Below are positions 1 to 64,000 of a DNA stretch of 64,000 nucleotides, one piece after another. A model generated the notes under the pieces. The model saw only the letters and a list, made by a program, of their open reading frames with translations. It did not search any database and was not told the DNA's origin. Numbering within the stretch: the first letter of the stretch is position 1; every line of letters begins with the position of its first letter. The position numbers were made by a program, and so were the translations under genes. The DNA comes from a virus: IMG/VR virus record IMGVR_UViG_3300027763_000040, positions 34,874-98,873 of that record; one strand, written 5' to 3'.

Positions 1-509
1 TTATTAATAACCTTTGGCGGAACATCTCTTGGAGATTTCTGAGATGTTGAATTTGATTCACTTGTTTGACTATTATATACTTTACCATTTGGATCTGCAA
101 CATTATCAGTATACCCAGTAAATGGAACGAATGGAGAAACATAGTCATTGGATGGAACTTGACTTGTTCTACCAAAAAGTCCCATAATTACAGGATTTTG
201 TCCATTATCTCCGTCCAAGAAAAATCCAAAAACAACATCACCAGGTCGAAGTTTGGGATTTGTTGAGTAATTTGCTGCGCCAGATCCAGAAGTTGTTGGA
301 AGAAGAACTTGCGCCCAGGGCAAATCTTCATTCTTAAGTTCTACATTATTATATGGGTGATAACCCATAATACGAACTTTACAACGATTTCCCCATCCAC
401 CACCATTAGTCTGCTTTCCTTGAGACTCAATTGGTGGAATTTGCCCAATCCACCAACGAAATCCATCTCTTCCTATAAAATTACTTTGAAGTAGTGATTG
501 ATCAATCAT
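1..509 (-). CDS. gp5: Baseplate hub / tail lysozyme gp5-like protein, 5' part (runs off the window edge)
   Basis: Not in the ORF track. Read by hand from ATG at 509: MIDQSLLQSNFIGRDGFRWWIGQIPPIE...RCKVRIMGYHP...LPWAQV, the typical cyanomyovirus gp5 OB-fold N-terminus. ATGA overlap with the upstream stop codon. Confidence 0.85.
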   Translation of the reverse strand, partial: MIDQSLLQSNFIGRDGFRWWIGQIPPIESQGKQTNGGGWGNRCKVRIMGYHPYNNVELKNEDLPWAQVLLPTTSGSGAANYSTNPKLRPGDVVFGFFLDGDNGQNPVIMGLFGRTSQVPSNDYVSPFVPFTGYTDNVADPNGKVYNSQTSESNSTSQKSPRDVPPKVIN

Positions 510-1828
510 TTCTTTTTGGGTCCGAATGTATCTCTAATTAACTTCATAGAAGTATATGATCTTTCAACATCAAAATGATGGCATAATTCTTTTATCATAT
601 ATAGACCACTTGTTTCTGAATCATATTCTTTTGCATCAGATTCGGAAATTTTGGGAAATTGACATTCGATAATATCACCTGCTCTCAAATTTGTATTTGA
701 GGGAACCATAATACTCATAGTTTGTGTGAAAAGAGTGTTATATCTCATCAATGATTGTGATTGGTGTAATGATGGATCCGAATTTTGCGATGTAGATACG
801 CCTGGATCCATTGTTCCAACATCCAAAATTTGACTCATAATTCTTGTTGGTACTTCATCGAGACCTAGATTGGAACTATTTGAAATTTTTGGAAGTTCTA
901 ATTTTTTACCTAGATTCTTTGTTTTTTTAGAATAATTATTATATGTAAATACAGTGTTTGAAAAATTAAAATCCAATGGATTGAAGAATAATCTTTGACT
1001 AGAATACGCCCCTAATCTAAGTTTTTCTATTAGATTTTGATTTTTATCAGTAATATAATTTAAAATTTTCAAATCATTATCATCTTTCTTATCTTCAGAA
1101 TCATAAGAAGTTGTTGCTTCACTATATGTGTATGTTGCTTTTGGAGATTGTTCAATCAAATTATCAATAGATCTAAATTGGAATCCATCAATTGTTTGAT
1201 AAAATAAAAATCCTGCTGTACCAGATCCAGAAGATTCGGGAACAGATTTTGATGCTAACCAAGTTAAAATTGTAAATGGTTTTCTCATATTTCCAACAAA
1301 ACCATATTTGTTTGAGGTCTTATCAATTTTTCCAATTTTTTTCGCTATCAAATAGTCATTAAGAATTGCTCTAACAGAATTATCAATTGTTGATGATGGG
1401 TTAAATTTTTTTGGAACTCTAGAAGTTTCATTTGTAATTGATTCTCTTGAAGTTAAATGAAGAGTAAAACTTTCTCTTTGAGTCTCAGAAATTACATCAG
1501 TAATACTTGAAACATAAAGATAACCATTAGAATTTTTTGAAAAATCTAATCCTGGATTTTTTTCACTGTTTCCTGAAATTCTTATTGATAATCTCTCTCC
1601 ACCTCTTAAAGGAAGTCCATTATAAATTGATTGCTTATCTCCATCTGGATTTTCTTTGGGAGCAATTACATTTCCAGTGTCCATTACTTTAATTTTGGCA
1701 GTAATGGTAGGTGAAAAAATATCTTCAAAATATTCAACTGCAATAGTACCACTACTAATATCAACAGTTCTACTTTGATCGTTTGATTCTATAATTAATT
1801 CTTCAAATATAGATTTTTTTATTGACAT
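506..1828 (-). CDS. Conserved baseplate hub protein (gp27-like inferred)
   Basis: 440 aa directly upstream of gp5. Motifs YFEDIFSP, GF.FYQT.DGF.FRSID and SGLYMIKELCH are typical of the cyanomyovirus pre-gp5 gene. The gp27 assignment is by position. Confidence 0.6.
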   Translation of the reverse strand: MSIKKSIFEELIIESNDQSRTVDISSGTIAVEYFEDIFSPTITAKIKVMDTGNVIAPKENPDGDKQSIYNGLPLRGGERLSIRISGNSEKNPGLDFSKNSNGYLYVSSITDVISETQRESFTLHLTSRESITNETSRVPKKFNPSSTIDNSVRAILNDYLIAKKIGKIDKTSNKYGFVGNMRKPFTILTWLASKSVPESSGSGTAGFLFYQTIDGFQFRSIDNLIEQSPKATYTYSEATTSYDSEDKKDDNDLKILNYITDKNQNLIEKLRLGAYSSQRLFFNPLDFNFSNTVFTYNNYSKKTKNLGKKLELPKISNSSNLGLDEVPTRIMSQILDVGTMDPGVSTSQNSDPSLHQSQSLMRYNTLFTQTMSIMVPSNTNLRAGDIIECQFPKISESDAKEYDSETSGLYMIKELCHHFDVERSYTSMKLIRDTFGPKKK

Positions 1829-3798
1829 TATAGATACGCTAGCTCTAGAAGAAGTTTTTGCTTAATAAATCTATTTAACAAGTAAGTATTATCTACTTGA
1901 CCAGTAGGTTTTTTTCCTTCTGTTGGATAAGATGCTACTGTGGTTTGTGGAGGTGGTGATGATTCGGGAACATCGACAACAATTGTTTGACCTTTTCTTT
2001 CTGGAGTAATTACTTGTTCAACATTTGATTTTGCTGTAGGATATAAATTTGCCTTCGCTGGTTTTCCAGAAAGATCCGATCCAGAAGATCCAGAAGCACC
2101 GTGAGAAACGGTAATTCCCTGACTTCCAACAATTTCTGCCTCTCTTCCATATCCTCCCCTATAATAGACCGAACCTACGGCAAAGGGAAATTTAGTTGCC
2201 GATCCTGGTTGAGATGGAAAAGTTCTTTGCACTGAAGGATTAGTTTCCTGTATATCAACTGCCATGCTGCTTCTTGCACCATGTGCTTGCTGTTCTGCAG
2301 CAATTTGAGATTTTAGAGTTGCATCATCTTTACTTGCAAAAATTCCAGCATTTCCAAAATAAACACTAGATCCTCTTGCAAACATTGCCTTTACAGCATA
2401 AAAGGCAACATCTCTAATTCTTGCAAGTATTGATGGATCATTTGTTTTGGAAGAATAATCCAAATGAAAATGTGTTGCATATAATTTATCTTTACCATTT
2501 CCAGATCCACCCTGAATAAATCCACCAGACCCACTTTGGGGTATAAGTGATAATCCAGTGGAAGTATTTGTAGGTTTTGTTGAGATTGTTGTTGGAGTTG
2601 GTTTTGCTGATTGTGTTGGTTGTGCCTTTGATACTGGAGTTCTTCTCGCCTGCTCAACAATTGCCCTTTCTTTAGTAGAGTATTTGGATCCTCCAGAAGT
2701 CCAAGGTGCTATTCCCCTTTCTTGCATTAATGCAAGTGCCATTCTATCTTGATTTTCGGGACTAAATTGATCGCTTGGTTTTAAACCTGCAGAATTCATT
2801 GCTCCTGGAAGAGTATTACCAATCATTTGATATTTTCCAGCAGCATGAACTCCCAAATCAGGTTTTGCGTTTCTTGGATATTTTCTTTCATTTTGACGAT
2901 CAATGACTTCACCAATGGTCATATCAGTTAAATTTTTACCAATAATATCTTTTGAAGTTTTGCCTCCCATAGTTGATCCAACTATGTTTCCATTTTTATC
3001 AGTTCCTTGATTCATAGCATTATAATTGCCACCACTTTCTGGACCAGCAATAATATCCAATGCTTGTTTATGAATTCCTCCTACAGGGCTAGAAGGTGTT
3101 GATGGTTGAGGATAAAGTGTATTTGGCGCTTCTTCTCCTAATGGTGGTGCTTCTTCTTCAGTATCAGAAGATTGTGTAAGTGGTGTGGTTAATAATTTAT
3201 AAGCTTGAAACAATTCATCATTTACAGATTGCATGGAAGAATTTAAATCTAAAAATGAATTTTTTACTCTGCCTGATTGATCAGTAAAATCAAAAGTTGC
3301 TATGTTAGTAACAACACTTGTTAAAAGAGTTCCAAAATTACTTATTATATTTAAAGTATCTCCTATAAAATCCGATATTAAACTTCCAACTTTAAATACT
3401 CTAGAAATAAATTCCTTTCCTATAAAAATTATTGTTGGCAAATTCTCAACTAACCATCCAGCAGTTAAAAATCCAAGAAATCCCAATAATCTCTGAAATG
3501 GTCCAGCAGAACTTGAACTAATCATTCTAAATCCACTTGTTGGATTTGTAGTTACTTTTGATGCTTCAATCCTATCTTCAATTTCCTTTCTTCTAGATGC
3601 TTCTCTTCTTCTTGCATCAAGAATACTTGATTTAAATGCCAATCTTTCCTTTTCTTTCGTATTAGATGATATTACTCTAGAAATTTTATTAATAGAAATA
3701 TTAGATTTTAAGATTTGGTTTTTTGTAGTATTAATAGATCTATTAGCATCTTCGGATGCAAGTAAAGATAATCTAAAAGAACTGGATATAGATGCCAT
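1828..3798 (-). CDS. Tail-associated lysin / tape-measure-type protein with a lysozyme-like domain and a C-terminal metallopeptidase-like region
   Basis: Helical N-terminal half. Central PESGGNYNA...AAGKYQMI...FSPENQDRMA is the lambda-lysozyme/lytic transglycosylase-like motif set. C-terminal HFH, H-x8-D and GGYG motifs. Confidence 0.65.
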   Translation of the reverse strand: MASISSSFRLSLLASEDANRSINTTKNQILKSNISINKISRVISSNTKEKERLAFKSSILDARRREASRRKEIEDRIEASKVTTNPTSGFRMISSSSAGPFQRLLGFLGFLTAGWLVENLPTIIFIGKEFISRVFKVGSLISDFIGDTLNIISNFGTLLTSVVTNIATFDFTDQSGRVKNSFLDLNSSMQSVNDELFQAYKLLTTPLTQSSDTEEEAPPLGEEAPNTLYPQPSTPSSPVGGIHKQALDIIAGPESGGNYNAMNQGTDKNGNIVGSTMGGKTSKDIIGKNLTDMTIGEVIDRQNERKYPRNAKPDLGVHAAGKYQMIGNTLPGAMNSAGLKPSDQFSPENQDRMALALMQERGIAPWTSGGSKYSTKERAIVEQARRTPVSKAQPTQSAKPTPTTISTKPTNTSTGLSLIPQSGSGGFIQGGSGNGKDKLYATHFHLDYSSKTNDPSILARIRDVAFYAVKAMFARGSSVYFGNAGIFASKDDATLKSQIAAEQQAHGARSSMAVDIQETNPSVQRTFPSQPGSATKFPFAVGSVYYRGGYGREAEIVGSQGITVSHGASGSSGSDLSGKPAKANLYPTAKSNVEQVITPERKGQTIVVDVPESSPPPQTTVASYPTEGKKPTGQVDNTYLLNRFIKQKLLLELAYL

Positions 3799-3799
3799 C

Positions 3800-5542
3800 T
3801 TACATTACCACATTATAATTTAACTGAGAATACAAGATATAAAAATTATCAGGGTTTGCTGAATTTATCAATGGAACATCAGTCATACTTTCACCAGTAC
3901 TTGGAAAAACTTTCTGTGATTTTTGTGGAGATTGTCCAGATGATGTGACGATAACATTTGGTTTTGCTTCGGGCAAATTACCTACATTTGGAACTGGTTT
4001 TGGTATATTTTGAACTTGAGCTGGTTGTATATTTAATTTTTTCTCATTTGATTGAGTGGGTGAAGTTACTTCTGGAATATTTTGTTCATTTGTTTTAGAC
4101 TCTACCTCTAATTTTTGTTCAGATTGTTTACTATCAAATGAATTTTCGATACGCTTAAATTCTGGATTTGATGTGTCAATATTGAAAGTATAATTACCAA
4201 CTCCAGCAGTCATTGGTGTTTGTGGAGTAGATTTAATTTCAGGTTGTGTTGGTGCTGGTGAAGGTGTTGCTGAATTAATCTTTGGTTGTGTTGCTGTTAC
4301 TGATGGTGCAGCTGCTGGTGAAGGTGTTGCTGAATTAATCTTTGGTTGTGTTGCTGTTACTGATGGTGCAGCTGCTGGTGAAGGTGTTGATTTTTGTGAA
4401 TTAATTTTTGGTTTTGCTGTTTCTGATGATTTTTCTGCTGGTTTTGGTGCATTTGCTCCTGTAAGAAGGTCAGTACCTTTTCCTGCAAGTATAAATCCTG
4501 CAGCTCCACCAGCAATCATTCCTGGAAGTTTTAATGGTCCTGGCAATTTTGCCCCCATCTGAGCGCCTTTTTCTGCCCCATAAAGACTAGCAGCAGTTCC
4601 TGCTCCCGCCTGAACATTTGTTTGTCCCTCATTCTTTCTTTCTATAAATTCGGTAGCACCCAGAACAACATTAACGGCACCTTTAGCAACACCCTTAAGT
4701 ACATTACCAGTATTTTTTAATAATCCACTAGTGGCACCCTCTGTTGCACCTTTAGTGGCGGCCGTTGTTGCGCCTTTAGCAGCACCACCACTAAAAATAC
4801 TTTTTGCCGTAGATGTAACTGCTTTAATTGGAGCGGTAATAATTTTTCCAATCAATCCTGTAATTTTTGCAACAACACTTCCAAGTGTTTTAATAATTAA
4901 ATTAAATCCACCTTTAATTGTAAAAAGAATTCCAGCGGCAATACCAAGATGTTTAATAATATTATTTTTAATCTCAGTAAGTTTACTCCTATCTCCTTGC
5001 TGCTTAGCATCAAAAAATTTAACTAACTCATTTGTTAGCCACCCAGCAAAAAGAAATGTGAGTGCCTTTTGAACATTACCAAAAATATCTTGAACTTTTG
5101 GTGTAAGTTTTTGAACTGGTATAAGAACTGCAGATTGTATTTTCTGCTCTATCTCATTTTCTTTACCAATTCTTATTTCCTGTTCTGCATATCTTCTTTG
5201 TCTTTCTGCTTCTGATATTAATCTAGATTGGTCGGAAGCACCATCTTGCTGAATTAATACTGCAATTTTTTCTAATCCAGAATTTAAAGTTACAACTTGC
5301 TGATTGAGATTTTTAACCTGAGTATCAAGTGCAATTAAAGATTGTTGATTTGTTTGTGCAAGTTGTAAATTTTGATTATTATTCTCTACATATTGGGATA
5401 TAAAAGTAGTATCTCCCCTAAAGGATGAACTTGATATTTTTGTACTATTTAAAATTGCCTGCCTTACTTCTTTGGACAGCGGAGATCCTGTAATTGGATC
5501 TACTCCATTACTAGCAACTGATTTTAAATCAACTTCCGCCAT
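3800..5542 (-). CDS. Tape-measure-like / baseplate hub-associated protein
   Basis: 580 aa: coiled-coil N-terminus, Gly/Ala-rich amphipathic middle, Pro/Thr-rich tail. Lies just downstream of gp26/gp51. Confidence 0.5.
   Translation of the reverse strand: MAEVDLKSVASNGVDPITGSPLSKEVRQAILNSTKISSSSFRGDTTFISQYVENNNQNLQLAQTNQQSLIALDTQVKNLNQQVVTLNSGLEKIAVLIQQDGASDQSRLISEAERQRRYAEQEIRIGKENEIEQKIQSAVLIPVQKLTPKVQDIFGNVQKALTFLFAGWLTNELVKFFDAKQQGDRSKLTEIKNNIIKHLGIAAGILFTIKGGFNLIIKTLGSVVAKITGLIGKIITAPIKAVTSTAKSIFSGGAAKGATTAATKGATEGATSGLLKNTGNVLKGVAKGAVNVVLGATEFIERKNEGQTNVQAGAGTAASLYGAEKGAQMGAKLPGPLKLPGMIAGGAAGFILAGKGTDLLTGANAPKPAEKSSETAKPKINSQKSTPSPAAAPSVTATQPKINSATPSPAAAPSVTATQPKINSATPSPAPTQPEIKSTPQTPMTAGVGNYTFNIDTSNPEFKRIENSFDSKQSEQKLEVESKTNEQNIPEVTSPTQSNEKKLNIQPAQVQNIPKPVPNVGNLPEAKPNVIVTSSGQSPQKSQKVFPSTGESMTDVPLINSANPDNFYILYSQLNYNVVM
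4254..4388. repeat. 60-bp perfect tandem repeat (about 2.2 copies) encoding TPSPAAAPSVTATQPKINSA
   Basis: 4261-4320 and 4321-4380 are identical. Confidence 0.95.
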
Positions 5543-5708
5543 TTGATTGATTCTTCAGATTTTCTTCTTCGATGTATTGTTGGAGAAGAGATACATAAAT
5601 TTCTCTTTCCCAAGGTATCATATTTTCTAACTCCGTCAAAGAGTATTTATGATGTTGAATCAAAGCAAAGTTCGTTTTATAGTATGACGCAAGATCTTCA
5701 TGCGACAT
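5529..5708 (-). CDS. gp51: Baseplate hub assembly protein gp51-like (59 aa)
   Basis: Below the ORF-track cutoff. Read by hand: MSHEDLASYYKTNFALIQHHKYSLTELENMIPWEREIYVSLLQQYIEEENLKNQSNGGS. The F.L.QHH.YSL.ELENM.PWER.IY signature is present. Confidence 0.9.
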   Translation of the reverse strand: MSHEDLASYYKTNFALIQHHKYSLTELENMIPWEREIYVSLLQQYIEEENLKNQSNGGS

Positions 5709-5710
5709 AC

Positions 5711-6430
5711 CTAAGCGAAAAAACTTGACAATCCCTCTAAAACAACTGTGCTTTCAACATTAGTATTTGGATTTTTGAGACTAACAGTATGAGAAAGTTT
5801 TGGCATAGTCTCAAAGAATTTTTCAATTTCTTTAAATTGATTAGAAGTTAATTGCTCCAAAAATTGAATTAGATCTTTGTTGGAAAAATCACTTGCATTC
5901 CAAGACTCTTCTTCGCTATAAACTTGCTCAATGCATGAACAGATCAGGTCAAAAGTATCATCAACACTAACATCATTAGTATTGGAAAAATTACTTTTAA
6001 TAAATTCCTGTATAGATGGATACTTCATTCTCATTGTCAAAGCATCGTCCAATTTAATATCCCGAGAATGTTGATCACTAACTTCAACTTTAATTTCGTC
6101 AAGATTGATACTTACTGGTACTTTTGTTACACCATCATCTGGGCAAGTAATCAAAACATTTACAGTTTCTCCTACAGATTTTCCACGAATATTTAAAAAT
6201 AGATATTCAATATCAAATGTGGATAGTTTTTCAATTTTGATTCCTCTTGTAATCAAACAGTTTGAAATTACATTTTTAACAGCATCTGCAATTTGCTTGG
6301 AATCTTCACTTTCCATTGCAATGATAAGAATTTTTTCTTCCTTTACAAGAAATGGTCTATATTTAATTGTTTTTTTAATTGAAGGAATTTCCAACTCATA
6401 TGTTGGTGTAGAGATTGTTGGTAAAGGCAT
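5711..6430 (-). CDS. gp26: Baseplate hub subunit / assembly chaperone gp26-like
   Basis: MPLP.I.TPTYEL, YRPFLVKEEKIL, LNIRGKSVGE and C-terminal LEGL..FF signatures. Confidence 0.9.
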   Translation of the reverse strand: MPLPTISTPTYELEIPSIKKTIKYRPFLVKEEKILIIAMESEDSKQIADAVKNVISNCLITRGIKIEKLSTFDIEYLFLNIRGKSVGETVNVLITCPDDGVTKVPVSINLDEIKVEVSDQHSRDIKLDDALTMRMKYPSIQEFIKSNFSNTNDVSVDDTFDLICSCIEQVYSEEESWNASDFSNKDLIQFLEQLTSNQFKEIEKFFETMPKLSHTVSLKNPNTNVESTVVLEGLSSFFA

Positions 6431-6464
6431 AATGACCTATAGAATTCAGTAAATTTATTTAGGG

Positions 6465-7277
6465 TCAAATTGTTTGAATAGGATTGTATGGTCCACCAAC
6501 TCCTCTTGGTCTTGGATCATCCAATCTTCCCGTACCTTGATTTAGATTTCTCCAAAGCATTTCCTGCTTACCAGTAGCAAGTTTATTTGGCAATACACTA
6601 TTGTCAATTGTAGCAGATGCTGGTATTAAATTATTGTTAATATTTTGATAAATTGATAAACTAGTAGTTCTTCCTGCAATATAACGATCAAATTGGAATG
6701 AAACGTTGATGAGCATTATATTTGAAGAACTATATGAAACTGGAATTGAGGATATGCTTAACGGGAAAAGTCCAATAAAGTTATACTCAATTTCTGCATT
6801 ATAATCTCGATCAAATTTAATTATTTTTGTGGATTCCGATTTATAGTATTTTGGATACTGCATCCTAACAAAATATGCCTGAGATTCTTGCCGAATAGGA
6901 TTAGAAACTCCTGCAATTGGATTATAAGAACCACTCGTAGTGAATTCCATCCAATATTCTAAAAATTTTAATATATTATAATTACTATCAACATAAAATT
7001 CCATCGAAATTTGAGAATAAACTTTCGAATGGGCAAATTTTTCTTGAACTCCTATATGATTATAAATCTCCCCAGATCCCAATTGAAATGTTGGAAGAGA
7101 TGTGGAAGAACACAGAAGTCCAGCATCATTGGTAATAAATCTTTGAGTTATTCCTCTCCTATCCAAATAGGACAGCAATTGACCACTAAATCCACCAAAT
7201 TGAACTTCATAGTGTGAAGTTTGGGCAAGATTTGAAAATAGTGGTTTAATGTCCGATATTCTACGCGGTGAAGCCAC
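6465..7277 (-). CDS. Tail-tube-family protein (baseplate tail tube initiator, gp54-like)
   Basis: LC...SLP, F..D..Y....F.E.W and Y.F.G.FP.SI...V.Y pattern of the gp19/gp54 fold. Position between gp26 and gp4 fits. GTG start. Confidence 0.65.
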   Translation of the reverse strand: MASPRRISDIKPLFSNLAQTSHYEVQFGGFSGQLLSYLDRRGITQRFITNDAGLLCSSTSLPTFQLGSGEIYNHIGVQEKFAHSKVYSQISMEFYVDSNYNILKFLEYWMEFTTSGSYNPIAGVSNPIRQESQAYFVRMQYPKYYKSESTKIIKFDRDYNAEIEYNFIGLFPLSISSIPVSYSSSNIMLINVSFQFDRYIAGRTTSLSIYQNINNNLIPASATIDNSVLPNKLATGKQEMLWRNLNQGTGRLDDPRPRGVGGPYNPIQTI

Positions 7278-7278
7278 T

Positions 7279-7312
7279 CTAAATACCTATTATATGTCGT
7301 ATTAGTATTTAG
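7279..7312. promoter_or_regulatory. Pair of oppositely oriented T4-type late promoters (CTAAATA + at 7279-7285; - at 7306-7312)
   Basis: Both motifs lie in the 35-bp gap between the divergent gp54-like and gp4 genes. Confidence 0.7.
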
Positions 7313-7750
7313 ATGTCATATAAGGGAAAATATCAACCAGCATTCCCCAAAAAGTATAAGGGCGATCCATCAAATATCACATATAGGTCTTTGTGGGAAC
7401 GTAAATTTATGGTGTATTGTGATACTAATGAAAATATTTTAGAATGGGGAAGTGAAGAATTGGCGCTTCCTTATAGATCTCCAATAGATAATCGCATTCA
7501 TAGATACTTTCCAGACTTTTATATTAAGGTCAAAGAAAGTAACGGTTCAATTAAGAAATATCTAATTGAAATCAAACCAAAAAAACAAACAGTAGAACCA
7601 ATACCACAAAAAAGAAAAACAAAAGGATATATCTATGAAGTTTATGAATATGCTAAAAATCAGGCAAAATGGAAAGTGGCGCGGGAATTCTGTGAAGATC
7701 GCCAATGGGAATTTAAAGTTTTAACCGAAGATGATTTGGGGATTAAATAA
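7313..7750 (+). CDS. gp4: Head completion nuclease
   Basis: YKGKY.P..P.KY.GDP, YRSLWE, HRYFPDF, EIKP and NQAKW..A motifs. Confidence 0.95.
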   Translation: MSYKGKYQPAFPKKYKGDPSNITYRSLWERKFMVYCDTNENILEWGSEELALPYRSPIDNRIHRYFPDFYIKVKESNGSIKKYLIEIKPKKQTVEPIPQKRKTKGYIYEVYEYAKNQAKWKVAREFCEDRQWEFKVLTEDDLGIK

Positions 7751-8316
7751 TGGCATCTAAATTAACTGGATACGAGAAACAATTAGACAGTTATACTAAA
7801 AATGAATTGGTCGAAATTGCACAGAAATATACAATTTATTATATTGGAGAATCTGGTCAAGGAAAAACATCTGGTTATAGCAAATTAACAAAAGAAAAGT
7901 TAATTTCAATTATTCGTAATGATAATGACTATAAGGATGCAAATCCAAATATTAATAATAGACCAGTTAATAGAATTCAAAGACTGGTTAACAGTTTATA
8001 TGGAACTGAGGAACCTGAGGAACTGATGGATTATATTTTGGAAGCACTGTCTGATGGAGGAAGTTCAAGTACATCCAAAGGAAAATACTACACCTTTTTA
8101 TATTATGCAAAAACTCCAAGAATAACTTACGATCAACATCCACTTATTCTTGCTGGCGATTCTACTGCAAATGGATTTTATGGATTCAATTATCACTGGG
8201 GAAAAGTACGCCGATATACTTATCCAGAAGCTGCTAGTCCATTTTTTGAAGTTTCAGTTCGAGAATTTTATTCCTTGAAGCAACTTCCTTATGCAAAATA
8301 TATTACAAAGACCTGA
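7750..8316 (+). CDS. gp2: DNA end protector gp2-like, with an extra N-terminal helix-extension-helix segment
   Basis: GKYYTF.Y.AKT, YDQHPLI and G.N.HW...R.Y motifs. Position after gp4. Confidence 0.7.
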   Translation: MASKLTGYEKQLDSYTKNELVEIAQKYTIYYIGESGQGKTSGYSKLTKEKLISIIRNDNDYKDANPNINNRPVNRIQRLVNSLYGTEEPEELMDYILEALSDGGSSSTSKGKYYTFLYYAKTPRITYDQHPLILAGDSTANGFYGFNYHWGKVRRYTYPEAASPFFEVSVREFYSLKQLPYAKYITKT

Positions 8317-8336
8317 TAAATAGTTAGAAAACAATA

Positions 8337-9233
8337 ATGGCAGGATCTTTAAGATATCCGATTAAAAACATAGGAATAAATGATGATTATCTCAGAATAG
8401 AGATTGTTGAATATGTTCCACCTGGACTTGGGCAGCAAGGGCAAGGATTTGCATTGGGAACTACGGATCAAGCAATAAAAAATAATAAAAAACTATTACA
8501 GACGATTATATTACCAATACCACAAAATATTTCAGATTCAAATTCTGCTAGTTGGGGAGAAAATTCATTAGATTCTGTTGCGGGTGGACTTATGAGTGGA
8601 ACTGCAGATGTAATGTCCTCATCAACTCCATTTAATACTGGATTAAAAGCAGTAAAAGGTGTAATTGATAAAGTTACGGGAGGAGTTACTGATGCTACAG
8701 GACAAAAAGCAGCAACGACAGCATTTACAGGATTAGCAGTACAAACATTATTAAGTGGAGAAGCAAATATTAATCAACTAGTTTCCAGATCAACTGGAGC
8801 AGTTATTAATCAGAATGTTGAGTTGTTATTTGGAGGAGTTACGATTAGAACACCATTTCAATTTTCATACGACTTGATACCCAGATCTGAAGAAGAATCG
8901 TTAGTGGTTAAAAATATTATTAGATTATTCAAACAAAATATGACAGCAAGTAAAGGTAGTGCAGAGTCTAATGGTGGAGGATTTTTTGTAAAATCTCCAA
9001 ATGTATTCTTACTATCTTACATGAGTGGTGGAAAAATACACCCATTTTTAAACAAATTTAAACCTTGTGCTCTATTAAATATGGGAGTAAACTATACTGC
9101 TTCTGGACAGTATGCAACTTATTCAGATGCTACTCCAGTTCATCTACAACTAAGTCTTTCATTTCAAGAATTATCTGTTGTATATGCTGAAGATTATAAT
9201 GAAGGAGACGGTACAATAGGAGTAGGTTACTAA
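8337..9233 (+). CDS. gp48: Baseplate tail tube cap
   Basis: LRYP, I.LPIP..ISDSN..SW, N.N.ELLF.G...R.F.F...PRS.EE and L.LSFQEL motifs. Late promoter ATAAATA at 8316-8322. Confidence 0.9.
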   Translation: MAGSLRYPIKNIGINDDYLRIEIVEYVPPGLGQQGQGFALGTTDQAIKNNKKLLQTIILPIPQNISDSNSASWGENSLDSVAGGLMSGTADVMSSSTPFNTGLKAVKGVIDKVTGGVTDATGQKAATTAFTGLAVQTLLSGEANINQLVSRSTGAVINQNVELLFGGVTIRTPFQFSYDLIPRSEEESLVVKNIIRLFKQNMTASKGSAESNGGGFFVKSPNVFLLSYMSGGKIHPFLNKFKPCALLNMGVNYTASGQYATYSDATPVHLQLSLSFQELSVVYAEDYNEGDGTIGVGY

Positions 9234-9234
9234 A

Positions 9235-9882
9235 ATGTCATACTTTAGAGAATTACCAAATCTAGAATATCAATCAATACTTTCTGATAGAGTATCTTCT
9301 GACGAATATTTAATTGTAAAAAATTTATTTCGTAGAGCAAAACTTAGAGAAGATCTTCAAAATGTTTTTACGATCTTTAATAAGTATCAAATACCAGATG
9401 GATCTAGACCAGAATTAGTTGCTAAAGAGATCTATAATAGCGCACAATATGATTGGATTGTTTTAATTGGTGCAGGAATCACTAATGTTAGGGATCAATG
9501 GCCATTATCCGATAGAGATCTTTATACTTATGCCGAAGAAATATATGGTGAAAATTTAAATGATATTCATCATTATGAGACTACGGAAGTCAAAGATTTA
9601 AAAGGAAGATTAATTCTTCCTGCAGGAAAAGTTGTTGATGCATCCTTCACTATACCAAACCAAAATTTGTTGACTCAAACTATAAATCCTGTAACTGGAA
9701 TTACTAATTATGAATATGAAGTAAGAAAAAATAATAAAAAAAGATTAATATATGTTATCAAACCATCTTACTTAAAACAAATTATTAAAGATATGAGAAA
9801 CAGTTTACTTTATGATGAATCTTCACAATATATTAATGAAAAATTGATTAAAACTGAAAATACTAGAAATACCTTACCATAA
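9235..9882 (+). CDS. gp53: Baseplate wedge subunit
   Basis: YFRELPN, KNLFRR, RPE.VA..Y, QWP, IHHYET and TNYEYE...N motifs. Confidence 0.9.
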   Translation: MSYFRELPNLEYQSILSDRVSSDEYLIVKNLFRRAKLREDLQNVFTIFNKYQIPDGSRPELVAKEIYNSAQYDWIVLIGAGITNVRDQWPLSDRDLYTYAEEIYGENLNDIHHYETTEVKDLKGRLILPAGKVVDASFTIPNQNLLTQTINPVTGITNYEYEVRKNNKKRLIYVIKPSYLKQIIKDMRNSLLYDESSQYINEKLIKTENTRNTLP

Positions 9883-10461
9883 GAGTTCTAGATTCTTATC
9901 AAATATCATTACATATCGATGTTTGCGGGAGCGGTCTTTCCAGTCTCCTTCAGCACCTTTAATTTTGCCTCTAGAGTGTTTAGTTCCGTCTGCATAATAG
10001 AAATCTTTTTTTGCGTCTGTGAGTCCGCAATATTTAAAATTACAAGCGCGATAGATTGTACCATTATGGAAATCACTATCAGCGTAAGAGATGATTGCTT
10101 TAACTTCAGTATCCTTCCGTAACTGTCTAATCGCTCTTGAAACAAACCAAGAAGTGATATTATGCTCAGTTCGTTGAGTTTCGGGATGGATGCAGAGTCT
10201 TGATAACTCAAAAAGTCCTTGTTGTTCATTTCGTTCAAGTCCAAATGCACCTGTTGCAATTTCGGGAACAGGCAGTCCAGTAAAAATACAAACTCCTTGA
10301 AGACCACCAATATTTAATGGGCAAAAATCATTATTTTTATAAAGACCATAGTTATACCCAGATTTAAAATCTTTAGATATATCTTTAAGATAATGAAACT
10401 TCAGAAGTAACTCTGAAGATTCGGATTTACTTATGCGATCTATATAAAAATCTGACTTCAT
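9874..10461 (-). CDS. Mom-like (GNAT-fold) DNA base modification protein
   Basis: HYL, ELSRLC and IISYAD...H.GTIYRACNF.Y.G motifs characteristic of Mu Mom-family proteins. Confidence 0.75.
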   Translation of the reverse strand: MKSDFYIDRISKSESSELLLKFHYLKDISKDFKSGYNYGLYKNNDFCPLNIGGLQGVCIFTGLPVPEIATGAFGLERNEQQGLFELSRLCIHPETQRTEHNITSWFVSRAIRQLRKDTEVKAIISYADSDFHNGTIYRACNFKYCGLTDAKKDFYYADGTKHSRGKIKGAEGDWKDRSRKHRYVMIFDKNLELLW

Positions 10462-10856
10462 AAGAGTTTTTCTAAAGGATTTCTAATATCACTACCACTA
10501 AAATGATTTTTTAACAAATTTACTTGTTCTTTAAATTTTTCTTCTGGACAGCGTTGTCTGCCCAAATTAAATAATCTAAGTGCAATAACAACATTGCCAG
10601 GAATATAACCATCAAATTCGTCCAATCTTTCTAAACTTGGCGCAAGTGGATTATGAGATTCAAAAACTCCTTGTGGGTTAATTGGAAATCCTGTCCAATA
10701 ACATTTGCCATTTTGGTTAAAAAATTGCTCAACTAAATACGTTTCATCAATAGTAACATCTAATGGTTCTGTTCTTTTGATTCCGTTTTTCTTTTCTTGT
10801 CCAGGTCGCGCAGCAGTTTTTGCTTTATGAATAAGTGCTTTCCAAGGATTTTTCAT
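10458..10856 (-). CDS. Putative free-standing HNH-like (His-Me finger) endonuclease
   Basis: QNGKCYWTG...PSLERLD..GY..GNVV....N motif. Start placed at MKNPW (10856) because the longer ORF start lies inside a promoter/terminator. Confidence 0.65.
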   Translation of the reverse strand: MKNPWKALIHKAKTAARPGQEKKNGIKRTEPLDVTIDETYLVEQFFNQNGKCYWTGFPINPQGVFESHNPLAPSLERLDEFDGYIPGNVVIALRLFNLGRQRCPEEKFKEQVNLLKNHFSGSDIRNPLEKLL

Positions 10857-10860
10857 AATT

Positions 10861-10895
10861 AAAAAAATAGGGGAGAGGACTCTCAACTTCTCCCC
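10861..10895 (-). terminator. Rho-independent terminator after gp32
   Basis: GGGGAGA...TCTCCCC stem followed by TATTTTTTT. Confidence 0.75.
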
Positions 10896-10896
10896 C

Positions 10897-10925
10897 ATTA
10901 TAGCACAAATATCTTATTCTGCCAA
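10897..10925 (-). promoter_or_regulatory. Sigma70-type promoter for the endonuclease/Mom-like genes
   Basis: TTGGCA-N17-TATAAT with an extended TGn. Confidence 0.7.
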
Positions 10926-11831
10926 CTTTGCGAAGTAGGACAGAGTATCATCCTCATCTTCATCATATGAAGAAGACTTAGAAGAAGAACTCAGATTACT
11001 CAATTCGGTGCGAAGATCTTCATCAAGGTCACGAACTGGACCGCGAGAAGTCTCTTCCTCATCAGCAACCTCAGGGTCTTGACGACGAGCAGTCTTGTTG
11101 CCGAGAACATAATCAAGACGCTTCTTCAGTTCATCATAAGACTTGAACTGGTCAGCAGCAACGAGTTCTGCAAGAGAATACTGCTTCTTCCAGATTGCTT
11201 CCATTGCATCATCATCGTCCAGAAGAGCACCTTGTGCGGCAAACTCTGAAGAATCATAATTACGATAACCAGCAACATTCTTTGCCTTCAGTTTGAAGTT
11301 AGCACCCTGCCAGAAGTCAAACGGATCGATAGGAGTCTCATCTTCAAACTCTGGTTGCATTGCAGCAGTCAGTTTATCGAAGATTTTCTTACCAAACTTA
11401 TAAAGGAACACTTTACCTTCGTTAGCAGGATTAGCAGGATCCTTGACAACATAGATGTTGCTCACATAAGTCAGTTTGCGCTTCTGCTTACGTGCTACTT
11501 CTTTACCAGCATCAGTACCATTGTTCCACAATTCGGAGTTGAGTTCCGATACGGGATCCTTCTGGTTCATGGTAGTAAGAGAATTCTCAATATACCAACC
11601 GCCAGGGCCTTGAAATGCGTGGGAGTACAGTTTTACAAACGGAAGATCTTCACCGTTAGGAGCAGGGAGGAAACGAATGACGGCATAACCATTGCCGCTC
11701 TTATCACATTCGAGTTTCCAAAGACGATCATCGCCAGATGATGTGTTATTATTCATTTTTTCTACTTCCTTGACCAGTTTTGCGGTCAGGGAACCAAGTT
11801 TAGATTGTTTCTTAAGATCAGAAAAAGACAT
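10914..11831 (-). CDS. gp32: Single-stranded DNA-binding protein
   Basis: DDRLWK...GNGYAVIRFLP, HAFQGPGGWYIENS and acidic C-terminal tail ending YFAKLAE. Confidence 0.98.
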   Translation of the reverse strand: MSFSDLKKQSKLGSLTAKLVKEVEKMNNNTSSGDDRLWKLECDKSGNGYAVIRFLPAPNGEDLPFVKLYSHAFQGPGGWYIENSLTTMNQKDPVSELNSELWNNGTDAGKEVARKQKRKLTYVSNIYVVKDPANPANEGKVFLYKFGKKIFDKLTAAMQPEFEDETPIDPFDFWQGANFKLKAKNVAGYRNYDSSEFAAQGALLDDDDAMEAIWKKQYSLAELVAADQFKSYDELKKRLDYVLGNKTARRQDPEVADEEETSRGPVRDLDEDLRTELSNLSSSSKSSSYDEDEDDTLSYFAKLAE

Positions 11832-11874
11832 TTGGATTCGTTGTGTAAATTGGATGTTTTGGATTTACTTAGAT

Positions 11875-11903
11875 ATTATAACAAAAATAATATCACTTGT
11901 CAA
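11875..11903 (-). promoter_or_regulatory. Consensus sigma70 promoter of gp32
   Basis: Perfect TTGACA-N17-TATAAT. Confidence 0.9.
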
Positions 11904-12225
11904 TAAATTCCTTGAGAGACTCAATTGTTTTGTTCATACTATTGAAAAGTATATTCATATCTGTGTCAGGAGGAAATCCCATAATTGCCACAGATTTGCG
12001 AAGATTCTCTTTCATCTCAACCGCTTGTGGATCATCAGAAAGAGAAAGTCTTGTGTACATAATACGTTGCTTTTCTAGCAACTGAGTCAATTTATCAATG
12101 TGTTCCAGTTTATCTTCACGGGTCATCGAACCAAAAGTAAGAATACTTCCATAAATGAACTTTTGAAGTTCATTAATTTCTTCAAGTTCTTCCTGAATCA
12201 ATTCAGAATCAAAGAATTTACTCAT
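11893..12225 (-). CDS. DUF1825-like conserved cyanophage/cyanobacterial protein
   Basis: FFDSE.IQ.E...I and Y.RLSLSDDP.A motifs. Confidence 0.75.
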   Translation of the reverse strand: MSKFFDSELIQEELEEINELQKFIYGSILTFGSMTREDKLEHIDKLTQLLEKQRIMYTRLSLSDDPQAVEMKENLRKSVAIMGFPPDTDMNILFNSMNKTIESLKEFIDK

Positions 12226-12808
12226 TTACAATTTCCCGTAAAAGTTTTTTGTACTGGAATACATCGATATTTAGAAACGGTTTGTATTTTTTAATTTTTA
12301 AACTTACGGTTTCCCACACTGGGTCCAAAAGTTTTTTATCAAACACATTCCCGAACTGGAATATTATATCATAAATCACCAGGGTTTCAATACCAATCTT
12401 CCCGCCCAGGAACTTTTTTAGAACTGGTGGATGTCCTTTCGAACAATTGAAAGCATCTTCTAATTTTGTTTCCGAGAGTAATTCTTCCGATTGTTCTTTG
12501 AACAAGTAGGTCAAACTCTGCTGTCGTTTCATCCACTCGACGTATGTTCTTTCTCCAGAATTTATAATTTCTCCAATCCATATGTTTTGTGGGTTATCGG
12601 CGGCAAGAAAATTGGCAAGAAAATAATCTACTATTTCTTTATCAGAATATTTACGACTGGATTTCTCAAACCAATATTTATCTTTGCGTTTGTTAAAAGA
12701 AGTTAGAGTTGCCCTTGACTTCCCACCATATTTAAAGAAATCGTATTTTGGATTTGTAAAATGACTTTTGAGTGAAAGATAATGTTGATAGGTCTCAAAA
12801 GGACTCAT
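12218..12808 (-). CDS. gp59: Helicase loader
   Basis: YLSLK.HF...YD.FKY.G and F.KRKDKY.F motifs. Confidence 0.9.
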   Translation of the reverse strand: MSPFETYQHYLSLKSHFTNPKYDFFKYGGKSRATLTSFNKRKDKYWFEKSSRKYSDKEIVDYFLANFLAADNPQNIWIGEIINSGERTYVEWMKRQQSLTYLFKEQSEELLSETKLEDAFNCSKGHPPVLKKFLGGKIGIETLVIYDIIFQFGNVFDKKLLDPVWETVSLKIKKYKPFLNIDVFQYKKLLREIVNE

Positions 12809-13065
12809 AGGGGCAATTTTGCTCTCGAAGTTTTTTTCATAAAGTTTAGGTTGATAGCATCATACTTCAATCTTTCTTTAAGTGGTTTTGATACGAGTTT
12901 CGTAATTGAATCTACTTCAATACCATTCACTTCACAATAGTGAACGATTGCATCAATATAGTTGCACTTTTCTTCTGCAACAATTTTTTCCACTTCCAGT
13001 GCAAACTTGGAAGGGGTGAGGAATTTATCCTCCATTACCTGCTCTAGTTCTTTATTTGGTTCCAT
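12805..13065 (-). CDS. gp33: Late transcription coactivator
   Basis: F..EVE.IV.....YIDAIV.YCE...LKE.LK.DA..LNF motif. Start placed at MEPNK. Confidence 0.9.
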   Translation of the reverse strand: MEPNKELEQVMEDKFLTPSKFALEVEKIVAEEKCNYIDAIVHYCEVNGIEVDSITKLVSKPLKERLKYDAINLNFMKKTSRAKLPL

Positions 13066-13732
13066 ACTGCTCAAGTTTATCTCCAACAAATTTTCTAATA
13101 TATTGGACGAGCAATTTAAGGTACTTTGCTTTGTCGTATTCTTCATAAACTACACATTCTCCATTTTCACAAGACATAATGATAACAAATTTTTTGACTG
13201 GTATCTCAGTCAGTTCGTAATACATTGCTGCATAAGCACAGCACTGTACAAAATAATGGTCAATCCACTCACGTGGTTTGGGTTTTTTGGAAGTCTTAAA
13301 GTCGATGATCGCTAGTTCGCCATTATATTCAGCAATGCAATCAACGGTTCCCGCAACACCTAATTGCTTACTATATAGGGAACCTTCAAGAGCGTGAATA
13401 TTATTTATATTATTCAGTTCCGTTTTTGCAATCTTAAAAAGAAAATCCGCCAGCGGCGCAACAGACGGCAAATCTTGATTTTTAAGATAGTTCTCCGTAA
13501 GAGAATGCATATCCGTACCGCGAGAAGTAGCCGCCTTAGTAATCTTCTCCGCCTCCGCCTCACCAATCCTTTTGCGCCACTTAACAAATATTTCACGATT
13601 AAAATGACTTGTAACAGAAGTAATTGAAACTAGTTTAAGAAGTTCTTCCTCGTCAGGAACTTTATAATATCGAATACCATCTATAGTCTCCCGTTCAAGT
13701 TTTGGGAGAATCACATCAACATGATTGAACAT
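13052..13732 (-). CDS. PD-(D/E)XK exonuclease (Cas4/RecB-like, cyanophage core)
   Basis: SITSV, RGT.MH, AGTVDCIAEY...IIDFKTS and Y.VQ..AYA motifs. Confidence 0.85.
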   Translation of the reverse strand: MFNHVDVILPKLERETIDGIRYYKVPDEEELLKLVSITSVTSHFNREIFVKWRKRIGEAEAEKITKAATSRGTDMHSLTENYLKNQDLPSVAPLADFLFKIAKTELNNINNIHALEGSLYSKQLGVAGTVDCIAEYNGELAIIDFKTSKKPKPREWIDHYFVQCCAYAAMYYELTEIPVKKFVIIMSCENGECVVYEEYDKAKYLKLLVQYIRKFVGDKLEQYGTK

Positions 13733-14487
13733 TAAAAACCTGCTTCTATTTTAGCAACAATGTATTCTTTGACAAGTCCAGAACGAACAATATCATCAAC
13801 ACCAAATTCTATTATATCAATAGATGGCATTTTACGCAAGATGCTCATAAAATCAACAATTCCATTACGCTCATTAGATTTCTGCAAATCCGACTGAGTA
13901 GCATCTCCACAAAACATAATCTTAGAGTTTTCACCAACACGAGTAATGATTGAATCCAATTCATGTGCCGTACAGTTTTGAAATTCATCTACAATAATGA
14001 TTGAGTTATCAAGTGTCGTGCCTCTCAAAAATGAGGTACTCCAGAACTTAATCGTTTCCTGTGCCTTAAGATTACCATAAAGCATCTCAAACTCTGCATC
14101 AGAAGGCATCTGGAACATATACTTTACCATATTCTTATAAGGAATCTGATAGATATCCGATTTGTCTTCATAGGAACCAGGAAGGAAACCAATCTCCCTT
14201 GTAGCAACTAAAGAACGAACCAAATAGATTTTCTCATAAGGAGTTCTTTCATCAAGAACTTCACGAAGAGCATTATAAAGAGTGATGAAAGTCTTACCGG
14301 TTCCTGCACATCCATATGCGACAAGATGTTTACCTTCGGCATATGCGTCAAAAAGTTTGCCTTGATTATCCGTAAGTGGATCAATATCTAATAGATATTC
14401 GCTCCCGAGTGCCTTTTTCCTCTTTGCCTGACGGGTTGTAAGACCAACACCAATTGGTTGGTCGTTCGTCCTTTTTCTTCTTGCCAT
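13732..14487 (-). CDS. phoH: PhoH-family ATPase
   Basis: Walker A GCAGTGKT; IGFLPG, FLRGTT, DEFQN and GD..QSD motifs. Confidence 0.97.
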   Translation of the reverse strand: MARRKRTNDQPIGVGLTTRQAKRKKALGSEYLLDIDPLTDNQGKLFDAYAEGKHLVAYGCAGTGKTFITLYNALREVLDERTPYEKIYLVRSLVATREIGFLPGSYEDKSDIYQIPYKNMVKYMFQMPSDAEFEMLYGNLKAQETIKFWSTSFLRGTTLDNSIIIVDEFQNCTAHELDSIITRVGENSKIMFCGDATQSDLQKSNERNGIVDFMSILRKMPSIDIIEFGVDDIVRSGLVKEYIVAKIEAGF

Positions 14488-14488
14488 A

Positions 14489-14731
14489 TTAAAGTTTTTT
14501 TATAGTTGAACCGGGCATTTTCTGTGCTTTTCCAAGAACATCATTCCATCCTGGATGTTTGTTGGCGAGTTTATCTCTCCATTCTCCAACCTCTCCTGGA
14601 CTTGCGGATCCCTGCGACCAATCCCTTTGCCACTCAGGATTGTCCTGATACCACTGCGTGATGTCATGAACACTCATTTCAATCACTTTCGTCTCACCAG
14701 TTTCTTTATGAATAATCGGATAAATTGCCAT
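14489..14731 (-). CDS. Conserved cyanophage hypothetical protein upstream of phoH
   Basis: MA.YP.....TGE...W...NP.W...GWN.VL pattern. Late promoter CTAAATA at 14754-14760. Confidence 0.75.
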   Translation of the reverse strand: MAIYPIIHKETGETKVIEMSVHDITQWYQDNPEWQRDWSQGSASPGEVGEWRDKLANKHPGWNDVLGKAQKMPGSTIKKL

Positions 14732-14756
14732 GGGGTTTAATAATGTGTATCGTTAT

Positions 14757-15392
14757 TTAGACCCATTCAAGGGCTTCTGAGACTGCTGGGAATTGTTCGG
14801 CAAACACTTTCTTACATGCCTCTGCAATTTCCATATGTTCTTTTTGAGTTCCGTGTGCAGAACGCAGATTGATATAATGAATCCACGACCTGCAAGAGCC
14901 TGTCATATAAATTTTTGTAGGAACTGCAAGTGGCAATACAAACCTAGCACACTCCTTTGCCACATCACACTCTAGGAGTTCCTTGTAGAGGTCTTGAGCG
15001 GCATCAAAATGATCTTGGATCTTAGAGTAGAGTTCTATCTTAAGGTCTGCTGGGAGGTCGTCTGTGGAGTTCTGGCGGTTCTTTGTGTCCTGCCTACGAA
15101 GTTCTGGTAGGGGAATATCCTCTGCAATCAGATTTGTGTCAGCATAACGTTGTGAGAACTCTTGGAATGTGAAGCTACGATGACGCAGAATTTGTGCGGC
15201 AATACCACGAGTAGTCTCAATCTCCAGTGTCATAGAAGACTGTTCAAACACAGACCAATGATTATGCTTAATGCAATAAGCAAGCAACTTGGAATAGTTT
15301 TCGTTATCCTGATTTGCAGGATTAGAAACTCTCGCAATAAATGCCATTGTTTTTTCTGCATCTGGTGTAATACTAATTAATTTTACAGTCAT
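14757..15392 (-). CDS. thyX: FAD-dependent thymidylate synthase
   Basis: HWSVFE, QILRHRSFTFQEFSQRY (RHR-x7-S) and ARFVLP motifs. Confidence 0.97.
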   Translation of the reverse strand: MTVKLISITPDAEKTMAFIARVSNPANQDNENYSKLLAYCIKHNHWSVFEQSSMTLEIETTRGIAAQILRHRSFTFQEFSQRYADTNLIAEDIPLPELRRQDTKNRQNSTDDLPADLKIELYSKIQDHFDAAQDLYKELLECDVAKECARFVLPLAVPTKIYMTGSCRSWIHYINLRSAHGTQKEHMEIAEACKKVFAEQFPAVSEALEWV

Positions 15393-15556
15393 TTCTTTCC
15401 AAATCCTTTTGATGTTTGTTGTTCAATTTGTTCCAATTCTTGTTTTACACTTCGAAGTTGTGCTTTCATTTCTTTCAATTGTTCTCCAGAATAAAGATGA
15501 TCTTGTTTGATCAATTTTTCCAACAATTTTACAAGTTCTTTTGCTTTATTAGTCAT
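15389..15556 (-). CDS. Small coiled-coil hypothetical protein (55 aa, ends KGFGKK)
   Basis: Read by hand: MTNKAKELVKLLEKLIKQDHLYSGEQLKEMKAQLRSVKQELEQIEQQTSKGFGKK. ATGA coupling to thyX. Confidence 0.75.
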   Translation of the reverse strand: MTNKAKELVKLLEKLIKQDHLYSGEQLKEMKAQLRSVKQELEQIEQQTSKGFGKK

Positions 15557-15707
15557 TATAGTCCTCAAAGATTTCGTCGTAATCTAATTCTCTTGGTTTA
15601 ATATCATCATATCGATATGATGGTGTATCGGAATAAATTTCCGCCTTTAACGAATCAAGAAGAAGTTCCATATTTCGGATTATGAGTTTTAATTTGTCTT
15701 TGTCCAT
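15549..15707 (-). CDS. Small acidic hypothetical protein (52 aa)
   Basis: Read by hand: MDKDKLKLIIRNMELLLDSLKAEIYSD...YDEIFEDYND. Preceded by a sigma70 promoter. Confidence 0.75.
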   Translation of the reverse strand: MDKDKLKLIIRNMELLLDSLKAEIYSDTPSYRYDDIKPRELDYDEIFEDYND

Positions 15708-15728
15708 CCTTTATAGATCTCTCAAAAC

Positions 15729-15763
15729 ATTTTACATAAAAAAAAGGAGGGTGTCAACCCCCC
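15729..15763 (-). terminator. Rho-independent terminator overlapping a sigma70 promoter
   Basis: GGGGGG-TTGACA-CCCTCC followed by T8. The loop TTGACA (15752-15757) lies 17 nt from TAAAAT (15729-15734). Confidence 0.8.
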
Positions 15764-15769
15764 AGTATA

Positions 15770-15883
15770 TTATCGCATTGCCATTACAAGTTTTGCTTGA
15801 TGCTTGCGTTGTTCTTTTTCCTTTTGCTGCTTGATTAAAACAAGTTGCCAGTTATTTTTATTTTTCACATTTGCTTGTGACAT
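15770..15883 (-). CDS. 37-aa basic peptide downstream of the riboswitch
   Basis: MSQANVKNKNNWQLVLIKQQKEKEQRKHQAKLVMAMR. Strong SD AAGGAG, followed by a terminator. Confidence 0.75.
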   Translation of the reverse strand: MSQANVKNKNNWQLVLIKQQKEKEQRKHQAKLVMAMR

Positions 15884-15916
15884 TAGGTTTTCTCCTTAGT
15901 GGTTTAGGTTAAAGAG

Positions 15917-16129
15917 CGTTCCTTCAGTCGGCGGTTGCGTCTATTTTACACTCTTTGGGAGTAATTTTTTTGATTTCCCAAATTAAATCGTTGCGAGTTT
16001 GTGGAGGCATATTTGCCTTCATAACTCTTCCAATGATTAACTTTGCTTGTAGACAACTAAGTAAGAGTGCTTCCATAGATGAACGATCCGTTCCGCGTCG
16101 GCTTACTTCCGACCCTTTCGGGTTGAACG
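15917..16129 (-). ncRNA. Tandem glutamine-riboswitch-like aptamers (glnA / Downstream-peptide class)
   Basis: Aptamer 1 (16129-16089): CGTTCA-ACCC GAAA GGGT-CGGAAGTAAG...GGAACG. Aptamer 2: CGTTCA TCTAT (16085-16075) ... ATAGA CGCAACCGCCGACTGAAGGAACG (15944-15917). Confidence 0.75.
15924..16076 (-). CDS. 50-aa peptide nested inside aptamer 2
   Basis: MEALLLSCLQAKLIIGRVMKANMPPQTRNDLIWEIKKITPKECKIDATAD. The longer track ORF starts at the -35 element, so that start is unlikely. Confidence 0.65.
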   Translation of the reverse strand: MEALLLSCLQAKLIIGRVMKANMPPQTRNDLIWEIKKITPKECKIDATAD

Positions 16130-16136
16130 TAGAGGT

Positions 16137-16166
16137 ATTATACCCCCATTGCGGGTATTTAGTCAA
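16137..16166 (-). promoter_or_regulatory. Sigma70 promoter with an embedded late-promoter motif, driving the riboswitch transcript
   Basis: TTGACT-N18-TATAAT, with CTAAATA at 16156-16162. Predicted +1 near 16130 coincides with the aptamer start. Confidence 0.7.
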
Positions 16167-16173
16167 ATAATTC

Positions 16174-16189
16174 TGTAAAATGTGATACA
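16174..16189. promoter_or_regulatory. NtcA-binding box
   Basis: TGTA-AAATGTGA-TACA matches tGTA-N8-TACa. Intergenic and upstream of the riboswitch promoter. Confidence 0.75.
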
Positions 16190-16192
16190 GTT

Positions 16193-16537
16193 TTACTTGC
16201 GCTTTTTCTTTTCTGGAACACTATATCCCCAATTTCTAGGGTTAATCTTACCATAACCCCATCTAATACTACGAATAGTATTGCCTATTTTATCATAGTA
16301 CATATCAAAAAGATTTACTCTTTTTCCACATCTTGTTAAATCATAACAAATCTCACCATCTACGATATATTCAACAATATATGCATCTGTTGGTACAGTA
16401 TAATCTTTTGTTTCTTGTAATGTACAATTGTGTTTGAGTATTTCACACCCATAACGAGATTTAAGTTCTTTTATTTCCTGAGCGTTCCAAATATAATTGG
16501 AATCTTTATCAGATACTTTATTTTTTTCTGTTGACAT
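16193..16537 (-). CDS. Conserved cyanophage hypothetical protein
   Basis: P.DAYIV.Y...YDL.R...FD.YYD...WGYG.INP..WG pattern. An alternative TTG start exists at 16564. Confidence 0.7.
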   Translation of the reverse strand: MSTEKNKVSDKDSNYIWNAQEIKELKSRYGCEILKHNCTLQETKDYTVPTDAYIVEYIVDGEICYDLTRCGKRVNLFDMYYDKIGNTIRSIRWGYGKINPRNWGYSVPEKKKRK

Positions 16538-16598
16538 TATATTTTCTGCAACTACATTTTTCAATTTTTTAAATCCACAATATTAATTAATAACAATA

Positions 16599-17234
16599 TT
16601 AACCACGATTTCCCCAACAAATATCCGGATATGCTTGGGAAACAATGTCCTTTGAAATTTTATACTTTGTCTCTAGATTCTTATCTTTAGTAAGGCAGAG
16701 AATTTCCGATTCAAGTGGATGAAGTCCTTGAAGAATATTAATAAACATTGTCTCTCTACGAATAGAAGATAGTCCATCATTACCACCTTTTACAAAATTA
16801 TAAAATTTGGTATATTCTTTACGAATTGATGATTTACCTTGATCCGTTGAACCAAGTGATTGTGTTCCAAGTTCTCCCATTTTATAAACAGCATCTTCAA
16901 TTTTTTGACTTAGAGTCGAATTAAAAGATCCTTGTTCACTAACATCAGAGTAAGGAACTTCTCCCGAAGGAAGTAATGAAATTATAGTTTCATCAAAATT
17001 CCAAATAAAAATTGCTTTTAATGAATCATGTTCATATTTTTTAAGAACTTCAACCTTTTTAGAAATACTCCTTTGCTTTGAAGCAAGATTGAGAATTTCA
17101 AATATAAATGGGTTAGCTGGAAGTTCTAGAATTGGAGTTTCAACAACCTTTTCGGTAACTGTTTTTGGTTGTACCGTTTTAGTTGCCGCTTTAGTTGCTG
17201 CTTTAGTCGTCGTCTTCTGTGTCGTCATATTCAT
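16599..17234 (-). CDS. Conserved T4-like phage hypothetical protein
   Basis: EIL......K.E.L..Y...LK....WNFD...LP.G.VPY and RRE.MFI..L.GLHP.E motifs. Confidence 0.75.
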   Translation of the reverse strand: MNMTTQKTTTKAATKAATKTVQPKTVTEKVVETPILELPANPFIFEILNLASKQRSISKKVEVLKKYEHDSLKAIFIWNFDETIISLLPSGEVPYSDVSEQGSFNSTLSQKIEDAVYKMGELGTQSLGSTDQGKSSIRKEYTKFYNFVKGGNDGLSSIRRETMFINILQGLHPLESEILCLTKDKNLETKYKISKDIVSQAYPDICWGNRG

Positions 17235-17430
17235 AGTCAGTGTTTTCAAATCTAAATGCGATTACTTCATCGGGAATAACATTCCCATGATTATCATAAA
17301 ATTCAGGATGCATTCTTGGCGTTTCCTGATAACTCAACATATACTCTCTAGCAACCCATCCCAAACCTATTCCCACTATAAGAAATAATACGGTTAAAAA
17401 TGAGCCAAATACTAAACTGATTGCTAACAT
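17203..17430 (-). CDS. Small membrane protein (one TM helix, acidic tail)
   Basis: Hydrophobic N-terminus; HPEF.D..G....DE...RF motif. Confidence 0.7.
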   Translation of the reverse strand: MLAISLVFGSFLTVLFLIVGIGLGWVAREYMLSYQETPRMHPEFYDNHGNVIPDEVIAFRFENTDYEYDDTEDDD

Positions 17431-17447
17431 TTTTTTTCTCCGGGAAA

Positions 17448-17627
17448 TTACTTCTTTTTTCTTGATTGAAAGTAAAATTCGAAATGAATGGTTGTTTCCC
17501 GATTAAGAAAGCAGACCATCTTTTCAAAAATAATATGGAACGGTTTGGTCTGCTTTTTGTTGCCTCCTTTAAGTATAACTTCGACTCCACGATTAATATC
17601 GGGGAATTCATTATTATTTATGCCCAT
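17448..17627 (-). CDS. Small hypothetical protein
   Basis: MGINNNEFPDINRGVEVIL...RE..I.FEF. Start placed just after the glutaredoxin stop codon. Confidence 0.6.
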   Translation of the reverse strand: MGINNNEFPDINRGVEVILKGGNKKQTKPFHIIFEKMVCFLNRETTIHFEFYFQSRKKK

Positions 17628-17628
17628 C

Positions 17629-17865
17629 TTAGACAATTTTTTGTTCCCTAAGGAAATTGATTGTATCAATACATCCGCCCAATTTTGTACCGTCACAAAC
17701 AACTTGTGGGAAAGTTGACCCTTCACCAAATTCTGAATAGAATTCATCTCTAGTAAAGTCGGAATCTAAAGTATAAACTGCAAAGTTACTTTTTGTCAAC
17801 TCCAAAACAGTTTTGACTTTATAGCAATAAGGACAATCATTTTTGCTGTAAACTGTAAAATTCAT
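17629..17865 (-). CDS. nrdC: Glutaredoxin
   Basis: CPYC, TFPQV and GG motifs. Confidence 0.93.
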   Translation of the reverse strand: MNFTVYSKNDCPYCYKVKTVLELTKSNFAVYTLDSDFTRDEFYSEFGEGSTFPQVVCDGTKLGGCIDTINFLREQKIV

Positions 17866-17899
17866 AATAGAAAAAAATTAATTTATTGTTAGTATATAT

Positions 17900-19996
17900 T
17901 TAAAATCCAAGATTCTTTCTACGAACAAATTTTAAATCATATGTCGTATGTGAAGCGGATAGTGTTTCATTATTAAATGGATATTCAAATGGATGAAAAT
18001 TCCAATCTGTTCCTTCTTGATTTCTCCAATAGTCTCCCCATTTTTCTCTCATATAATACCCATTACAGTCATGGGCATAATCTATTTTTTCCCTCAATTG
18101 AGGATCTGTTCTCCAAGTTTGAGACCCACTATTTTCATAATCTTTTTCGCCATGTAGATATTCTACCGACAGATTATGAATCTTAATATTTTTCTTCACG
18201 GTTCTCAAATAATAATCACAATCCTCCATATAAGCGGGATAAAAATTCTCATCAAATAATCCACACTCTTGAATAACTGAATCTTTAATTAAAAACAAAT
18301 CCCATTGATATTGCTTTCCTTTGATAATATCAACATTTTCATCCTTCGATTTCTCCACAAATTCTTTTAATAAATTTGGAGTAAATGCAATATCATGACT
18401 ACAGATAATCCAATATGGAGATTGCATGTATGATTTGATAATTAAATTATAAGCTCCAGAGCATCCAATATTTGATGGTAGATTGCAAATATGAATTTTT
18501 TGAATAAAGTTATGAGGGGTTTTAGAGAGTCTCTCCAAATCCTCATCAAGTTCACCCCTTCCGTTATTATTAATTACACATAATTCTTTAACAGGATAAT
18601 CAACACTATCAACTAATCTTTGCAACCAATTAAAACCATTAACAATTGGTACACCAATTACGGGGATTGGATTTGAAAACTCTGGTGGTAATTTTTTTTC
18701 AACTTCAACTCCAATACGATTTAAGTTTTCGTATACCGATTGTTGATATTGTGCGTTTAAATCATAATTATTATAGAGATCTAATAAAATTGATTTAGAT
18801 TCCTCATTTTTTCCCCACCACCAACCAGAGATTGCCTTTTCAAAAAGAAGTCCATATCTTCCAGGATATTCAACATCAGTTAAAAGTGGAGGATTGGATT
18901 CAAAATCTGCGTACATCAATGCATTATTAGCATGAATATAACAATCTTGCCACCATTGCCTTCTTTCAGCAAATCTACTTAAAAGAAAATATGCTTCTGG
19001 TCTTTTGGGTAATACACAGAGTGCTTGTTCAAGAAGAGATTTTGCACTTCCATCTCTAGTACCTTGCTTATCATAACAATATGATGCACGAATCAATGCC
19101 TCATAGGCAAGATTATCATCATCAGATCTCTCAGCGCATCTCAAAAAATAAGAAAGTGCTGGGGCCGTATGTCCCTGATTTTCATACCAAACAGCAATAT
19201 TAAAATTATGCATTGGATTCTCAGTATCCAAAGAATAATTGGTCAAAAGTTGTTCCAGTTCTGATTTTAAATGAATCTTCTTTATTTCCATTTTAGATTT
19301 CCAATAATTCAATACAATATTATGAGCAATTTTATGATTATTTTTTTGTCCAAAATTTACATCGTCATCCTGATCTTTTGAAAATGTTGAATCAAATTCA
19401 ATATTTTCTACAAATAATGGAACAGTATATGTTTTACCCGTCGTGAATAAAATATTTTCTATTAAAGGCATTATTTCACAATTTGGAATTTCCAAGTGAA
19501 AAGTATCACCGTTAATATAAGTATCTATAAGTTTTTTTGCATATCCCCTAGTAATAATATATGCAGTTGCTCCCCAATCATTCCAATATCTATCACGAAT
19601 AGAAAACGTATCAAAATCTTGCCTAATTGTTAATAACTGAATACAGTCATAATCCATGGGAAAAGTTTTTACAAATTCTTCCCAAGTAAAGTCCCAATAT
19701 TCAATAGTTTCTAACGAAAGATCATCCTCACAAAAAAATGCAAAATTTTCATTATAATTTTCATACCAATGCTTAATGGCTTTCAAGTGTGATACACAAC
19801 ATCCAGCAGTTCCAGCATTTAATTGATGTAAATATTTACCACTAACACTATCATTAGATTCAGAAAATCTTTTTGAAATTATGGGAGTTAAGGAAATATT
19901 ATATTTGGAGAATTGATCGTTCATATTTTTTTGACGATCTACACACTCCTCCAAAGACATGTAATATGCAGTTGGAAAATTTTCTAACTTATTCAT
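17900..19996 (-). CDS. Three-domain GT25-like + TPR-like + GT2-like glycosyltransferase
   Basis: N-terminal GC.VSHL.A...EDD and AY.I...YA (GT25). Central helical repeats (ALSYFLRCAE, P.RPEAYFLLS). C-terminal GT-A with GLFDENFYPAY.ED.DY. Confidence 0.75.
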   Translation of the reverse strand: MNKLENFPTAYYMSLEECVDRQKNMNDQFSKYNISLTPIISKRFSESNDSVSGKYLHQLNAGTAGCCVSHLKAIKHWYENYNENFAFFCEDDLSLETIEYWDFTWEEFVKTFPMDYDCIQLLTIRQDFDTFSIRDRYWNDWGATAYIITRGYAKKLIDTYINGDTFHLEIPNCEIMPLIENILFTTGKTYTVPLFVENIEFDSTFSKDQDDDVNFGQKNNHKIAHNIVLNYWKSKMEIKKIHLKSELEQLLTNYSLDTENPMHNFNIAVWYENQGHTAPALSYFLRCAERSDDDNLAYEALIRASYCYDKQGTRDGSAKSLLEQALCVLPKRPEAYFLLSRFAERRQWWQDCYIHANNALMYADFESNPPLLTDVEYPGRYGLLFEKAISGWWWGKNEESKSILLDLYNNYDLNAQYQQSVYENLNRIGVEVEKKLPPEFSNPIPVIGVPIVNGFNWLQRLVDSVDYPVKELCVINNNGRGELDEDLERLSKTPHNFIQKIHICNLPSNIGCSGAYNLIIKSYMQSPYWIICSHDIAFTPNLLKEFVEKSKDENVDIIKGKQYQWDLFLIKDSVIQECGLFDENFYPAYMEDCDYYLRTVKKNIKIHNLSVEYLHGEKDYENSGSQTWRTDPQLREKIDYAHDCNGYYMREKWGDYWRNQEGTDWNFHPFEYPFNNETLSASHTTYDLKFVRRKNLGF

Positions 19997-20825
19997 GTTC
20001 CTTTGCAATATAAAATTGAGGATGTACTTCCTCCACTTTCCACTCAGTCATTGGATTCGCATAAATGTAATTTTTTTCCATATTAGATATCCATTCATGA
20101 TTCATATTAATATGTGTTTGTGCCAAACAAAAATCAGTTTGCCATTCCAATTCTTGGTTTCCAAATCCATTATTTTTTAATACTTCTTTTATTTCATCTC
20201 TACGATGTCTTTCAGAATCTGATGCTTCAAAATTTTCTGTTCTTTTATTATCTGGATGAGGAATATGAATTATATTGTGGTCATAATCAATTCCACGATT
20301 TTTTAAACCACAATTTTCCAATCTAATCATAATATCTTGATCTTCAGAAGCATACCATTTGCGGAATTTTTCAGAAAAACCATTTACCTTCATAAAATTG
20401 TCTTTTGAAAGGTAAAGAAATCCAAACAAATACTTATAATAAGGATCGAATCCTCTATCAATAGTATTTTGTCCACAAACAAAAGATTGATCATCTATAA
20501 AATAGTTTTCATTTTCAAAAAAACTAAAGTATGGATTTAAGATATAGTCACAATCCATTTTAAGAATATACTTACTGGTCGCTAACACAGCAGCAAGATT
20601 TAATGGTTGTGGTTGATTAAAATACTTTTGATCGGGTACTGATACAATTTTAATCCTTTTATCCCATTTTGTCAAATATTCCAACGATTCATCTGAGCTC
20701 CAATCAACAATAATAATTTCAGAAATTTGGTCAAAATTTAACCAAGATCGAAGAGAAATATTTAATGCAGGATTTCTATTTTTACAGGCACAAATAGCGG
20801 TAATAGATTTTTCAAACATATTCAT
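19989..20825 (-). CDS. GT2/GT7-like glycosyltransferase
   Basis: IIVDWSS, DCD (DxD), VNGF.E....W..ED.D..RL and H..H motifs. Confidence 0.8.
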   Translation of the reverse strand: MNMFEKSITAICACKNRNPALNISLRSWLNFDQISEIIIVDWSSDESLEYLTKWDKRIKIVSVPDQKYFNQPQPLNLAAVLATSKYILKMDCDYILNPYFSFFENENYFIDDQSFVCGQNTIDRGFDPYYKYLFGFLYLSKDNFMKVNGFSEKFRKWYASEDQDIMIRLENCGLKNRGIDYDHNIIHIPHPDNKRTENFEASDSERHRRDEIKEVLKNNGFGNQELEWQTDFCLAQTHINMNHEWISNMEKNYIYANPMTEWKVEEVHPQFYIAKEHE

Positions 20826-20829
20826 ATAA

Positions 20830-22467
20830 TTAATTTTTTGTATATTGCCAAACACCAGAAGAATGTACGATCACGCTATCGCCAAAATATTCATGAACAG
20901 CTTTTGATACTCCAGGAAAATGATTATAGTCATCTCCACAAATAATTCCATTTTGTTTTAATTTTGGATACCATGCAGTAATATCAGCAAGAACATCAGA
21001 GTATTCATGTGAGGCGTCAACATAGATTATATCAATGCTACTATCATCAAATTCGTTGCAAGAATTTAAACTAGTACCCCTAATAGTTTGTACATATTGA
21101 GAGACTTTACAATAATCAAGATGCTTTTCATATTCTTGTAAAAAACTAGAATTATTTGCAGTCAATTGAGTTGAGATATCAATATGACATTGTTCAGTTT
21201 GACTGCCTTCAAAGGTATCAATTGCATAGAATTTCACATCCTTATTTGACTTTTTAATCAATTCAGCAATGTAACAAGTTGATCTTCCCATGAAACATCC
21301 AACCTCAACAACAGTTGATTCTGAAGGAATTTCCTTTATGTACTTTTTAAATACTTCGGTGTGTGCAAACCATCCCGGCACGTGCTCCCAACTTGGATTT
21401 TCTGGAGTATTTAAATTTCCATAATTGTAGTAAGTATTATCTATAGCATTGGTTGGAATTATTTTTACAAATTTGCTACTACTATTACCAAATATAAAAT
21501 CAGTAACAAACTGCTTTGAAACGCGAAGAAGGTATGCGGCGTTGTCTTGAAATCCAAAAGTGATCAAATAATCATTTTCATACTCACACATACCAACAGC
21601 AAATTCCACTTCTGCATTTAAAAATGCAAATTGATCAGAAACTTTTACAATATTCCAATCTTTATCCCAAACAACAAATCGATGACGATATGTACCATCT
21701 TTCCTATCCGCTGGACTACGGAAAAGATACGTTTCGTGATTAAGACAAACACGATACTCCCCCATAGGAATTACTTGAGATCCTCCACGAAGATCAATGC
21801 ATCCAAGATTTTTCCAATCTTTAACCAGAACTTGTTCTGTGGTATTTGTCTCTATATCATATTTTACAACTTCAGTTCCATTAGTCCATTTGACAAAGTG
21901 ATATGGCATATCAAGAATTGGCATCCAATTCTTTTCACAATATGATCCTTCATTCCCAACATGATTTGGAACTGGAATGCGATATTGGGCAATTTCCTTT
22001 ACTCCATCTTCAGTGATTTCAATTTCAGAGAGTTCCATTCTACCAATACCGGTAGTTTCAAGATCTCGTCTTACTCCACACATGTAGAGTTTTCCATCCC
22101 ATCGAACAATTCTTGCATCTTCAAGTCCAACAAATTCCCAAAGTTCTTTATCTGGAAACTTTGATGTATCGATATGATTGTATCGTTTAATTTGCATATT
22201 TTCATCAACTTCGCACATAATATTTTTTGTACGAAGACGCAAATCATTCTCGGGATGAATATAAACCAATGGTCCCCAATGATGCTCAAATTTTTTCTTT
22301 TCAGAATGATAAAGGGTATAATTTATATTTCTAAGATTCATAAGAATCTTTCCATTATCATTATAAATTGATGGGTTAGTTACCGCAGGCCCCATCAAAT
22401 ATGAAGATGGGACCAATAATGGATGAATACTTCCACCATTTTCTAATGCACGTTTTACAAAATTCAT
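20830..22467 (-). CDS. Five-bladed-propeller glycoside enzyme (GH130/GT91-like) fused to a class I SAM methyltransferase (Methyltransf_24-like)
   Basis: NPSI, GLEDARI, EKNWMP, RGGS and EFAVG in the N-terminal part. VEVGCFMGRS, IDTF, DASHEY..V..D, GDDY and GV..AV in the C-terminal part. Confidence 0.7.
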   Translation of the reverse strand: MNFVKRALENGGSIHPLLVPSSYLMGPAVTNPSIYNDNGKILMNLRNINYTLYHSEKKKFEHHWGPLVYIHPENDLRLRTKNIMCEVDENMQIKRYNHIDTSKFPDKELWEFVGLEDARIVRWDGKLYMCGVRRDLETTGIGRMELSEIEITEDGVKEIAQYRIPVPNHVGNEGSYCEKNWMPILDMPYHFVKWTNGTEVVKYDIETNTTEQVLVKDWKNLGCIDLRGGSQVIPMGEYRVCLNHETYLFRSPADRKDGTYRHRFVVWDKDWNIVKVSDQFAFLNAEVEFAVGMCEYENDYLITFGFQDNAAYLLRVSKQFVTDFIFGNSSSKFVKIIPTNAIDNTYYNYGNLNTPENPSWEHVPGWFAHTEVFKKYIKEIPSESTVVEVGCFMGRSTCYIAELIKKSNKDVKFYAIDTFEGSQTEQCHIDISTQLTANNSSFLQEYEKHLDYCKVSQYVQTIRGTSLNSCNEFDDSSIDIIYVDASHEYSDVLADITAWYPKLKQNGIICGDDYNHFPGVSKAVHEYFGDSVIVHSSGVWQYTKN

Positions 22468-22485
22468 AATAACTAAAAAAATTTA

Positions 22486-22701
22486 TTATTCGGTTACTTC
22501 TTCAGCAGTGGTTTCTACAACTTCAGGTTGTGGTTCTGGAACTGGTGTAGTAATAGTGATTTCGATCTGGTGATCCGCACCATGCTCTTCAATCAATGCT
22601 GCTACTTCCTCAACAGTATAACCAGTAGTATTTGCTGGATCCGCAGTCAAGTGATATACATGCATCAAAGGCATTGTAAGAGTTTCAGTTTTAGTATCCA
22701 T
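22486..22701 (-). CDS. Small acidic Thr/Glu-rich hypothetical protein
   Basis: 71-aa ORF with a GGAGG SD, tightly packed in the operon. Confidence 0.65.
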   Translation of the reverse strand: MDTKTETLTMPLMHVYHLTADPANTTGYTVEEVAALIEEHGADHQIEITITTPVPEPQPEVVETTAEEVTE

Positions 22702-24558
22702 TTAAAATTTCCTCCAAAGTTCTTTTGAAAATTTAACCCAGTCTTGGATTCTAGTATCCCAACTGTAGTAGTTATTTATTACTTGTACTTGAGCGGTGCT
22801 ATCAAACTGCCCATTTCGGTATTCCGTAATAGTTTGTTTGAGTTCTCCTGCAAAACGCTCAATGTGCTTTTGACGATCAGGAATATACCCATAAAGACGA
22901 GCAAATCCCATTCCAGTCTCAGGAAGTGCTGCAAGATTACTTGCAACAACAGAACATCCAGCAGCAAGTGCTTCAATCAAACAAATACAAGATGTCTCTT
23001 GGAAATATGATGGATATGCAAAGATATGAGTCTTCATGAGTTGCTCACGGATCTTAGAGTTATTCGTTCTTGTATGGCGAACAATTCTCTTATCAGCATT
23101 TGCAAGTGCTAAGCAATAGCGAAGAAACTGTTCTTCTTGCTCATTGACATGAGAGTATTCATAAGTTTGCAGGCCCTGAGCATATTGTTTTTTACGCTCA
23201 TCAGGATCAAGTTCATGAAAAATATGAAGTTCAAAGTCCTCTTCTGGAATTAGTTTAATACCTTCTAGAAGAAGATCCAATCCACGAATAGGATTAGGAT
23301 GGAACATCAATTGAAGTTTTCCTTCTGGTTTTTTATGTGATTCAAATGGATGAATAGCATTCTTAAGAACAAAACATTTTTCCATGGGAAGATTAAACTT
23401 CTCACCAAATCTTTCGTACTGCCAGTCAGAAACAAACACATATGCCTTGAAATGTTTCTGGAATTGTTTATCCATCAACTGTTCAAGACCAACCTCATTA
23501 TGATGAGGATGCAACCAAACAATGTTAGAATTATCTGGTGCAATAATATTATCTCCAGGAATCACACACCAGTGCCAATCAGCAAGATCTGGTGCGGCAG
23601 GAAGAACTAAATCTTGCCATGCTCTTCCCATAATCTCCGTACCACCAGTTCCATCAGGATTCAATGATGCCTCAAGAAGTGGTGGCATATTGTTGTGAAG
23701 AAACTCTGGTTTTGTTACAACTTCAGGTTCTGGCATTTTATAATATTCTTCTGCGAATGTTTTAATTATAGCACTTTTAAAGTCTTCTGGAAAGTTTGAA
23801 AAGTCATATTTGATGAATTGCTTATTCTCATGCTTACGATCTAAAAGATCAGTTCCAGTTTTAATTGCTTTAAGAATGTGCTGTTCGTTTTTAATTTCAT
23901 CTGTATTGAATTCCTGATGAGCATAAGATTCAATCTTTGTTTTGATTTGTTCAACACCACCAAAAAATGTAAGATGCCATCCAGACTTTTCTGCAAATGG
24001 GAATGAAAAACAATTTGCTCTTAAGTAGTTACATCCTTTTTCTAAGGCATTTCCAACTGTAGTGAATACAGTTCCCGCCCAAGTATCATTTTCATAAGTG
24101 TTAAAATTATAATAAAAGTTATCACATATTGCAGTTGCAAATGGTTCTTTAGAAATATTATCTTTCATATAAAGGATGAGTTCCTTTTTAGGAATCTCAT
24201 CGGCATCACTTAACATGAAAAGATCTTCAAAAGCAAACTGAAATAGACCTTTACTAATATGATCTCTCTGACCTTGTTCTAGTTTCCAAAATCCAGATTC
24301 AAAATCACATTCTTCTTTGTTACTAAAATCATATTCACTAATGTCTGGTTCATATTGCAATCTAATAATTTTATTACGAAGTTCTTCATCAAACTGATCA
24401 ATCACTTGATCCAAATAATATGGTTTTGGTTTTCCAGAATGCGTATAGTTACATTCTGAGATTACAAAATAATCTACCACATCACGAAGATATTCCAATC
24501 TTAACTTAAGAATATCAAACTCATTGAAAAATGAAAATCCATCAATAACTTTCATCAC
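22702..24558 (-). CDS. GT17-like + GT4-like (GT-B) double glycosyltransferase
   Basis: D.F.FFNE.DIL.LRL, E...THSG.PK, SDADEIP, GWH..FFG and K..SYAH.E (GT17). GGTE, RGLD.LL and YPSYFQETSCI..IEA.AAG (GT4). Confidence 0.8.
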   Translation of the reverse strand: MMKVIDGFSFFNEFDILKLRLEYLRDVVDYFVISECNYTHSGKPKPYYLDQVIDQFDEELRNKIIRLQYEPDISEYDFSNKEECDFESGFWKLEQGQRDHISKGLFQFAFEDLFMLSDADEIPKKELILYMKDNISKEPFATAICDNFYYNFNTYENDTWAGTVFTTVGNALEKGCNYLRANCFSFPFAEKSGWHLTFFGGVEQIKTKIESYAHQEFNTDEIKNEQHILKAIKTGTDLLDRKHENKQFIKYDFSNFPEDFKSAIIKTFAEEYYKMPEPEVVTKPEFLHNNMPPLLEASLNPDGTGGTEIMGRAWQDLVLPAAPDLADWHWCVIPGDNIIAPDNSNIVWLHPHHNEVGLEQLMDKQFQKHFKAYVFVSDWQYERFGEKFNLPMEKCFVLKNAIHPFESHKKPEGKLQLMFHPNPIRGLDLLLEGIKLIPEEDFELHIFHELDPDERKKQYAQGLQTYEYSHVNEQEEQFLRYCLALANADKRIVRHTRTNNSKIREQLMKTHIFAYPSYFQETSCICLIEALAAGCSVVASNLAALPETGMGFARLYGYIPDRQKHIERFAGELKQTITEYRNGQFDSTAQVQVINNYYSWDTRIQDWVKFSKELWRKF

Positions 24559-25397
24559 AACACCTCCTTAAGAAAGTTTTCCATAGGAGACTTTTTAAAT
24601 ACTTCTAGAGCATTTTCTGCACCATTATCCATTTGTACTGGATTTCTAAGAAGTTCGTATGCAGTGTTAACAAACTCATGATAAGGTGCTGTATAAGATG
24701 TTTGTTCCATATATGAAGGAAAATCAGTATCTGGATTTCTTTCACAAAGAACAGGAACATTATTTTGAATCAAATGACTTATACGAACCATTTCAAAGAT
24801 CTTATTGTCATTGTTATGTAGATTAATCACCAACTTTGCTCTCTTAATATAATCATCTCTTTCATCACCATAAATGCTATTAATAGAAACAAAATTAATA
24901 TTTGGATCCTTTTCAAAGACTTCCATTACAGCAAGTCTTCTAGGAGAAGGATTCATATAAGCAAGAATGTCAATATCCCTTTCTTCAGGTCTATTTCTTT
25001 CAAAATAACTAATCTCTGGAACGTAACCAATCTTACAGTGTTTGATGTTCTCAACTCCTGCCTTACGAAGAACTTCAACATTTCTCATTGAATAGTCCCA
25101 CACTTCAAGACCACGATACTTACGACACCAACGCATACATTCTGGGGCATCTTTCATTTGCTCCAAGGAATAAATGATCGTATCCTTTGGAATATCATGT
25201 CTCACAACATCCACAGGACAGTGATGCATCCCAAATACAATGTTTCGTGCATTAGTTTTAAACTCATTCACACTATTGGTAACTTCATATCCCATTCTTT
25301 GAAGAGTGAAGAACATCGCTGCTTCAATTTCATTAAAGACCTGAGAATGAACATAAAACCCATTATCGGGTACAATACGGCATAAATTAAATTTCAC
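24555..25397 (-). CDS. GT-B-like glycosyltransferase
   Basis: EQ, VWDYS..N, DIDIL, RAK.VINLH and FE.VRI motifs. GTG start after GGAGAG. Confidence 0.65.
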   Translation of the reverse strand: MKFNLCRIVPDNGFYVHSQVFNEIEAAMFFTLQRMGYEVTNSVNEFKTNARNIVFGMHHCPVDVVRHDIPKDTIIYSLEQMKDAPECMRWCRKYRGLEVWDYSMRNVEVLRKAGVENIKHCKIGYVPEISYFERNRPEERDIDILAYMNPSPRRLAVMEVFEKDPNINFVSINSIYGDERDDYIKRAKLVINLHNNDNKIFEMVRISHLIQNNVPVLCERNPDTDFPSYMEQTSYTAPYHEFVNTAYELLRNPVQMDNGAENALEVFKKSPMENFLKEVL

Positions 25398-26829
25398 GAA
25401 TAAACTCTCCAAAATTCTTTTTGATTTCGTTAATAAGATTTATATCTTTACTCACAACTCCCAATCCGTTGCAATGTCCAAAATTAGTTTTAGGAAGACT
25501 GATCTCTTTAAAGAATCTACTCACACCGAACTCTGGATTTTCAACCATGGTATCATGCATTAGTATTATACCACCTTCTTCCAAAAATGGCGACCACTTC
25601 TCAAAATCATTCTTGACTGCCTCATAGGTATGAAGACCATCAATATGAAGAATATCAATCTTCTTATCCCAGGTTTGAACCACATCATCAAAGAATCCCT
25701 TAATGAAAGTAATATTATTCAGTTCAAGTTCTTTCTGTTTATCGGTCACATATTTGTAAAGTTGCTCAGTATCTCTTTCTCCTGCATGGACATCACCTTC
25801 AAAACTATCAATACCATAAACATGCCCAATCTCAGGAATCGCAAAACAGAAAGTTGAGTATGCATAATCAACTCCCAGATCCACAATCGTTTCTGGTTTC
25901 TTATAGCGAACAATCCAATCAGCAAACCGACGATGATCTCTCCAGTTGAATAGATTCTTACTACCAACTTCCATCAGAATATCAAGTTTGTTTCTGGTGT
26001 ATTTTGTCTCATCAGTTTTAATATCTTCACGATACATCTCAGGTGGGAAGTATGTGAAGTATCTTTCTAGCCCCTGATTATCATATTGATGATGGCGACG
26101 ATAATGAAAACAATGTTGCTTTGGATTACCAGTTGCCATCCAAAGTTCAAAACAATAGCGATAGTTTTGAAGTTCTCGCATCATTGCTTCTACATCCATA
26201 TACTCTTCAATCTTAACTGGATGTTTCAGTTTGCGAATATAATCATTTCGTGCCCACCAGAAGTTTCCAGCATAGTGCTGAACCACAAAATCCAATTTAA
26301 TATCATGGCGTTCGACCCAATCAACACCACAACATTCATATCCTTCGTCCAGTTTAGCAATACAATCTTCCCACTTTTCAATATTATAATACTGCATATA
26401 GTGTCGCCAATCTTTAATGGCACCAGCAATATGAGTTGTATAAGAACTTATTCCTTTATTATGAAAATAGAAAACATATCCATCCTCATTTTGGCAGTGC
26501 TCATAAATCTTTGCAAGAGTTTGACCCTCATAAAGATTTGGTTGCTCTCCTAAAGGACGAGTATCAATGATATTCACAAATGGATAGCGATCTTTGATAT
26601 AACCGAATACCATCTCATCATATGAATGTCCTGTCTTGGAATTATGCAATCCAAGAGGAAGAGTCACACACATATTAATTCTTGCCTTATCAGCAAGTCC
26701 AGATGATTTTAACAGTCCCATCTGCTCATCAATCCACCAAACCCACATATTATTAGTATCGGGAATGAATAAATGATAGAAAACTGTAATGGTTTTTTCG
26801 ACTTTCTTTTCGTTTCTATACTGTAACAT
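25387..26829 (-). CDS. Putative glycosyltransferase-like domain (H.KG...HY.GNFWW) fused to a Methyltransf_24-like domain
   Basis: YFHNKG, DWRHYM, HYAGNFWW and RYCFELW in the N-terminal part. VDLGVD, IDSF.GD, HIDGLHTY.AV.ND and HD in the C-terminal part. Confidence 0.7.
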   Translation of the reverse strand: MLQYRNEKKVEKTITVFYHLFIPDTNNMWVWWIDEQMGLLKSSGLADKARINMCVTLPLGLHNSKTGHSYDEMVFGYIKDRYPFVNIIDTRPLGEQPNLYEGQTLAKIYEHCQNEDGYVFYFHNKGISSYTTHIAGAIKDWRHYMQYYNIEKWEDCIAKLDEGYECCGVDWVERHDIKLDFVVQHYAGNFWWARNDYIRKLKHPVKIEEYMDVEAMMRELQNYRYCFELWMATGNPKQHCFHYRRHHQYDNQGLERYFTYFPPEMYREDIKTDETKYTRNKLDILMEVGSKNLFNWRDHRRFADWIVRYKKPETIVDLGVDYAYSTFCFAIPEIGHVYGIDSFEGDVHAGERDTEQLYKYVTDKQKELELNNITFIKGFFDDVVQTWDKKIDILHIDGLHTYEAVKNDFEKWSPFLEEGGIILMHDTMVENPEFGVSRFFKEISLPKTNFGHCNGLGVVSKDINLINEIKKNFGEFIREI

Positions 26830-27529
26830 AACGCTCTCTTGGATAAGGTGCATAGTAATGATCAATCGCACTATAATGAATCGATCTTACCTTTGGACTA
26901 TTGGTTGCCATCCAGACTTCATAACAGAATCGATGGCCTTCAAACTTTTCTGTAAATTTTTCATCATAATATGAACTCCTGTCCAGAACATTCGGAAGAG
27001 TTTTAATATAATCAGTTGTTGCCCACCAGAAGTTTCCTGCAAAATGAGGATAAGGGTCACGAGTCCAGTTCGTAGAAACTGCATCAACCTGATCATCTTC
27101 TAGTTTTTTAATACAATCCTTCCACCTTTCAACACACCAATAGTTCATATAATGGCGCCAATCTCTTGTTGGGATTGTTTGATGTGAGTTTATGGCATGA
27201 AGCATTCCTTTAGAATGAATATAAAGAACATATCCATCATTTGCTTTTGAATATGTTTGAAGTTCTTTGAGTGTTTGTCCTTCAAATAAGTTCTCTTGTT
27301 CTCCTTTACCTTCAAGAATTCTAGAGGAAAGGATATTTACAAAAGGATATTTTTGTCTCACATAAATCTTGATTTCATTAATGGCATGATCTGGAGCAGC
27401 ATAGCACATATTTACAGTTGCCACATCTGCAAGTCCAGAGGACTTAATCAATCCAAGTTGTTCATCCAAAAACTTATTCCAGAGACTATTGATTGCTCCA
27501 AGATGATAAAAGACTGCAAGTTTTTTCAT
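26816..27529 (-). CDS. Stand-alone paralogue of the H.KG...HF.GNFWW domain
   Basis: EQ.GL.KSSGLAD, FEGQTL, YIHSKG, DWRHYM and HFAGNFWW are shared with the neighbouring gene. Confidence 0.7.
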   Translation of the reverse strand: MKKLAVFYHLGAINSLWNKFLDEQLGLIKSSGLADVATVNMCYAAPDHAINEIKIYVRQKYPFVNILSSRILEGKGEQENLFEGQTLKELQTYSKANDGYVLYIHSKGMLHAINSHQTIPTRDWRHYMNYWCVERWKDCIKKLEDDQVDAVSTNWTRDPYPHFAGNFWWATTDYIKTLPNVLDRSSYYDEKFTEKFEGHRFCYEVWMATNSPKVRSIHYSAIDHYYAPYPRERYVTV

Positions 27530-28185
27530 ACTACAATATTAGATTTCACATGTCCTACGACTACAGTGGGATCTACATGAACTTGATATCCAAGATCTGC
27601 GACTCTTTCACACCAATAAAGATCTTCGCCCAATGGAAGATCATAAATCTCACCATCAACTTCCTGAGTAACTTTACCCAGTCCGTACCAAGGACGCTTC
27701 AAGGATTCAAAAACTCCTTGATTAACACACATGAATCCAAGGCCAACACCATATGCGGGAAATGAATCTCCAGTTTGTTGAAGTGCTGTGATTTCTTCAC
27801 GACTCATGGGACGAAAATCATCTTTGTTGCGATGAATCATGGCATCGGCACCTTGTGCTTCATAATAAACTCCAGAGATAATGTCTTTATCAGACTGAAG
27901 TAATTTTATAAACTGATCAGGATTCCAAACAATATCACTATCAATACAGAAGATTTTATCGTAGGTGTATTGACCTTTTCCTGGTGCCCGATTAAAAACT
28001 TCCAGTTGGCGACTACCAGTAATCGTTGCTTCTCGTGCATTAGTGACAAGAGATGCATATTCATTTTGATAGTGCCAGGTGATATTATTTGCCTGAAGAA
28101 CTTGAATCGTTCCCAGCAGTGATTTTACATATTCAGACACCAGTGATTTTCCTGGAGTCATGATTACTACATTAAAATGAGTCAT
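27526..28185 (-). CDS. GT-A fold glycosyltransferase-like protein
   Basis: IDSDIVW, ISGVY, GLGFM.V..GVFE...PW, GED..WC and GH.K motifs. Confidence 0.7.
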   Translation of the reverse strand: MTHFNVVIMTPGKSLVSEYVKSLLGTIQVLQANNITWHYQNEYASLVTNAREATITGSRQLEVFNRAPGKGQYTYDKIFCIDSDIVWNPDQFIKLLQSDKDIISGVYYEAQGADAMIHRNKDDFRPMSREEITALQQTGDSFPAYGVGLGFMCVNQGVFESLKRPWYGLGKVTQEVDGEIYDLPLGEDLYWCERVADLGYQVHVDPTVVVGHVKSNIVV

Positions 28186-28898
28186 AGGATTACCATTTTT
28201 TGATGACCGACACGAACTTTTGGATTGCACCAGATTTCAAATCCATGATCTCTGATATCTTCACACATAGCAACATCTTCAGAACACATATCTTCAAGAA
28301 CAATTCCATCTTCACGAATGAGTTGAACTTTCTTTGGTGCAAACCAAGGATAAGGAATCTTTTCAAAGATACCTTTCTTCATCAGAACCCAACCAAATCC
28401 ACAGTATTCAATCTTAAATGGTTCTGAGCGGCGTTGCATATCTTCAATCGTTTCAAAATAATAAGAACCCTTCTCAAGAAGAAGTTTCTTATCCATATTC
28501 ACAACAACAGTTGATTGATTGGATACAGGAGTTCCATTCGACTGAACATACCATCCAGTAGAAATATCCTTATCCATTTGCAGAAGTTCTATCAGATCTT
28601 CTGTCTTAAAAATAATATCACTATCGATCCACATAATATAGTCATAAGGAACTTGACCCCTCCATGGAGTCAGTAGTGTCCCTGCAAAGTTATCTGCCTG
28701 CAGACAATCAGTTCTGGCGAAGTTTACCATCGAACTGTATTTCTGCGAAATATAAAAGTTGATTCCCATTTGATTGAGATCAAACAAAAGGCGAATCATC
28801 TGAGTCATAAAGGTTCCTGAATATGAAAATCCAGGAAGACAGAATGCTATTGTTTTTCCCTTGAAATCATTCTTCGGTTGATTTGAATAATTAAGCAT
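28182..28898 (-). CDS. GT-A fold glycosyltransferase-like protein (paralogue of the preceding gene)
   Basis: WIDSDIIF, GWY, GFGWVL.K.G.FE..PYPWF, SEDV..C and VGH.K motifs. Confidence 0.75.
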   Translation of the reverse strand: MLNYSNQPKNDFKGKTIAFCLPGFSYSGTFMTQMIRLLFDLNQMGINFYISQKYSSMVNFARTDCLQADNFAGTLLTPWRGQVPYDYIMWIDSDIIFKTEDLIELLQMDKDISTGWYVQSNGTPVSNQSTVVVNMDKKLLLEKGSYYFETIEDMQRRSEPFKIEYCGFGWVLMKKGIFEKIPYPWFAPKKVQLIREDGIVLEDMCSEDVAMCEDIRDHGFEIWCNPKVRVGHQKMVIL

Positions 28899-28920
28899 AA
28901 ACTAAAGTCATATACTAATG

Positions 28921-28929
28921 ATTATAGCA
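28921..28929 (-). promoter_or_regulatory. Extended -10 promoter at the head of the glycosylation operon
   Basis: TGCTATAAT in the 45-bp intergenic gap; no TAAATA motif there. Confidence 0.5.
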
Positions 28930-28943
28930 TATCTAGGCAAGTT

Positions 28944-31900
28944 TTACCACCAGGTTATTTTAACATATCCATTTCCACCCGAAGCACCATCTCCAAATCT
29001 ATTTTGTTCTTGAGAATATCCTCCACCACCTCCACCACCTCCACGAGTTCCAGCGCCACCATCTCCTGCCACAGATTGTGTTGTGGATGATGCAGTAGCA
29101 AGAGTTCCCGAAGGTCCAGCAGCAACAAATGAGGACCCATAAATCAATCTTGTAATATTAGTCGTACCAAATCCAGAAGATCTTACAATCCATGCGATTG
29201 CATCAGTTGAAGATCTGATTGCCCCACCAACACTACCAGCAACATAAATGTTATTAGTATAAGCAAGAGCATTAATCGCGGATGTACCAAATCCTGATGT
29301 TCTTAACGACCAAGTAATCGTATCCGTTGAAGTACTTAAGATTCCATTGTTTCCAGCAGCAACATAAGCACCGCCTAGACCACCATAGGTAAAGGCATTA
29401 ATCGCTGTTGTAGTAAATGTATTAAATCCAGAAGTTCTTATGGCCCAGTTGATATTATCAGTAGAGATCATAATATTGTATTCATTCAGAATATTTGTTG
29501 CTGATGCTACTGTGTAAAGTCCTTCTGAATCTAAAGCAGTGATTGATGTAGTATTATTTGCAGTTGTTCTAACTGTCCAGGTTATCGTATCTGTGGATGC
29601 TTGCAATAATCCGCCAGTACCGTAAGAAAGTAAAAGAGTTTGAGTAGAAGTTGCAATAGTCCCACCTCCACCACCGATTACATAAAGGTTATTGCCATAA
29701 GCACCACAAAAAATTGATGTTGCACCAAACCCAGATGTTCTTAATGCCCAAGTAATACCATCGGTCGATGTTCTTTGTTGTCCATTTGTCGTTGCAATAT
29801 AAAGACCATCATTATAAGTTAATCCATAGGAGTTAATAGCATTTATAAATCCAGTAGTTCTTAATATCCAGTTAATAGTATCGGTTGAAGTTGCAAGGTA
29901 TGTTGAGTTGCCTGAAGCAACTATAAATGTATTTGTTGGCAAAGATCCATAAACTGAAGAGAATAATTGAGAACCTGGGGATCCAGAAGTTCTTAAGGTC
30001 CAAGAAATCGTATCTGTAGAAGTTGCGATACCACCAGATCCACCAGTTGTATACAAATAAACTCCATTTCCATATGTAAATGTATAGGCATAAGATGGAA
30101 ATATAGCGGTTCTCAATTGCCAATTAATATTATCAGTAGATGCTGCTAAGAAATAATTTGTACTGAAGATTGAGTCATTTCCCCACCCTAAAGTAAAAGC
30201 ACCAGCGGAAGAAAATCCACCAGTTGAACCAAAATTTTCAGTTCCTAATGGTGCAGTTCTTGTGGTCCAAGATACAGAATCAGTTGATGCTCTTAAAAAT
30301 GCTCCATTACCATAAGAACTTAAAATTGTTTGAGTTGATGTTACCAAAGTACCAGAAGCACCTCCCATTATATAAGTATCAGTTCCATAAGCAAGTGTAT
30401 TAATATCAGAAATGCCAAATCCAGAAGTTCTTAAAATCCAAGTAATCGCATCAGTAGAAGTTCGAGTGGTTCCAGATGCACCAGCAGCAACATAAAGATT
30501 ACTATTATAAGCAAGAGTACTAATTGTGGATGCACCAAATCCTGATGTTCTTAAAGTCCAATTAATAGTATCTGTTGAAGTATTTAATATTCCATTGTTA
30601 CCACCAGCAACATAAACGATCCCATAACCAAAAGCATTAATCGCCGTCGCACCAAATCCAGAAGTTCTTAAAACCCAGTTAATGTTATCTGTAGAAACAA
30701 TTAAATTACCACTAATATTTCCTGAACTTACACCAGAAGCAAAAGAATAAGAACCACCAGAACCTAATGTAACAATATCTACAATCTGGGAATAAGTTCT
30801 CAAAGACCAAGATATTGAATCTGTAGAAGCACTCAAAAGTGAATAGATAGGATCAACAGAAGAGGCAGTTGATAGAGTGTTTGTTGCGTTAGATGCTATT
30901 AAAAATAGATTATTCCCAAAAGTAGATGCAAAAATTACTGTAGTACCGAAACCAGAACCTCTTAGAGTCCAAGTAATACCATCTGTAGAAGATGAATTAG
31001 TTCCAGAAGCGCCACCAGCGCCATAGGTATTATTACCATAAGAAAGTGTATTAATCTGAGAAGTACCAAATCCAGAAGTTCTTAAAGTCCAAGCAATTGT
31101 ATCTGTTGAAGATAATAAGGTTCCAGAAGCACCCCCAACAACATAAAGATTTGATCCATTATAAGCAAGTGTAAGAATATTGGAAGTACCAAACCCAGAG
31201 GTTCTCATAGTCCAAGCAATCGCATCCGTTGATACCGATATTGCACCACCAGCAGTTGCAGCAATGTAAGCATTGCTTCCATAAACAACAGCACTAATTG
31301 AAGATGTACCAAACCCTGTTGTTCTCAAAGTCCATTGAATAGCATTTGTAGAAGATATTAATCCTGCTATTCCACCAGATCTACCGCCAACATATTTTTC
31401 TGTTGGTGTTACACTATATGCGAGAGTAGAAACCACTCCACCACCAAGAAATCCACCAGTTCTTAAAGTCCAGTTAATTGTATCTGTTGAAGTTCTTATC
31501 TGTGGCCAAGAATCTCCAACAACATAGATACCGCCACCGAAGACCATCGTTTGCATAATTGATGCTGGGGCCGCGTTTGCAGAAGTTCTTAAAACCCATT
31601 GAATAGCATTTGTAGAAACTTGAACAGAAGCATTTGTTCCATAACCACCAGCAAGATAGAATCCATTACCAAATGTAAGAGCACCAAGACCCGTTGAAGT
31701 TCCAACAACTGTTCTCTGAGTCCATACTAATGGTTCCCCTCGACTATTAATTAAATATTCACCATTAAAGTAAGTAGAACTAACAATACCAGTTGATCCA
31801 AATCCTGATGTTCTTAAAGTCCAAGAGATTGTATCTGTTGAAGATATTAATGTTCCAAGAGATTCTCCCATATAGTTTGTTGTTGCTGCAACATAATAAC

Positions 31901-34900
31901 TACTACTTGAAGCAAGAGTAGTAATTGATTGAGTATTAGTGACCGTTGTTCTTAAGATCCAAGTAATTGCATCAGTAGAAGCAGCAAAATATGCTCCAGT
32001 ACCAAACGAAGATAAGATTGTTTGAGTTGATGTGACAATCACACCCGCAGCTGCGGCAGCAACATAGTTGGTTCCGTCAGATGCCATTTCAACAAAATCT
32101 TGTACTGTTCCAGAAGTTCTAGTAATCCAAGTGATTGTATCTGTAGAAGTTGCGATTCTTCCTCCAACAGACGCAGTAACATAAAGATTACTATTATATA
32201 CTAAACCATATATTCCACTTGTACCAAATCCAGAAGTTCTTAATACCCATTCAATACCATTCGTTGAAGATACTATTGAACCAGAGTTACTAGTGGCAGT
32301 ATAAGTACTTGATACATAAACTATATTTGTACAACCTCCACTCATAGGTGATGTTCTTGTTGTCCAAGCAATTCCATCTGTGGATGCTCTTAAAAGTGGT
32401 CCACTACCTCCAACATAATAGTCAGATCCATCATAAATAGCAGATACAATGCTAGATGTTCCAAATCCAGAAGTTCTGATTGTCCAGGCAATAGAATTGG
32501 TAGAAGAACTTAATCTACCACTTTGCCCAGCAATAATATATTTTTCAGTTTCACTAGACCCATAGGAAATAGATCCAATCCAAGAAGTTCCAAATCCTGA
32601 TGTTCTCAAAAACCAAGAAATCGTATCCGTAGAAGTAAGAAGACCTCCAGAAGTTACAGCACCACCAACAATAAAGTAGTTAGTTCCATCATAAGTTCCA
32701 GATTGTGTATCAAAAAATGGTGCTATAACAGGAGATGTTCTTGCGGTCCAGGACACACCATCTGTTGATGCTCTCAAAAATCCAGTGGATGTTACTGCAG
32801 CAACATAAAGACCATTTCCATATATTAATCCTTGTATTGTGGAAGTACCAAATCCTGAAGTTCTTAAAGTCCACATTACTGAGGGTGAATTTCCACCAAC
32901 ATAATAATTCGTACCTTTGAAACCAGATGCATTAATTGAACCAATAGTTCCAGAAGTTCTTAGAGTCCAAGTAATAGATGTAGAACTTCCTCCAATTAAA
33001 TATTCACCATTAAAATATGAATAAAAATTGATTCCACTGGATCCAAATCCAGAACTTCTTAATGACCAAGATACTCCATCTGTTGATGTAGAGATAAGAC
33101 CACCAGCAATTCCATTAGATCCTCCAATCAAAAACGAAGTTCCACCATAAATTGCATGAAAAATAGTAGGACTTGCCCCAAATCCAGAAGTTCTTAAAGT
33201 CCAAGTAACTAATGTTGATGCAGCACCACCAATCAGAAACTCATTATTAGAATAAGTAACTGCACTAATCGTAGTTGTTCCAAATCCAGTGGTTCGTGCG
33301 ATCCAGGTGATATTATCTGTAGAAGCAATCAAAGCAGTCTGAGAAATATAGTTTGTTCCCGCCGCAACATAGTAACTATTACTTGTAGATAATAATGTGA
33401 TTGTTTGAATATTGGAGTTAGTTCTTAAAGTCCAAGATACTCCATCAGTCGAAGCAGTTAGTAATCCACCATTTCCAAGAGAACTTAAAGTACTTTGTGT
33501 CGAAACTGCTAAAGTTCCTATATTACCACTAGCAATATAAGTGTTGTTATTATAAAAAATACTTAACATATTACTATTTAAGTTTGAAGTTCTCAAAATC
33601 CAAGTAATACCATCAGTTGAAGTTGTATTGGTTGGTCCTGCTCCGCCAGCAGTAAAAATACCACCATTATAAGCGATGGTATAGATTATATTAGAACCAA
33701 ATCCAGCAGTTCTTAAAGTCCAAGAAATGGTATCGGTGGATGTTGAAAGATATCCAGATGTTCCACCACCAACATAAAGATTAGATCCATTATAAGCAAA
33801 TGTATAGATGTTTTGCGTCGTTCCAGATGTTCTCAATATCCAAACAGTCGCATTAGTGGATACGAGAATCTGTGCTGGAGAAGAACTTGGTGAAACAACA
33901 TAAGGATTTGAAGCGCCAGTTGCATAGGTAAATGCAGCAGAATAACTCGTTACCGCTGTTGGTAAAGTTGCACTTTGAGTCCAAATAATAGAATCCGTAG
34001 AGTTAATAAAGATTGGTGGATTTGTGTTTGAACTCAAAATAGAAAATCTACCATCCACATAAAGCATACTTGAATATTGTGCCGCAGTAAATCCAGCAGT
34101 TCTTACCGTCCAGGTAATCGCATCAGTTGAAGCAGTGATCCACTGACCATTGCCACAAGCAACATATCTTCCAACACCATAAGCAACAGATCCAATCGCT
34201 GTTGTACCAAATCCAGAGGTTCTTAAAGTCCAAGTGATAGCATCTGTCGAAGACGCAAGAACTCCAGATTGAGCACAATAAAGATAAAGTGATGATCCAT
34301 CATAAGTAATCGGATATCCACCAGTGGTAAATCCACCAGGACCAATATTGGCAGATACTTGACCAGAAGTTCTTAAGACCCAGGTAATAGTTGGTGTAAA
34401 TCCTCCAGCAACATGGAAACTATTACCATATGTAAGCGCAGCAATCGCGGTTGTACCGAATCCAGAAGTTCTTAAATACCAACTATTGATTCCAGTCGAA
34501 AGTGCTCCTCCACCTCCACCACCAGATCCAATGTTTCCAGTATAAGATCCAGGAATACCATCAATGCCATTACCACCAGAAGCACTTCCTGCAGTATTAT
34601 ATGCATTTCTATAATAATATGTTAGAGAGTTTCCACCCGCTCTTGTATTAAATGCACCACCACCGCCACCAGTAACTTGATATGTATTTGATTGAATTGC
34701 ATTGTTTACACTTGCCCATGATGTTAATCCAGCACCACCAGCAAGACCAGCAGTAGTATAAAGTGGGTTTAAAGTCACTGCGGCTGCGGCACCTGCAGTT
34801 CCTGCAGTTACATCGGATGAAGATGCTCCAGTTCCTCCAGAAGATGTTAAGGTATAAGTAGCGGTTCCTGTTGGAGATTTTCCAGTCCAAGTTAGGGTTG

Positions 34901-37900
34901 TATTTCCACCAGATGTGGGTGTAATTAATAATCCCGATCCCCCAGCAAGAAAAACAGTTCCATAAGTAAGACCATAAAGTGAAGTTAATGCACTATTTGT
35001 TCTTAAAGTCCAAGTAATCGCATCAGTTGATGTTACAGTAGTACCACCATACTGATTGACAAAAATTCCAGAATTATAAATTACTCGATAAGATCCAATA
35101 GCATTTGGAGTAGTTCTAATTGTCCATCTAATTGTATCTGTGGAACTTGCAAGTTTATTAAATCCCGCTGCAATATGAATTCCATTACCATATGCCAAAT
35201 TGTTAAGTTGCTCTGCACCAATTCCAGATGTTCTTGCAGTCCAACGAATAGCATCAGTTGATACAAAAATATTACCATTAAGATCCCCAACAATATATGG
35301 AGTTGATTCCGAAGATACATAATTTGATGAAAGTATTGAACTTGATCCACCACAAGTTCTAATTGTCCAAGTAATAGCATCGGGACTTGTGATTATTGCC
35401 CCATTAACACCAGTCATAACATAAGTTCCACTTGGTGCAGTACCATACATTAAAGAATATTGGGTAGAGTTTGGAATTCCACTAACTCTTATAGTCCAAA
35501 CAATCGCATCAGTGGATGTCCCATAATAACTTGGAAATATTCCAACATCAGTTCCAAAAACATATAATGATCCCGAATAAATCAAAAGTGGGCCACCCCC
35601 TAAACTTCGTCCAATTCGAGTTGTTCCAAATCCAGATGTTCTCAAAATCCAAGTATTTGTATCAACAGATGTTGCAATTGTTCCAGAATCTCCAACTGCA
35701 ACATAAAGAGAATTTCCATATACAAGATGATTAATTGTAGTTGCTCCAAAAGCACTGTTTGTTCTGGTCCAAATAATCCCATCAGTACTACTAATCATTG
35801 TTTTAATATTACCACCAGTTCCTCCAGTACCTGGAGTTACTGTGATTGTGGGCGCATCTCCAAATTCTAGACGACGAATCAACCAAGAGTTATAAGCACC
35901 ACCACCTCCTCCACCACCAGATCCAACAGTTCCAGTTGCTTTTCCTGCTGCTCCGCCTCCACCAGCACCGATTGCTTCAATATAAATCTGAGATGCTGTT
36001 GGAGGAATATAAAAAGTTTGTGCTCCTGATGCAGTAAACTCCTGATATCCTCGATATATTGGAGAACCGATTGTACTAGATGTAGAGTTAATCGTTTGCC
36101 ACTGTTTTGCAGTTATATTGGAAACCGCAAGAGTTCCAGATACACCACCAGCAACAATCGAAGAACCATAAACAGAAGTTGTGATTGAAGTAGATCCAAA
36201 TCCACTAACTCTCGAAATCCAAGAGATTCCATCTGTAGATATTGCTAGTGTTCCCGCAGAACCAAAGGCAACAAATTGGGTTCCACCATAAAATAAACTA
36301 TTAATCGCCGTCGTACCAAATCCAGTTGTTCTTAAAGTCCAAGAGATTGTATCTGTAGAAGTTCTTAAGAGACCAGCATTGCCAGCAATAGTATAAGTAT
36401 TATTACCATAACCAAAAGCATTAATCGCCGTCGCACCAAATCCAGAAGTTCTTAAAACCCAGTTAATGTTATCTGTAGAAACATTTAAAAATCCAACTTC
36501 ACCCATATAGTTGGTTCCATGAGCAAAAGCATAAGAACCACCAGAACCTAGTGCAGTGATTGCTAGTGTATTAACTGCAGTTGTTCTAGAAGTCCAAGAA
36601 ACTCCATCAGTTGATGCCCGTAAAAGTGCTCCAGTTCCAAATGAAGATAAGATTGTTTGATTGGAAGTTTGTATGTCTCCAGTATTAGTACCAAAGACAT
36701 AGATATCATTTCCAACTCCAATCGTCGATATTGCAGTTGTACCAAATCCAGAAGTTCTTAAGACCCAAGTAATCGTATCAGTCGATGTTACAGTACTTCC
36801 ATTTTGACCAGCACCTACATAGACTCCATTATTATAAGTAAGTTGTAATAGTGATGTAGATCCGAGTCCAGAAGTTCTTAAGACCCAATGAATCGCATTC
36901 GTTGAAACGGTTATATATGTTGCACCACATCCAAGATATAGATTATTTGCATAGATTAATCCAACTAATGAGTTACCAGCACCAATCGCAGTAGTTCGAA
37001 TCACCCAAGCAATCGAATCTGTGGAAGATGATGTGAATGATGGTACAGATGCAACATATTTTTCAGTTGCATTTTGCCCATATGCCAAAGCATTAATGGT
37101 ACTTGTACCAAATCCTGTTGTTCTTAAGGTCCAAGAAATAGTATCTGTCGAAGATATAATAGTACCAGATGATCCTCCAGTAACATAAAGACTTCCACTA
37201 TATACGAATGTTGGTCCACTATTACCAACACTGTTTCCCAGAGTGGCAGTTGTTCCAACGGTTCTCGCTGTCCAGTTAATACTATCAGTCGAAACAAGAA
37301 CATTACCTTGATTCAAATAGTTATTTGATGTTGCAAGATAATATCCACCACCAGATGTTAAGGCAGTAATACCTTGAGTGTTGAGTCCTGCAGTTCTTAA
37401 TGCCCAAGAAATAGTATCGGTTGAAGCCCTTAAAATTGCACCATTACCAATCGATCCCAAAATACTTGTCGTTGATGTTGAAATTGTAGGTACTGAAAAT
37501 CCAGGTCCTGCCACCACAAAAGTATTATTACCATAAGTGGAGGTATATATTGTAGATGTACCAAATCCAGAAGTTCGTGCAATCCAAGTAATCGCATCAG
37601 TTGATGTTGCAGTATTTCCACCAGCACCACTCGCATTAAAAATTCCATTACCATAGGTCAATGCATACACATTGGCACCCATTGTACCTACAGTTCTTAA
37701 AACCCAACTAATACAATCCGTAGATGATGCAATATTAAACCCACCGATAACATATAAAGAATTTCCATAAGTGGAAGTAAAAATTGCATTAGCAGGAAAT
37801 CCAGTGGTTCTTAAAACCCAGTTAATTCCATCAGTGGAAGATGAAAATGATCTAGCAACATTAGTAGTTACGCCATATGTATTGATTGGGGTATTCCCAT

Positions 37901-38930
37901 AAACAATTGAATATATGCTAACAAATCCCAATCCAGTTGATCTTGCAAACCAACTAATTGAATCGGTAGAAGTTGAGAAATAACCTCCACTACCACCCAC
38001 AAGATAAACTCCATTTCCATAATTGATGAGAGGTCCAACATCAATAGCATTTGAATAATCTAAAGTAGTTCCAGAAGTTCTCTTAGTCCAAAAAATACCA
38101 TCTGTCGAAACTGTTATGGATCCAGCAAGACCAGTAGCAACATATAAATTATTACCATATCCAACATTATGAAGAGCAGTTGTACCATATCCCGTAGTTC
38201 TCGAAACCCAATTGACTGCATCGGTTGAAGTTAATAATACTGCTCCCGTTCCTCCTGCAAGATAAAGATTGTTTCCATATCCTAAAGAGTATGGAGTAAA
38301 TACTGTACCAAAAGTTCTTTGAGTCCAGGTTGTATAATCAGCATACCCACCAGCAAGATAGATTCCATTATTATATGCGATACTATAAATCGCTGTTGTA
38401 CCAAATCCTGAAGTTCTTAAAGTCCAAGAAACGGTTTCTGCTCTACCAGCAATCAAATATTCATTGTTAAAATATATTGATTTTGCAATATTAGTTGTAC
38501 CAAATCCTGATGTTCTTAAAGACCAGGAAACAGAATCAGTTGAAGAAGTTAAGGTTCCAGAAACTCCAGAAGCAACATAATTTGTTCCTGAAGATGCTAA
38601 GTTATTGATCGCGGAAGTACCGAATCCTGATGTTCTTAAGGACCAGGAAACAGTATCGGTTGAAGTTGTTAATGTTCCAGAATCTCCACCATTAACATAA
38701 ACAGTTCCATAAGTCGCAGCATTAATATTAGTAGTACCAAATCCAGAAGTTCTAAGTGTCCAGTAAAATGCTCCAGGATAAACACTTAAAAACTTACCAC
38801 CATTTCCAGATACAGATGGATATATTGGAGTACCAGTTAATACAGCATCTGCATAAGTCTTATTTGCCGCATCTGTTGTATTAACTACTGTACTAATACC
38901 AGTAATATTATTGCTGCCTAATATTGCCAT
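28944..38930 (-). CDS. Giant 3328-aa virion fibre/adhesin: Gly-rich scaffold carrying ten nested 7-repeat beta-propellers
   Basis: 70 repeats of about 40 aa (W..RTSGFG...Y..G..G....STD) with an Asp-box-like STD...W turn. N-terminal DAANKTYAD neck. Late promoter ATAAATA at 38952-38958. Confidence 0.8.
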   Translation of the reverse strand: MAILGSNNITGISTVVNTTDAANKTYADAVLTGTPIYPSVSGNGGKFLSVYPGAFYWTLRTSGFGTTNINAATYGTVYVNGGDSGTLTTSTDTVSWSLRTSGFGTSAINNLASSGTNYVASGVSGTLTSSTDSVSWSLRTSGFGTTNIAKSIYFNNEYLIAGRAETVSWTLRTSGFGTTAIYSIAYNNGIYLAGGYADYTTWTQRTFGTVFTPYSLGYGNNLYLAGGTGAVLLTSTDAVNWVSRTTGYGTTALHNVGYGNNLYVATGLAGSITVSTDGIFWTKRTSGTTLDYSNAIDVGPLINYGNGVYLVGGSGGYFSTSTDSISWFARSTGLGFVSIYSIVYGNTPINTYGVTTNVARSFSSSTDGINWVLRTTGFPANAIFTSTYGNSLYVIGGFNIASSTDCISWVLRTVGTMGANVYALTYGNGIFNASGAGGNTATSTDAITWIARTSGFGTSTIYTSTYGNNTFVVAGPGFSVPTISTSTTSILGSIGNGAILRASTDTISWALRTAGLNTQGITALTSGGGYYLATSNNYLNQGNVLVSTDSINWTARTVGTTATLGNSVGNSGPTFVYSGSLYVTGGSSGTIISSTDTISWTLRTTGFGTSTINALAYGQNATEKYVASVPSFTSSSTDSIAWVIRTTAIGAGNSLVGLIYANNLYLGCGATYITVSTNAIHWVLRTSGLGSTSLLQLTYNNGVYVGAGQNGSTVTSTDTITWVLRTSGFGTTAISTIGVGNDIYVFGTNTGDIQTSNQTILSSFGTGALLRASTDGVSWTSRTTAVNTLAITALGSGGSYAFAHGTNYMGEVGFLNVSTDNINWVLRTSGFGATAINAFGYGNNTYTIAGNAGLLRTSTDTISWTLRTTGFGTTAINSLFYGGTQFVAFGSAGTLAISTDGISWISRVSGFGSTSITTSVYGSSIVAGGVSGTLAVSNITAKQWQTINSTSSTIGSPIYRGYQEFTASGAQTFYIPPTASQIYIEAIGAGGGGAAGKATGTVGSGGGGGGGAYNSWLIRRLEFGDAPTITVTPGTGGTGGNIKTMISSTDGIIWTRTNSAFGATTINHLVYGNSLYVAVGDSGTIATSVDTNTWILRTSGFGTTRIGRSLGGGPLLIYSGSLYVFGTDVGIFPSYYGTSTDAIVWTIRVSGIPNSTQYSLMYGTAPSGTYVMTGVNGAIITSPDAITWTIRTCGGSSSILSSNYVSSESTPYIVGDLNGNIFVSTDAIRWTARTSGIGAEQLNNLAYGNGIHIAAGFNKLASSTDTIRWTIRTTPNAIGSYRVIYNSGIFVNQYGGTTVTSTDAITWTLRTNSALTSLYGLTYGTVFLAGGSGLLITPTSGGNTTLTWTGKSPTGTATYTLTSSGGTGASSSDVTAGTAGAAAAVTLNPLYTTAGLAGGAGLTSWASVNNAIQSNTYQVTGGGGGAFNTRAGGNSLTYYYRNAYNTAGSASGGNGIDGIPGSYTGNIGSGGGGGGALSTGINSWYLRTSGFGTTAIAALTYGNSFHVAGGFTPTITWVLRTSGQVSANIGPGGFTTGGYPITYDGSSLYLYCAQSGVLASSTDAITWTLRTSGFGTTAIGSVAYGVGRYVACGNGQWITASTDAITWTVRTAGFTAAQYSSMLYVDGRFSILSSNTNPPIFINSTDSIIWTQSATLPTAVTSYSAAFTYATGASNPYVVSPSSSPAQILVSTNATVWILRTSGTTQNIYTFAYNGSNLYVGGGTSGYLSTSTDTISWTLRTAGFGSNIIYTIAYNGGIFTAGGAGPTNTTSTDGITWILRTSNLNSNMLSIFYNNNTYIASGNIGTLAVSTQSTLSSLGNGGLLTASTDGVSWTLRTNSNIQTITLLSTSNSYYVAAGTNYISQTALIASTDNITWIARTTGFGTTTISAVTYSNNEFLIGGAASTLVTWTLRTSGFGASPTIFHAIYGGTSFLIGGSNGIAGGLISTSTDGVSWSLRSSGFGSSGINFYSYFNGEYLIGGSSTSITWTLRTSGTIGSINASGFKGTNYYVGGNSPSVMWTLRTSGFGTSTIQGLIYGNGLYVAAVTSTGFLRASTDGVSWTARTSPVIAPFFDTQSGTYDGTNYFIVGGAVTSGGLLTSTDTISWFLRTSGFGTSWIGSISYGSSETEKYIIAGQSGRLSSSTNSIAWTIRTSGFGTSSIVSAIYDGSDYYVGGSGPLLRASTDGIAWTTRTSPMSGGCTNIVYVSSTYTATSNSGSIVSSTNGIEWVLRTSGFGTSGIYGLVYNSNLYVTASVGGRIATSTDTITWITRTSGTVQDFVEMASDGTNYVAAAAAGVIVTSTQTILSSFGTGAYFAASTDAITWILRTTVTNTQSITTLASSSSYYVAATTNYMGESLGTLISSTDTISWTLRTSGFGSTGIVSSTYFNGEYLINSRGEPLVWTQRTVVGTSTGLGALTFGNGFYLAGGYGTNASVQVSTNAIQWVLRTSANAAPASIMQTMVFGGGIYVVGDSWPQIRTSTDTINWTLRTGGFLGGGVVSTLAYSVTPTEKYVGGRSGGIAGLISSTNAIQWTLRTTGFGTSSISAVVYGSNAYIAATAGGAISVSTDAIAWTMRTSGFGTSNILTLAYNGSNLYVVGGASGTLLSSTDTIAWTLRTSGFGTSQINTLSYGNNTYGAGGASGTNSSSTDGITWTLRGSGFGTTVIFASTFGNNLFLIASNATNTLSTASSVDPIYSLLSASTDSISWSLRTYSQIVDIVTLGSGGSYSFASGVSSGNISGNLIVSTDNINWVLRTSGFGATAINAFGYGIVYVAGGNNGILNTSTDTINWTLRTSGFGASTISTLAYNSNLYVAAGASGTTRTSTDAITWILRTSGFGISDINTLAYGTDTYIMGGASGTLVTSTQTILSSYGNGAFLRASTDSVSWTTRTAPLGTENFGSTGGFSSAGAFTLGWGNDSIFSTNYFLAASTDNINWQLRTAIFPSYAYTFTYGNGVYLYTTGGSGGIATSTDTISWTLRTSGSPGSQLFSSVYGSLPTNTFIVASGNSTYLATSTDTINWILRTTGFINAINSYGLTYNDGLYIATTNGQQRTSTDGITWALRTSGFGATSIFCGAYGNNLYVIGGGGGTIATSTQTLLLSYGTGGLLQASTDTITWTVRTTANNTTSITALDSEGLYTVASATNILNEYNIMISTDNINWAIRTSGFNTFTTTAINAFTYGGLGGAYVAAGNNGILSTSTDTITWSLRTSGFGTSAINALAYTNNIYVAGSVGGAIRSSTDAIAWIVRSSGFGTTNITRLIYGSSFVAAGPSGTLATASSTTQSVAGDGGAGTRGGGGGGGGYSQEQNRFGDGASGGNGYVKITWW

Positions 38931-38957
38931 TTATTCAACATTAATATAAGTTATTTA

Positions 38958-41684
38958 TTACCACCAGGTGATCCTCACAAATCCATCGCCACCATTTCCA
39001 CCATTCGCAAAAGTAGATCCAATGGCAGCACCTCCACCTCCACCACCTCCACGAGTTCCATTACCACCTGCGCCAGCACTTGATATACCAGCACCTCCTC
39101 CACCTCCACCAAAACCATAAGGAAGTGAAGTGATTGCAATACCAACTGCACCATTCGATCCTGTATTACTTCCACCAGCAGAGAAAATAGTATTGCCATA
39201 GAAAGTAATCGAACCACCACCACCTCCTGCGGAAGATGGTGTTCCTGCTCCACTACCACCGCCCGTTGATTGGAATGAGTTTGCCTGTGCCGTAGCAGAC
39301 ACTCCAACACCATTGATCGCAGTAACACCACCAGGGCCGCCAGCAGTTGTATAATAATAATTCGTGATATTTGTTTGAGCAATTCCAGCAACACCACCAG
39401 CACCACCACCATTTGCAACTAGTGTATAAGTTCCTCCAGGGCCAGTCCATGATATTGTTGTTCCTGCTCCTGCAGATCCAGAACTAGTTTCAGTTGTTGC
39501 TCCAGTTCCACCGACTCCAATATTTACACTTACATTTGAAGTTACTATAGATTTGGGAATATACCAAGAAGTATAAGAACCTCCAGAACCGCCAGTACCA
39601 GATAACTGAGATTGTGCAGTAATTAAAGATCCAGATACTCCAGCAACATAGTAATTATTATTCACAGATATTGATGATCTTAAAGATTGTGTCGTATTAG
39701 AAGTATTTACTCTCCAAACTATAGCATCTGTTGAGACATAAACTCCTCCATTATCACCTGCCAGAAGATAACTCAAAGATGCAGAAGAATATGAAAGAGT
39801 ATAGATTGAATCTCCAGAAAACCCTACAGTTCTTAGAGTCCAAGTGATTGCATCAGTTGAAGAGGTTAAGAATTTATCAGATCCTGCAGATACATAAACA
39901 GACCCATAAGTAAGTGTATTAATCGCGGAAGTACCGAATCCCGATGTTCTTAAGATCCAGGTAATAGTATCAGTTGAAGTATTTAAGATTCCATTATTAC
40001 CGCCAGCAACATAAACAGTTCCATAACTAAAGGCATTAATCGCAGTTGAACCAAATCCAGAAGTTCTTGCAATCCAGTTAATATTATCTGTAGAAACATT
40101 TAGGAATCCAATATCACCTCTATAGTTGGTTCCATGAGCAAAGGTATAAGAACCACCAGAACTTAGTAAAGTTACAGTTAATGTATTGAGTGCTGTAGTT
40201 CTTAAGACCCAAGTTATGCCATTAGTTGATGCTTGGAGACGGGCCCCAGTTCCAAATGAAGATAAGATTGTTTGATTGGAAGTTTGTATGACTCCAGAAC
40301 TTCCCCCAAAAACATATATGTCTTGACCAAAGATACTCGTATAAATGTCATTACCTGAAGGAGAAGTTCTCAATACCCATGCAATACCATCCGTAGAAGT
40401 TAGATTAGTTCCAGATGCACCAGCAGCAACATATAAGTTATTATTATGGGAAATGGTATAAAGATTACTTACAGTTCCAGAAGTCCTAAATGTCCATTGT
40501 ATGGCATTAGTAGAAGTTTCAATAAATCCCGAGTTGCCAACTATAGCATAAACAGAACCTACCGCAATATTGTTAAGCGTAGTGGTAGTTGAAGAAGTTC
40601 TGAATGTCCAGTATATGGTATTCGTCGAAGTTTGTATATATCCACTAATACCCGCAAGAACATAGTAGTTACTACTCAGAGTACTATAGATTCCAGAATA
40701 CACATAATTTGGATTCATTGGTACGGGACTAGTTCTTGTAAACCAACCAATACCATCAGTTGAAGTTGTTATTATTGCAGAAGCACTTAGATAAGTTGGA
40801 GTTGGTAAAGATCCATATAATACAGTATGTATTCCATAAATACCAGCAACCATAGGAGCATTGGTTCTTGTAGTCCATACGATTCCATTTGTAGAAGTTC
40901 CTGTTCCTCCGCTATTCGAATTATTAATGAACACATATAAATTATTCCCCAAAATAAGACCAGAACCAGCACCATTATTACCATTTCCAACTTGATTTAA
41001 AGGAGAAGAAATAGTTCTAAGTACCCAAGAAATAGTATCCGTGGAAGTTGCTAAATTTGAAGAATTTCCACCAGCAAAATAAGTATTATTAGCATAAAGA
41101 GATGCTAAAAAACCATTACCAGTTCCAGAAGTTCTTAAGACCCAGGTAATCGTTTCTACTCTTCCACCAATCAAATGTTCATTATTAAAGTAAGTTGCAC
41201 TATTAATATTGGTTGTTCCAAATCCTGAGGATCTTACAATCCAAGTGATTGTATCAGTTGAAGATCTCAATGCTCCTCCTGCTCCAGAAATAACATAAGT
41301 TGTTCCACCTGATGTAATATTTGAAATCGTCGTCGATCCAAAACCAGAAGTTCTTAATGACCAAGTAAGACCATTTTTTGCAAAAGTAGATCCAGTTGTT
41401 CCAGTACTTCCACCACCTCCAGCACCAACTGCCTCAACATATAAAAGATTTGCCTGAGAAGGCACTGTAAATGTTTGTGGAGATCCTGTTGTAGAAAACT
41501 CTTGATAGTTTGAAACATAATCCCATGAAACACTTGTACCATCAGTCGTAGTTAAAAACTCTCCATCATTTCCAGTTTGTGATGGCAATGTTGAAAGATT
41601 ATCGACATAAGACTTATAAACACCATCAGTTCCCTGAGTTGCTGTTGTAATGCCAGTAATAAAATTAGATCCTAGTATTGCCAT
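38958..41684 (-). CDS. 908-aa paralogous fibre/adhesin (two propellers, one nested in the other, on a Gly-rich scaffold)
   Basis: Same N-terminus (MAILGSN.ITGI), 14 repeats, and C-terminus GG.G.V.ITWW. Confidence 0.8.
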   Translation of the reverse strand: MAILGSNFITGITTATQGTDGVYKSYVDNLSTLPSQTGNDGEFLTTTDGTSVSWDYVSNYQEFSTTGSPQTFTVPSQANLLYVEAVGAGGGGSTGTTGSTFAKNGLTWSLRTSGFGSTTISNITSGGTTYVISGAGGALRSSTDTITWIVRSSGFGTTNINSATYFNNEHLIGGRVETITWVLRTSGTGNGFLASLYANNTYFAGGNSSNLATSTDTISWVLRTISSPLNQVGNGNNGAGSGLILGNNLYVFINNSNSGGTGTSTNGIVWTTRTNAPMVAGIYGIHTVLYGSLPTPTYLSASAIITTSTDGIGWFTRTSPVPMNPNYVYSGIYSTLSSNYYVLAGISGYIQTSTNTIYWTFRTSSTTTTLNNIAVGSVYAIVGNSGFIETSTNAIQWTFRTSGTVSNLYTISHNNNLYVAAGASGTNLTSTDGIAWVLRTSPSGNDIYTSIFGQDIYVFGGSSGVIQTSNQTILSSFGTGARLQASTNGITWVLRTTALNTLTVTLLSSGGSYTFAHGTNYRGDIGFLNVSTDNINWIARTSGFGSTAINAFSYGTVYVAGGNNGILNTSTDTITWILRTSGFGTSAINTLTYGSVYVSAGSDKFLTSSTDAITWTLRTVGFSGDSIYTLSYSSASLSYLLAGDNGGVYVSTDAIVWRVNTSNTTQSLRSSISVNNNYYVAGVSGSLITAQSQLSGTGGSGGSYTSWYIPKSIVTSNVSVNIGVGGTGATTETSSGSAGAGTTISWTGPGGTYTLVANGGGAGGVAGIAQTNITNYYYTTAGGPGGVTAINGVGVSATAQANSFQSTGGGSGAGTPSSAGGGGGSITFYGNTIFSAGGSNTGSNGAVGIAITSLPYGFGGGGGGAGISSAGAGGNGTRGGGGGGGAAIGSTFANGGNGGDGFVRITWW

Positions 41685-41694
41685 TTATTTTCTC

Positions 41695-44439
41695 CTATTG
41701 CCAACTAATACGAACATAACCATCACCACCATTTCCACCAAATCCTGGAACAGTGCTTGCACCATCATATGCTCCACCACCACCACCGCCTCCACAAACT
41801 CCATTTCCACCACGGCCCGCCTTTGTTGCAGTCGTCGCAATCATATCTGAACCACTGCTCACAAGTAGAAAAATATTATTTCCAAAACACCCACCACTGA
41901 CATTACCACCATTAACCCATCCACCAGTTCTTAAGTGCCAAGTAAAAGAATCGATAGATGCATGAACATAATTAGAATTGCCAGCAGCAATATAAGTCCC
42001 ACCACCATAAATTGAAGCATATGGATCACTACTTAAAGTTCTCACAATCCAAGTAATGGTATCAGTAGAAGTAGAAACACTATTACCACTTCTATTAGAT
42101 GCTATAAATCTTCCATTGCCATATGCCAATGATGAAACATCGCCAATACCGCCTATACCCAAAGTTCTTGCAATCCAAACAATACCATTTGTAGATACAT
42201 TAATCACTCTAGAAGCTGCTCCAAGAATATATTGATCATTATCATAAATTATAGAATAAATTTGTCCCGTTGTTCCAGCAGTTCTTAGTTGCCAAACAAT
42301 GGCATCCGTAGAAGCAATTAGAGCACCAGAGGCGCCAACACCATAAAAAAATCCACCTTGATATGACAAAGAAGGTCCAGAAAAAGTACTTCCAATTTGA
42401 TTTGCAGTTCCAGATGATCTAAATGTCCAGTTGATTGAATCAGTAGAACTTCTTAATCCAGAGTTTCCATCAATCACATAAACACCATTACCATAAACTA
42501 CCCCCAAAATTACACTAGCACCATAAGAAGAAGTTCTCAAAACCCAAACAATACTATCGGTAGAGAATCCCAAGCGGCCACCATCACCACCATAAATGTA
42601 ATTTGATCCATCATAATAAGTCGTATAAAGAACAATACCACCGGTATTGGCAGTTCTTAATCTCCAAAAACTTCCGCCAAGAGCATTCGAACTTCCACCA
42701 TTTCCACCATAACCATAAGAAAGTCCAGTAATGTTTGTTGCACTTGTACCATTCATATTTCTCTGATCTAATGTGGAAGATACAGTATTTCCATAATAGT
42801 TAATTGTACCTCCCAAAGATCCATAAGATCCATAAAAATTTGAACTATTTGTGTTAGAGTTAGAAACTGCTCCACCACCACCACCAGTAGTTTGAAAAGA
42901 TGAAGTTGCAGTTGTTGCATTTGATGGTACTTGAAGTGCCTCAAAAATACCACCATTACCACCAGCAGTTCCAGCAGATGCTTGAAGATAATTTGATGAT
43001 GCCGTTATTGTACCTCCTGCCCCACCAGGAAGTGATTGAGTTGAAGAGTTATATACATTAGTTCCAGCACTTCCACCATTTGCAGTTATAGAAAAGTTTC
43101 CTCCAGGTCCTGCCCAAGATACTACACTCGAATCTCCAGATGCTCCATATACACCACCTTTTCCAACTTTAACGGTTAATGTAGTGCCACTAATATATGC
43201 TTTTGAAATATTCCAAGATGCCGCTGCTCCTCCACCTCCACCACTTCCAGCAAATCCAGTAGGAGGTAAAGCAGCACCAATATATCCAGAATCACCACCG
43301 ACAACAAAAGTATTATTGCCATATACCACTCCTTTCCAACCACTACCAAAAGCACCTGGTGAAGTTCTGAATGACCAAGTAACAGTATCAGTAGAAAAGA
43401 ATATAAATCCAGCACCACCAACAGCATAATAAGTATTATTCGCAAAAGTTGTTGCATATAAAGATTGTAAATAACTTACACTAGTTCTTGCAGTCCAAGT
43501 AACTGCATCTGTAGAAACAATTATATCGGCAGATGTACCAGTAGCAAAATAAAGACCATTTCCATAAGATACACTAATATAAAAATTATTATTAACTCCA
43601 GTTCTAATTACCCAAGTAATACTATCTGTAGAAGTTTGAAATCTTCCAGAACCACCACTAGTAACATATTGATCTCCAGCATAAAGAATTCTATATATTG
43701 CATTTCCGGTAGGATATCCAGAAGTTCTTAAGGACCAGGTAATGCCATTTGTAGAAGCAAAAATACGAGCATCATTATCTAAACCAAGAACATAAATGCC
43801 ATTATTAAATTCTAAAGCATTAAGTCTAGCAGTACTGGCACCTGTTGTTTGCATTGTCCAAGTGATACTATCAGTAGAGGTAATTAATTTTCCAGCATTA
43901 CCACATACAACATAAAGATTTCCACTATACACGATAGAACCAATTGCAGTTGCACCAAATCCACTTGTTCTCGTAATCCAAGTAATTGCATCAGTAGAAG
44001 CAAGAACTGCTCCACCATCAGTTCCTGCATAAAATACATTGTTCGCATATATCATTCCTGGACCCTGATAATACCCTGAAATACTATTAGAATGACTAGA
44101 AGTTCTTAAAAACCATTGCCCAGCACCAGTGTTCACATAAGAAGATGCATCTCTAGTTCCTGATGCTCCACTCCCTCCAGCACCCGTTGCTTCTATGAAC
44201 AGTTGTTTTGCTTGAGACGGTACATTAAAGGTATACGTTCCAGCAGCAATATATTCTTGATATGATCCTACTGGTTGCCAAGATGAAGTATTGCCATTAG
44301 TGGTTAAAAAGTTATTATCTTGATTTGTTATTGGTGGACCAGATGCAGAAATATCCACATATTGCTTATTTACGGCATCAGACGCATTAGATACCGAATC
44401 AATACCAGTAACTTGAGTAGAACCTACACCGACTGGCAT
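41695..44439 (-). CDS. 914-aa paralogous fibre/adhesin (two un-nested propellers on a Gly-rich scaffold)
   Basis: DAVNKQYVD neck, YQEY...TF.VP...IEA.GAGG, 7+7 repeats, C-terminus GGDGYVRISWQ. Confidence 0.8.
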   Translation of the reverse strand: MPVGVGSTQVTGIDSVSNASDAVNKQYVDISASGPPITNQDNNFLTTNGNTSSWQPVGSYQEYIAAGTYTFNVPSQAKQLFIEATGAGGSGASGTRDASSYVNTGAGQWFLRTSSHSNSISGYYQGPGMIYANNVFYAGTDGGAVLASTDAITWITRTSGFGATAIGSIVYSGNLYVVCGNAGKLITSTDSITWTMQTTGASTARLNALEFNNGIYVLGLDNDARIFASTNGITWSLRTSGYPTGNAIYRILYAGDQYVTSGGSGRFQTSTDSITWVIRTGVNNNFYISVSYGNGLYFATGTSADIIVSTDAVTWTARTSVSYLQSLYATTFANNTYYAVGGAGFIFFSTDTVTWSFRTSPGAFGSGWKGVVYGNNTFVVGGDSGYIGAALPPTGFAGSGGGGGAAASWNISKAYISGTTLTVKVGKGGVYGASGDSSVVSWAGPGGNFSITANGGSAGTNVYNSSTQSLPGGAGGTITASSNYLQASAGTAGGNGGIFEALQVPSNATTATSSFQTTGGGGGAVSNSNTNSSNFYGSYGSLGGTINYYGNTVSSTLDQRNMNGTSATNITGLSYGYGGNGGSSNALGGSFWRLRTANTGGIVLYTTYYDGSNYIYGGDGGRLGFSTDSIVWVLRTSSYGASVILGVVYGNGVYVIDGNSGLRSSTDSINWTFRSSGTANQIGSTFSGPSLSYQGGFFYGVGASGALIASTDAIVWQLRTAGTTGQIYSIIYDNDQYILGAASRVINVSTNGIVWIARTLGIGGIGDVSSLAYGNGRFIASNRSGNSVSTSTDTITWIVRTLSSDPYASIYGGGTYIAAGNSNYVHASIDSFTWHLRTGGWVNGGNVSGGCFGNNIFLLVSSGSDMIATTATKAGRGGNGVCGGGGGGGAYDGASTVPGFGGNGGDGYVRISWQ

Positions 44440-44440
44440 A

Positions 44441-44959
44441 TCAACTTCCCTCTAGTTTTTCTTTCAGTTTTTGTATTTCTATATTTTGTTCCTTGATTGC
44501 TTCAATTAATAGGGCAATAAGATTTGCATAAGCAACAGATTTTTTTTCATAATCTGGTGCGGGTCCTTTGGGATATACAATCTCAGGTACAATTTTTTCA
44601 ACTTCCTGTGCGATTAAACCGATTTGATGTTCTCCATTGTCTATGCGGTCATATTCAACCCCTCTCAGTGCCAATACCTTTTCAAGAGCATTTTCAAGAG
44701 GTTTAATATTTTTTTTAAGTCTTTCGTCAGAGTTTGCAGTAACTGTTCCAGAAACAACAATGTTTCCTGCTGTTGTATTATTTGCAACTCCAACTCCAAG
44801 TCCACCAGAAATATAAGCACTACCAGTTACTTGAAGTGGTTGAGATGCTGTTCCTGTAGATGTTGCAGTTCCCACTAATATTGGTCCAGAAGTAACTTGA
44901 AGTTTATTATCAACAGTTGCATCACCATAGATTCTTGTACCAGATTTAAGTTTTGCCAT
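44441..44959 (-). CDS. Short fibre protein with a C-terminal peptidase S74 intramolecular chaperone domain
   Basis: SDERLKKNI, LRGV.Y, GLIAQEVE...PE.V and V.Y..L..LLIEAIKE followed by a coiled coil. Confidence 0.9.
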   Translation of the reverse strand: MAKLKSGTRIYGDATVDNKLQVTSGPILVGTATSTGTASQPLQVTGSAYISGGLGVGVANNTTAGNIVVSGTVTANSDERLKKNIKPLENALEKVLALRGVEYDRIDNGEHQIGLIAQEVEKIVPEIVYPKGPAPDYEKKSVAYANLIALLIEAIKEQNIEIQKLKEKLEGS

Positions 44960-47900
44960 TATGCCTGCGCCTCCGTCCAAGAAAGTCTTGTTGCAACGTT
45001 TGTCGCAGTTGCTGACAAATTAGTTGCAACAATTGTAAGTGTATCAGGACCATCTGGATAAATTCCTATTCCACTTGTTGCCCCACCACCACCAAGAATA
45101 CAATTACCTAAGTCTCGAACCTGGGTAAGATCAATGGAATTTGCTCCAGATCCAACGAAGAAACCAGCAGTAACCTCACCACCAATTACCTGAACTCCAG
45201 TTGCTCCACCAACAGATGCATAATCAGCAATTTGTGCCAGACTTGAATTTTGAATATTAGCGACATTACCAACAGCATTTGTCCAATTTGTTGCAGTACT
45301 TGGAGTTGTATTCAAAAATGCTCTTACAAGAATGTTAGAGTTTGCCGTAAGTGAAGTAAGATCGAGAGCAACAAGTTTTAACTGCATTCTATTAATTAAT
45401 TCTCTTGTCCCAAATGATGCTGCAACACCATTATCAACTGATGGGGCAACACGAATTGCAATTAGTGCTCTTGTTGAACCAGTAGCTCCCGTTGCAGCAA
45501 GAGTAGTAATACCAACTTGCCCATAGGTAAAGATCAAGGATTTATCATCATCAAATCGTCCATCCATAATCACACTTGTTCCCCAGTGAGAGATAGAAGG
45601 GCCATATGTTGGGAATGCAAGTTCAATGGCCGTTGGGTCAGTTGCTGAATAAGTAAATGTTTGCCCAACAGTTGCACCCATTGGAGCGATTGTTACTGTT
45701 GGATTTAATGCTGTTGATGCCTGACTTAAATAAATAGTACCAATTCCAAGAGCACTGACATAAGTACTTTCAGGAAAACCACCAATAACTCTTTGACCTA
45801 CTTGTAAATTTGTAGTTGATCCAGTTGCTATATTTGATCCCAATGGAACTGTAAGAGAAAGAGAAGCATTACCTGGTTTTCCTCTTGTTAATCCAATAAA
45901 TGTAGTTGTTCCAATACCAGTATAATTTACATACTCATAAGTATTTGCATTTCTTATAACCACTGTTCCTGCACTAGGGAACCCTAATGTACTTGCAACA
46001 CTTACCAAAGTATCTCCAGAGTTTAAAGTTGATGTTAGATATGTAGTTGCAGGAACACTTATAGACTCATACCTTGCTGGCAAATTTCCAGTTCTCAAAT
46101 ATGCTTCGGTATTTACATTATTATTGACCTGTTTGTGACAATAAATTACATTACCATCAGCACCTCTAAATCCCCAACGAACAAATCCAGCACCATACCA
46201 AGAATAATCCAAGTAAAACATCTGCATCTTGGATAAATCAAGATTATAACCAGAAGGACCAGTACCATCACACTTGTCAAGGTTCCATTGTGACTGTGGA
46301 ATTTTTGTTTCTATAGTCTCCGAAATAATCACGAAGTCAGCAGTTGCTCCTCTATATGAAGGAGAAATCGTCATACTTGTATCACTTGCAATATCAACAA
46401 CACGATATGACTGTCCACGAAGAACAATAAAATCACCAATATTTAATTGTTTTGAAAATCTAGTTGGAAATGTTTCATTTGTCTGTACTACAGCATTATT
46501 TCCACTTACAACACTCACTCTTCCCGAAAGTTGGAAAGTAGAGTTTCTACGAACTGCATAAAGTGTTTGACCATCAAATTCAAAAAAGATTCCATTTTGA
46601 GAATCAAATGCACCAAGACGATTAAAGCACCCATACCATCCAGATATATTACAAATATATGTACCAGAAGCAATTGTTGCAGACGGTGTTGTTAATGGAG
46701 TATATTGAAAAGTATTATAACCAGTAACGGAAGTTATATTATAAGATCCATTATATCCAGTTTCATTTGCACCAGAAATTGTAATTGTGGTTCCTGGAGT
46801 TGATGCTTGAATATTATGTTGTTCTTTAGTTTGAACCGTAACAAGATTCGTTGCGGGATTATATGTTAACGAATCAATTTGAAGATTTGGTTTAAGAGAA
46901 GTACCAGAACTAACTTGTATACCTTTGCCAGACTGATAACGAAAATATCTTCTTGTTTGACGAGTTGCTGATTCAAAGTTTGAAGATGCATTATTTGAAA
47001 AAATAACTCCACCATCAAAAGGGCGATGTAAAAATTGACCTTGCGGTCTTACATAAATTAAACCACCAGTTGGAACTGCTGATGGGGTATTATTTGCATA
47101 ATAAACAAATTGAGTTGAACTATTAATTGTTGTAACAACGAACGAACCATTTGCAACAGTTTCAGTTGTACCAATTACTGCAATCTGATTTCCAATTGCA
47201 AGACCATGAGGAACTGTTGTATTTACCGTAATTTCTGTTCCAGAAGTCCAAGCAAATGAAGGAGTACTCCCAATTGCAGCACTAGTATAAACAATACCAT
47301 TATTAATTACTGTTTTATTCGGATCAAAAATATTTGTTACTGTTCCAGTATTTGTTGCTCTTGCCGTATAAGTAAAAATTGTATTGCCAACTCCACTATT
47401 TGTTTCTACAATGAAGTTACCATTTGCAATATTTAAATAACAATCCTGAACCGAAATTGCAGTTCCTATGCCAGGTGCTGCACCCTGCAATCCAACAGTA
47501 ACAGTTCTTGAGTTTGTTGGAATATTAATAGAACTAATTGTTGCAATACCAATTGCAGAAGGAAATGAGAATGGACGATTATTAATCATCGCCAAGTTTT
47601 CCCACTTCGTAATTTGAGTACCATACTCAAAGTCAGTATCAATCAGTGCTTGTGCTTGAGATGTTCTAAATTTATTTACAGGATCAGTATAAATTTCTGA
47701 TGGAGTAAACTTTTCATCGTACTCATCTACAATAATTTGAAGTTTATCTGTACTACTCATTGCGGCAGTACTATAATTCAATACGATTGTGGTTGTAGTT
47801 GTATTACCACCACCAGAAGTTAATACTGTATAAGCATTTGCTTTTAGATTCGAATCAGAAAAATTATAGATTACTGTGTTCGTCGTCACATTGGTAATCA

Positions 47901-47997
47901 ATATCAATCGTTCCCTCTGTATAGCACGAGGAATGACTATGGTATTTGTGGAAGGTGTAAATGTATATCCCGTTTCCAGTATTGCCTTTCTTGCCAT
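44959..47997 (-). CDS. Large virion structural protein (1012 aa)
   Basis: LILITNVT...IYNF, DTDFEYG.Q.TKWE, RQTRRYFRYQSGKG and YSWYGAG motifs of cyanomyovirus structural proteins. Late promoter at 48019-48025. Confidence 0.7.
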   Translation of the reverse strand: MARKAILETGYTFTPSTNTIVIPRAIQRERLILITNVTTNTVIYNFSDSNLKANAYTVLTSGGGNTTTTTIVLNYSTAAMSSTDKLQIIVDEYDEKFTPSEIYTDPVNKFRTSQAQALIDTDFEYGTQITKWENLAMINNRPFSFPSAIGIATISSINIPTNSRTVTVGLQGAAPGIGTAISVQDCYLNIANGNFIVETNSGVGNTIFTYTARATNTGTVTNIFDPNKTVINNGIVYTSAAIGSTPSFAWTSGTEITVNTTVPHGLAIGNQIAVIGTTETVANGSFVVTTINSSTQFVYYANNTPSAVPTGGLIYVRPQGQFLHRPFDGGVIFSNNASSNFESATRQTRRYFRYQSGKGIQVSSGTSLKPNLQIDSLTYNPATNLVTVQTKEQHNIQASTPGTTITISGANETGYNGSYNITSVTGYNTFQYTPLTTPSATIASGTYICNISGWYGCFNRLGAFDSQNGIFFEFDGQTLYAVRRNSTFQLSGRVSVVSGNNAVVQTNETFPTRFSKQLNIGDFIVLRGQSYRVVDIASDTSMTISPSYRGATADFVIISETIETKIPQSQWNLDKCDGTGPSGYNLDLSKMQMFYLDYSWYGAGFVRWGFRGADGNVIYCHKQVNNNVNTEAYLRTGNLPARYESISVPATTYLTSTLNSGDTLVSVASTLGFPSAGTVVIRNANTYEYVNYTGIGTTTFIGLTRGKPGNASLSLTVPLGSNIATGSTTNLQVGQRVIGGFPESTYVSALGIGTIYLSQASTALNPTVTIAPMGATVGQTFTYSATDPTAIELAFPTYGPSISHWGTSVIMDGRFDDDKSLIFTYGQVGITTLAATGATGSTRALIAIRVAPSVDNGVAASFGTRELINRMQLKLVALDLTSLTANSNILVRAFLNTTPSTATNWTNAVGNVANIQNSSLAQIADYASVGGATGVQVIGGEVTAGFFVGSGANSIDLTQVRDLGNCILGGGGATSGIGIYPDGPDTLTIVATNLSATATNVATRLSWTEAQA

Positions 47998-48028
47998 AAT
48001 TAATGAATACCTTTGTTATATTTATCAG

Positions 48029-48334
48029 TTATGTAAAAGATGTGATTTCATCAATTTCAGTATATACAATCACAGATTTATCAGTATTTTGTCTCATATA
48101 AGTTCCTGTTCCAGATCCATAAGAAACTCCAGCAAATTCATCACCAATAATGTCGTATGGTTTAAAAACATTAGCAGTTAATGTTGTAACTCCTATATTT
48201 TCAGAAAACTCTGAAGAATAGTATGTTCCAACAGATCCAGCAGATGCGGCAATTCCATTATCATTTGAAGTTGTATCATCAAACTCATTCACGAGCATTG
48301 ATGCATATTGATCTAATCTTCCTACAATTGACAT
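48029..48334 (-). CDS. Hypothetical protein in the fibre island
   Basis: 101-aa ORF co-oriented and tightly packed; EFD/EIDE motifs. Confidence 0.65.
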   Translation of the reverse strand: MSIVGRLDQYASMLVNEFDDTTSNDNGIAASAGSVGTYYSSEFSENIGVTTLTANVFKPYDIIGDEFAGVSYGSGTGTYMRQNTDKSVIVYTEIDEITSFT

Positions 48335-48335
48335 A

Positions 48336-48965
48336 TTATCCTGCTACAAAATCTAAACTATTTGTAGTTGAGTTATATTGTATATAGAAGTTCGTGCTAG
48401 AAGAAGTTCCACCAAATCTTACTTTATTATCAGATTGAACGCGAACATCTCCACCAACATCAGCAGAAAATTGTGGAAATGTAACTCCAATACCAAGTCT
48501 CCCACTTGAGGGTACAAATGTTAGATTGGTTTGAGTGATTCCAATTGAAGTTGCACTCGTATTTGTAACAAATCCAATATATTGTGGAGTATTTGAATTT
48601 GATTCAGAAATAGTTAAAGAAGATGATCCTCCTCCACCACCAGAAACACCCTGAACACCTTGGCCAGCAAATAATCCAGAAAGACCTTGAATTCCAAGAT
48701 TACCTTGAAGACCTTGAGTTGCTTGAGTACCTTGAGCACCTTGGCCAGCAAAAAGACCAGGAACACCTTGAGTACCTTGAAGTCCTTGAAGTCCCTGAAC
48801 ACCCTGTCCAGCAAATTGTCCAGCAAGACCTTGACGTCCTTGAAGACCTTGAAGACCTTGAGAACCTACACCTTGAACACCCTGAGTACCTTGAAAATTG
48901 CCTGGAAGACCTGCAATTCCTTGAATGCCTTGAAAAGATCCTCCAAGTAAACTGGATAAAAGCAC
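48336..48965 (-). CDS. Short collagen-like fibre protein
   Basis: G-X-Q triplets followed by an [13 protein letters not shown] fibre segment. Late promoter at 48988-48994. Confidence 0.8.
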
Positions 48966-49025
48966 AGTTTTAACTTACTATTTTAAATATTTATTCTTTC
49001 AATTAATAAAATTATAAAACAACAT

Positions 49026-50015
49026 CTATATTCTAGTCACAATCAAATATCCATCTCCAGTATTATATCCAATTACACTAATTGTAGATTGAGAATAACT
49101 TCCCCCACCACCAGCAGTAATAGTACCTGTGCTTTCTCCACTACCTCCACCGCCAGAATATCCACCACCACCTCCACCACCTCCAGCGTTTCCATGAGTT
49201 CCTCCACCACCACCAAAACCCCCATATGCAGTATTAGTACCACCAGAATTTCCACCTTGCCCACCATTTACAAAAGCAAATCCCAATCCACTAGTATTAC
49301 TGGCAGCATTTGTACCGTCAGTCAGTAAACCTCCTCCACCTCCACCCCATCTAGATCCACTCCCACCTACTGCACCAGTTCCACCATTTCCAGAAGTTCC
49401 ACCAGTACCATATCCTTCACTACTATTAGATCCAGATGTTCCAGATTGCCCATCACTTCCAGAATAAAGTGTTGCTGAGTTAGTGGTAGCACCTCCTCCT
49501 CCACCAGCAACTATAATGGGACTATTTCCAGTGGTTGTCATAAAAGTTCCACCACCACCACCACCAGAACTAGTTACATATACAGATCCTTTTTGTCCAA
49601 CCAATATTTTATATTGTTGCCCCGCCACTAAGGATATGGTAGATTCAATAACAATTCCCCTACAATAAGTAGCAAAATTTCCATTTTGTCCAGCAGCACC
49701 AGCAGCACGAATCGTGTAGTTTCCAGTAGCAGGTGCAGTCCAATTTTGTATTCCAGATGAAACGGAAAAATAAGTTGAATACCAAGATTGTGATGTGTAA
49801 CTTGAGACTGCTGCAAATGAAGTTGGTCCATTTCTTCCAGTTGCACCACCAGTTGTAAAGGTAAATGTAGTGAAGTTATAAATACCTCCACCACTATTAT
49901 CATTAGTTCCACCACCAGTCCATTTAGTTCTATCAAAAGGTACTGAATATCCATCCAATACTTTGCCAGGAACAAACCCGCCGCTAGAAGTTTTACTTGT
50001 AGTTCTGACTGCCAT
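49026..50015 (-). CDS. Glycine-rich-domain protein (ALK/LTK-like Gly-rich domain)
   Basis: GIQ.WT.P.TG.Y.I.A.GA.G, ILVGQ.G, GGGGGTF, IVAGGGGG, GGFGGGG and GGGGYSGG motifs. Confidence 0.75.
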   Translation of the reverse strand: MAVRTTSKTSSGGFVPGKVLDGYSVPFDRTKWTGGGTNDNSGGGIYNFTTFTFTTGGATGRNGPTSFAAVSSYTSQSWYSTYFSVSSGIQNWTAPATGNYTIRAAGAAGQNGNFATYCRGIVIESTISLVAGQQYKILVGQKGSVYVTSSGGGGGGTFMTTTGNSPIIVAGGGGGATTNSATLYSGSDGQSGTSGSNSSEGYGTGGTSGNGGTGAVGGSGSRWGGGGGGLLTDGTNAASNTSGLGFAFVNGGQGGNSGGTNTAYGGFGGGGGTHGNAGGGGGGGGYSGGGGSGESTGTITAGGGGSYSQSTISVIGYNTGDGYLIVTRI

Positions 50016-50037
50016 ATGAAAAACCTATAAAGTTTAA

Positions 50038-50823
50038 TTAAAGACCAAATCTTCCCTTTTTATCATTAAAATTTTGCAATACTTCTACCGAAGAAAGTCC
50101 TCGGTTATAAACTTGCACCACACCAATATTACCAATATAATATCCATCACCACCATTTACCCATGTATTTCTATATGCCCCGATTCTCCAATATCCACTA
50201 GAGTTTTCAGCATTAGATGCAGTATTTGTTGCAATCGATACTCCATTGACATACAATCTTACGGTAGTTCCTTCTCCACCATAAGTTCCCGCAACATGAT
50301 ACCAGTTATTATCATTATATGTTAATGGCGAAATTGCAGATTTAACTGCCCCATCATAAACACCAAAATATAGTTTCCCATCAGTACCTATGTAAATCTG
50401 CCTATCATGTGCATCAGCAGTAGTTCCTATTCGAGCAGATTGAAACCCAATTATTTTTTTACCATTAGCAGCGGCAGTTTTAAACCAAGCACTAATAGTA
50501 AAAGATTGGGGATTTGTATATAGTGTTGTTGTATAAAGATACTGACTGAAACTATCAATAAAAACTACAGAACCTCCATTTTCAGTACTATAATCAGGTG
50601 CAGTTCCAGTAAATGCAAGAGTTCCAGTATTACTAGTACCACTTAAATCAGTCACAGTAGTTCCAGATCCTGGCCAGGAACTAGTATTACCAAAATCATA
50701 ATGTATGATCAATCCACTAGTTACTCCACCAGATTCAATCGTAGTTCCACCACCAGTTCTTTTGGTAGATCCAAATTTTGCTCCTTTAATAGATCCAATA
50801 ATTCTTGTACTCTTTATTGACAT
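50038..50823 (-). CDS. Concanavalin A / LamG-like lectin-domain virion protein
   Basis: GL..HYD....S.PGSG...DLSG, FTISAWFK, W.HV..TY, LYVNG and YNR.LS..EV.QNF motifs. Confidence 0.85.
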   Translation of the reverse strand: MSIKSTRIIGSIKGAKFGSTKRTGGGTTIESGGVTSGLIIHYDFGNTSSWPGSGTTVTDLSGTSNTGTLAFTGTAPDYSTENGGSVVFIDSFSQYLYTTTLYTNPQSFTISAWFKTAAANGKKIIGFQSARIGTTADAHDRQIYIGTDGKLYFGVYDGAVKSAISPLTYNDNNWYHVAGTYGGEGTTVRLYVNGVSIATNTASNAENSSGYWRIGAYRNTWVNGGDGYYIGNIGVVQVYNRGLSSVEVLQNFNDKKGRFGL

Positions 50824-50836
50824 AATGAATCAACCA

Positions 50837-51244
50837 TTAAATATCAGTATCACCGATAATCTGATAGTTTATCGCACTTCCAATACCTGCCCCACCAACA
50901 GAAAGACTTGGTTGAGTAACCTCCACAACAATCTTTTCTTGATTTACAAGAACAAGAGGATAATTCGTTTCAAAGAAATACGTTTCATTTGTTCCAAGAT
51001 CAACTCTCGCCAATCGAAAGGAAGTTACTCCAACACCAGAAACTGCAACTGTACTTGGATAAACATAAATTGACGAAGTTGCAGTATTAAGACCAGTATT
51101 ATGCATAATAATACTTCTCAAATAAGTAGTAGAAGCAATGCCAACACCACCTGCAGTTGGAGTAGTTCCTACAGTAAAAATGCCAACCGTAGCAATTCCA
51201 GTTACTGATTGAATACTTAATAATTTAGTTCTTCTAAGTGCCAT
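50837..51244 (-). CDS. Small beta-rich virion protein
   Basis: 135 aa with a YPLVL....KI.V pattern. Late promoter at 51259-51265. Confidence 0.65.
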   Translation of the reverse strand: MALRRTKLLSIQSVTGIATVGIFTVGTTPTAGGVGIASTTYLRSIIMHNTGLNTATSSIYVYPSTVAVSGVGVTSFRLARVDLGTNETYFFETNYPLVLVNQEKIVVEVTQPSLSVGGAGIGSAINYQIIGDTDI

Positions 51245-51261
51245 TATCTTTTTTTAAATAT

Positions 51262-53835
51262 TTATGAGAAAAGTGCAGCGTCAAGTTCATTTATAGTACC
51301 AGTACCTCCTCCCGATCCTGTAGGTCCTGTAGGTCCTGTAGGTCCTGTAGGTCCTTGTGGACCTAATGAACTGAATACTTGCCAGGTTGTTCCATCATAT
51401 ATTAAATCTACAATTGTTAATCCCAAATCTAATGTTAGATCTTCAGACAATCCTTCAATTGTACTACCATTTCTTGCAACTGTTAGGTTATACGTTACCC
51501 AATTTGCACCATCAGATATACGGACAATATTTCCAGTTGATGGAGTTGCTGGAAGAGTAATTGTAAATGCTCCACCAGAAGTATTTGCAATAATTTGATC
51601 CCCAGTTGTTGCAGTATAGTTTGCTGTTTTATAAATCCAACTTGATAATCCTCCTCCTCCGCCACCACCAGATCCTGCTGGACCTTGAATTCCTATGAGA
51701 CCTTGAAGACCTTGAGAACCAACACCTTGAAGACCTTGAAGACCTTGTGATCCAACACCTTGAAGACCTTGGGATCCTTGAGTACCAGTAGATCCAATAC
51801 CAACAGTTCCCTGAAGACCTTGTGATCCATCACCTTGTAATCCTTGAGAACCTTGTGAACCAACACCTTGAAGACCTTGAAGGCCTTGAGTACCAGTGGA
51901 TCCAATACCAATAGTTCCCTGAAGACCTTGTGATCCAACACCTTGAAGACCTTGGTTTCCTTGAAGACCTTGAAGACCTTGAAGACCTTGAAGACCTTGA
52001 AGACCTTGAGATCCTTGAGAACCAGTAGATCCAATACCAATGACTCCTTGAAGACCTTGAGTACCTTGAGTACCTTGATTTCCTTGAGTACCTTGATTTC
52101 CTTGAGTACCCTGAGATCCTTGAGTACCAGTAGATCCGATACCAATGGTTCCTTGAACTCCTTGAAGGCCTTGAGAACCTTGTGATCCAATACCTTGAAG
52201 ACCTTGTAATCCTTGAGAACCTTGAGTACCAGTAGATCCGATACCAATAGTACCTTGAAGACCTTGTAATCCTTGAGAACCTTGAAGACCTTGTAATCCT
52301 TGAGAACCTTGTGATCCAATAGTTCCTTGAACTCCTTGAAGGCCTTGAGAACCAATAGTTCCTTGAAGACCTTGAGATCCTTGTGATCCAACACCTTGAA
52401 GACCTTGGTTTCCTTGAGCACCTTGCAAACCAGCACCAAAAGGAGTAGTCCAAGAAACTCCAGCACCAGTAGAAACTAAGATTGAATTAGCGGCGCCTAC
52501 ATTATTGTAAACATCATAAAGACCAGAACGAAGTCTTATATTCCCACCAACATCTAATGTAGTATCAGTAACTTGCATCCCACCGACAGCAAGTCTTACT
52601 CCATTAGGAATTTGATCAGTGCCAATACCCACTCCATAATTAAATAACCAAGCATCAGTATTCAGTCCAGTAAAGGAACCAGACTTCAACCACATAATTT
52701 GCTTATATGTTCTTGGAATATTATCAGTACCAAAACCAACATCAATATCAAATAATGGACTTCCTTCAGTTGACGCAATAGCAATACCACCATGATTTGC
52801 AGTGGTATCAGTTGAAACATCTTGGTTTAATGTATTTGTAGTAATACCAAGGACAATATTTTTGTCCTTAATTTTAACTTCATTAACAGCAAGGAATGCT
52901 GTTGTACCTCCAATAGTAATATTTCCACCAATATAAAGATTGGATCCATCAAAAGTAAAGTTATTGGATCCAGTTGGATTATTGGAACCATCCTTATAGA
53001 CGACTTGATTAGCACTACCTGCTACTGGGCCAGAAACACCTTGTGTTCCCTGAGTACCCTGGAGTCCTTGAGTACCTTGGGATCCTTGGGATCCTTGGGA
53101 TCCAGTAGATCCAATGCCAATAGTTCCTTGAAGACCTTGCGATCCTTGAGTACCTTGAAGACCTTGAAGACCTTGAAGACCTTGAAGACCTTGCGATCCT
53201 TGAGATCCTTGAAGACCTTGAGATCCTGTTGAACCAATACCAATAGTACCTTGAAGACCTTGTAATCCTTGAAGACCCTGAAGACCTTGAGATCCAACAC
53301 CCTGAAGACCCTGAAGACCTTGGAGTCCTTGAGATCCAGTAGATCCAATGCCAATAGTTCCTTGAAGACCCTGAAGACCTTGAGTACCTTGAAGACCTTG
53401 GAGTCCTTGAGATCCTTGAGATCCTTGAGATCCAGTAGATCCAATGCCAATAGTTCCTTGAAGACCCTGAAGACCCTGAAGACCTTGGAGTCCTTGAGAT
53501 CCAGTAGATCCAATGCCAATAGTTCCTTGAAGACCCTGAAGACCTTGAGTACCCTGCGATCCTTGAGAACCAGTAGATCCAATGCCAATAGTTCCTTGAA
53601 GACCTTGGATTCCTTGAAGACCTTGAGTACCCTGGGATCCTTGAGATCCAATACCCTGAAGACCTTGTGATCCTTGAGTACCAGTAGATCCAATACCAAT
53701 AATACCTTGAGTTCCTTGAGAACCTACAATAATATTTGGCACCAATTCCCATCCTTGGCCATTCCACTTCCAAGTTTTCGTTCCTATAGAAGTAGTAAGA
53801 CCTATTGTTGGACTGATTGGAAAATCAAGTGCCAT
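51262..53835 (-). CDS. Collagen-like tail fibre (857 aa)
   Basis: MALDFP.SP...W.WNG..W N-terminus, two G-X-Q tracts around an IKDKNI.LG domain, and a C-terminal ANT..GAFTITLPATP...NLTVARNGSTIEG domain. Late promoter at 53856-53862. Confidence 0.85.
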   Translation of the reverse strand: MALDFPISPTIGLTTSIGTKTWKWNGQGWELVPNIIVGSQGTQGIIGIGSTGTQGSQGLQGIGSQGSQGTQGLQGIQGLQGTIGIGSTGSQGSQGTQGLQGLQGTIGIGSTGSQGLQGLQGLQGLQGTIGIGSTGSQGSQGSQGLQGLQGTQGLQGLQGTIGIGSTGSQGLQGLQGLQGVGSQGLQGLQGLQGLQGTIGIGSTGSQGLQGSQGSQGLQGLQGLQGLQGTQGSQGLQGTIGIGSTGSQGSQGSQGTQGLQGTQGTQGVSGPVAGSANQVVYKDGSNNPTGSNNFTFDGSNLYIGGNITIGGTTAFLAVNEVKIKDKNIVLGITTNTLNQDVSTDTTANHGGIAIASTEGSPLFDIDVGFGTDNIPRTYKQIMWLKSGSFTGLNTDAWLFNYGVGIGTDQIPNGVRLAVGGMQVTDTTLDVGGNIRLRSGLYDVYNNVGAANSILVSTGAGVSWTTPFGAGLQGAQGNQGLQGVGSQGSQGLQGTIGSQGLQGVQGTIGSQGSQGLQGLQGSQGLQGLQGTIGIGSTGTQGSQGLQGLQGIGSQGSQGLQGVQGTIGIGSTGTQGSQGTQGNQGTQGNQGTQGTQGLQGVIGIGSTGSQGSQGLQGLQGLQGLQGLQGNQGLQGVGSQGLQGTIGIGSTGTQGLQGLQGVGSQGSQGLQGDGSQGLQGTVGIGSTGTQGSQGLQGVGSQGLQGLQGVGSQGLQGLIGIQGPAGSGGGGGGGLSSWIYKTANYTATTGDQIIANTSGGAFTITLPATPSTGNIVRISDGANWVTYNLTVARNGSTIEGLSEDLTLDLGLTIVDLIYDGTTWQVFSSLGPQGPTGPTGPTGPTGSGGGTGTINELDAALFS
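51675..53720. repeat. 9-bp-period collagen-coding repeats (ccttgaaga and variants), two tracts
   Basis: Directly visible at about 51675-52430 and 53035-53720. Confidence 0.9.
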
Positions 53836-53887
53836 GTTTATATCTCTTTAAAAGTTATTTATTTTATGTTTGGTTATCATACTAAAG

Positions 53888-54757
53888 TTATCCCCATTTA
53901 GTTCTAAGACTACTTATAACTGATGCCCTTTCTGTTGAGTCCATAGATCTATTATAAAATGCAAATTCACATGCAACTAATGCTGGATAAGTAGTATTGC
54001 CACTATAATCTACAGGTCTAATTTGAAAATATCTATTTGCATCTACTTGTGTAGAATAAGTTATTCCAGAAATTGTACCTGAAGAAGTATTCGCAGAACC
54101 TAGACTAGTATTATATGAAACGTTATATACGCTTCCAGTAACTGTAACAACATCATAATGAACAAAAGATGTTGATCCCCTATTACTACCACTAGTAATA
54201 GATACAGCCTTTGATGCGGCAGCATAATTAAAAACATCAAGTTCATCATTAGAAGAATTGACCCAATAAGTTCCATGATTAAAATCATAACTATAACCAG
54301 CCAAATACCACCTATACATTCTAGTATAATTTGAAATTGTTGTTGTGTGTTTCCAAACAGAAATCCAAGTATAAGAATCTGATGCTCCTATATTTGGAAA
54401 AGCATTTCCATCAGAATTTAAAAATGCTCCTTGATTTTGAGTACCAGTATTCGATGCTAAAGACAAACATTTTATTCCATTTTGAGTACTAATTGTAGTT
54501 GAAAAAGTACCAGTACCAGATCTTTTATGATAAAGTTGTGGAGTTGTGGATGATCCTCCAATAGAATTTCCAGCTGCTGAGGTAATTGCAGTACCATCCG
54601 TAGTATAAGTAGTTCCAACAGCATCTGCTAATACAGAAAAATCCCAATGAGAATATAAACTATTTGTTGGTATTACTCCAGAATATGATGCAGATGATAC
54701 TTTTTTCCTACTATTAAATCCAAATCCAGAACTAATCCTATTGACAATTGGAGACAT
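53888..54757 (-). CDS. Divergent ConA/LamG-like virion protein
   Basis: L..HWD N-terminal strand and E...YNR.....R..V...L..KWG C-terminus typical of phage lectin-like domains. Confidence 0.6.
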   Translation of the reverse strand: MSPIVNRISSGFGFNSRKKVSSASYSGVIPTNSLYSHWDFSVLADAVGTTYTTDGTAITSAAGNSIGGSSTTPQLYHKRSGTGTFSTTISTQNGIKCLSLASNTGTQNQGAFLNSDGNAFPNIGASDSYTWISVWKHTTTISNYTRMYRWYLAGYSYDFNHGTYWVNSSNDELDVFNYAAASKAVSITSGSNRGSTSFVHYDVVTVTGSVYNVSYNTSLGSANTSSGTISGITYSTQVDANRYFQIRPVDYSGNTTYPALVACEFAFYNRSMDSTERASVISSLRTKWG

Positions 54758-57700
54758 TATCTAAATCCCCCATTCACAATACCAAGAACAATATAATTTG
54801 CAGCAGTACTTGCAGAACCTACGGTATTAATTCCAGTAAAATTATAGATATCATATCCTCTAGTTGTTGTAACACCAGTGGTTGCAGATGCTAAAGAACC
54901 CCCAGACCAAAATATTGTTTCAGGAACACCATTCAAATTAACTGCAGTACAACTTCTTGCAGTTCCAGTTTGAGTTACAATTACACTAAATGTAATCACA
55001 TGATTATCAAAAGAACTGTCTGTTGGAATACCAGTTACATTCAGTGTAATATTACCACTCGGATTGGTACATAATCCAGTATTTGCACTATTCGAACTGT
55101 AAGTAATGGATACATTATTTCCATCTGTTCTTATAAGTTTTTCTGCAACATTTTGAATTCTTATTTCAGAAACTGTTGCTACACCAGATACTGAAAGTTG
55201 AGTAACTGATGCAATACCACCTATAACATTAGTAGATACTCCTGCTGCTGTAGCATACGTGGCAATACCAGCATTATTAGAATAACCAGTATTTATTTGT
55301 TGAGGTGTTGGACCAAATTCAACCCATTGAGAACTGTTTCCATCATTATAATAAAAATAAGTGATGCCATCATCTTCGTCTACCCAATAATCTCCGACAG
55401 ATGCAGATCCTGGTGGCGTAGATTGGCGATAAACCGTAAAGTTACCAACAAGTCCTTGAAGACCTTGCAATCCTTGAGAACCTTGAAGACCTTGCAATCC
55501 TTGAGAACCGAATGCACCCTGAAGACCTTGAGCACCAGTGGATCCAATACCAATGGTTCCTTGAAGACCTTGGAGTCCTTGAGCACCAGTGGATCCAATA
55601 CCAATAATACCTTGAAGACCTTGGAGTCCTTGAAGACCTTGTGATCCTTGAGAACCGAATGCACCCTGAAGACCTTGAGCACCAGTGGATCCAATACCAA
55701 TAGTTCCTTGAAGACCTTGAGTACCTTGAAGACCTTGAGTACCTTGAAGACCAGTAGATCCAATACCAATAGTTCCTTGAAGACCCTGAAGTCCTTGAGA
55801 ACCAGTAGATCCAATACCAATAGTTCCTTGAAGACCTTGAAGGCCCTGTAATCCCTGAGTTCCTTGAGATCCTTGAGCACCTTGAGATCCTGTTGAACCA
55901 ATACCAATAGTACCTTGAAGACCTTGTAATCCTTGAAGACCTTGCGATCCTTGAGATCCCAATACACCTTGAAGACCTTGAAGGCCTTGAGCACCAGTGG
56001 ATCCAATACCAATAATACCTTGAAGTCCTTGAAGACCTTGGAGTCCTTGAAGACCTTGTGATCCTTGAGAACCAGTAGATCCAATACCAATAGTTCCTTG
56101 AGTACCTTGTAATCCTTGAGTTCCTTGGAATCCTTGAGAACCTATCGATCCTTGAAGACCTTGAATTCCTTGAGAACCTTGAGAACCAGTAGATCCAATA
56201 CCAATAATACCTTGAAGACCCTGAAGTCCTTGAAGTCCTTGATTACCTTGAGTACCTTGATTACTTAAACCCTGAATTCCTTGAGTTCCCTGCGGTCCCC
56301 TAACAGATCCAACATTAGACCATGATGATCCATTATATACCCATAAATTACCAGTATTACTATCAATAACACCATCACCAGAAACAGCAGAAGGAAATCC
56401 ACTATTAAGTTGACTTTGCTCACTTCCTGGTGTTAATGGTAAAGATCCTTTAATAGTAACCGAAGTACCATCTGATCCACGTTGACCTATTGCGCCTTGA
56501 GATCCAAATATTCCTTGCGTTCCCTGAATTCCTTGAGCACCAGTGGATCCAATACCAATAATACCTTGAAGACCTTGGAGTCCTTGAAGACCTTGGAGTC
56601 CTTGAGCACCAGTGGATCCAATACCAATAATACCTTGAAGTCCTTGGAGTCCTTGAAGTCCTTGAAGTCCTTGGAGTCCTTGGAGTCCTTGAAGACCTTG
56701 GAGTCCTTGAGCACCAGTGGATCCAATGCCAATGGTTCCTTGAAGTCCTTGTAATCCTTGAGAACCTTGAAGACCTTGTAATCCTTGAGAACCTTGAGCA
56801 CCAGTAGATCCAATACCAATAGTACCTTGAAGACCTTGTAATCCTTGAGAACCTTGAAGACCTTGTAATCCTTGAGAACCTTGAGCACCAGTAGATCCAA
56901 TACCAATAGTTCCTTGAGTACCTTGAGTACCTTGAGCACCTTGAGTACCAGTAGATCCAATACCAATAGTTCCTTGAGTACCTTGGAGTCCTTGAAGACC
57001 TTGAGTACCTTGAGCACCTTGAGTACCAGTAGATCCGATACCAATGGTTCCTTGAACTCCTTGAGTTCCTTGAGCACCTTGAGTTCCTTGAGCACCAGTA
57101 GATCCAATACCAATGGTTCCTTGAACTCCTTGAAGTCCTTGACGACCTTGAGTTCCTTGAGCACCTTGTGATCCAATAGTTCCTTGAACTCCTTGAAGAC
57201 CTTGAGAACCAATAGTTCCTTGAAGTCCTTGAGCACCTTGGGCGCCAGTAGATCCAATACCAGAAGTTGTTGAAAATGTTATTTTTTTCGGATCAGTTGC
57301 TTTTGTTGTAATTGCAATTCCAGGTCCAGCAACAATCTCAACAGTATCCTCAGCAACCGCAACGAGAGGATCTTGCCCAGCAACATTCCAAGTTTTAAAA
57401 CTACTACCCAACTGAACAAAAACTTCATTATTGCCAAGACTTGTTACGGCAAATCCAGTATTTCTATCAAATCTTATTGCACTTACATTCGTTACAGCAT
57501 CTGTACTATTAATCCCAGCGTAACCAGATCTTGTGCTAACAGTAAGTGATGACCCAACCCCAGTTAATTTTGATCCATCACCATAAAAACTAAATGCACT
57601 TACAATTCCAGTATTACCATAAATTGTAACACCAGTACCAACATTTAAAACATTTGTTGTGCCATTGAGAGTGATGCTCGAAGATCCAACAGTTAAAATA

Positions 57701-59532
57701 CCAGAAATTCTTGCGTTTCCAGTAACATCTAATTTTGATTTTGGTAATGTAGAACCTATACCAACATTTCCACTTAAATTAATTCTTATAGCATCATTCT
57801 GTCCATTCGCACCTAGACCAAGTTGAACAGAAGATTCTGCACGAACATTGGATACTAAGTTCGAATGAGAGATAACAATATCACCTTGACCACCTTTTAC
57901 AAATCTTATATTTCCACCGTCAACTTCAAAAACATATTGTTCTGCAGGAGAAAGGACCCCAATACCAACTTGTCCAGAATTAAGAACAGTAAATGCATTG
58001 GCATCATTACGAGATCCATGTTCAACAAGGAAAGCAGGTCCAGTTCCAAGTTGTGTTACACGAAGAAGTTCTGTAGTTGTTGCCCCCTCAAAAATAACAT
58101 CGCCAGAAACATTAAGAAACGCTGGAGTAAGTGTGGTTCCAATTCCAACACCATTATTTGTAAATCTAACCTTTTCGTTAGATGCTAATGTTCCACCAGA
58201 GAATAATGAAAGATATGAAGTACTTTTTCCAACACCAAGAGATAGATTTCCATCAGATGCATACAAATAACCATCAGTTGGTCCATTAATAGTCCAAATA
58301 TCAGTACCAAATCCAGTATTATTAATACCAAGATCTAAGAAGTTTAGTGTATCAGTTCCATTATCTGCAGTTAAAATAAGATCAGAAGATGCATTAGATC
58401 CAGAAGAAGTATTTCTGATGTTAACTTGGGCATAAGAATTTACATTTGAACTAAAATCTGCAAGTGCATTTACCAGTCCAGAAGTAGAAGAAGTATTATT
58501 TGCGACGGAGAGTTTATATGGGGGATTTGTGATGCCTATACCAGTATTACCTTGGATATAAGCACTACTATTGACTTGAAGTTTTTGATTTGCTGTTCCT
58601 GTTGAATACCCGCCACCAACGATAACATTTCCATCAGAATCAATTTGCATTCTTGAAGAAGCACTTTCATCATTATAGTTTCCTGTATAAAATGTAATAT
58701 TAGTAGCATCAGGAGACCCCCAACCACCGCCACCAACATAAACAGATCTTTCAATTGCATCATCCCAAGTTCCAAAAGCACTAAAAGGTATATTTGAGTT
58801 ATTATATCGTGCTCCACGTATAATAGAACCCTTACTAGTTAAATTATTTAAACTATATCCAGAAAGAGTAATAGCATTATAATTATCTATTCCATTACCA
58901 TAAATTTCTAATGTAGACTTAATATTTGTTGTTCCAATTCCAACAAAATATCCATTACCAACAACGTGAAGTTTTGATGTTGGATTTGTGGTTCCTATAC
59001 CAACATTCGAAAGTGTATTGATACCAGCAGAAGTTTTTTCCCAATAATTAGATCCTGATGGACCTTCAATTCCCATGACACCCTGAAGTCCTTGAGATCC
59101 ACCACCCTGAAGACCTTGCAATCCTTGAGTGCCCTGCGATCCTTGAGAACCAGTAGATCCAATACCAATAATACCTTGAGAACCTTGATTTCCTTGTGTA
59201 CCTTGATAACCTTGTGATCCTATAGATCCTTGAGCACCTTGATTTGATAATCCCTGAACACCTTGATTTCCTTGTGTACCCTGATTTCCTTGTGATCCTA
59301 TAGATCCTTGAGTACCCTGATTTGATAATCCTTGAACACCTTGACGACCTTGAGTACCTTGAACACCCTGTCCAACAAATTCGCCACTTATACCCTGACT
59401 ACCTTGTGTACCTTGAAATCCTTGAGTTCCATCGCGTCCAATATTACTGGAAACTACCTTGATGGCGTTTTCTTGGCCAACTCTTACGGTAGTAGTATTT
59501 GGTGGATTAACATTTACATTAATATCAGACAT
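54757..59532 (-). CDS. Long collagen-like tail fibre (1591 aa)
   Basis: VGIGTTNP fibre repeats plus three G-X-Q tracts separated by small globular domains (GNLWVYNGSSWSNVG; YYNDGNSSQWV). Late promoter at 59578-59584. Confidence 0.85.
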   Translation of the reverse strand: MSDINVNVNPPNTTTVRVGQENAIKVVSSNIGRDGTQGFQGTQGSQGISGEFVGQGVQGTQGRQGVQGLSNQGTQGSIGSQGNQGTQGNQGVQGLSNQGAQGSIGSQGYQGTQGNQGSQGIIGIGSTGSQGSQGTQGLQGLQGGGSQGLQGVMGIEGPSGSNYWEKTSAGINTLSNVGIGTTNPTSKLHVVGNGYFVGIGTTNIKSTLEIYGNGIDNYNAITLSGYSLNNLTSKGSIIRGARYNNSNIPFSAFGTWDDAIERSVYVGGGGWGSPDATNITFYTGNYNDESASSRMQIDSDGNVIVGGGYSTGTANQKLQVNSSAYIQGNTGIGITNPPYKLSVANNTSSTSGLVNALADFSSNVNSYAQVNIRNTSSGSNASSDLILTADNGTDTLNFLDLGINNTGFGTDIWTINGPTDGYLYASDGNLSLGVGKSTSYLSLFSGGTLASNEKVRFTNNGVGIGTTLTPAFLNVSGDVIFEGATTTELLRVTQLGTGPAFLVEHGSRNDANAFTVLNSGQVGIGVLSPAEQYVFEVDGGNIRFVKGGQGDIVISHSNLVSNVRAESSVQLGLGANGQNDAIRINLSGNVGIGSTLPKSKLDVTGNARISGILTVGSSSITLNGTTNVLNVGTGVTIYGNTGIVSAFSFYGDGSKLTGVGSSLTVSTRSGYAGINSTDAVTNVSAIRFDRNTGFAVTSLGNNEVFVQLGSSFKTWNVAGQDPLVAVAEDTVEIVAGPGIAITTKATDPKKITFSTTSGIGSTGAQGAQGLQGTIGSQGLQGVQGTIGSQGAQGTQGRQGLQGVQGTIGIGSTGAQGTQGAQGTQGVQGTIGIGSTGTQGAQGTQGLQGLQGTQGTIGIGSTGTQGAQGTQGTQGTIGIGSTGAQGSQGLQGLQGSQGLQGLQGTIGIGSTGAQGSQGLQGLQGSQGLQGLQGTIGIGSTGAQGLQGLQGLQGLQGLQGLQGLQGLQGIIGIGSTGAQGLQGLQGLQGLQGIIGIGSTGAQGIQGTQGIFGSQGAIGQRGSDGTSVTIKGSLPLTPGSEQSQLNSGFPSAVSGDGVIDSNTGNLWVYNGSSWSNVGSVRGPQGTQGIQGLSNQGTQGNQGLQGLQGLQGIIGIGSTGSQGSQGIQGLQGSIGSQGFQGTQGLQGTQGTIGIGSTGSQGSQGLQGLQGLQGLQGIIGIGSTGAQGLQGLQGVLGSQGSQGLQGLQGLQGTIGIGSTGSQGAQGSQGTQGLQGLQGLQGTIGIGSTGSQGLQGLQGTIGIGSTGLQGTQGLQGTQGLQGTIGIGSTGAQGLQGAFGSQGSQGLQGLQGLQGIIGIGSTGAQGLQGLQGTIGIGSTGAQGLQGAFGSQGLQGLQGSQGLQGLQGLVGNFTVYRQSTPPGSASVGDYWVDEDDGITYFYYNDGNSSQWVEFGPTPQQINTGYSNNAGIATYATAAGVSTNVIGGIASVTQLSVSGVATVSEIRIQNVAEKLIRTDGNNVSITYSSNSANTGLCTNPSGNITLNVTGIPTDSSFDNHVITFSVIVTQTGTARSCTAVNLNGVPETIFWSGGSLASATTGVTTTRGYDIYNFTGINTVGSASTAANYIVLGIVNGGFR
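55450..57260. repeat. 9-bp-period collagen-coding repeats with recurring IGIGSTG interruptions
   Basis: Directly visible; one non-repeat island at about 56300-56480. Confidence 0.9.
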
Positions 59533-59584
59533 TCCTTAAATACTCTCGTATTTTTCTAGTACGTGTTCCGTTATGGTTATTTAT

Positions 59585-59956
59585 CTAACTGATATTATTG
59601 CTTCTTGGGCGATACTTATATAAATCTGTACGTGCTTCTGGTTTCATCCAGTTTTTAATTTTCTCATAATTCTCAGCAGAAAAGAAGCACTGATTATAAT
59701 ACCATTCTTCCCAAAGAGTATGTCCTTTGGATTGATTACAAGAATGACAGCAGGCAACTACATTCGTCTTAATATCCAAACCACCTTTACACTGGGGAGT
59801 AATGTGATCTAGTGTGATGTTTTCTTCAGAATCACAATAGGCACATTTGTTTTCCCATTGTTCTTTTATATTCTTCCTCCACATTCGTTTTGCTTCTGCT
59901 TTACTTGTCGTTTCTAGATTAAACAGATAGTCCTTAAACGAGTGTAGAGGAACCAT
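59585..59956 (-). CDS. HNH endonuclease
   Basis: CAYC...TLDHI.P..GG....N.V.CC..CN..KG motif. Late promoter at 59977-59983. Confidence 0.9.
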   Translation of the reverse strand: MVPLHSFKDYLFNLETTSKAEAKRMWRKNIKEQWENKCAYCDSEENITLDHITPQCKGGLDIKTNVVACCHSCNQSKGHTLWEEWYYNQCFFSAENYEKIKNWMKPEARTDLYKYRPRSNNIS

Positions 59957-59975
59957 AAGTATTTGCAACTTATGA

Positions 59976-60098
59976 TTATTTATTCTTGGTTTTTATAACT
60001 TCTACGAGTTCTTTAAATGTGATATAGATGTAATGAAACTCATCATAGTAAGTGACATCAGAGTCTCTCTCTAGAAATTTTTTAATTTTCTTTAACAT
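59976..60098 (-). CDS. Small hypothetical protein (40 aa)
   Basis: Read by hand: MLKKIKKFLERDSDVTYYDEFHYIYITFKELVEVIKTKNK. Fills the gap between its neighbours. Confidence 0.6.
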   Translation of the reverse strand: MLKKIKKFLERDSDVTYYDEFHYIYITFKELVEVIKTKNK

Positions 60099-60711
60099 AT
60101 GGAGATAATCTCTCTAATGCATCGTCCCACATAATTCTATCTCCACTTGGAGTAAACAAAGCAACTGTAATCACAACTCTTCTCTCATTTGTAGGATTAT
60201 ATGAACTATGTAAAGGCCCTACATTAATTAGACTGCAAGTTCCAATTTCTGCTTCATATTCTAATTTGGCATCATTTTCATAAGACATTAAAACTCTTCC
60301 ATGATAATGACTATCATTCCTATCTCCAACTCGAACTTTTGATATTTCTGGTATTTGATCTGCCGATACACTCTCAAGACTTGTACTAATATTATGAACT
60401 TTTTCGGAAGTCCACCATCTCATAGTACTACCATTAGCGCCATACTGAAAAACAATTTTTGCCCAATCATCCCATTCAGTGTTATCCGAATGTATTACTC
60501 CAACATCATTTGGGGGAGTACAAAAAACTTCAATCCAATAACTTGTCATATTCAATGACTTAAGAAGTTTAATAAGATTTGGATTATTGAGTTGATTTAA
60601 TTTCAAAGTTTTATGAAATTCTACCCATTTCATGCCATTACTATTCCATTTACTGACATCAATATTTGGAACACAATTTGACAAATTTAAATGTCTATGA
60701 TATCTGTTCAT
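60082..60711 (-). CDS. Putative double-stranded beta-helix (2OG-Fe(II) oxygenase/cupin-like) protein
   Basis: F.TPP....IHSD ... L.NVG.LHS..N....R pattern (HxD...H...R). Confidence 0.55.
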   Translation of the reverse strand: MNRYHRHLNLSNCVPNIDVSKWNSNGMKWVEFHKTLKLNQLNNPNLIKLLKSLNMTSYWIEVFCTPPNDVGVIHSDNTEWDDWAKIVFQYGANGSTMRWWTSEKVHNISTSLESVSADQIPEISKVRVGDRNDSHYHGRVLMSYENDAKLEYEAEIGTCSLINVGPLHSSYNPTNERRVVITVALFTPSGDRIMWDDALERLSPYVKEN

Positions 60712-60892
60712 TTTTTTTCTTACAGGCATCTCTTGCCCAAGCACGACTTAAACTATCTATATGAGAACAAGATTTTTTAGATTCCCCACAGTATGGACAT
60801 TTAGCATCTGGGGGATCCTTTAAGTATCCGTCAGGTATGTACATCCTCTTCTTTTTGAGATTCTCAGATTGTTTATGTTTTCTGTGATTCAT
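60695..60892 (-). CDS. Small Cys-containing hypothetical protein
   Basis: CPYC..C..C pattern; ATGA overlap with the upstream gene. Confidence 0.65.
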   Translation of the reverse strand: MNHRKHKQSENLKKKRMYIPDGYLKDPPDAKCPYCGESKKSCSHIDSLSRAWARDACKKKNEQIS

Positions 60893-61209
60893 ACCCTAAC
60901 ATGAAAGGGTTCTTGCTGCCTGTCTGGTAGTTTGATTTGAGGTAATTGATTGATCTTCTCAACCATCCACGCATCTCGATGCTCTTGATAAGGTTTAGGA
61001 TCGATGGCAATTTCATTAGTTGGAAGTGCTTTGGGCATTTCAATATCAATCACTGGACTCATGAGTGTTTTGTTTTTTACAATTTCACGATTTGGTGTAT
61101 CTAAATTCATTATCATTCTTGCATCTTCAAAATCCCCACAGTCACAAATCTTTCTTCCAGTCCTTCTTTCTCTTACTGAGAAGTAATCTTCAGTATTATA
61201 CTTGTTCAT
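60889..61209 (-). CDS. Hypothetical protein
   Basis: YFSV....TGRKI.DCG...DA pattern seen in genes downstream of cyanophage psbA. Confidence 0.7.
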   Translation of the reverse strand: MNKYNTEDYFSVRERRTGRKICDCGDFEDARMIMNLDTPNREIVKNKTLMSPVIDIEMPKALPTNEIAIDPKPYQEHRDAWMVEKINQLPQIKLPDRQQEPFHVRV

Positions 61210-61318
61210 TTTTTGAAGTCTTTTGATTATTATACTGCTTTTTCATCGGTCTGTAAAGGTTGGGCCAAGTATCATGAATTATATCTACGAGTTTATATGG
61301 AGTTGTTGAGGATATCAT
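61196..61318 (-). CDS. Small hypothetical protein (40 aa)
   Basis: MISSTTPYKLVDIIHDTWPNLYRP... The ATG overlaps the stop codon of the upstream peptide. Confidence 0.55.
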   Translation of the reverse strand: MISSTTPYKLVDIIHDTWPNLYRPMKKQYNNQKTSKNEQV

Positions 61319-61380
61319 AGTAGGGACATTAGAAAGAGGAACACTCCGAAGAGTTGGAAGAGCAGGAGGATGAGGAGCAT
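61315..61380 (-). CDS. 21-aa hydrophobic micropeptide
   Basis: MLLILLLFQLFGVFLFLMSLL, ATGA-coupled to the next ORF. Confidence 0.45.
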   Translation of the reverse strand: MLLILLLFQLFGVFLFLMSLL

Positions 61381-61411
61381 TTTTTATTGATGCTTTTATT
61401 GTATATAGTAT

Positions 61412-61419
61412 TATAAATA
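61412..61419 (+). promoter_or_regulatory. T4 late promoter for the endonuclease-VII-like gene
   Basis: Exact TATAAATA ending 25 nt before the ATG. Confidence 0.8.
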
Positions 61420-61444
61420 AGTATAGAAAATACGCATTACAATA

Positions 61445-61843
61445 ATGAAAACTTGTATGGATTGCAAACAAGATTTATCGGATGATTTGTTTCATAAAAG
61501 AACTTATAGAACTGGTAAACTAGGACTTCAACCAAGATGCAAAAAATGTGCTACTAAGAATAGAAAACAATATTATAAACCTCACGAATATATGAGAAGA
61601 AAATTTAAACTATCGGAAGCAGAATATAATGAACTTATGAAGCACGATAACTGTCAAGTATGTAGTAGAGATATAACAAATAAAAAATGTATTGACCACT
61701 GCCATAATAAAGAAAAAATCCGAGGAGTGTTATGCAATAACTGCAACACTGCACTCGGATTAGTTGGGGATAATGTTCAGATTTTATCTAAACTTATCCA
61801 ATACTTGGAGCAGTCAGAGCAACAGGAGTTGCTTCTACACTAG
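61445..61843 (+). mobile_element. Free-standing endonuclease VII-family homing endonuclease (F-CphI-like), convergent with psbA
   Basis: N-terminal CxxC...CxxC finger, then C.VC...IDHCH....RGVLC..CN.ALG. Its last 50 nt overlap psbA exon 2. Confidence 0.85.
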
Positions 61844-63078
61844 CAAGGTCCAAGGGGAAGTTGTGAGCATTCTTGAAATCCCACTGTCGCCAGGGGCAAG
61901 GACTATATCATCACCATTTCTGGTGTCGGACGCTAATGGTGTATTACATCTCACGCTTGAGAAACCACCTAGTCTCTGAACCTTCCCCAGAAGCGTCTGG
62001 GGCTTGGCTGCTGATTGTCTACGAGAGAGTTCCAGCAATTCATCCGATTTAAAGAGCGCCATGCTTATACAAAACGCTCGTGCATTACTTCCATCCCAAG
62101 TCCACCACGATTAAGAATATCAGCCCAAGTAGGAATTACTTTGTTCTGACTATCAGTAATAGACTGGTTGAAATTAAATCCGTTGAGATTGAAGGCCATC
62201 GTGGAAACACCAAGGGCGGCGAACCAGATGCCTACAACAGGCCAGGCAGCAAGGAAGAAGTGCAACGAACGGGAGTTATTAAAGGACGCATATTGAAAGA
62301 TAAGACGACCAAAATACCCGTGAGCTGCAACTATGTTATAAGTTTCTTCCTCTTGTCCGAACTTATAACCGTAGTTCTGACTTTCGGTTTCAGTAGTTTC
62401 ACGTACCAACGATGAGGTTACAAGAGAACCGTGCATCGCAGAGAACAGTGAACCACCAAAGACACCAGCAACACCCAACATATGGAAGGGGTGCATAAGG
62501 ATGTTATGCTCTGCCTGGAAGACAAGCATATAGTTAAAAGTACCAGAAATGCCCAAAGGCATAGCATCAGAGAAAGAACCTTGTCCGAAAGGATACACAA
62601 GGAATACAGCAGATGCAGCAGCAACAGGTGCTGAGTAAGCAACCATAATCCAAGGACGCATACCTAGACGGTAAGAAAGTTCCCATTCACGTCCCATATA
62701 GGAGTAGATACCAATCAGGAAGTGAAAGACAACAAGTTGGAAAGGTCCACCATTGTACAACCATTCATCTAAGGAAGCAGCTTCCCAGATAGGATAGAAG
62801 TGAAGTCCAATAGCATTAGAAGAAGGAACAACAGCACCAGAGATGATGTTGTTACCGTACATTAATGAACCAGAGACAGGTTCACGAATGCCGTCGATGT
62901 CCACAGGAGGAGCACCGACAAATGCGATGATGAAGCAAATCGTTGCGGCAAGCAACGTTGGAATCATAATGGTTCCAAAATGTCCGACGTATAAACGATT
63001 ATTTGTACTTGTTACCCAACTAAGGTAACGTTCCCAGAGATTGTCGCCAGATTGGCGTGTAGCAATTGTAGCAGTCAT
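61794..63078 (-). CDS. psbA: Photosystem II D1 protein, two exons (63078-62074 and 61871-61794), 360 aa after splicing
   Basis: Exon 1 ends ...EVMHER. Exon 2 reads [25 protein letters not shown]. Confidence 0.98.
61872..62073 (-). ncRNA. Group I intron (202 nt, no ORF) in psbA
   Basis: 5' exon ends in U and the intron ends in G. P AATTGCTGGAA, Q AATCAGCAG, R GTTCAGAGACTA, S GATATAGTCC. P3 TCGGATG/CGTCCGA. IGS GGCGCTC pairs with exon GAGCGT. AGCAT pairs with exon-2 ATGCT (P10). Confidence 0.95.
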
Positions 63079-63081
63079 TTG

Positions 63082-63195
63082 TTAAAAGGGTAAGTATGAG
63101 TCCAAGGGGAATTGAACAGTTACAGTATTCCTACACCACCCTCCAGTGTAGGTATGAGAGACGTATTTATCGTGCAAAGTCTCGGTAAGCACCTT
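63082..63195 (-). ncRNA. Structured psbA 5' leader (PhotoRC-II-like motif)
   Basis: GAGAC...GTCTC pairing, CCTACAC-TGGAGGGTG-GTGTAGG hairpin whose loop can pair with downstream TTCCCC, and ACTTACCC before the ATG. Confidence 0.65.
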
Positions 63196-63226
63196 AGCAA
63201 TGTTAGGATTTCCTGACTTGCTGATG

Positions 63227-63260
63227 TATTTATCATAACACCATCAGAACCTGCTGTCAA
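63227..63260 (-). promoter_or_regulatory. Composite psbA promoter: sigma70 plus an overlapping late promoter
   Basis: TTGACA-N17-TATGAT with ATAAATA (63227-63233) overlapping the -10. A second ATAAATA lies at 63164-63170. Confidence 0.85.
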
Positions 63261-63278
63261 CCCCCTTCCTCAAATAAA

Positions 63279-64000
63279 TTATGTTGCAGTTAATGCAGTT
63301 ACTAATCCAACATATCCACCAGCAATTGCAGTGCTATACTTTGCATTTTTTCCAAAAGCAACTACTGTATTGGAATGAAAAACGAAAACTCCAGAGACAC
63401 CAGCAATTGCTCTGTTGCTGGCAGGAGATGTAAGTATATCAAAGTAATTATTGATTGTTACAAGAGTACCAGCAGTCATTGATACTCCATGTCCTACAGT
63501 ATTTGTTAGAGATGTGCTAGTAACTATGGCAGTTCCACCATCAACTTTTACACATGCTTCTCCAGCACTGTCAATTTTACTATACTGGATTTGTAGAGTT
63601 CCTGTTCCACTTACATTAAATGTAGCAGTTGAACCACCAGTTGAGCAGTTACTAAAAAATGCATATCCTTTACTGACTTTTACAACATAATCAGTTCCTG
63701 ATGTACCTGCTCTGGATAATTGTTGAACTTCTGCATATAATTGAGTTCCAGTTCCACTATTATCCATAAAAATTGCCTGGTTTCCTGTAGAACCTGCAAT
63801 GATATTACAATCATTTAGATAACAACGAAGAGGTGCTGAACCAGTAACTATTAATGAGTGTGTTGTCCCAATACCAGGATTACTTCCAGTATTTACAATA
63901 CCAAGATTAGAAATACCAAATCGGTTTTGATATAAACTTCCTACTGTTGGATTGATGGTGACTGTTCCATAAATCCATATGGGCATTTGAGAACCACTTG
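63279..64000 (-). CDS. 3' part of a beta-helix-like (tailspike-like) protein; probably starts outside the window
   Basis: Open to the window edge. Alternating small/hydrophobic beta-strand pattern. Confidence 0.5.
   Translation of the reverse strand, partial: SGSQMPIWIYGTVTINPTVGSLYQNRFGISNLGIVNTGSNPGIGTTHSLIVTGSAPLRCYLNDCNIIAGSTGNQAIFMDNSGTGTQLYAEVQQLSRAGTSGTDYVVKVSKGYAFFSNCSTGGSTATFNVSGTGTLQIQYSKIDSAGEACVKVDGGTAIVTSTSLTNTVGHGVSMTAGTLVTINNYFDILTSPASNRAIAGVSGVFVFHSNTVVAFGKNAKYSTAIAGGYVGLVTALTAT

What the first reader, a model, noticed from the sequence alone, without database searches (positions are those of the whole stretch)
15917..16085. A 50-codon ORF is nested inside the second riboswitch aptamer
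The 5' half (CGTTCA-TCTAT) and 3' half (ATAGA-CGCAACCGCCGACTGAAGGAACG) are 130 nt apart. The closing stem TCTAT/ATAGA covers the AT of the start codon, and the stop TGA lies in the conserved GACTGAAGGAACG strand. Ligand-stabilised folding and translation of the nested ORF should be mutually exclusive. This could act as a toggle between the nested two-Cys peptide and the downstream peptide.
Basis: partly seen in the sequence, partly recalled or inferred. Interest (0 to 1): 0.72.

Follow-up and report, generated by a model that had tools for sequence, protein, structure and literature searches.

The report
Gene nested inside cyanophage glutamine riboswitch
In this T4-like cyanophage, one hairpin of a two-part glutamine-sensing RNA switch closes around a real 50-codon gene, so sensing nitrogen status and translating that gene must compete on one RNA; hundreds of related phages share the layout and I found no paper describing it.

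Summary
On the minus strand, CGUUCA-UCUAU (16085-16075) and AUAGA-CGCAACCGCCGACUGAAGGAACG (15944-15917) lie 130 nt apart. They flank a 50-codon ORF (16076-15924) whose AU lies in the closing stem and whose UGA lies in the conserved 3' strand.

The feature is not chance. In 247 unique cassettes from viral contigs, 200 of 202 split second units and 85 of 85 split first units hold an intact ORF. The start codon always sits 3-7 nt after CGUUCA. The long-range stem covaries, and median dN/dS is about 0.4. The last six codons have frozen synonymous sites because they are aptamer sequence. An insert-free relative (S-CREM1) has the same unit with a short loop.

The nested proteins form one cyanophage family (T4-like GC 430, weak phrog_504 hit), predicted as two helices with two invariant Cys; their function is unknown.

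The two "aptamers" are not independent. A covarying helix joins unit 1 to unit 2, and its 3' strand is codons 47-49 of the ORF.

Mutual exclusion of folding and translation follows from the geometry. The toggle direction is untested.

The same scan has flagged this layout on many other phage genomes. I found no publication describing it.

The parts
16137..16166 (-). Sigma-70-like promoter: -35 TTGACT (16166-16161), 18-nt spacer, -10 TATAAT (16142-16137). The inferred transcript start is near 16130, at the first base of the sensor.
   Evidence: 11 of 12 consensus matches. The start site is inferred from spacing and not measured. The TTG of the 80-aa ORF listed is this -35 box, so that longer frame lies outside the transcript.
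16085..16131 (-). Unit 1 of the sensor. P1 5' strand CGUUC 16129-16125; hairpin P1a-1 ACCC-GAAA-GGGU 16123-16112; CGGAAGUAA 16111-16103; inter-unit helix 5' strand GCCGACG 16102-16096; P1 3' strand GAACG 16093-16089; linker GAU.
   Evidence: RF01739 33.0 bits (cut-off 35), E 2.7e-5, aligned with the GAAG segment deleted. P1a-1 covaries in relatives.
16075..16085 (-). 5' half of unit 2: P1 5' strand CGUUC (16085-16081), A, and P1a-2 5' strand UCUAU (16079-16075). This stretch is also positions -9..+2 of the nested gene's initiation region.
   Evidence: CGUUCA is followed by ATG after 3-5 nt in all 202 split second units.
15924..16076 (-). Nested gene: 50 codons plus UGA. The predicted protein has two helices (residues 8-20 and 25-38), Cys8 and Cys43, and a low-confidence tail (41-50) that is aptamer-encoded.
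   Evidence: Median dN/dS is 0.42. An HMM search finds 307 clusters at 50% identity. AF2 mean pLDDT is 82.
15940..15955 (-). 3' strands of the closing helix: AAGAGUGU (15955-15948) pairs with GCACUCUU (16070-16063), and AUAGA (15944-15940) pairs with UCUAU.
   Evidence: duplex -14.0 kcal/mol against a mean of -5.2 and a best of -8.6 for interior windows. Covariation. DSL-LC03 has CAUUC/GAAUG in place of CACUC/GAGUG.
15917..15939 (-). 3' half of unit 2: CGCAAC (15939-15934); inter-unit helix 3' strand CGCCGAC (15933-15927) plus U15926; UGA stop 15926-15924; GAAG; P1 3' strand GAACG 15921-15917.
   Evidence: The pair G16096:C15933 covaries across cassettes (G:C 114, U:A 111, A:U 17 of 247). Third-codon positions are frozen.
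15892..15916 (-). Putative expression platform: CUCUUUAA (15916-15909) can pair with UUAAGGAG, which contains the SD AAGGAG (15897-15892).
   Evidence: This hairpin is in the MFE fold. The sequence is conserved in the freshwater relatives. Its function is inferred.
15770..15883 (-). Downstream 37-codon ORF. Its counterparts in relatives are DUF4278-like (YRG..Y) peptides. The window's copy lacks the YRG..Y block.
   Evidence: DSL-LC03 peptide: PF14105 E 8e-5, 23.3 bits, below the cut-off of 25.3. The window peptide has no hit.
15738..15763 (-). Intrinsic-terminator-like hairpin (GGGGGG..CCCUCC) followed by a U run, which ends the roughly 390-nt unit.

Best explanation
Window 16166-15738 (minus strand) is a small phage transcription unit whose leader is the two-unit, glnA-type glutamine sensor common in T4-like cyanophages.

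Shown:
- Hairpin P1a of the second unit is closed by a covarying long-range helix around a genuine protein-coding gene. Its product has 50 aa, two helices and two Cys, and belongs to a cyanophage-specific family.
- The gene's initiation region is built from the P1 and P1a 5' strands.
- Its last six codons and its stop are the P1a 3' strand, the junction, and the 3' strand of a helix that ties unit 2 to unit 1.

Inferred:
- A ribosome that initiates on, or finishes, the nested gene cannot coexist with the folded sensor on the same RNA molecule, and the reverse also holds.
- The RNA therefore partitions between a 'translating' state and a 'folded, glutamine-stabilised' state.

Most likely logic, at lower confidence:
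- High glutamine favours the fold. This shuts the nested gene and, as in known type-1 switches for DUF4278 genes, opens the ribosome-binding site of the downstream peptide gene.
- Low glutamine leaves the start codon free, and ribosome traffic keeps the sensor unfolded.
For: Anatomy.

Homology of the split unit to an insert-free unit: S-CREM1.

Prevalence:
- 247 unique cassettes fall into four classes: compact-split 134, split-split 68, compact-compact 28 and split-compact 17.
- 200 of 202 and 85 of 85 split units hold intact ORFs.
- Marine isolates P-SSM2, P-SSM7, S-SSM7, P-RSM6 and Syn19 have the same layout, annotated only as hypothetical proteins 'T4-like GC 430/936'.
- tblastn finds the family in 235 phage records.

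Coding:
- Median dN/dS is 0.42 and 0.36 for the two ORF sets.
- The other frames carry stops.
- Indels are in frame.
- Profile-profile comparison of first-unit and second-unit ORFs gives 95% probability, E 3.4e-8.

Closing helix:
- In-register pairing is 0.91 against 0.34-0.50 when slid, with U-A/C-G/A-U/G-C exchanges.
- Both P1a hairpins are 100% paired, with changes on both sides in 8 of 9 pairs, in compact cassettes.
- The 5' end pairs best with the 3' end in 104 of 116 and 43 of 51 elements.

RNA constraint on the ORF tail:
- Third-position entropy is 0-0.5 bits against 1.58 in the interior.
- Residue -3 is K, N or T according to the inter-unit base pair.

Inter-unit helix.

Ligand logic by analogy: glutamine binding enhances translation of DUF4278 genes in Synechocystis and Prochlorococcus leaders (PMC6212724).
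Against: - There are no expression, ribosome or ligand-binding data for any phage cassette.
- Unit 1 scores just under the Rfam cut-off, and the split unit is not detected at all.
- P1a formation in known glutamine aptamers is not itself reported to depend on ligand. The fold may therefore close the start codon regardless of glutamine.
- The start region is transcribed about 130 nt before its partner, so co-transcriptional translation may always win the first rounds.
- The UGA lies 39 nt upstream of the next AUG and 7-12 nt upstream of the anti-SD. This fits positive coupling rather than a toggle.
- The window's own downstream peptide has lost the YRG..Y motif.
Confidence: 0.6

Rival explanations
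1. Relay or coupling rather than toggle. Glutamine binding to unit 1 frees the adjacent CGUUC strand, and with it the nested start region, from a GAACG-GAU-CGUUC hairpin. The nested gene is then translated. Ribosomes terminating at UGA melt the anti-SD hairpin just downstream and switch the downstream gene on as well. All genes are ON together at high glutamine.
For: - The MFE fold of the leader predicts the GAACG/CGUUC mini-hairpin between the units.
- The linker is 3-4 nt in the cassettes examined.
- The stop codon is 39 nt from the next AUG, and the anti-SD CUCUUU starts 7 nt after it.
- Known glutamine switches are ON switches (PMC6212724).
Against: - In the 85 cassettes where the ORF sits in unit 1, no upstream unit exists to gate it, yet the start codon is still in the stem.
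- The strongly conserved closing helix around the start codon is not needed in this model.
Confidence: 0.2
2. Passive nesting. The P1a loop is simply a permissive site in a compact genome. The gene is expressed from the shared transcript with no evolved interplay, and the sensor works only on RNAs that happen to be ribosome-free.
For: - P1a loops vary freely in length and sequence.
- Insert-free, single-insert and double-insert cassettes all exist.
- The same ORF family occurs in either hairpin (L202 against L134).
- Some family members have tails that are not aptamer-encoded.
Against: - The start codon stays 3-7 nt after CGUUCA in all 287 split units with an ATG near CGUUCA, despite large N-terminal indels.
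- The ORFs run into or up to the 3' stem strand, with at most about 12 untranslated nt before it.
- The closing helix is extended in subfamily-specific ways: 9 bp for CFID, 7 bp for CPID, and 5+8 bp for CKID (read from the alignment).
Confidence: 0.15
3. The RNA is no longer a glutamine sensor. It is a conserved structured operator, or stabiliser, derived from a riboswitch. It closes the nested gene's start codon constitutively or in response to something else.
For: - Scores are below the Rfam cut-off.
- Unit 2 has CGCAA in place of CGGAAGUA, and unit 1 lacks GAAG.
- No biochemical test of the phage variant was found in the papers searched.
Against: - Taken together, the two units supply every conserved segment of the RF01739 consensus in order: CGUUCA, P1a, CGGAAGUA, a covarying helix where P2 sits, and GAAGGAACG.
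- The S-CREM1 authors report 44.0 bits for the 99-nt whole (PMC9964418).
- The cassette sits in front of DUF4278-like genes, as cellular glutamine switches do.
Confidence: 0.1
4. The open frame is a by-product of RNA structure and is not translated.
For: No direct evidence of translation. There is no clear Shine-Dalgarno sequence upstream; only GGA at -14..-12.
Against: - 285 of 287 split units keep the frame open for at least 45 codons.
- dN/dS is about 0.4, and third positions are the most variable in the interior.
- The two Cys are invariant and the two-helix fold is confident.
- The interior shows no conserved pairing.
Confidence: 0.03

Closest known systems
Type 1 glutamine riboswitch (glnA RNA, Rfam RF01739), for example the Synechocystis gifB/IF17 leader (PMC6212724)
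   Same: CGUUCA...GAACG P1, a variable P1a hairpin, the CGGAAGUA and GAAGGAACG strands, a position in front of a DUF4278-type small gene, and a known presence in T4-like cyanophages (PMC9964418).
   Different: - The conserved segments are split between two units joined by a covarying helix.
- One hairpin loop is a 143-nt insert that is entirely coding.
- The start codon and the stop codon are aptamer nucleotides.
- Scores fall below the Rfam cut-off.
Type 2 glutamine riboswitch (Downstream-peptide motif, RF01704)
   Same: ACGUUCA, a hairpin, CGCA, and a strand that pairs with a 3' tail after GGAACG to form a pseudoknot (alignment seen). Unit 1 plus the distal CGCCGAC strand has this layout.
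   Different: The pseudoknot partner lies beyond a second unit and beyond a whole gene. RF01704 scores only 13.9 bits here.
Tandem ('pseudo-cooperative') glutamine riboswitches: 157 doublets counted by Sherlock et al. 2022 (PMC9481103)
   Same: Two glutamine-type units lie head to tail in front of one gene.
   Different: That survey required that no ORF intervene and treated long gaps as separating the RNAs, so split units would be excluded by design. It describes the units as independent, whereas here they share a helix.
Salmonella mgtA Mg2+-sensing leader with the mgtL ORF (my own knowledge, not checked here)
   Same: An ORF lies inside a ligand-sensing leader, and its translation decides which RNA fold forms.
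   Different: mgtL is a 17-codon sensor peptide with no known function of its own and lies in the expression platform. Here a conserved 50-70-aa protein family sits inside the aptamer hairpin itself.
Long-distance RNA interactions that close start sites in MS2/Qbeta, and homing-endonuclease ORFs in group I intron loops (my own knowledge)
   Same: In the first case a distant strand pairs with a start region, and ribosome passage opens it. In the second a peripheral loop of a functional RNA houses a gene.
   Different: Neither involves a metabolite-binding aptamer. The intron ORFs do not share their start and stop codons with catalytic-core helices.

Membership tests
Glutamine riboswitch type 1 (RF01739) | P1 helix CGUUC/GAACG enclosing the motif | tested here: inconclusive
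   Both strands are present for both units. All four strands are invariant in 28 compact cassettes, so covariation cannot confirm pairing. It also cannot tell a:a'/b:b' from a:b'/a':b.
Glutamine riboswitch type 1 (RF01739) | Hairpin P1a directly after CGUUCA, supported by covariation | tested here: met
   Unit 2 split form: pairing 0.91 in register against 0.34-0.50 when slid, with several pair types at positions 3-5. Compact forms are 100% paired, with changes on both sides in 8 of 9 pairs.
Glutamine riboswitch type 1 (RF01739) | Conserved junction strands CGGAAGUA (5') and GAAGGAACG (3') in one unit, which form the E-loop | tested here: not met
   Unit 1 has CGGAAGUAA but GCGGAACG, so GAAG is deleted in the cmscan alignment. 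Unit 2 has UGAAGGAACG but CGCAAC. The pair of strands is complete only across the two units.
Glutamine riboswitch type 1 (RF01739) | P2 helix between the two junction strands | tested here: met
   It is met only as an inter-unit helix, AGCCGACG (16103-16096) with CGCCGACU (15933-15926). The terminal pair covaries as G:C 114, U:A 111 and A:U 17 of 247. The short form is GUCG/CGAC.
Glutamine riboswitch type 1 (RF01739) | Rfam gathering score (35 bits) | tested here: not met
   Unit 1 scores 33.0 bits, and the split unit is not reported at E<=10. Relatives score 35.6 (DSL-LC02 unit 1) and 33.5 (S-CREM1 unit 2). The S-CREM1 paper gives 44.0 bits for the whole 99 nt with an earlier Rfam release.
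Glutamine riboswitch type 1 (RF01739) | Selective binding of L-glutamine and ligand-dependent translation | not testable with these tools
   No biochemical or reporter data for phage cassettes were found.
Glutamine riboswitch type 1 (RF01739) | Association with DUF4278 or nitrogen-metabolism genes | tested here: inconclusive
   Downstream peptides of DSL-LC02 and DSL-LC03 hit PF14105 at E 7e-4 and 8e-5, below the cut-off. The window's peptide and S-CREM1's have no hit. All share the start MS(Q/K) and the same position.
Cyanophage nested small-protein family (T4-like GC 430 / GC 936; weak phrog_504) | 45-70 aa, hydrophobic N-terminus, two invariant Cys about 35-40 residues apart, two helices | tested here: met
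   Alignments A2 and A3 show Cys8 and Cys43 invariant. hhalign between the two sets gives 95%. The HMM search finds 307 clusters. AF2 predicts helices 8-20 and 25-38. The phrog_504 hit is only E 0.003.

The most novel reading that the evidence does not exclude
The cassette is a translation-gated riboswitch. It is a single canonical glutamine aptamer assembled from two half-units, and its folding competes with ribosome traffic on a gene housed in its own hairpin. This would give a bistable choice between two small phage proteins according to host glutamine. The nested proteins' C-terminal residues are dictated by aptamer base pairs.
Probability: 0.3. Interest if true: 0.9.

Novelty: new variant of a known kind. 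Interest (0 to 1): 0.8.

Why it matters
- **Riboswitch surveys.** Riboswitches are treated as non-coding leaders, and surveys discard aptamers separated by ORFs. Here the aptamer and a gene share nucleotides, including the start and stop codons, in hundreds of abundant marine and freshwater cyanophages.
- **Mechanism.** If folding and translation compete as the geometry implies, this is a natural device that couples a metabolite signal to a choice between proteins. It would also be a new example of selection acting on the same bases at both RNA and protein level.
- **Annotation.** A widespread 'hypothetical' cyanophage gene cluster (T4-like GC 430/936) becomes part of a nitrogen-sensing cassette.
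- **Architecture.** 'Tandem' phage glutamine riboswitches appear to be one interlocked structure rather than two independent units.

Tried and rejected
- **Family and fold searches on the nested peptide.** Pfam gave no hit. PHROGs gave only a weak phrog_504 hit. The ESM Atlas returned eukaryotic DUF4371 clusters at 0.92, which I treat as chance. Foldseek against the PDB gave nothing below E 3.6. The protein's function stays unknown.
- **The 80-aa ORF from TTG 16166.** Rejected, because that TTG is the -35 box and the extension is not conserved.
- **Word-based protein search.** It found only close metagenomic relatives.
- **Scan of cellular genomes with the 16-mer.** Only two were real cassettes, both on short low-GC contigs that look like misbinned phage. 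This says nothing about whether cyanobacteria have the layout.
- **The look-up of encoding contigs.** The genomic context of family members with non-aptamer tails is therefore unknown, and tblastn of one of them found no phage isolate.
- **Column-wise pair counting on the 96-sequence alignment A4.** Not used, because MAFFT put the marine and freshwater stems out of register. Anchor-based counting and the compact-cassette alignment A5 were used instead.
- **Ames & Breaker 2011.** Not held in the library.

Full report
**What is there**

The window is part of a 98.9-kb IMG/VR virus record. It carries cyanomyovirus hallmarks: PhotoRC-II RNA and a group I intron. Its nearest isolates are freshwater and estuarine Kyanoviridae. 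The finding lies on the minus strand.

A strong sigma-70-like promoter (TTGACT, 18 nt, TATAAT; 16166-16137) and a terminator-like hairpin (15763-15746, followed by a U run) bracket a unit of about 390 nt. The unit starts with a glutamine-riboswitch match at 16131-16085 (RF01739, 33.0 bits against a cut-off of 35, E 2.7e-5).

Directly after that match come:
- CGUUCA-UCUAU (16085-16075);
- an ORF from AUG 16076 to UGA 15926-15924;
- AUAGA-CGCAACCGCCGACUGAAGGAACG (15944-15917);
- a hairpin that can sequester the SD AAGGAG;
- a 37-codon ORF (15883-15770).

**It is a split aptamer unit, not a look-alike**

Phage S-CREM1 has the same cassette with a short loop (UUCGCUAU-UCGAAU-AUAGCGAA) where the window has the ORF. 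Outside the hairpin the two units differ by one base. The S-CREM1 unit scores 33.5 bits against RF01739 and is annotated as a glnA riboswitch by its authors. DSL-LC02, DSL-LC03 and S-SRM01 share the window's insert.

**It is widespread and the frame is conserved**

Three exact-pattern scans of viral contigs were used: one anchored on the 5' half and two on 3'-half variants. They gave 247 unique cassettes:

| First unit | Second unit | Cassettes |
|---|---|---|
| compact | split | 134 |
| split | split | 68 |
| compact | compact | 28 |
| split | compact | 17 |

- Of the 202 split second units, 200 carry an open frame of at least 45 codons.
- All 85 split first units carry one too (61-69 codons in the first parse).
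- The ATG is always 3-5 nt (second unit) or 4-7 nt (first unit) after CGUUCA.
- In the first parse, second-unit ORFs ended at the UGA of GACUGAAGG in 126 of 133 cases. First-unit ORFs often end at the UAA inside CGCAAGUAAGCC.
- Marine isolates P-SSM2, P-SSM7, S-SSM7, P-RSM6 and Syn19 have the same layout. Their ORFs are annotated only as hypothetical proteins of 'T4-like GC 430' or 'GC 936'.
- tblastn finds the family in 235 phage records.

**The ORF is a gene**

- Median pairwise dN/dS is 0.42 for second-unit ORFs and 0.36 for first-unit ORFs, and third positions are the most variable.
- The other frames average 1.6-6.4 stops.
- Length differences are in frame.
- The two Cys are invariant.
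- A profile search of 1.84 billion representatives finds 307 clusters, almost all 44-85 aa.
- First-unit and second-unit ORFs are homologous (hhalign 95%, E 3.4e-8). One subfamily occurs in either hairpin with the tail changed to suit (..GRK* against ..DAKAD*).
- AlphaFold2 with the alignment predicts two helices (8-20, 25-38; mean pLDDT 82) and a poorly defined tail.
- No known family or fold matched, so the protein's role is unknown.

**RNA and protein share bases**

- *Closing stem.* The stem covaries over 130-190 nt. In-register pairing is 0.91 against 0.34-0.50 when slid. Position 3 is U-A or C-G, position 4 is A-U, C-G, U-G or U-A, and position 5 is U-A or A-U.
- *Start region.* The first 22 nt after CGUUCA pair better with the last 22 nt before CGCAA than with any interior window in 104 of 116 and 43 of 51 elements. 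For the window the value is -14.0 against a best interior value of -8.6 kcal/mol.
- *Stem extensions.* Subfamilies extend the stem in their own ways. This can be read from alignment A4.
- *ORF tail.* The last six codons (I-D-A-K/T/N-A-D) have third-position entropy of 0-0.5 bits against 1.58 in the interior.

**The two units are interlocked**

Unit 1 has CGGAAGUA but lacks GAAG. Unit 2 has GAAGGAACG but lacks GGAAGUA.

The strand after GUAA in unit 1 (GCCGAC-x, or GUCG in the short form) is complementary to the strand before UGAAGG in unit 2 (y-GCCGAC, or CGAC). The x:y pair is G:C in 114, U:A in 111 and A:U in 17 of 247 cassettes. GCCAAC goes with GUUGAC. The tool's own count on 28 compact cassettes agrees. 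In the window the pair is G16096:C15933.

This helix sits exactly where P2 sits in the RF01739 consensus. Two layouts fit the data. In one, two cores are tied by a pseudoknot. In the other, a single canonical aptamer (outer P1 formed from the first CGUUC and the last GAACG) holds the rest in its P2 loop. The invariant P1 strands cannot decide between these.

The 3' strand of this helix is codons 47-49 of the nested gene. Residue -3 of the protein (K, N or T) simply follows the x:y pair. An earlier agent in this scan used the phrase 'interlocked sensor cores'. I tested that idea here.

**How it probably works**

*Shown:* the overlap of the initiation and termination regions with P1, P1a and the inter-unit helix.

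*Inferred from the size of the ribosome's mRNA channel (established knowledge):* an initiating or terminating ribosome and the folded sensor exclude each other on one RNA molecule.

*By analogy:* glutamine switches raise translation of DUF4278 genes (PMC6212724). The fold should therefore favour the downstream gene and close the nested one.

*Untested:*
- whether the phage variant binds glutamine;
- whether the stem closes independently of ligand;
- whether terminating ribosomes instead open the downstream SD. The anti-SD begins 7 nt after UGA, so this coupling is possible.

I therefore rate the architecture as near certain, the competition between folding and translation as likely, and the toggle direction as open.

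**Novelty**

Glutamine riboswitches in T4-like cyanophages, and their tandem arrangement, are known (PMC2864571, PMC9481103, PMC9964418). None of the papers I could search mentions an ORF inside an aptamer hairpin or a helix joining the units. The tandem survey excluded arrangements with intervening ORFs or long gaps by design. Ames & Breaker 2011 could not be read. The same scan has flagged this layout on many other phage genomes.

Noticed in passing
window 16096-16103 with 15926-15933 (minus strand): A covarying helix joins the two 'tandem' glutamine units. This also holds in cassettes without any ORF, so phage 'tandem' glutamine riboswitches may be one interlocked structure, or a single aptamer with an elaborated P2.
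   Followed up: yes
window 15770-15883 (minus strand): The downstream peptide aligns with the DUF4278-like peptides of relatives at both ends. It lacks the YRG..Y block through an internal deletion relative to S-CREM1, and it has no Pfam hit.
   Followed up: partly
window 16175-16188: GTA-N8-TAC (an NtcA-box-like palindrome) is centred about 51 nt upstream of the inferred transcript start, one helical turn further than the usual -41.5. It was noted by another first-stage reading. I did not test it.
   Followed up: no
proteins P0123, P0127, P0130, P0147, P0163, P0167 and others: About a third of the listed family representatives end in tails that are not DAxxD, DAND or GRK. They may be free-standing copies or copies nested differently.
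   Followed up: partly
L202:1690-1887 compared with L134:3074-3265: The same ORF subfamily sits in the second unit in one contig and in the first unit in another, and only the C-terminal residues are changed to match the host hairpin. This suggests that loops are swapped by recombination between the repeated CGUUCAUCC and GGACGCAA flanks.
   Followed up: partly
window 61880-62123 and 63117-63205 (minus strand): A group I intron (72.7 bits) and a PhotoRC-II RNA (64.8 bits), probably in and upstream of a photosystem gene.
   Followed up: no
L143:3142-3552: One cassette has a separate stem-loop of about 40 nt inserted between the two units, so the linker between units is not always 3-4 nt.
   Followed up: no

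What the first reader, a model, noticed from the sequence alone, without database searches (positions are those of the whole stretch)
28944..38930. Recursively nested ('Russian-doll') beta-propeller tree: ten 7-repeat units, up to four levels deep
Seen: the 70 W..RT repeats are not a simple array. Seven repeats break off after the Y-L-I-G-G strand (openings near 38440, 38340, 34400, 33220, 32985, 32890, 31740). They resume later at a linker of the type TSTQTILSSFGTGA-xLRASTD (closings near 37470, 36660, 33495, 32025, 30860, 30333, 29643). Openings and closings balance like parentheses. Parsed this way, every unit has exactly 7 repeats: P1[P2[P3]], then P4, then P5[P6, P7[P8[P9, P10]]]. The repeat following each insertion is a specialised variant (mostly IT.L.S...Y....TNY), suggesting a docking blade. 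Inference: whole propellers were inserted again and again into the same loop of other propellers, giving a branched, dendrimer-like multivalent receptor-binding protein. With the DAANKTYAD neck it may trimerise and display 30 propellers. I know of no described protein with this recursive architecture.
Basis: partly seen in the sequence, partly recalled or inferred. Interest (0 to 1): 0.93.

Follow-up and report, generated by a model that had tools for sequence, protein, structure and literature searches.

The report
Propellers nested inside propellers, phage fibre
A 3328-residue tail-fibre-like protein of an uncultured T4-like cyanophage is built from ten seven-bladed beta-propellers spliced into loops of one another and into a fibre-tip domain, a rare natural case of a protein that grows by recursion and swaps whole modules.

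Summary
ORF 28944-38930 (-) has 70 blades, 7 truncated 'openers' and 7 'closers' with an extra strand. They balance like brackets, and every unit has exactly 7 blades (chance about 7e-9).

Three new regularities support the nested reading:
- Exactly one blade per unit, always the seventh, lacks the Asp-box.
- Relatives carry the same gene with 2 to 10 propellers in other tree shapes.
- One cassette, together with its 'docking blade', sits in different sockets in different phages.

P4 and the P5 tree are themselves inserted into a split Gly_rich_2 domain. In the paralogue next door, this domain matches the receptor-binding tip of the cyanophage Pam3 fibre in a model.

Structural support is partial. 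Both AlphaFold2 runs were of low confidence. An ESMFold2 test of the two halves of P1 passed: 0.84, best control 0.00. That mark was reached by 58 of 80 solved complexes and 2 of 110 mismatched pairs.

Recursion itself is known (cyanobacterial RNA polymerase Si3). I found no description of propeller-in-propeller recursion. The scan noted the same family earlier on two other cyanophage contigs. Receptor binding is inferred, not shown. This exact 10-unit tree was seen once, on one metagenome contig.

The parts
38763..38930 (-). N-terminal anchor, aa 1-56 (MAILGSN.ITG..., TDAANKTYAD). It is shared by the three paralogues and by homologues.
38427..38762 (-). P1a, aa 57-168: velcro D strand, blades 1 and 2, and strands A-B of blade 3 (opener)
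38328..38426 (-). P2a, aa 169-201: velcro D strand of P2 and strands A-B of its blade 1 (opener)
37467..38327 (-). P3, aa 202-488: contiguous seven-blade unit, the innermost of the first tree
36651..37466 (-). P2b, aa 489-760: closing linker, C/D strands of P2 blade 1, docking blade 12, and blades 13-17
36111..36650 (-). P1b, aa 761-940: closing linker, C/D strands of P1 blade 3, docking blade 18, and blades 19-21
35802..36110 (-). Gly_rich_2 domain, N part, aa 941-1043 (Pfam PF21722 profile positions 1-74)
   Evidence: 34.8 bits, cut-off 24.3
34917..35801 (-). P4, aa 1044-1338: seven-blade unit inserted in the glycine-rich domain. Homologue P0004 lacks it and is contiguous at this point.
34482..34916 (-). 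Gly-rich domain, middle part, aa 1339-1483
   Evidence: collinear with P0004; no Pfam hit of its own
34383..34481 (-). P5a, aa 1484-1516: opener (blade 28)
33495..34382 (-). P6, aa 1517-1812: contiguous seven-blade cassette, 98% identical in protein to the cassette in the same socket of L001
33204..33494 (-). P5b, aa 1813-1909: closing linker, docking blade 35, and opener blade 36
32970..33203 (-). P7a, aa 1910-1987: blade 37 and opener blade 38
32874..32969 (-). P8a, aa 1988-2019: opener blade 39
32022..32873 (-). P9, aa 2020-2303: contiguous cassette. Its orthologue sits in the P1 socket of L001/L005 and in the P6 socket of L005/L011.
31725..32021 (-). P8b, aa 2304-2402: closing linker, docking blade 47, and opener blade 48
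30870..31724 (-). P10, aa 2403-2687: contiguous cassette, 99% identical in protein to the one in L001
30330..30869 (-). P8c, aa 2688-2867: variant closing linker, docking blade 56, and blades 57-59
29640..30329 (-). P7b, aa 2868-3097: closing linker, divergent docking blade 60, and blades 61-64
29094..29639 (-). P5c, aa 3098-3279: closing linker, docking blade 65, and blades 66-68
28947..29093 (-). Gly_rich_2 domain, C part, aa 3280-3328 (profile positions 163-225, ends GYVKITWW)
   Evidence: E 0.013, weak; the same C-terminus occurs in all family members
38958..41684 (-). Paralogue W908 (908 aa): split Gly_rich_2 domain hosting a propeller that hosts a second propeller (blades 1, 2(3-9)10-14). 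Its opener, closer and docking motifs are the same as in the giant gene.
41695..44439 (-). Paralogue W914 (914 aa): Gly_rich_2 domain with two un-nested propellers in two sockets

Best explanation
What it is. The gene encodes the third and most expanded of three paralogous fibre-tip proteins of an uncultured T4-like cyanomyovirus.

Layout of the chain:
- a short conserved N-terminal anchor;
- a propeller tree P1[P2[P3]];
- a Gly_rich_2 domain, related to the TNF-like plus glycine-rich receptor-binding tip of phage fibres, split by two insertions: P4 and the tree P5[P6,P7[P8[P9,P10]]].

Blades. Each sequence repeat reads strand D (W.LRT), then A, B and C, ending in an Asp-box-like S-T-D-x-I-x-W hairpin.

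The splice. A child propeller is spliced into the B-C loop of a parent blade.
- The parent supplies A-B, then 6-7 linker residues.
- The child starts with a D strand and ends with A-B-C of its seventh blade. It therefore closes by a 1+3 velcro, and its last C-D hairpin is cut open. That hairpin is the only Asp-box missing in each unit.
- A linker of about 10 residues (ILSSFGTGA) returns the chain to the parent's C and D strands.
- The next parent blade is remodelled into the 'docking' blade, with changed D-A and B-C loops on the same face.

Evolution. The unit that evolves is cassette + linker + parent C/D strands + docking blade. Homologous recombination between blade repeats moves it between sockets and between phages. 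This gives gene versions with 2 to 10 propellers.

Function (inferred, about 55-60%). The protein is a branched, multivalent host-surface (probably glycan) binding head, and its modules are exchanged to change or broaden adsorption.

Shown: the sequence grammar, the family series, the cassette mobility and the split host domain. Modelled only: ring closure of P1 and the fold of one inner unit in the paralogue. Inferred: the face on which children sit, oligomeric state and ligand.
For: Sequence grammar:
- All ten units have exactly 7 blades; chance 7e-9 by exact enumeration.
- There are 59 strict and 61 loose Asp-box motifs against 60-61 expected if only the seventh blade of each unit lacks one. 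The ten blades without the motif are exactly the last blades under the nested parse.

Family series:
- Un-nested relatives of about 1185 aa are P1|P4|P5 (L007, L008, L009, L012).
- The other forms are 1526 aa (L011), 1850 aa (P0002 type, 13 clusters), 2409 aa (L005), 2719 aa (L001), and P0004/5/10 with five propellers in a linear chain.
- In an automatic parse of 278 relatives, 67 of 91 closed brackets enclose exactly 7 blades.

Collinearity across the splice:
- Un-nested P1 sequences align straight across it..YLIAG[RAETVS-insert-FGT]GALLRASTDGVSW against ..YIAAG-DSGVLNTSTDAITW.

Cassette mobility:
- P9 is 77% identical to the cassette in the P1 socket of L001 and 71% to the one in the P6 socket of L005/L011.
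- At DNA level, aa 2020-2379 (cassette + closer + docking blade) match L001 aa 172-531 at 80.6%. The flanks are collinear at 87-90%. In L001 two ordinary blades occupy that place.

Split host domain:
- The giant's aa 966-1043 hit Gly_rich_2 profile positions 1-74 (34.8 bits; cut-off 24.3). The last 58 aa hit positions 163-225 (E 0.013).
- P0004 is contiguous where P4 sits.

Complex model of the two P1 halves (ESMFold2, aa 50-168 with aa 764-945):
- Score 0.84, best control 0.00. That mark was reached by 58 of 80 solved complexes and 2 of 110 mismatched pairs.
- Partner pLDDT is at least 84, and the runs agree in at least 92% of contacts.
- The lowest-error contacts are EYLIA (strand B of blade 3) with LRAST (the strand C after the linker), and blade 1 plus the N-terminal D strand with blade 7.

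Partial model of the paralogue (VIA-align on the W908 model):
- About 45 of 50 top rows are seven-bladed propellers (Z 14.7-16.7, rmsd 3.5-4.3, 232-260 aligned) on residues 182/184-470/479. This is the predicted inner unit, not the consecutive parse.
- Pam3 fibre 7ypx_A: Z 16.2, rmsd 2.8, 178 aligned, 26% identity, spanning model residues 55-908.
- Bxb1 tail tip 9d93_Qa: Z 15.0, rmsd 3.5, 197 aligned, 33% identity, spanning residues 57-908.

Strand order and context:
- A profile of 14 units hits designed WD40-like propellers Tako8/Ika8 in register D-A-B-C (E 3.3e-5).
- The gene lies among collagen-like tail-fibre genes and virion structural genes of a T4-like cyanophage.
- In Pam3 gp24 the glycine-rich tip is described as recognising the host receptor (PMC9608196).
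Against: - No confident full model exists. AlphaFold2 of aa 50-945 without an alignment gave pLDDT 31.7. AlphaFold2 of paralogue W908 with 17 rows gave pLDDT 36.2, and the outer propeller was unresolved. The propeller matches therefore rest on a low-confidence model.
- The pieces for the complex test were cut according to the hypothesis. Any 3 + 4 blades of similar propellers might be laid into a ring. The controls were unrelated proteins, not mismatched blades.
- The giant has no Pfam propeller hit at threshold. The Asp-box assignment rests on the motif, on Pfam labels of relatives and on language-model neighbours.
- The window is a metagenome-assembled viral contig (98.9 kb, 47% complete). 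The exact protein is in no other collection searched, and reads could not be checked.
- There is no evidence on ligand, on presence in the virion or on oligomeric state.
Confidence: 0.8

Rival explanations
1. Ten ordinary tandem propellers. Consecutive repeats (1-7, 8-14, and so on) form beads on a string. The short and long repeats are just irregular blades and linkers.
For: The blade counts per block (21, 7, 42) are multiples of 7 under this reading too. No confident full-length model excludes it.
Against: - It does not explain why openers and closers balance with every enclosed stretch a multiple of 7 (7e-9).
- It does not explain why the blades without an Asp-box fall on the seventh blade only under the nested parse.
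- It does not explain why relatives differ by whole bracketed modules.
- It does not explain why un-nested P1 aligns across the splice.
- In the W908 model the propeller spans residues 182-479, not 108-396 or 397-690.
- Strand B before the insert pairs with strand C after it in the complex model.
Confidence: 0.06
2. Assembly artefact. The ten-unit tree is a chimera produced when a short-read metagenome assembler joined repeats of related strains or paralogues. The real gene is smaller or arranged differently.
For: - The window is an IMG/VR contig, linear and 47% complete.
- This exact protein and that of L001 are absent from a collection of 15 billion proteins.
- The gene is highly repetitive, with one 78-nt exact repeat.
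- No read-level check was possible.
Against: - The frame is open for 3328 codons, and all ten units count exactly 7. A mis-join would usually break this.
- Only two exact repeats of 45 nt or more exist across the three genes.
- Nested trees of 4 to 8 units recur in independent metagenomes: L001, L005, L011/L013/L014, the P0002 type in 13 clusters, and P0004/5/10.
- This rival affects only the exact topology here, not the existence of the architecture.
Confidence: 0.08
3. The architecture is nested, but the function is not receptor binding. The propellers could be glycan-degrading (sialidase-like) enzymes, or passive virion decoration or spacer material.
For: - Asp-box propellers include many glycosidases (general knowledge).
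- Language-model neighbours include a cluster named 'sialidase family protein'.
- A glycosyltransferase-rich island lies directly downstream.
- No ligand evidence was obtained.
Against: - There is no Pfam hit to any glycosidase family.
- The host domain matches fibre tips that are described as receptor-binding.
- Rapid module exchange between phages is typical of adsorption proteins (general knowledge).
- No catalytic motif was looked for in detail, so this rival stays open.
Confidence: 0.2

Closest known systems
Si3 insertion of cyanobacterial RNA polymerase beta' (RpoC2): recursively nested sandwich-barrel hybrid motifs (PMC13114784, with the work it cites)
   Same: Copies of one fold are inserted into copies of the same fold, A1-B1-C-B2-A2. 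The nesting is several levels deep and has branching nodes. The number of copies differs between lineages.
   Different: - The Si3 modules are small (under about 100 aa) and sit inside an essential enzyme.
- Here each module is a seven-bladed propeller of about 290 aa inserted in a defined B-C loop.
- Each insert comes with a dedicated linker and a docking blade.
- The host is a phage fibre protein, and the modules are exchanged between sockets and between phages.
Cyanophage Pam3 tail fibre gp24 (PDB 7YPX), S16 gp38 adhesin tip, and the Bxb1 tail-tip protein (PDB 9D93): TNF-like plus glycine-rich receptor-binding domain
   Same: - The host domain of the paralogue W908 aligns with 7ypx_A (Z 16.2, rmsd 2.8, 178 residues, 26% identity) and with 9d93_Qa (Z 15.0, rmsd 3.5, 197 residues, 33% identity).
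- The giant has the same Gly_rich_2 signature.
- Both lie in the fibre gene region of a cyanomyovirus.
   Different: In Pam3 and S16 the tips of the glycine-rich loops are short and variable. Here at least three of these positions carry whole propellers or propeller trees, so the domain is split over as much as 2300 residues of chain. Whether the sockets lie at the distal loop tips is inferred, not shown.
Asp-box (BNR) seven-bladed propellers: Ycf48/HCF136 (PSII_BNR, PF14870), DUF6242_C (PF25852), and the sialidase superfamily
   Same: - There are seven blades per unit.
- An S-x-D-x-x-x-W hairpin lies between the third and fourth strands of most blades (59 of 70).
- Relatives carry PF25852 or PF14870 labels.
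- A phage homologue is annotated as a PSII assembly factor.
- The nearest language-model clusters are of these families.
   Different: No Pfam model reaches threshold on the giant itself. The conserved SGFGTT loop and the opener, closer and docking blades have no described counterpart. None of these families is described as hosting another propeller.
Domains inserted into propeller loops, e.g. the integrin alpha-I domain (PMC12422189)
   Same: A whole domain with adjacent termini is inserted in a loop of a propeller without disrupting the propeller.
   Different: There the insert has a different fold, occurs once, and is not recursive.

Membership tests
Asp-box (BNR) beta-propeller | Repeated S/T-x-D-x-G-x-T-W/F hairpin motif, one per blade | tested here: met
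   There are 59 strict S[ST][DN]xxxW motifs and 61 loose ones in 70 blades. They are missing only in the seventh blade of each unit. The Gly at position 5 is often replaced.
Asp-box (BNR) beta-propeller | Match to a curated family model (BNR, PSII_BNR, Sortilin-Vps10, DUF6242_C) | tested here: inconclusive
   The giant's only Pfam match is Beta-prop_BT_1020 at E 0.75. W914 hits DUF6242 at 25.2 bits, below the cut-off of 29. Relatives carry precomputed PF25852 or PF14870 labels. The nearest language-model clusters are DUF6242_C and PSII_BNR.
Asp-box (BNR) beta-propeller | Closed seven-bladed propeller fold | tested here: inconclusive
   The inner unit of paralogue W908 aligns with seven-bladed propellers (Z up to 16.7, rmsd 4.0, 252 aligned), but the model pLDDT there is about 37. 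The two halves of P1 form a ring-like interface in ESMFold2: score 0.84, best control 0.00, a mark reached by 58 of 80 solved complexes and 2 of 110 mismatched pairs. A profile of units hits designed propellers Tako8/Ika8 at E 3.3e-5.
Gly_rich_2 (PF21722) / fibre-tip glycine-rich domain | Pfam model above its gathering score | tested here: met
   Giant aa 966-1043: 34.8 bits (cut-off 24.3), profile positions 1-74. C-terminal 58 aa: positions 163-225, E 0.013. W908: 27.7 bits.
Gly_rich_2 (PF21722) / fibre-tip glycine-rich domain | Fold like the Pam3 gp24 or S16 gp38 tip | tested here: met
   Met for paralogue W908 only: 7ypx_A at Z 16.2, rmsd 2.8, 178 aligned, 26% identity. The model pLDDT in that part is 60-79. 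The giant itself was not modelled.
Recursive (nested) domain insertion, A1-B1-C-B2-A2 | A domain is interrupted by a complete domain that is itself interrupted | tested here: met
   Met at sequence level by the bracket grammar and by comparison with un-nested relatives. One parent junction was modelled.
Phage receptor-binding protein (tail fibre or adhesin) | Present in the virion and needed for adsorption | not testable with these tools
   Only context is available: tail-fibre and virion structural neighbours and the fibre-tip host domain.

The most novel reading that the evidence does not exclude
The family is a natural plug-and-socket system.
- Propeller cassettes travel together with their linker and docking blade. 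Recombination re-plugs them into any of several equivalent sockets: B-C loops of propeller blades and loop tips of the glycine-rich fibre tip.
- Cyanophages could thus assemble branched heads with different combinations of binding modules and retarget adsorption quickly.
- The tree would fold from the inside out and, if the fibre is trimeric like Pam3 gp24, would present up to 30 heads.
Probability: 0.35. Interest if true: 0.9.

Novelty: new variant of a known kind. Interest (0 to 1): 0.8.

Why it matters
- It would be a clear natural case of a protein that grows by recursion with large domains of about 290 aa. Ten propellers form a tree four propeller levels deep, five counting the host domain.
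- It shows that the B-C loop of an Asp-box blade, together with a cut C-D hairpin of the guest, is a reusable splice.
- For phage biology, it points to a modular way of building and reshuffling adsorption heads in marine cyanophages, whose receptors are largely unknown.
- For protein design, it offers a ready-made junction (opener, linker, docking blade) for branched multivalent scaffolds.
- For annotation, it warns that repeat counting by consecutive blades mis-assigns domains in this family.

Tried and rejected
- AlphaFold2 of giant aa 50-945 without an alignment gave pLDDT 31.7 and is uninformative. A VIA-align search with that model gave only weak leucine-rich-repeat-like rows (best Z 6.1). 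This is noise from a failed model, not evidence for a solenoid.
- AlphaFold2 of paralogue W908 with a clean 17-row alignment gave mean pLDDT 36.2. Only the glycine-rich parts reached 60-79, and the outer propeller was not resolved.
- I tried to build an alignment for the giant's N-terminal tree.
- Matching blades of un-nested P1 one by one to the giant's blades was uninformative, because the blades are too alike. Spliced hosts align full-length with contiguous propellers, but so does any unit of the family.
- phmmer of one unit and of the glycine-rich pieces against PDB sequences gave only spurious antibody or capsid hits.
- Pfam and PHROGs on the whole giant gave nothing at threshold.
- tblastn against 50,697 phage records found only two distant single-propeller relatives.
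- An exact look-up of the giant, of the L001 protein and of W908 found none of them in the collection.
- Four full-text searches for nested or inserted propellers returned nothing relevant.
Full report
**1. The observation**

ORF 28944-38930 on the minus strand is open for 3328 codons. It has no Pfam or PHROG family at threshold. Cutting the protein at every W..R[T] gives 68 repeats plus two degenerate ones, so 70.
- Seven repeats are only 32-34 residues long. They stop after the Y-L-I-G-G strand: repeats 3, 4, 28, 36, 38, 39 and 48.
- Seven repeats are 54-60 residues long. They carry an extra linker and strand of the type TSTQTILSSFGTGA-LLRASTD: repeats 11, 17, 34, 46, 55, 59 and 64.
- A repeat HMM sees the same thing. 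Openers match positions 1-31. Closers match positions 1-39 and then, separately, 26-45.

Read as brackets, they give P1[P2[P3]], P4, P5[P6,P7[P8[P9,P10]]] with exactly seven blades in each of the ten units. By exact enumeration, given balanced brackets, the chance that all units count seven is 7e-9.

**2. What the repeats are**

The motif S-T-D-x-I-x-W at the end of most repeats is an Asp-box-like hairpin.
- A tblastn hit falls on a phage gene annotated as a Ycf48-type PSII assembly factor.
- Relatives carry DUF6242_C or PSII_BNR labels.
- The nearest language-model clusters are of these families.
- A profile of 14 units hits the designed WD40-like propellers Tako8/Ika8 (E 3.3e-5) in a register that fixes the strand order of each sequence repeat as D (W.LRT), A, B, C.

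From this the anatomy of the splice follows.
- An opener is D-A-B of a parent blade followed, after six or seven residues, by the D strand of the child.
- The child ends with A-B-C of its seventh blade.
- A linker of about ten residues returns the chain to strand C, the Asp-box and strand D of the parent blade.
- The child therefore closes by a 1+3 velcro and is cut open at one C-D hairpin. The parent is opened in a B-C loop.

The ten blades that lack one are exactly the seventh blades under the nested parse. Under a consecutive parse they would fall at irregular positions.

**3. The tree is larger than described**

- Residues 966-1043 match Pfam Gly_rich_2 profile positions 1-74 above threshold. 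The last 58 residues match positions 163-225 weakly.
- Homologue P0004 is contiguous exactly where P4 sits in the window protein.
- So P4 and the whole P5 tree are insertions in a split glycine-rich domain, and the deepest propellers are five levels below it.
- The two upstream genes (38958-41684, 908 aa; 41695-44439, 914 aa) are paralogues with the same N-terminal anchor and the same glycine-rich C-terminus.
- W908 carries one nested pair with the same opener, closer and docking motifs. W914 carries two un-nested propellers.

**4. Relatives**

Searches of protein and viral-contig collections show the same third gene of the same three-gene array in many lengths. The topologies come from my parser and from manual reading.

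| Source | Length | Topology |
|---|---|---|
| L016 | 906 aa | two un-nested propellers, no P1 |
| L007, L008, L009, L012 | about 1185 aa | P1, P4, P5 un-nested |
| L011, L013, L014 | 1526 aa | only the tree P5[P6,P7[P8]] |
| P0002 type (13 clusters) | 1850 aa | P1[P2], P4, P5 with one insert |
| L005 | 2409 aa | P1[P2], P4, P5[P6,P7[P8]] |
| L001 | 2719 aa | as L005, with P10 added in P8 |
| P0004/5/10 | about 2180 aa | five propellers nested in a linear chain |

- In an automatic parse of 278 relatives, 67 of 91 closed brackets enclose exactly seven blades. Several of the rest are known parser errors.
- Un-nested P1 sequences align straight across the splice in the window protein, with the insert falling between strands B and C of blade 3.

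**5. Cassettes move**

- P6 and P10 are 98-99% identical in protein to the units in the same sockets of L001. The host propellers are only 61-76% identical.
- P9 has its closest relatives in other sockets: the P1 socket of L001 and L005 (77% and 74%) and the P6 socket of L005 and L011 (about 71%).
- At DNA level, aa 2020-2379 match L001 aa 172-531 at 80.6%. This stretch is cassette, closing linker, parent C/D strands, docking blade and the first residues of the next blade (aa 2370-2379). The flanks are collinear at 87-90%. L001 has two ordinary blades in that place.
- The mobile unit therefore includes the docking blade, and the event looks like recombination between blade repeats rather than a bare insertion.
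- Within the window, the longest exact repeats are 78 nt (30622-30699 and 36406-36483, both just after docking blades) and 45 nt (the closing linkers of the giant and of W908).

**6. Structure prediction**

- Both AlphaFold2 jobs gave low confidence: giant aa 50-945 without an alignment, pLDDT 31.7; W908 with 17 rows, pLDDT 36.2.
- The W908 model, although weak, contains a ring. About 45 of the 50 best VIA-align rows are seven-bladed propellers (Z 14.7-16.7, rmsd 3.5-4.3, 232-260 aligned) on residues 182/184-470/479. These are the bounds of the predicted inner unit, not those of a consecutive parse.
- The better-modelled glycine-rich parts (pLDDT 60-79) align across the 600-residue gap with the cyanophage Pam3 fibre (7ypx_A: Z 16.2, rmsd 2.8, 178 aligned, 26% identity). 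They also align with a Bxb1 tail-tip protein (9d93_Qa: Z 15.0, rmsd 3.5, 197 aligned, 33% identity).

The one complex job (ESMFold2) took the two non-contiguous halves of P1, each with a seven-row alignment.
- The score was 0.84 in the median run, and the best control was 0.00. That mark was reached by 58 of 80 solved complexes and 2 of 110 mismatched pairs.
- Partner pLDDT was at least 84, and the runs agreed in at least 92% of contacts.
- The lowest-error contacts are the ones the hypothesis requires. EYLIA (strand B of blade 3) pairs with LRAST (the strand C after the linker). Blade 1 and the N-terminal D strand pair with blade 7.
- Caveats: I cut the pieces according to the hypothesis. Similar blades may complement each other generically. 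The pass may also reflect likeness to solved propellers.

**7. Context and function**

- The window is part of an IMG/VR viral contig of 98.9 kb, 47% complete.
- Neighbours are collagen-like tail-fibre proteins and a virion structural protein about 46% identical to that of Synechococcus phage S-RSM4. A glycosyltransferase-rich island lies downstream.
- In Pam3 gp24 the glycine-rich domain forms the distal tip and is described as recognising the host receptor (PMC9608196).

From the host domain, the gene neighbourhood and the fast exchange of modules, I infer a branched, multivalent adsorption head. I give this about 55-60%. An enzymatic or purely decorative role is not excluded. Trimerisation and the figure of 30 heads remain untested.

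**8. What is known**

- Recursive insertion of one fold into itself is described, up to six levels, for the Si3 region of cyanobacterial RNA polymerase beta' (PMC13114784). The principle is therefore not new.
- Four full-text searches found no description of a propeller inserted in a propeller, let alone a tree.
- The scan itself noted the same family earlier on two other cyanophage contigs. Those notes agree with this reading but are not independent evidence.

**9. Verdict**

Models support it only in part. I rate it a new variant of a known kind (nested domain insertion), in a setting where it probably matters for host recognition.

The main open risks are the single metagenomic observation of this exact ten-unit topology (reads could not be checked) and the lack of a confident three-dimensional model.

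Noticed in passing
window 38958-41684 and 41695-44439 (-): Two paralogues of the giant gene share its N-terminal anchor and its glycine-rich C-terminus. In both, the glycine-rich domain starts near the N-terminus and is split by propellers at a socket that the giant does not use (right after the first GAGGGG motif). W908 holds a nested pair. W914 holds two single propellers in two sockets.
   Followed up: partly
window 30622-30699 and 36406-36483; 36631-36675 and 40246-40290: There are exact DNA repeats of 78 nt (just after two docking blades of the giant) and 45 nt (closing linkers of the giant and of W908). The surrounding repeats are only 60-80% identical. This suggests recent gene conversion at the junctions.
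   Followed up: partly
window 17900-28898 (-): Directly downstream of the giant gene lie several genes with glycosyltransferase and methyltransferase PHROG hits (phrog_1574, phrog_2170, phrog_2675). The fibre proteins are very rich in Ser and Thr (29% of the giant). A link, such as glycosylation of the fibre, is only a guess.
   Followed up: no
window 51262-53835 and 54757-59532 (-): Two large collagen-like tail-fibre proteins (857 and 1591 aa) have many overlapping tail-fibre PHROG hits. A short stretch is 100% identical in DNA to the collagen gene of Actinomycetia phage DSL-LC01.
   Followed up: no
L017 (OQ999401.1, Actinomycetia phage DSL-LC01) 4049-4921 and 8258 onward: A freshwater actinophage has a single 290-aa propeller of this blade type, annotated 'photosynthesis system II assembly factor'. 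It sits among collagen-like genes, near a gene of about 2850 aa annotated 'ALK tyrosine kinase receptor', probably because of a glycine-rich domain. The same building blocks therefore occur outside cyanophages.
   Followed up: no
P0055-P0057 (relatives of W908, about 1085-1092 aa): These relatives have the same nested pair as W908, plus an extra non-propeller segment of about 180 aa inside the outer propeller region. It may be a different kind of guest in the same scaffold.
   Followed up: no
(library of 1.84 billion representatives): The blade type is very widespread: 11,264 representative clusters at E <= 0.001 and 527 at E <= 1e-30 for W908. These include bacterial surface proteins of 4,000-5,000 aa. 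Whether these are nested was not examined beyond a motif-tuned parser.
   Followed up: partly

What the first reader, a model, noticed from the sequence alone, without database searches (positions are those of the whole stretch)
28944..44439. Three paralogues show a plug-in scaffold with 0, 1 and 7 nested insertions and several sockets
All three share a neck, an FL....W hairpin and one Gly-rich domain (YQE...TF..P....EA.GAGG ... SW.I ... W.G ... GG.G.V.I.W). Propellers are plugged into different loops. In the 914-aa protein: after GAGG and before the last Gly strands, 7+7, un-nested. In the 908-aa protein: after GAGG, 7 containing another 7. In the 3328-aa protein: in the N-terminal hairpin, after TVTPG.GG, and before the last Gly strands. 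That is 14 propellers in total. The series looks like snapshots of a combinatorial host-range diversification system with no recombinase or reverse transcriptase visible in the window.
Basis: partly seen in the sequence, partly recalled or inferred. Interest (0 to 1): 0.78.

Follow-up and report, generated by a model that had tools for sequence, protein, structure and literature searches.

The report
Phage fibre proteins with nested propellers
Three neighbouring genes of an uncultured freshwater T4-like cyanophage encode fibre-like proteins that share one small glycine-rich head, into whose loops 2, 2 and 10 seven-bladed beta-propellers are plugged, some nested inside one another up to four deep, an architecture I found described nowhere in the searched literature.

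Summary
The three ORFs (914, 908 and 3328 aa, minus strand) share a neck, an FL....W hairpin and one Gly_rich_2 (PF21722) domain. This scaffold is interrupted by 14, 14 and 70 blades, which is 14 propellers of 7.

With the blades removed, the scaffolds (343, 320 and 349 aa) align colinearly with each other and with natural blade-free homologues of 304-321 aa. A blade-free homologue is predicted to form a trimer.

Four recurrent sockets exist:
- H: the hairpin turn.
- A: after GAGGGG.
- B: after PGxGGxGG.
- D: before the last Gly strands.

Nesting is supported by four independent lines, but not by a confident structure model of my own:
- A bracket parse of short and long blades gives exactly 7 blades for every propeller.
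- Blade identity between orthologues splits exactly at the parse boundaries.
- The ESM Atlas model of the 908-aa protein aligns to single propellers either contiguously or across a roughly 300-residue excursion.
- Orthologues differ by whole-propeller indels.

Twenty-four related viral contigs carry the same gene array, with cargo sizes of 0 to 42 blades in multiples of 7. Socket choice is fixed for each gene.

This is therefore evolutionary modularity, most likely driven by homologous recombination, and not a dedicated diversification machine. A role in binding the host is inferred, not shown. Other first-reader notes of this scan covered the same stretch.

The parts
41695..44439 (-). Gene 1, P0003 (914 aa). 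Scaffold with one 7-bladed propeller in socket A and one in socket D, not nested.
44137..44439 (-). P0003 aa 1-101: neck, FL....W hairpin and the first strands of Gly_rich_2, up to GAGG.
   Evidence: (strands 43-47, 52-56, 59-63, 67-72, 79-85)
43276..44136 (-). P0003 aa 102-388: propeller in socket A (7 blades).
42688..43275 (-). P0003 aa 389-584: middle of Gly_rich_2 (profile 33-204).
41836..42687 (-). P0003 aa 585-868: propeller in socket D (7 blades).
41695..41835 (-). P0003 aa 869-914: last Gly strands (profile 178-225), ending GGDGYVRISWQ.
38958..41684 (-). Gene 2, P0002 (908 aa). Scaffold with 14 blades in socket A, read as a 7-bladed propeller nested in the B-C turn of blade 2 of another.
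41145..41384 (-). P0002 aa 101-180: N-terminal part of the outer propeller (closing D strand, blade 1, strands A-B of blade 2).
   Evidence: (75-82% identical to the orthologue)
40257..41144 (-). P0002 aa 181-476: inner propeller (blades 3-9).
   Evidence: 36-59% identical; Atlas alignments 184-472, 186-474, 184-498
39621..40256 (-). P0002 aa 477-688: return linker QTILSSFGTGA, strands C-D of outer blade 2, and outer blades 10-14.
   Evidence: (73-90% identical)
38958..39620 (-). P0002 aa 689-908: uninterrupted remainder of Gly_rich_2 (profile 31-225).
28944..38930 (-). Gene 3, P0001 (3328 aa). Scaffold with 21 blades in socket H, 7 in socket B and 42 in socket D, which is 10 propellers with 7 nested insertions and a depth of up to 4.
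36126..38783 (-). P0001 aa 50-935: cargo of socket H in the hairpin turn. Three propellers, parsed as ..((......).....)....
35793..36125 (-). P0001 aa 936-1046: second hairpin strand and Gly_rich_2 profile 1-74, up to TVTPGTGGTGG.
34920..35792 (-). P0001 aa 1047-1337: single propeller in socket B.
34503..34919 (-). P0001 aa 1338-1476: middle of the Gly-rich domain. It aligns with the other scaffolds, but this piece gave no Pfam hit when searched alone.
29097..34502 (-). P0001 aa 1477-3278: cargo of socket D. Six propellers, parsed as (......).(.((......).(......)...)....)....
28944..29096 (-). P0001 aa 3279-3328: last Gly strands (profile 174-225), ending GGNGYVKITWW.

Best explanation
The three genes are paralogous virion fibre or adhesin proteins of an uncultured freshwater T4-like cyanomyovirus.

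Scaffold. Each is built on a fibre of about 310 aa. It has an N-terminal neck and a beta-hairpin that form the core of a predicted homotrimer, followed by a Gly_rich_2 head domain.

Cargo. Four surface loops of this scaffold (H, A, B, D) accept whole seven-bladed DUF6242_C/BNR-type beta-propellers. A propeller closes with a 'velcro' blade: one N-terminal D strand pairs with the C-terminal A-B-C strands. Its two ends therefore lie side by side, and it fits into a tight turn.

Nesting. The same trick is used recursively. In 'host' propellers the B-C turn of a blade is opened (the short blade FNNEYLIGGRxETxxW). A complete propeller is made there. The chain then returns through the linker QTILSSFGTGA to supply strands C and D. 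This gives 2, 2 and 10 propellers per chain, or 6, 6 and 30 per trimer if the trimer prediction holds.

Origin of the variation. New propellers arise, are lost or are swapped by homologous recombination or gene conversion between the similar junction and blade sequences. Selection keeps only products in which every propeller has 7 blades.

Function. The propellers most likely act as multivalent binders of host-surface glycans or proteins, so their number and identity tune adsorption and host range.

Shown: the scaffold, the sockets, the blade counts, variation among relatives and the conversion tracts. Strongly inferred: the nesting topology and the trimer. Inferred from context only: virion location, ligand binding and any host-range effect.
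For: Genomic setting. psbA, gp32 and tail genes are present, and the neighbours are fibre-like genes (Peptidase_S74, collagen-like, Laminin_G_3).

Scaffold.
- Pfam pieces map in order around the insertions.
- Stripped scaffolds align with each other.
- Natural bare homologues of 304-321 aa, without blades, align with them.
- Gly_rich_2 is found at the C-terminus of proteins that carry Phage_tail_fib, Mtd_N, DUF5907 or DUF2793. The Atlas model of P0002 690-908 matches bare clusters at TM 0.84.

Trimer. Three copies of the bare homologue P0182 score ipSAE 0.75, against 0.00 for the best of 3 controls. Partner pLDDT is at least 87, and the runs agree in at least 88% of their contacts. In the calibration the mark was reached by 20 of 30 solved pairs and 1 of 23 single chains. 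The calibration used two copies, and my own alignment was used. The interface lies mainly in residues 1-62.

Propellers.
- The P0003 model (pLDDT 69.5) shows two sets of seven four-stranded blades, each opening with a lone first strand.
- Foldseek matches double propellers, including GH74 enzymes, and phage tail-fibre propellers.

Nesting.
- The bracket parse gives all-sevens in P0001, P0002, L005 and other loci, including a 42-blade group in L009. 0 of 2,000,000 shuffles do so for the 42-blade group of P0001.
- P0002 against its orthologue: outer blades are 73-90% identical and inner blades 36-59%.
- In the Atlas model, single propellers align either to 184-472/498, or to 101-694 with only 254-318 residues aligned (TM by row 0.63-0.78).
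- P0001 and its orthologue are 88-91% identical in the flanks, and P0001 has about 303 extra residues exactly at the blade-41 socket.

Sockets and cargo in relatives. Of 76 homologues, 49 use D, 48 use A, 21 use B and 20 use H. Cargo is mostly 7, 14, 21, 35 or 42 blades. 24 viral loci share the gene array.

Recombination. Exact runs of 78 and 45 nt lie in a 68-73% identical background.
Against: - No confident 3D model shows a nested pair. My AlphaFold2 model of P0002 failed (pLDDT 34.5). The Atlas model is of modest quality (pLDDT 0.67, pTM 0.37), and only the first and last aligned residues are reported.
- The parse thresholds are crude. They fail on 7 of 15 multi-propeller groups in other loci, most of them visibly cut by a locus end or split into two ORFs.
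- The propeller family match is below Pfam's cut-off in the copy used (DUF6242, 25.2 bits against 29).
- There is no evidence that the proteins are in the virion, that they bind anything, or that propeller number changes host range.
- No cultured phage among 50,697 records carries the family, so no experimental anchor exists.
- UvsX/RecA was not found in the partial record, so the recombination machinery is assumed from the T4-like kinship.
Confidence: 0.62

Rival explanations
1. The blades form ordinary tandem propellers (1-7, 8-14 and so on). The short and long blades are only loop-length variants, and nothing is nested.
For: Tandem double propellers are the common case, and they are the best Foldseek matches of the P0003 model. 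My AlphaFold2 model of P0002 gave no confident topology.
Against: - The all-sevens parse recurs in independent proteins and is not reached by shuffles.
- Orthologue identity changes at about residues 180 and 490 of P0002, not at about 396.
- No listed Atlas alignment spans 101-395 or 396-690, as tandem propellers would give. The listed spans are about 184-472/498 or about 101-694 with roughly 300 residues skipped, plus a few intermediates such as 179-522 and 179-695.
- The whole-propeller indel between orthologues sits at a predicted socket.
- The short blades lack exactly strand C, and the long blades carry one extra strand plus a linker.
Confidence: 0.06
2. The array is a dedicated, actively operating diversification system. 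Propeller cassettes would be shuffled in a programmed way within a phage population.
For: - Junction sequences are conserved at every socket.
- Exact conversion tracts of 78 and 45 nt are present.
- Orthologues that are about 90% identical differ by whole propellers.
- One in-frame contig joint from another lake sample links two 'open' junctions. It skips 1532 nt with 26 nt in between and has a side of 73.
Against: - No reverse transcriptase is found in the record, and no invertase-like feature was seen.
- Socket use is fixed for each gene across 24 loci.
- Junction modules are only 59-73% identical at DNA level.
- Genes 1 and 2 keep their architecture at 48-72% protein identity.
- The contigs laid are short, and joints in repeats are unreliable.
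Confidence: 0.07
3. The proteins are in the virion or are secreted, but the propellers are enzymes rather than receptor-binding modules, for example glycoside hydrolases or depolymerases of the GH74 or sialidase kind. Alternatively they serve non-specific adherence or environmental sensing, like whiskers or capsid decoration.
For: - The blades carry an Asp-box-like motif, STDxIxW.
- GH74 xyloglucanases are among the structural matches.
- One BFVD match is annotated beta-1,4-xyloglucan hydrolase.
- A glycosyltransferase island lies directly downstream.
Against: - No hydrolase family is hit by sequence.
- The nearest families (DUF6242_C, PSII_BNR/Ycf48, EPTP) are non-enzymatic binding or assembly propellers.
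- Ten catalytic domains in one chain would be unusual, whereas multivalent binding is common in fibres.
Confidence: 0.2

Closest known systems
Phage tail-fibre proteins with a C-terminal Gly_rich_2 (PF21722) domain, seen with Phage_tail_fib, Mtd_N, DUF5907 or DUF2793 N-terminal parts
   Same: The head domain is the same: Pfam hits and TM 0.81-0.84 to those clusters. The position at the C-terminal end of a fibre-like protein and the phage origin also match.
   Different: In those proteins the domain is contiguous. Here it is interrupted at up to three loops, and the preceding hairpin at a fourth, by 7 to 42 propeller blades.
Seven-bladed BNR/Asp-box-type propellers: DUF6242_C, Ycf48/PSII_BNR, Sortilin-Vps10 and the GH74 double propellers
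   Same: Four-stranded blades of about 40 aa with an S-T-D-x-x-x-W turn between strands C and D, seven blades, and velcro closure.
   Different: The known multi-propeller members are tandem. Here propellers sit inside loops of another domain and inside blades of other propellers. Pfam's cut-off is not reached in the copy used.
Domain insertions into beta-propeller loops, for example the integrin alpha I domain (recalled from general knowledge, not tested here)
   Same: A folded domain emerges from a loop of a propeller and returns to complete it.
   Different: In those cases the insert is a different fold and there is a single level. Here the insert is the same fold, at a conserved B-C turn, repeated recursively to four levels. 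Full-text searches for nested or inserted propellers found no such description.
Diversity-generating retroelement targets such as Mtd
   Same: Phage receptor-binding proteins whose distal part varies. Mtd_N co-occurs with Gly_rich_2 in some Atlas clusters.
   Different: No reverse transcriptase is present. The variation here is in whole domains, not in adenine-templated point changes.
ALK/LTK glycine-rich (TNF-like plus polyglycine) domain
   Same: A neighbouring 329-aa ORF (49026-50015) matches it at E 1.6e-9. The scaffold shares the opening motif G.Q.F..P.....I.A.GAGG.
   Different: The scaffold profile A3 finds no ALK chain in the PDB (best E 0.29, to an unrelated protein). It aligns to the neighbour over only 22 columns (E 0.068). 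Kinship is therefore not shown.

Membership tests
Gly_rich_2 (PF21722) domain proteins | Match to the Pfam model above its gathering score (24.3 bits) | tested here: met
   P0002 scores 27.7 bits as a whole protein. P0003 scores 23.3 as a whole but 38.2 for its middle piece alone. The P0001 piece 966-1043 scores 34.5. The own-genome search gave 26.3 bits.
Gly_rich_2 (PF21722) domain proteins | One contiguous domain of about 226 positions | tested here: not met
   The profile is covered in order but in 2 or 3 pieces, separated by 290 to 1800 residues of propeller. Natural contiguous relatives exist.
DUF6242_C / PSII_BNR seven-bladed propellers | Sequence match to the family model | tested here: inconclusive
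   DUF6242 scores 25.2 bits, below the 29-bit cut-off, and only in P0003. PF25852 is precomputed on many homologues. Atlas feature scores of 0.77-0.79 are leads only.
DUF6242_C / PSII_BNR seven-bladed propellers | Seven four-stranded blades closing a ring | tested here: met
   Blade counts are 7 per unit. The P0003 model has 2 x 7 blades at pLDDT about 70-88. Foldseek matches propellers at E down to 5e-17.
Trimeric phage tail fibres | Homotrimer through the N-terminal part | tested here: met
   This is a prediction only. Three copies of the bare homologue P0182 score ipSAE 0.75 against 0.00 for the best control, with pLDDT at least 87 and at least 88% of contacts shared between runs. The interface covers residues 1-62. 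The calibration (20 of 30 solved pairs, 1 of 23 single chains) used two copies, and my own alignment was used.
Trimeric phage tail fibres | Presence in the virion and attachment to baseplate or tail | not testable with these tools
   Only gene neighbourhood is available.
Diversity-generating retroelements | Reverse transcriptase near the variable gene | tested here: not met
   There is no RVT_1 match in the 98.9-kb record. The record is estimated to be 47% complete.
ALK/LTK glycine-rich domain | Detectable sequence kinship to solved ALK/LTK chains | tested here: not met
   Neither profile A3 nor the P0002 C-terminal part finds ALK/LTK. Only the neighbouring ORF at 49026-50015 does.

The most novel reading that the evidence does not exclude
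The split blade with its cargo (open junction, propeller, return linker, 'special' next blade) behaves as a self-propagating cassette. By gene conversion it can turn any ordinary blade into a new socket. If so, the phage lineage would hold a recursive, enzyme-free generator of receptor-binding valency. It would produce fractal-like proteins and would operate fast enough to create standing architectural variation within natural populations.
Probability: 0.22. Interest if true: 0.88.

Novelty: new variant of a known kind. Interest (0 to 1): 0.74.

Why it matters
Domain insertion is common, but I found no report of recursive self-insertion of one fold to four levels, with every unit keeping exactly seven blades.

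If a structure confirms it, this family would be a natural example of how far nested folding can go. It would also define rules for loop sockets and velcro-closed inserts that protein engineers could copy.

For phage biology it defines a widespread, unannotated family. It was found in more than 200 metagenomic proteins and 24 viral contigs, and in none of 50,697 phage GenBank records (mostly cultured isolates). These are probable receptor-binding fibres in cyanophage-like viruses, and their valency changes in steps of one propeller. That makes the evolution of adsorption and host range directly testable.

Tried and rejected
- AlphaFold2 of P0002 with a 13-row alignment gave mean pLDDT 34.5 and no usable topology.
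Strand pairing and the adjacency of chain ends could not be measured.
Context was obtained through the search for related loci instead.
- The search for related loci with alignment A1 chose poly-Gly patterns and found almost nothing.
- tblastn against 50,697 phage records found only weak propeller matches.
- phmmer and profile searches of the PDB with the Gly-rich part found no relative. hhalign to the neighbouring ALK-like ORF was not significant.
- NCBIfam gave only a weak BamI propeller match.
- A scaffold HMM run on whole proteins misaligned into the blades. It was replaced by stripping the blades first and then running hmmalign.
- Laying Logan contigs of four freshwater runs gave short pieces. 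Most joints had sides of about 20 letters, which is unreliable in repeats. The single better joint (32867 to 34400) is only a hint. Uncovered parts mean nothing.
- No RecA/UvsX was found in the partial record. This says nothing about the whole genome.
- A split-chain complementation job for the outer propeller was considered and dropped. Any seven homologous blades might assemble, so a pass would not discriminate between the models.
- Literature searches for the Pfam names, for nested or inserted propellers and for cyanophage Ycf48 fibres found nothing relevant.
Full report
**Setting**

The window is part of a 98,873-nt IMG/VR virus record, estimated to be 47% complete. It has the content of a T4-like cyanomyovirus: psbA, a gp32-type SSB and tail proteins. 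Its nucleotide similarity is limited to Synechococcus and Prochlorococcus myoviruses. The runs that hold the stretch are freshwater and lake metagenomes.

The finding covers three consecutive minus-strand ORFs separated by 10 and 27 nt: P0003 (41695-44439, 914 aa), P0002 (38958-41684, 908 aa) and P0001 (28944-38930, 3328 aa). Their neighbours are fibre-like genes:
- a small ORF with a Peptidase_S74 chaperone domain;
- collagen-like proteins;
- Laminin_G_3 proteins;
- a large 'virion structural protein'.

Glycosyltransferase-like genes lie downstream.

All three proteins carry a repeat of about 40 aa with the consensus TSTDAITWTLRTSGFGTSTIYSLTYGNGLYVAGGNSGTLI. An HMM built from it finds 14, 14 and 70 copies. 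The copies are grouped as follows, which gives 98 blades, or 14 sets of seven:
- P0003: 7 | 7
- P0002: 14
- P0001: 21 | 7 | 42

The sequence between the groups belongs to one Gly_rich_2 domain, and the pieces match consecutive parts of the Pfam profile:

| Protein | Residues | PF21722 profile |
|---|---|---|
| P0002 | 66-98 | 2-33 |
| P0002 | 691-907 | 31-225 |
| P0003 | 398-585 | 33-204 |
| P0003 | 873-913 | 178-225 |
| P0001 | 966-1043 | 1-74 |
| P0001 | 3283-3327 | 174-225 |

After the blades are removed in silico, the remainders (349, 320 and 343 aa) align colinearly from the first residue to the terminal GGxGYVxIxW.

Moreover, natural proteins of 304-321 aa with the same neck, hairpin and Gly-rich domain and no blades exist in metagenomes. 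They align with the stripped scaffolds over their whole length.

**Sockets**

I stripped the blades from 110 homologues and aligned what remained to a profile of the natural bare scaffolds. Four recurrent insertion points appeared:

| Socket | Profile position | Location | Homologues using it (of 76) |
|---|---|---|---|
| H | about 46-52 | turn of the FL....W hairpin | 20 |
| A | about 95-101 | after GAGGGG | 48 |
| B | about 141-149 | after PGxGGxGG | 21 |
| D | about 267-275 | before the last Gly strands | 49 |

The counts are for the 76 homologues whose stripped scaffold is 290-400 aa long. Cargo is almost always 7, 14, 21, 35 or 42 blades. Values of 6, 13, 20, 27 and 34 are probably one missed blade.

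The window proteins read A7+D7, A14 and H21+B7+D42. P0001 is the largest complete form I saw.

**Nesting**

In P0001 and P0002 some blades are short and others long.
- Short blades are 32-34 aa (for example FNNEYLIGGRxETxxW) and lack the stretch that forms strand C.
- Long blades are 54-60 aa and carry an extra QTILSSFGTGAxLxAS. They are always followed by a distinctive blade (NTxxITxLxSxxxY...NY...STDNINW).

In the P0003 model each repeat runs W-strand, then A, B and C. A blade is therefore A-B-C plus the next W-strand as D. Each propeller opens with a lone D strand, which I read as velcro closure.

I read short blades as 'open' and long blades as 'close'. The chain then parses as follows:
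- P0002: .(......).....
- P0001: ..((......).....).... | ....... | (......).(.((......).(......)...)....)....

Every one of the 12 propellers in these two proteins gets exactly seven blades, and the depth reaches four. Random placement of the same brackets reaches an all-sevens parse in the following fractions of shuffles:
- 42-blade group: 0 of 2,000,000
- 21-blade group: 1770 of 1,000,000
- P0002: 38,681 of 1,000,000

The same signature recurs in at least 15 metagenomic homologues and in other viral loci. Examples are a 42-blade hairpin cargo in L009.(((......).(......)...).(......)...)....., and a 28-blade cargo in L019.

Three further lines are independent of the spacing rule.
- **Orthologue identity.** In the orthologue of P0002 on a related contig (L005), the seven outer blades (1, 2, 10-14) are 73-90% identical. 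The seven inner blades (3-9) are 36-59% identical. The break therefore falls at about residues 180 and 490, not at the tandem boundary of about 396.
- **Atlas model.** The ESM Atlas holds its own model of P0002 (pLDDT 0.67). Single-propeller clusters align to it in two ways. Some align over 184-472, 186-474 or 184-498, with about 272 residues aligned. Others align over 104-675, 117-678, 102-691 or 101-694, with only 254-318 residues aligned and a TM by row of 0.63-0.78. The second pattern is what a ring made of two distant segments would give.
- **Whole-propeller indels.** P0001 and its 2719-aa orthologue are 88-91% identical over long blocks. P0001 has about 303 extra residues at 1990-2358, the predicted socket in blade 41, and about 303 more within the hairpin cargo. 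The orthologue itself parses to eight propellers of seven.

My own AlphaFold2 model of P0002 was unusable. The topology is therefore strongly inferred, not seen.

**The scaffold is probably a trimeric fibre head**

Gly_rich_2 occurs at the C-terminus of proteins that carry Phage_tail_fib, Mtd_N, DUF5907 or DUF2793. P0002 690-908 matches such bare clusters at TM 0.81-0.84.

Three copies of the bare homologue P0182 were folded with controls:
- Score: ipSAE 0.75, against 0.00 for the best of three controls.
- Confidence: partner pLDDT at least 87, with runs agreeing in at least 88% of contacts.
- Calibration: the mark was reached by 20 of 30 solved pairs and 1 of 23 single chains. That calibration used two copies, and my own alignment was used here.
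- Interface: mainly residues 1-62, which are the neck and the hairpin.

This supports a trimer but does not show one. No solved structure is related by sequence.

**Relatives**

The family is large but anonymous:
- 186 proteins of 499-1589 aa at E <= 1e-5;
- 50 proteins of 1830 aa or more;
- 21 short proteins.

All are 'hypothetical'. No comparable protein was found in 50,697 phage GenBank records.

Twenty-four IMG/VR contigs carry the same array:
- Gene 1: usually A7+D7, sometimes with 14 to 28 blades before D7.
- Gene 2: bare, A7, A14 or A7+D7.
- Gene 3: H7+B7+D7 in its basic form of about 1185 aa. Other forms are H21+B7+D7, H14+B7+D35, H42+B7+D>=23, H7+B7+D42 and B7+D7.

Sockets are thus fixed for each gene, while the number of propellers per socket varies widely.

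Other cargo also occurs in relatives. P0005-7 have a 182-aa non-blade insert inside the outer propeller. The P0086 group has Laminin_G_3.

**How the variation arises**

No reverse transcriptase is found in the record. The eight exit-junction modules are 59-73% identical at DNA level, so most duplications are old. Exact runs of 78 nt (within P0001) and 45 nt (between P0001 and P0002) lie in a 68-73% identical background, which marks recent short gene conversion.

A single unequal crossover cannot create a valid nested product. Conversion of an ordinary blade by a cargo-bearing blade, using homology on both sides, can. That would explain why every socket has the same flanks. This step is inference.

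Contigs from other lakes were too short to show architectural variants reliably. One in-frame joint linking two open junctions is a hint only.

**Function**

Nothing here measures function. The evidence available is indirect:
- the position among fibre genes;
- the fibre-type head domain;
- the predicted trimer;
- the occurrence of similar propellers in annotated phage tail fibres.

Together these make a multivalent host-surface binder the best reading. An enzymatic (GH74 or sialidase-like) role or a non-specific adherence role remains open.

**Verdict**

The 'plug-in scaffold' idea is supported and extended, with natural bare scaffolds, four sockets and a conserved gene array. The 'combinatorial diversification system' is reduced to slow, recombination-driven modular evolution. 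The recursive nesting of one fold, if a structure confirms it, is the remarkable part.

Other first-reader notes of this scan on the same stretch proposed the nested tree and the junction identities. I tested both here.

Noticed in passing
window 49026-50015 (-): This 329-aa ORF matches the glycine-rich (TNF-like/polyglycine) ectodomain of ALK/LTK receptors (7lir E 1.6e-9, 7nx0 E 5.9e-9). It ends in GDGYLIVTRI. It is a second, different Gly-rich domain protein in the same structural module.
   Followed up: partly
window 44441-44980 (-): A small fibre-like ORF, probably starting at MAKLKSG just after the stop of the 1012-aa gene, with a Peptidase_S74 intramolecular chaperone domain. Its last 108 aa are 72% identical to the C-terminus of a 2049-aa protein at the same position in L005. 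The 1012-aa protein has no match there.
   Followed up: partly
window 30622-30696 and 36406-36480; also 36406-36705 vs 40021-40320: There is an exact DNA identity of 75-78 nt between two distant blades of the 3328-aa gene. A 45-nt exact run links it to the 908-aa gene, within 68-81% identical surroundings. These look like short gene-conversion tracts.
   Followed up: yes
P0005, P0006, P0007 (metagenome homologues of P0002): About 182 aa of non-blade sequence with no Pfam match is inserted between blades 12 and 13 of the outer propeller. Foreign domains can therefore also be plugged into blades.
   Followed up: partly
P0181 (438 aa, metagenome): This homologue has only three blades in socket A. 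It may be an assembly artefact. Alternatively, three blades per chain could form a shared ring in a trimer.
   Followed up: no
L012 and L013, 10769-15913 and 15997-20730: The giant third gene is split into two ORFs (1714 + 1577 aa) in two contigs. This may be a frameshift, a stop codon or a sequencing error inside the repeats.
   Followed up: no
window 32867-34400: A contig from another lake sample (run X6, depth 41) joins these two places with 26 other letters between them. It removes 1506 nt net, in frame, and links the open junction of blade 29 to that of blade 41. It could be a natural variant or a chimera made by the assembler in repeats.
   Followed up: partly
window 26816-28898 and further downstream to about 17900: Several glycosyltransferase-like and methyltransferase-like genes (phrog_1574 twice, phrog_2835, phrog_2170, phrog_2675) lie directly downstream of the Ser/Thr-rich fibre genes. 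Fibre glycosylation is conceivable.
   Followed up: no
whole window: The runs that hold this DNA are freshwater and lake metagenomes from several studies and years. The phage is therefore a freshwater relative of the marine T4-like cyanophages.
   Followed up: partly
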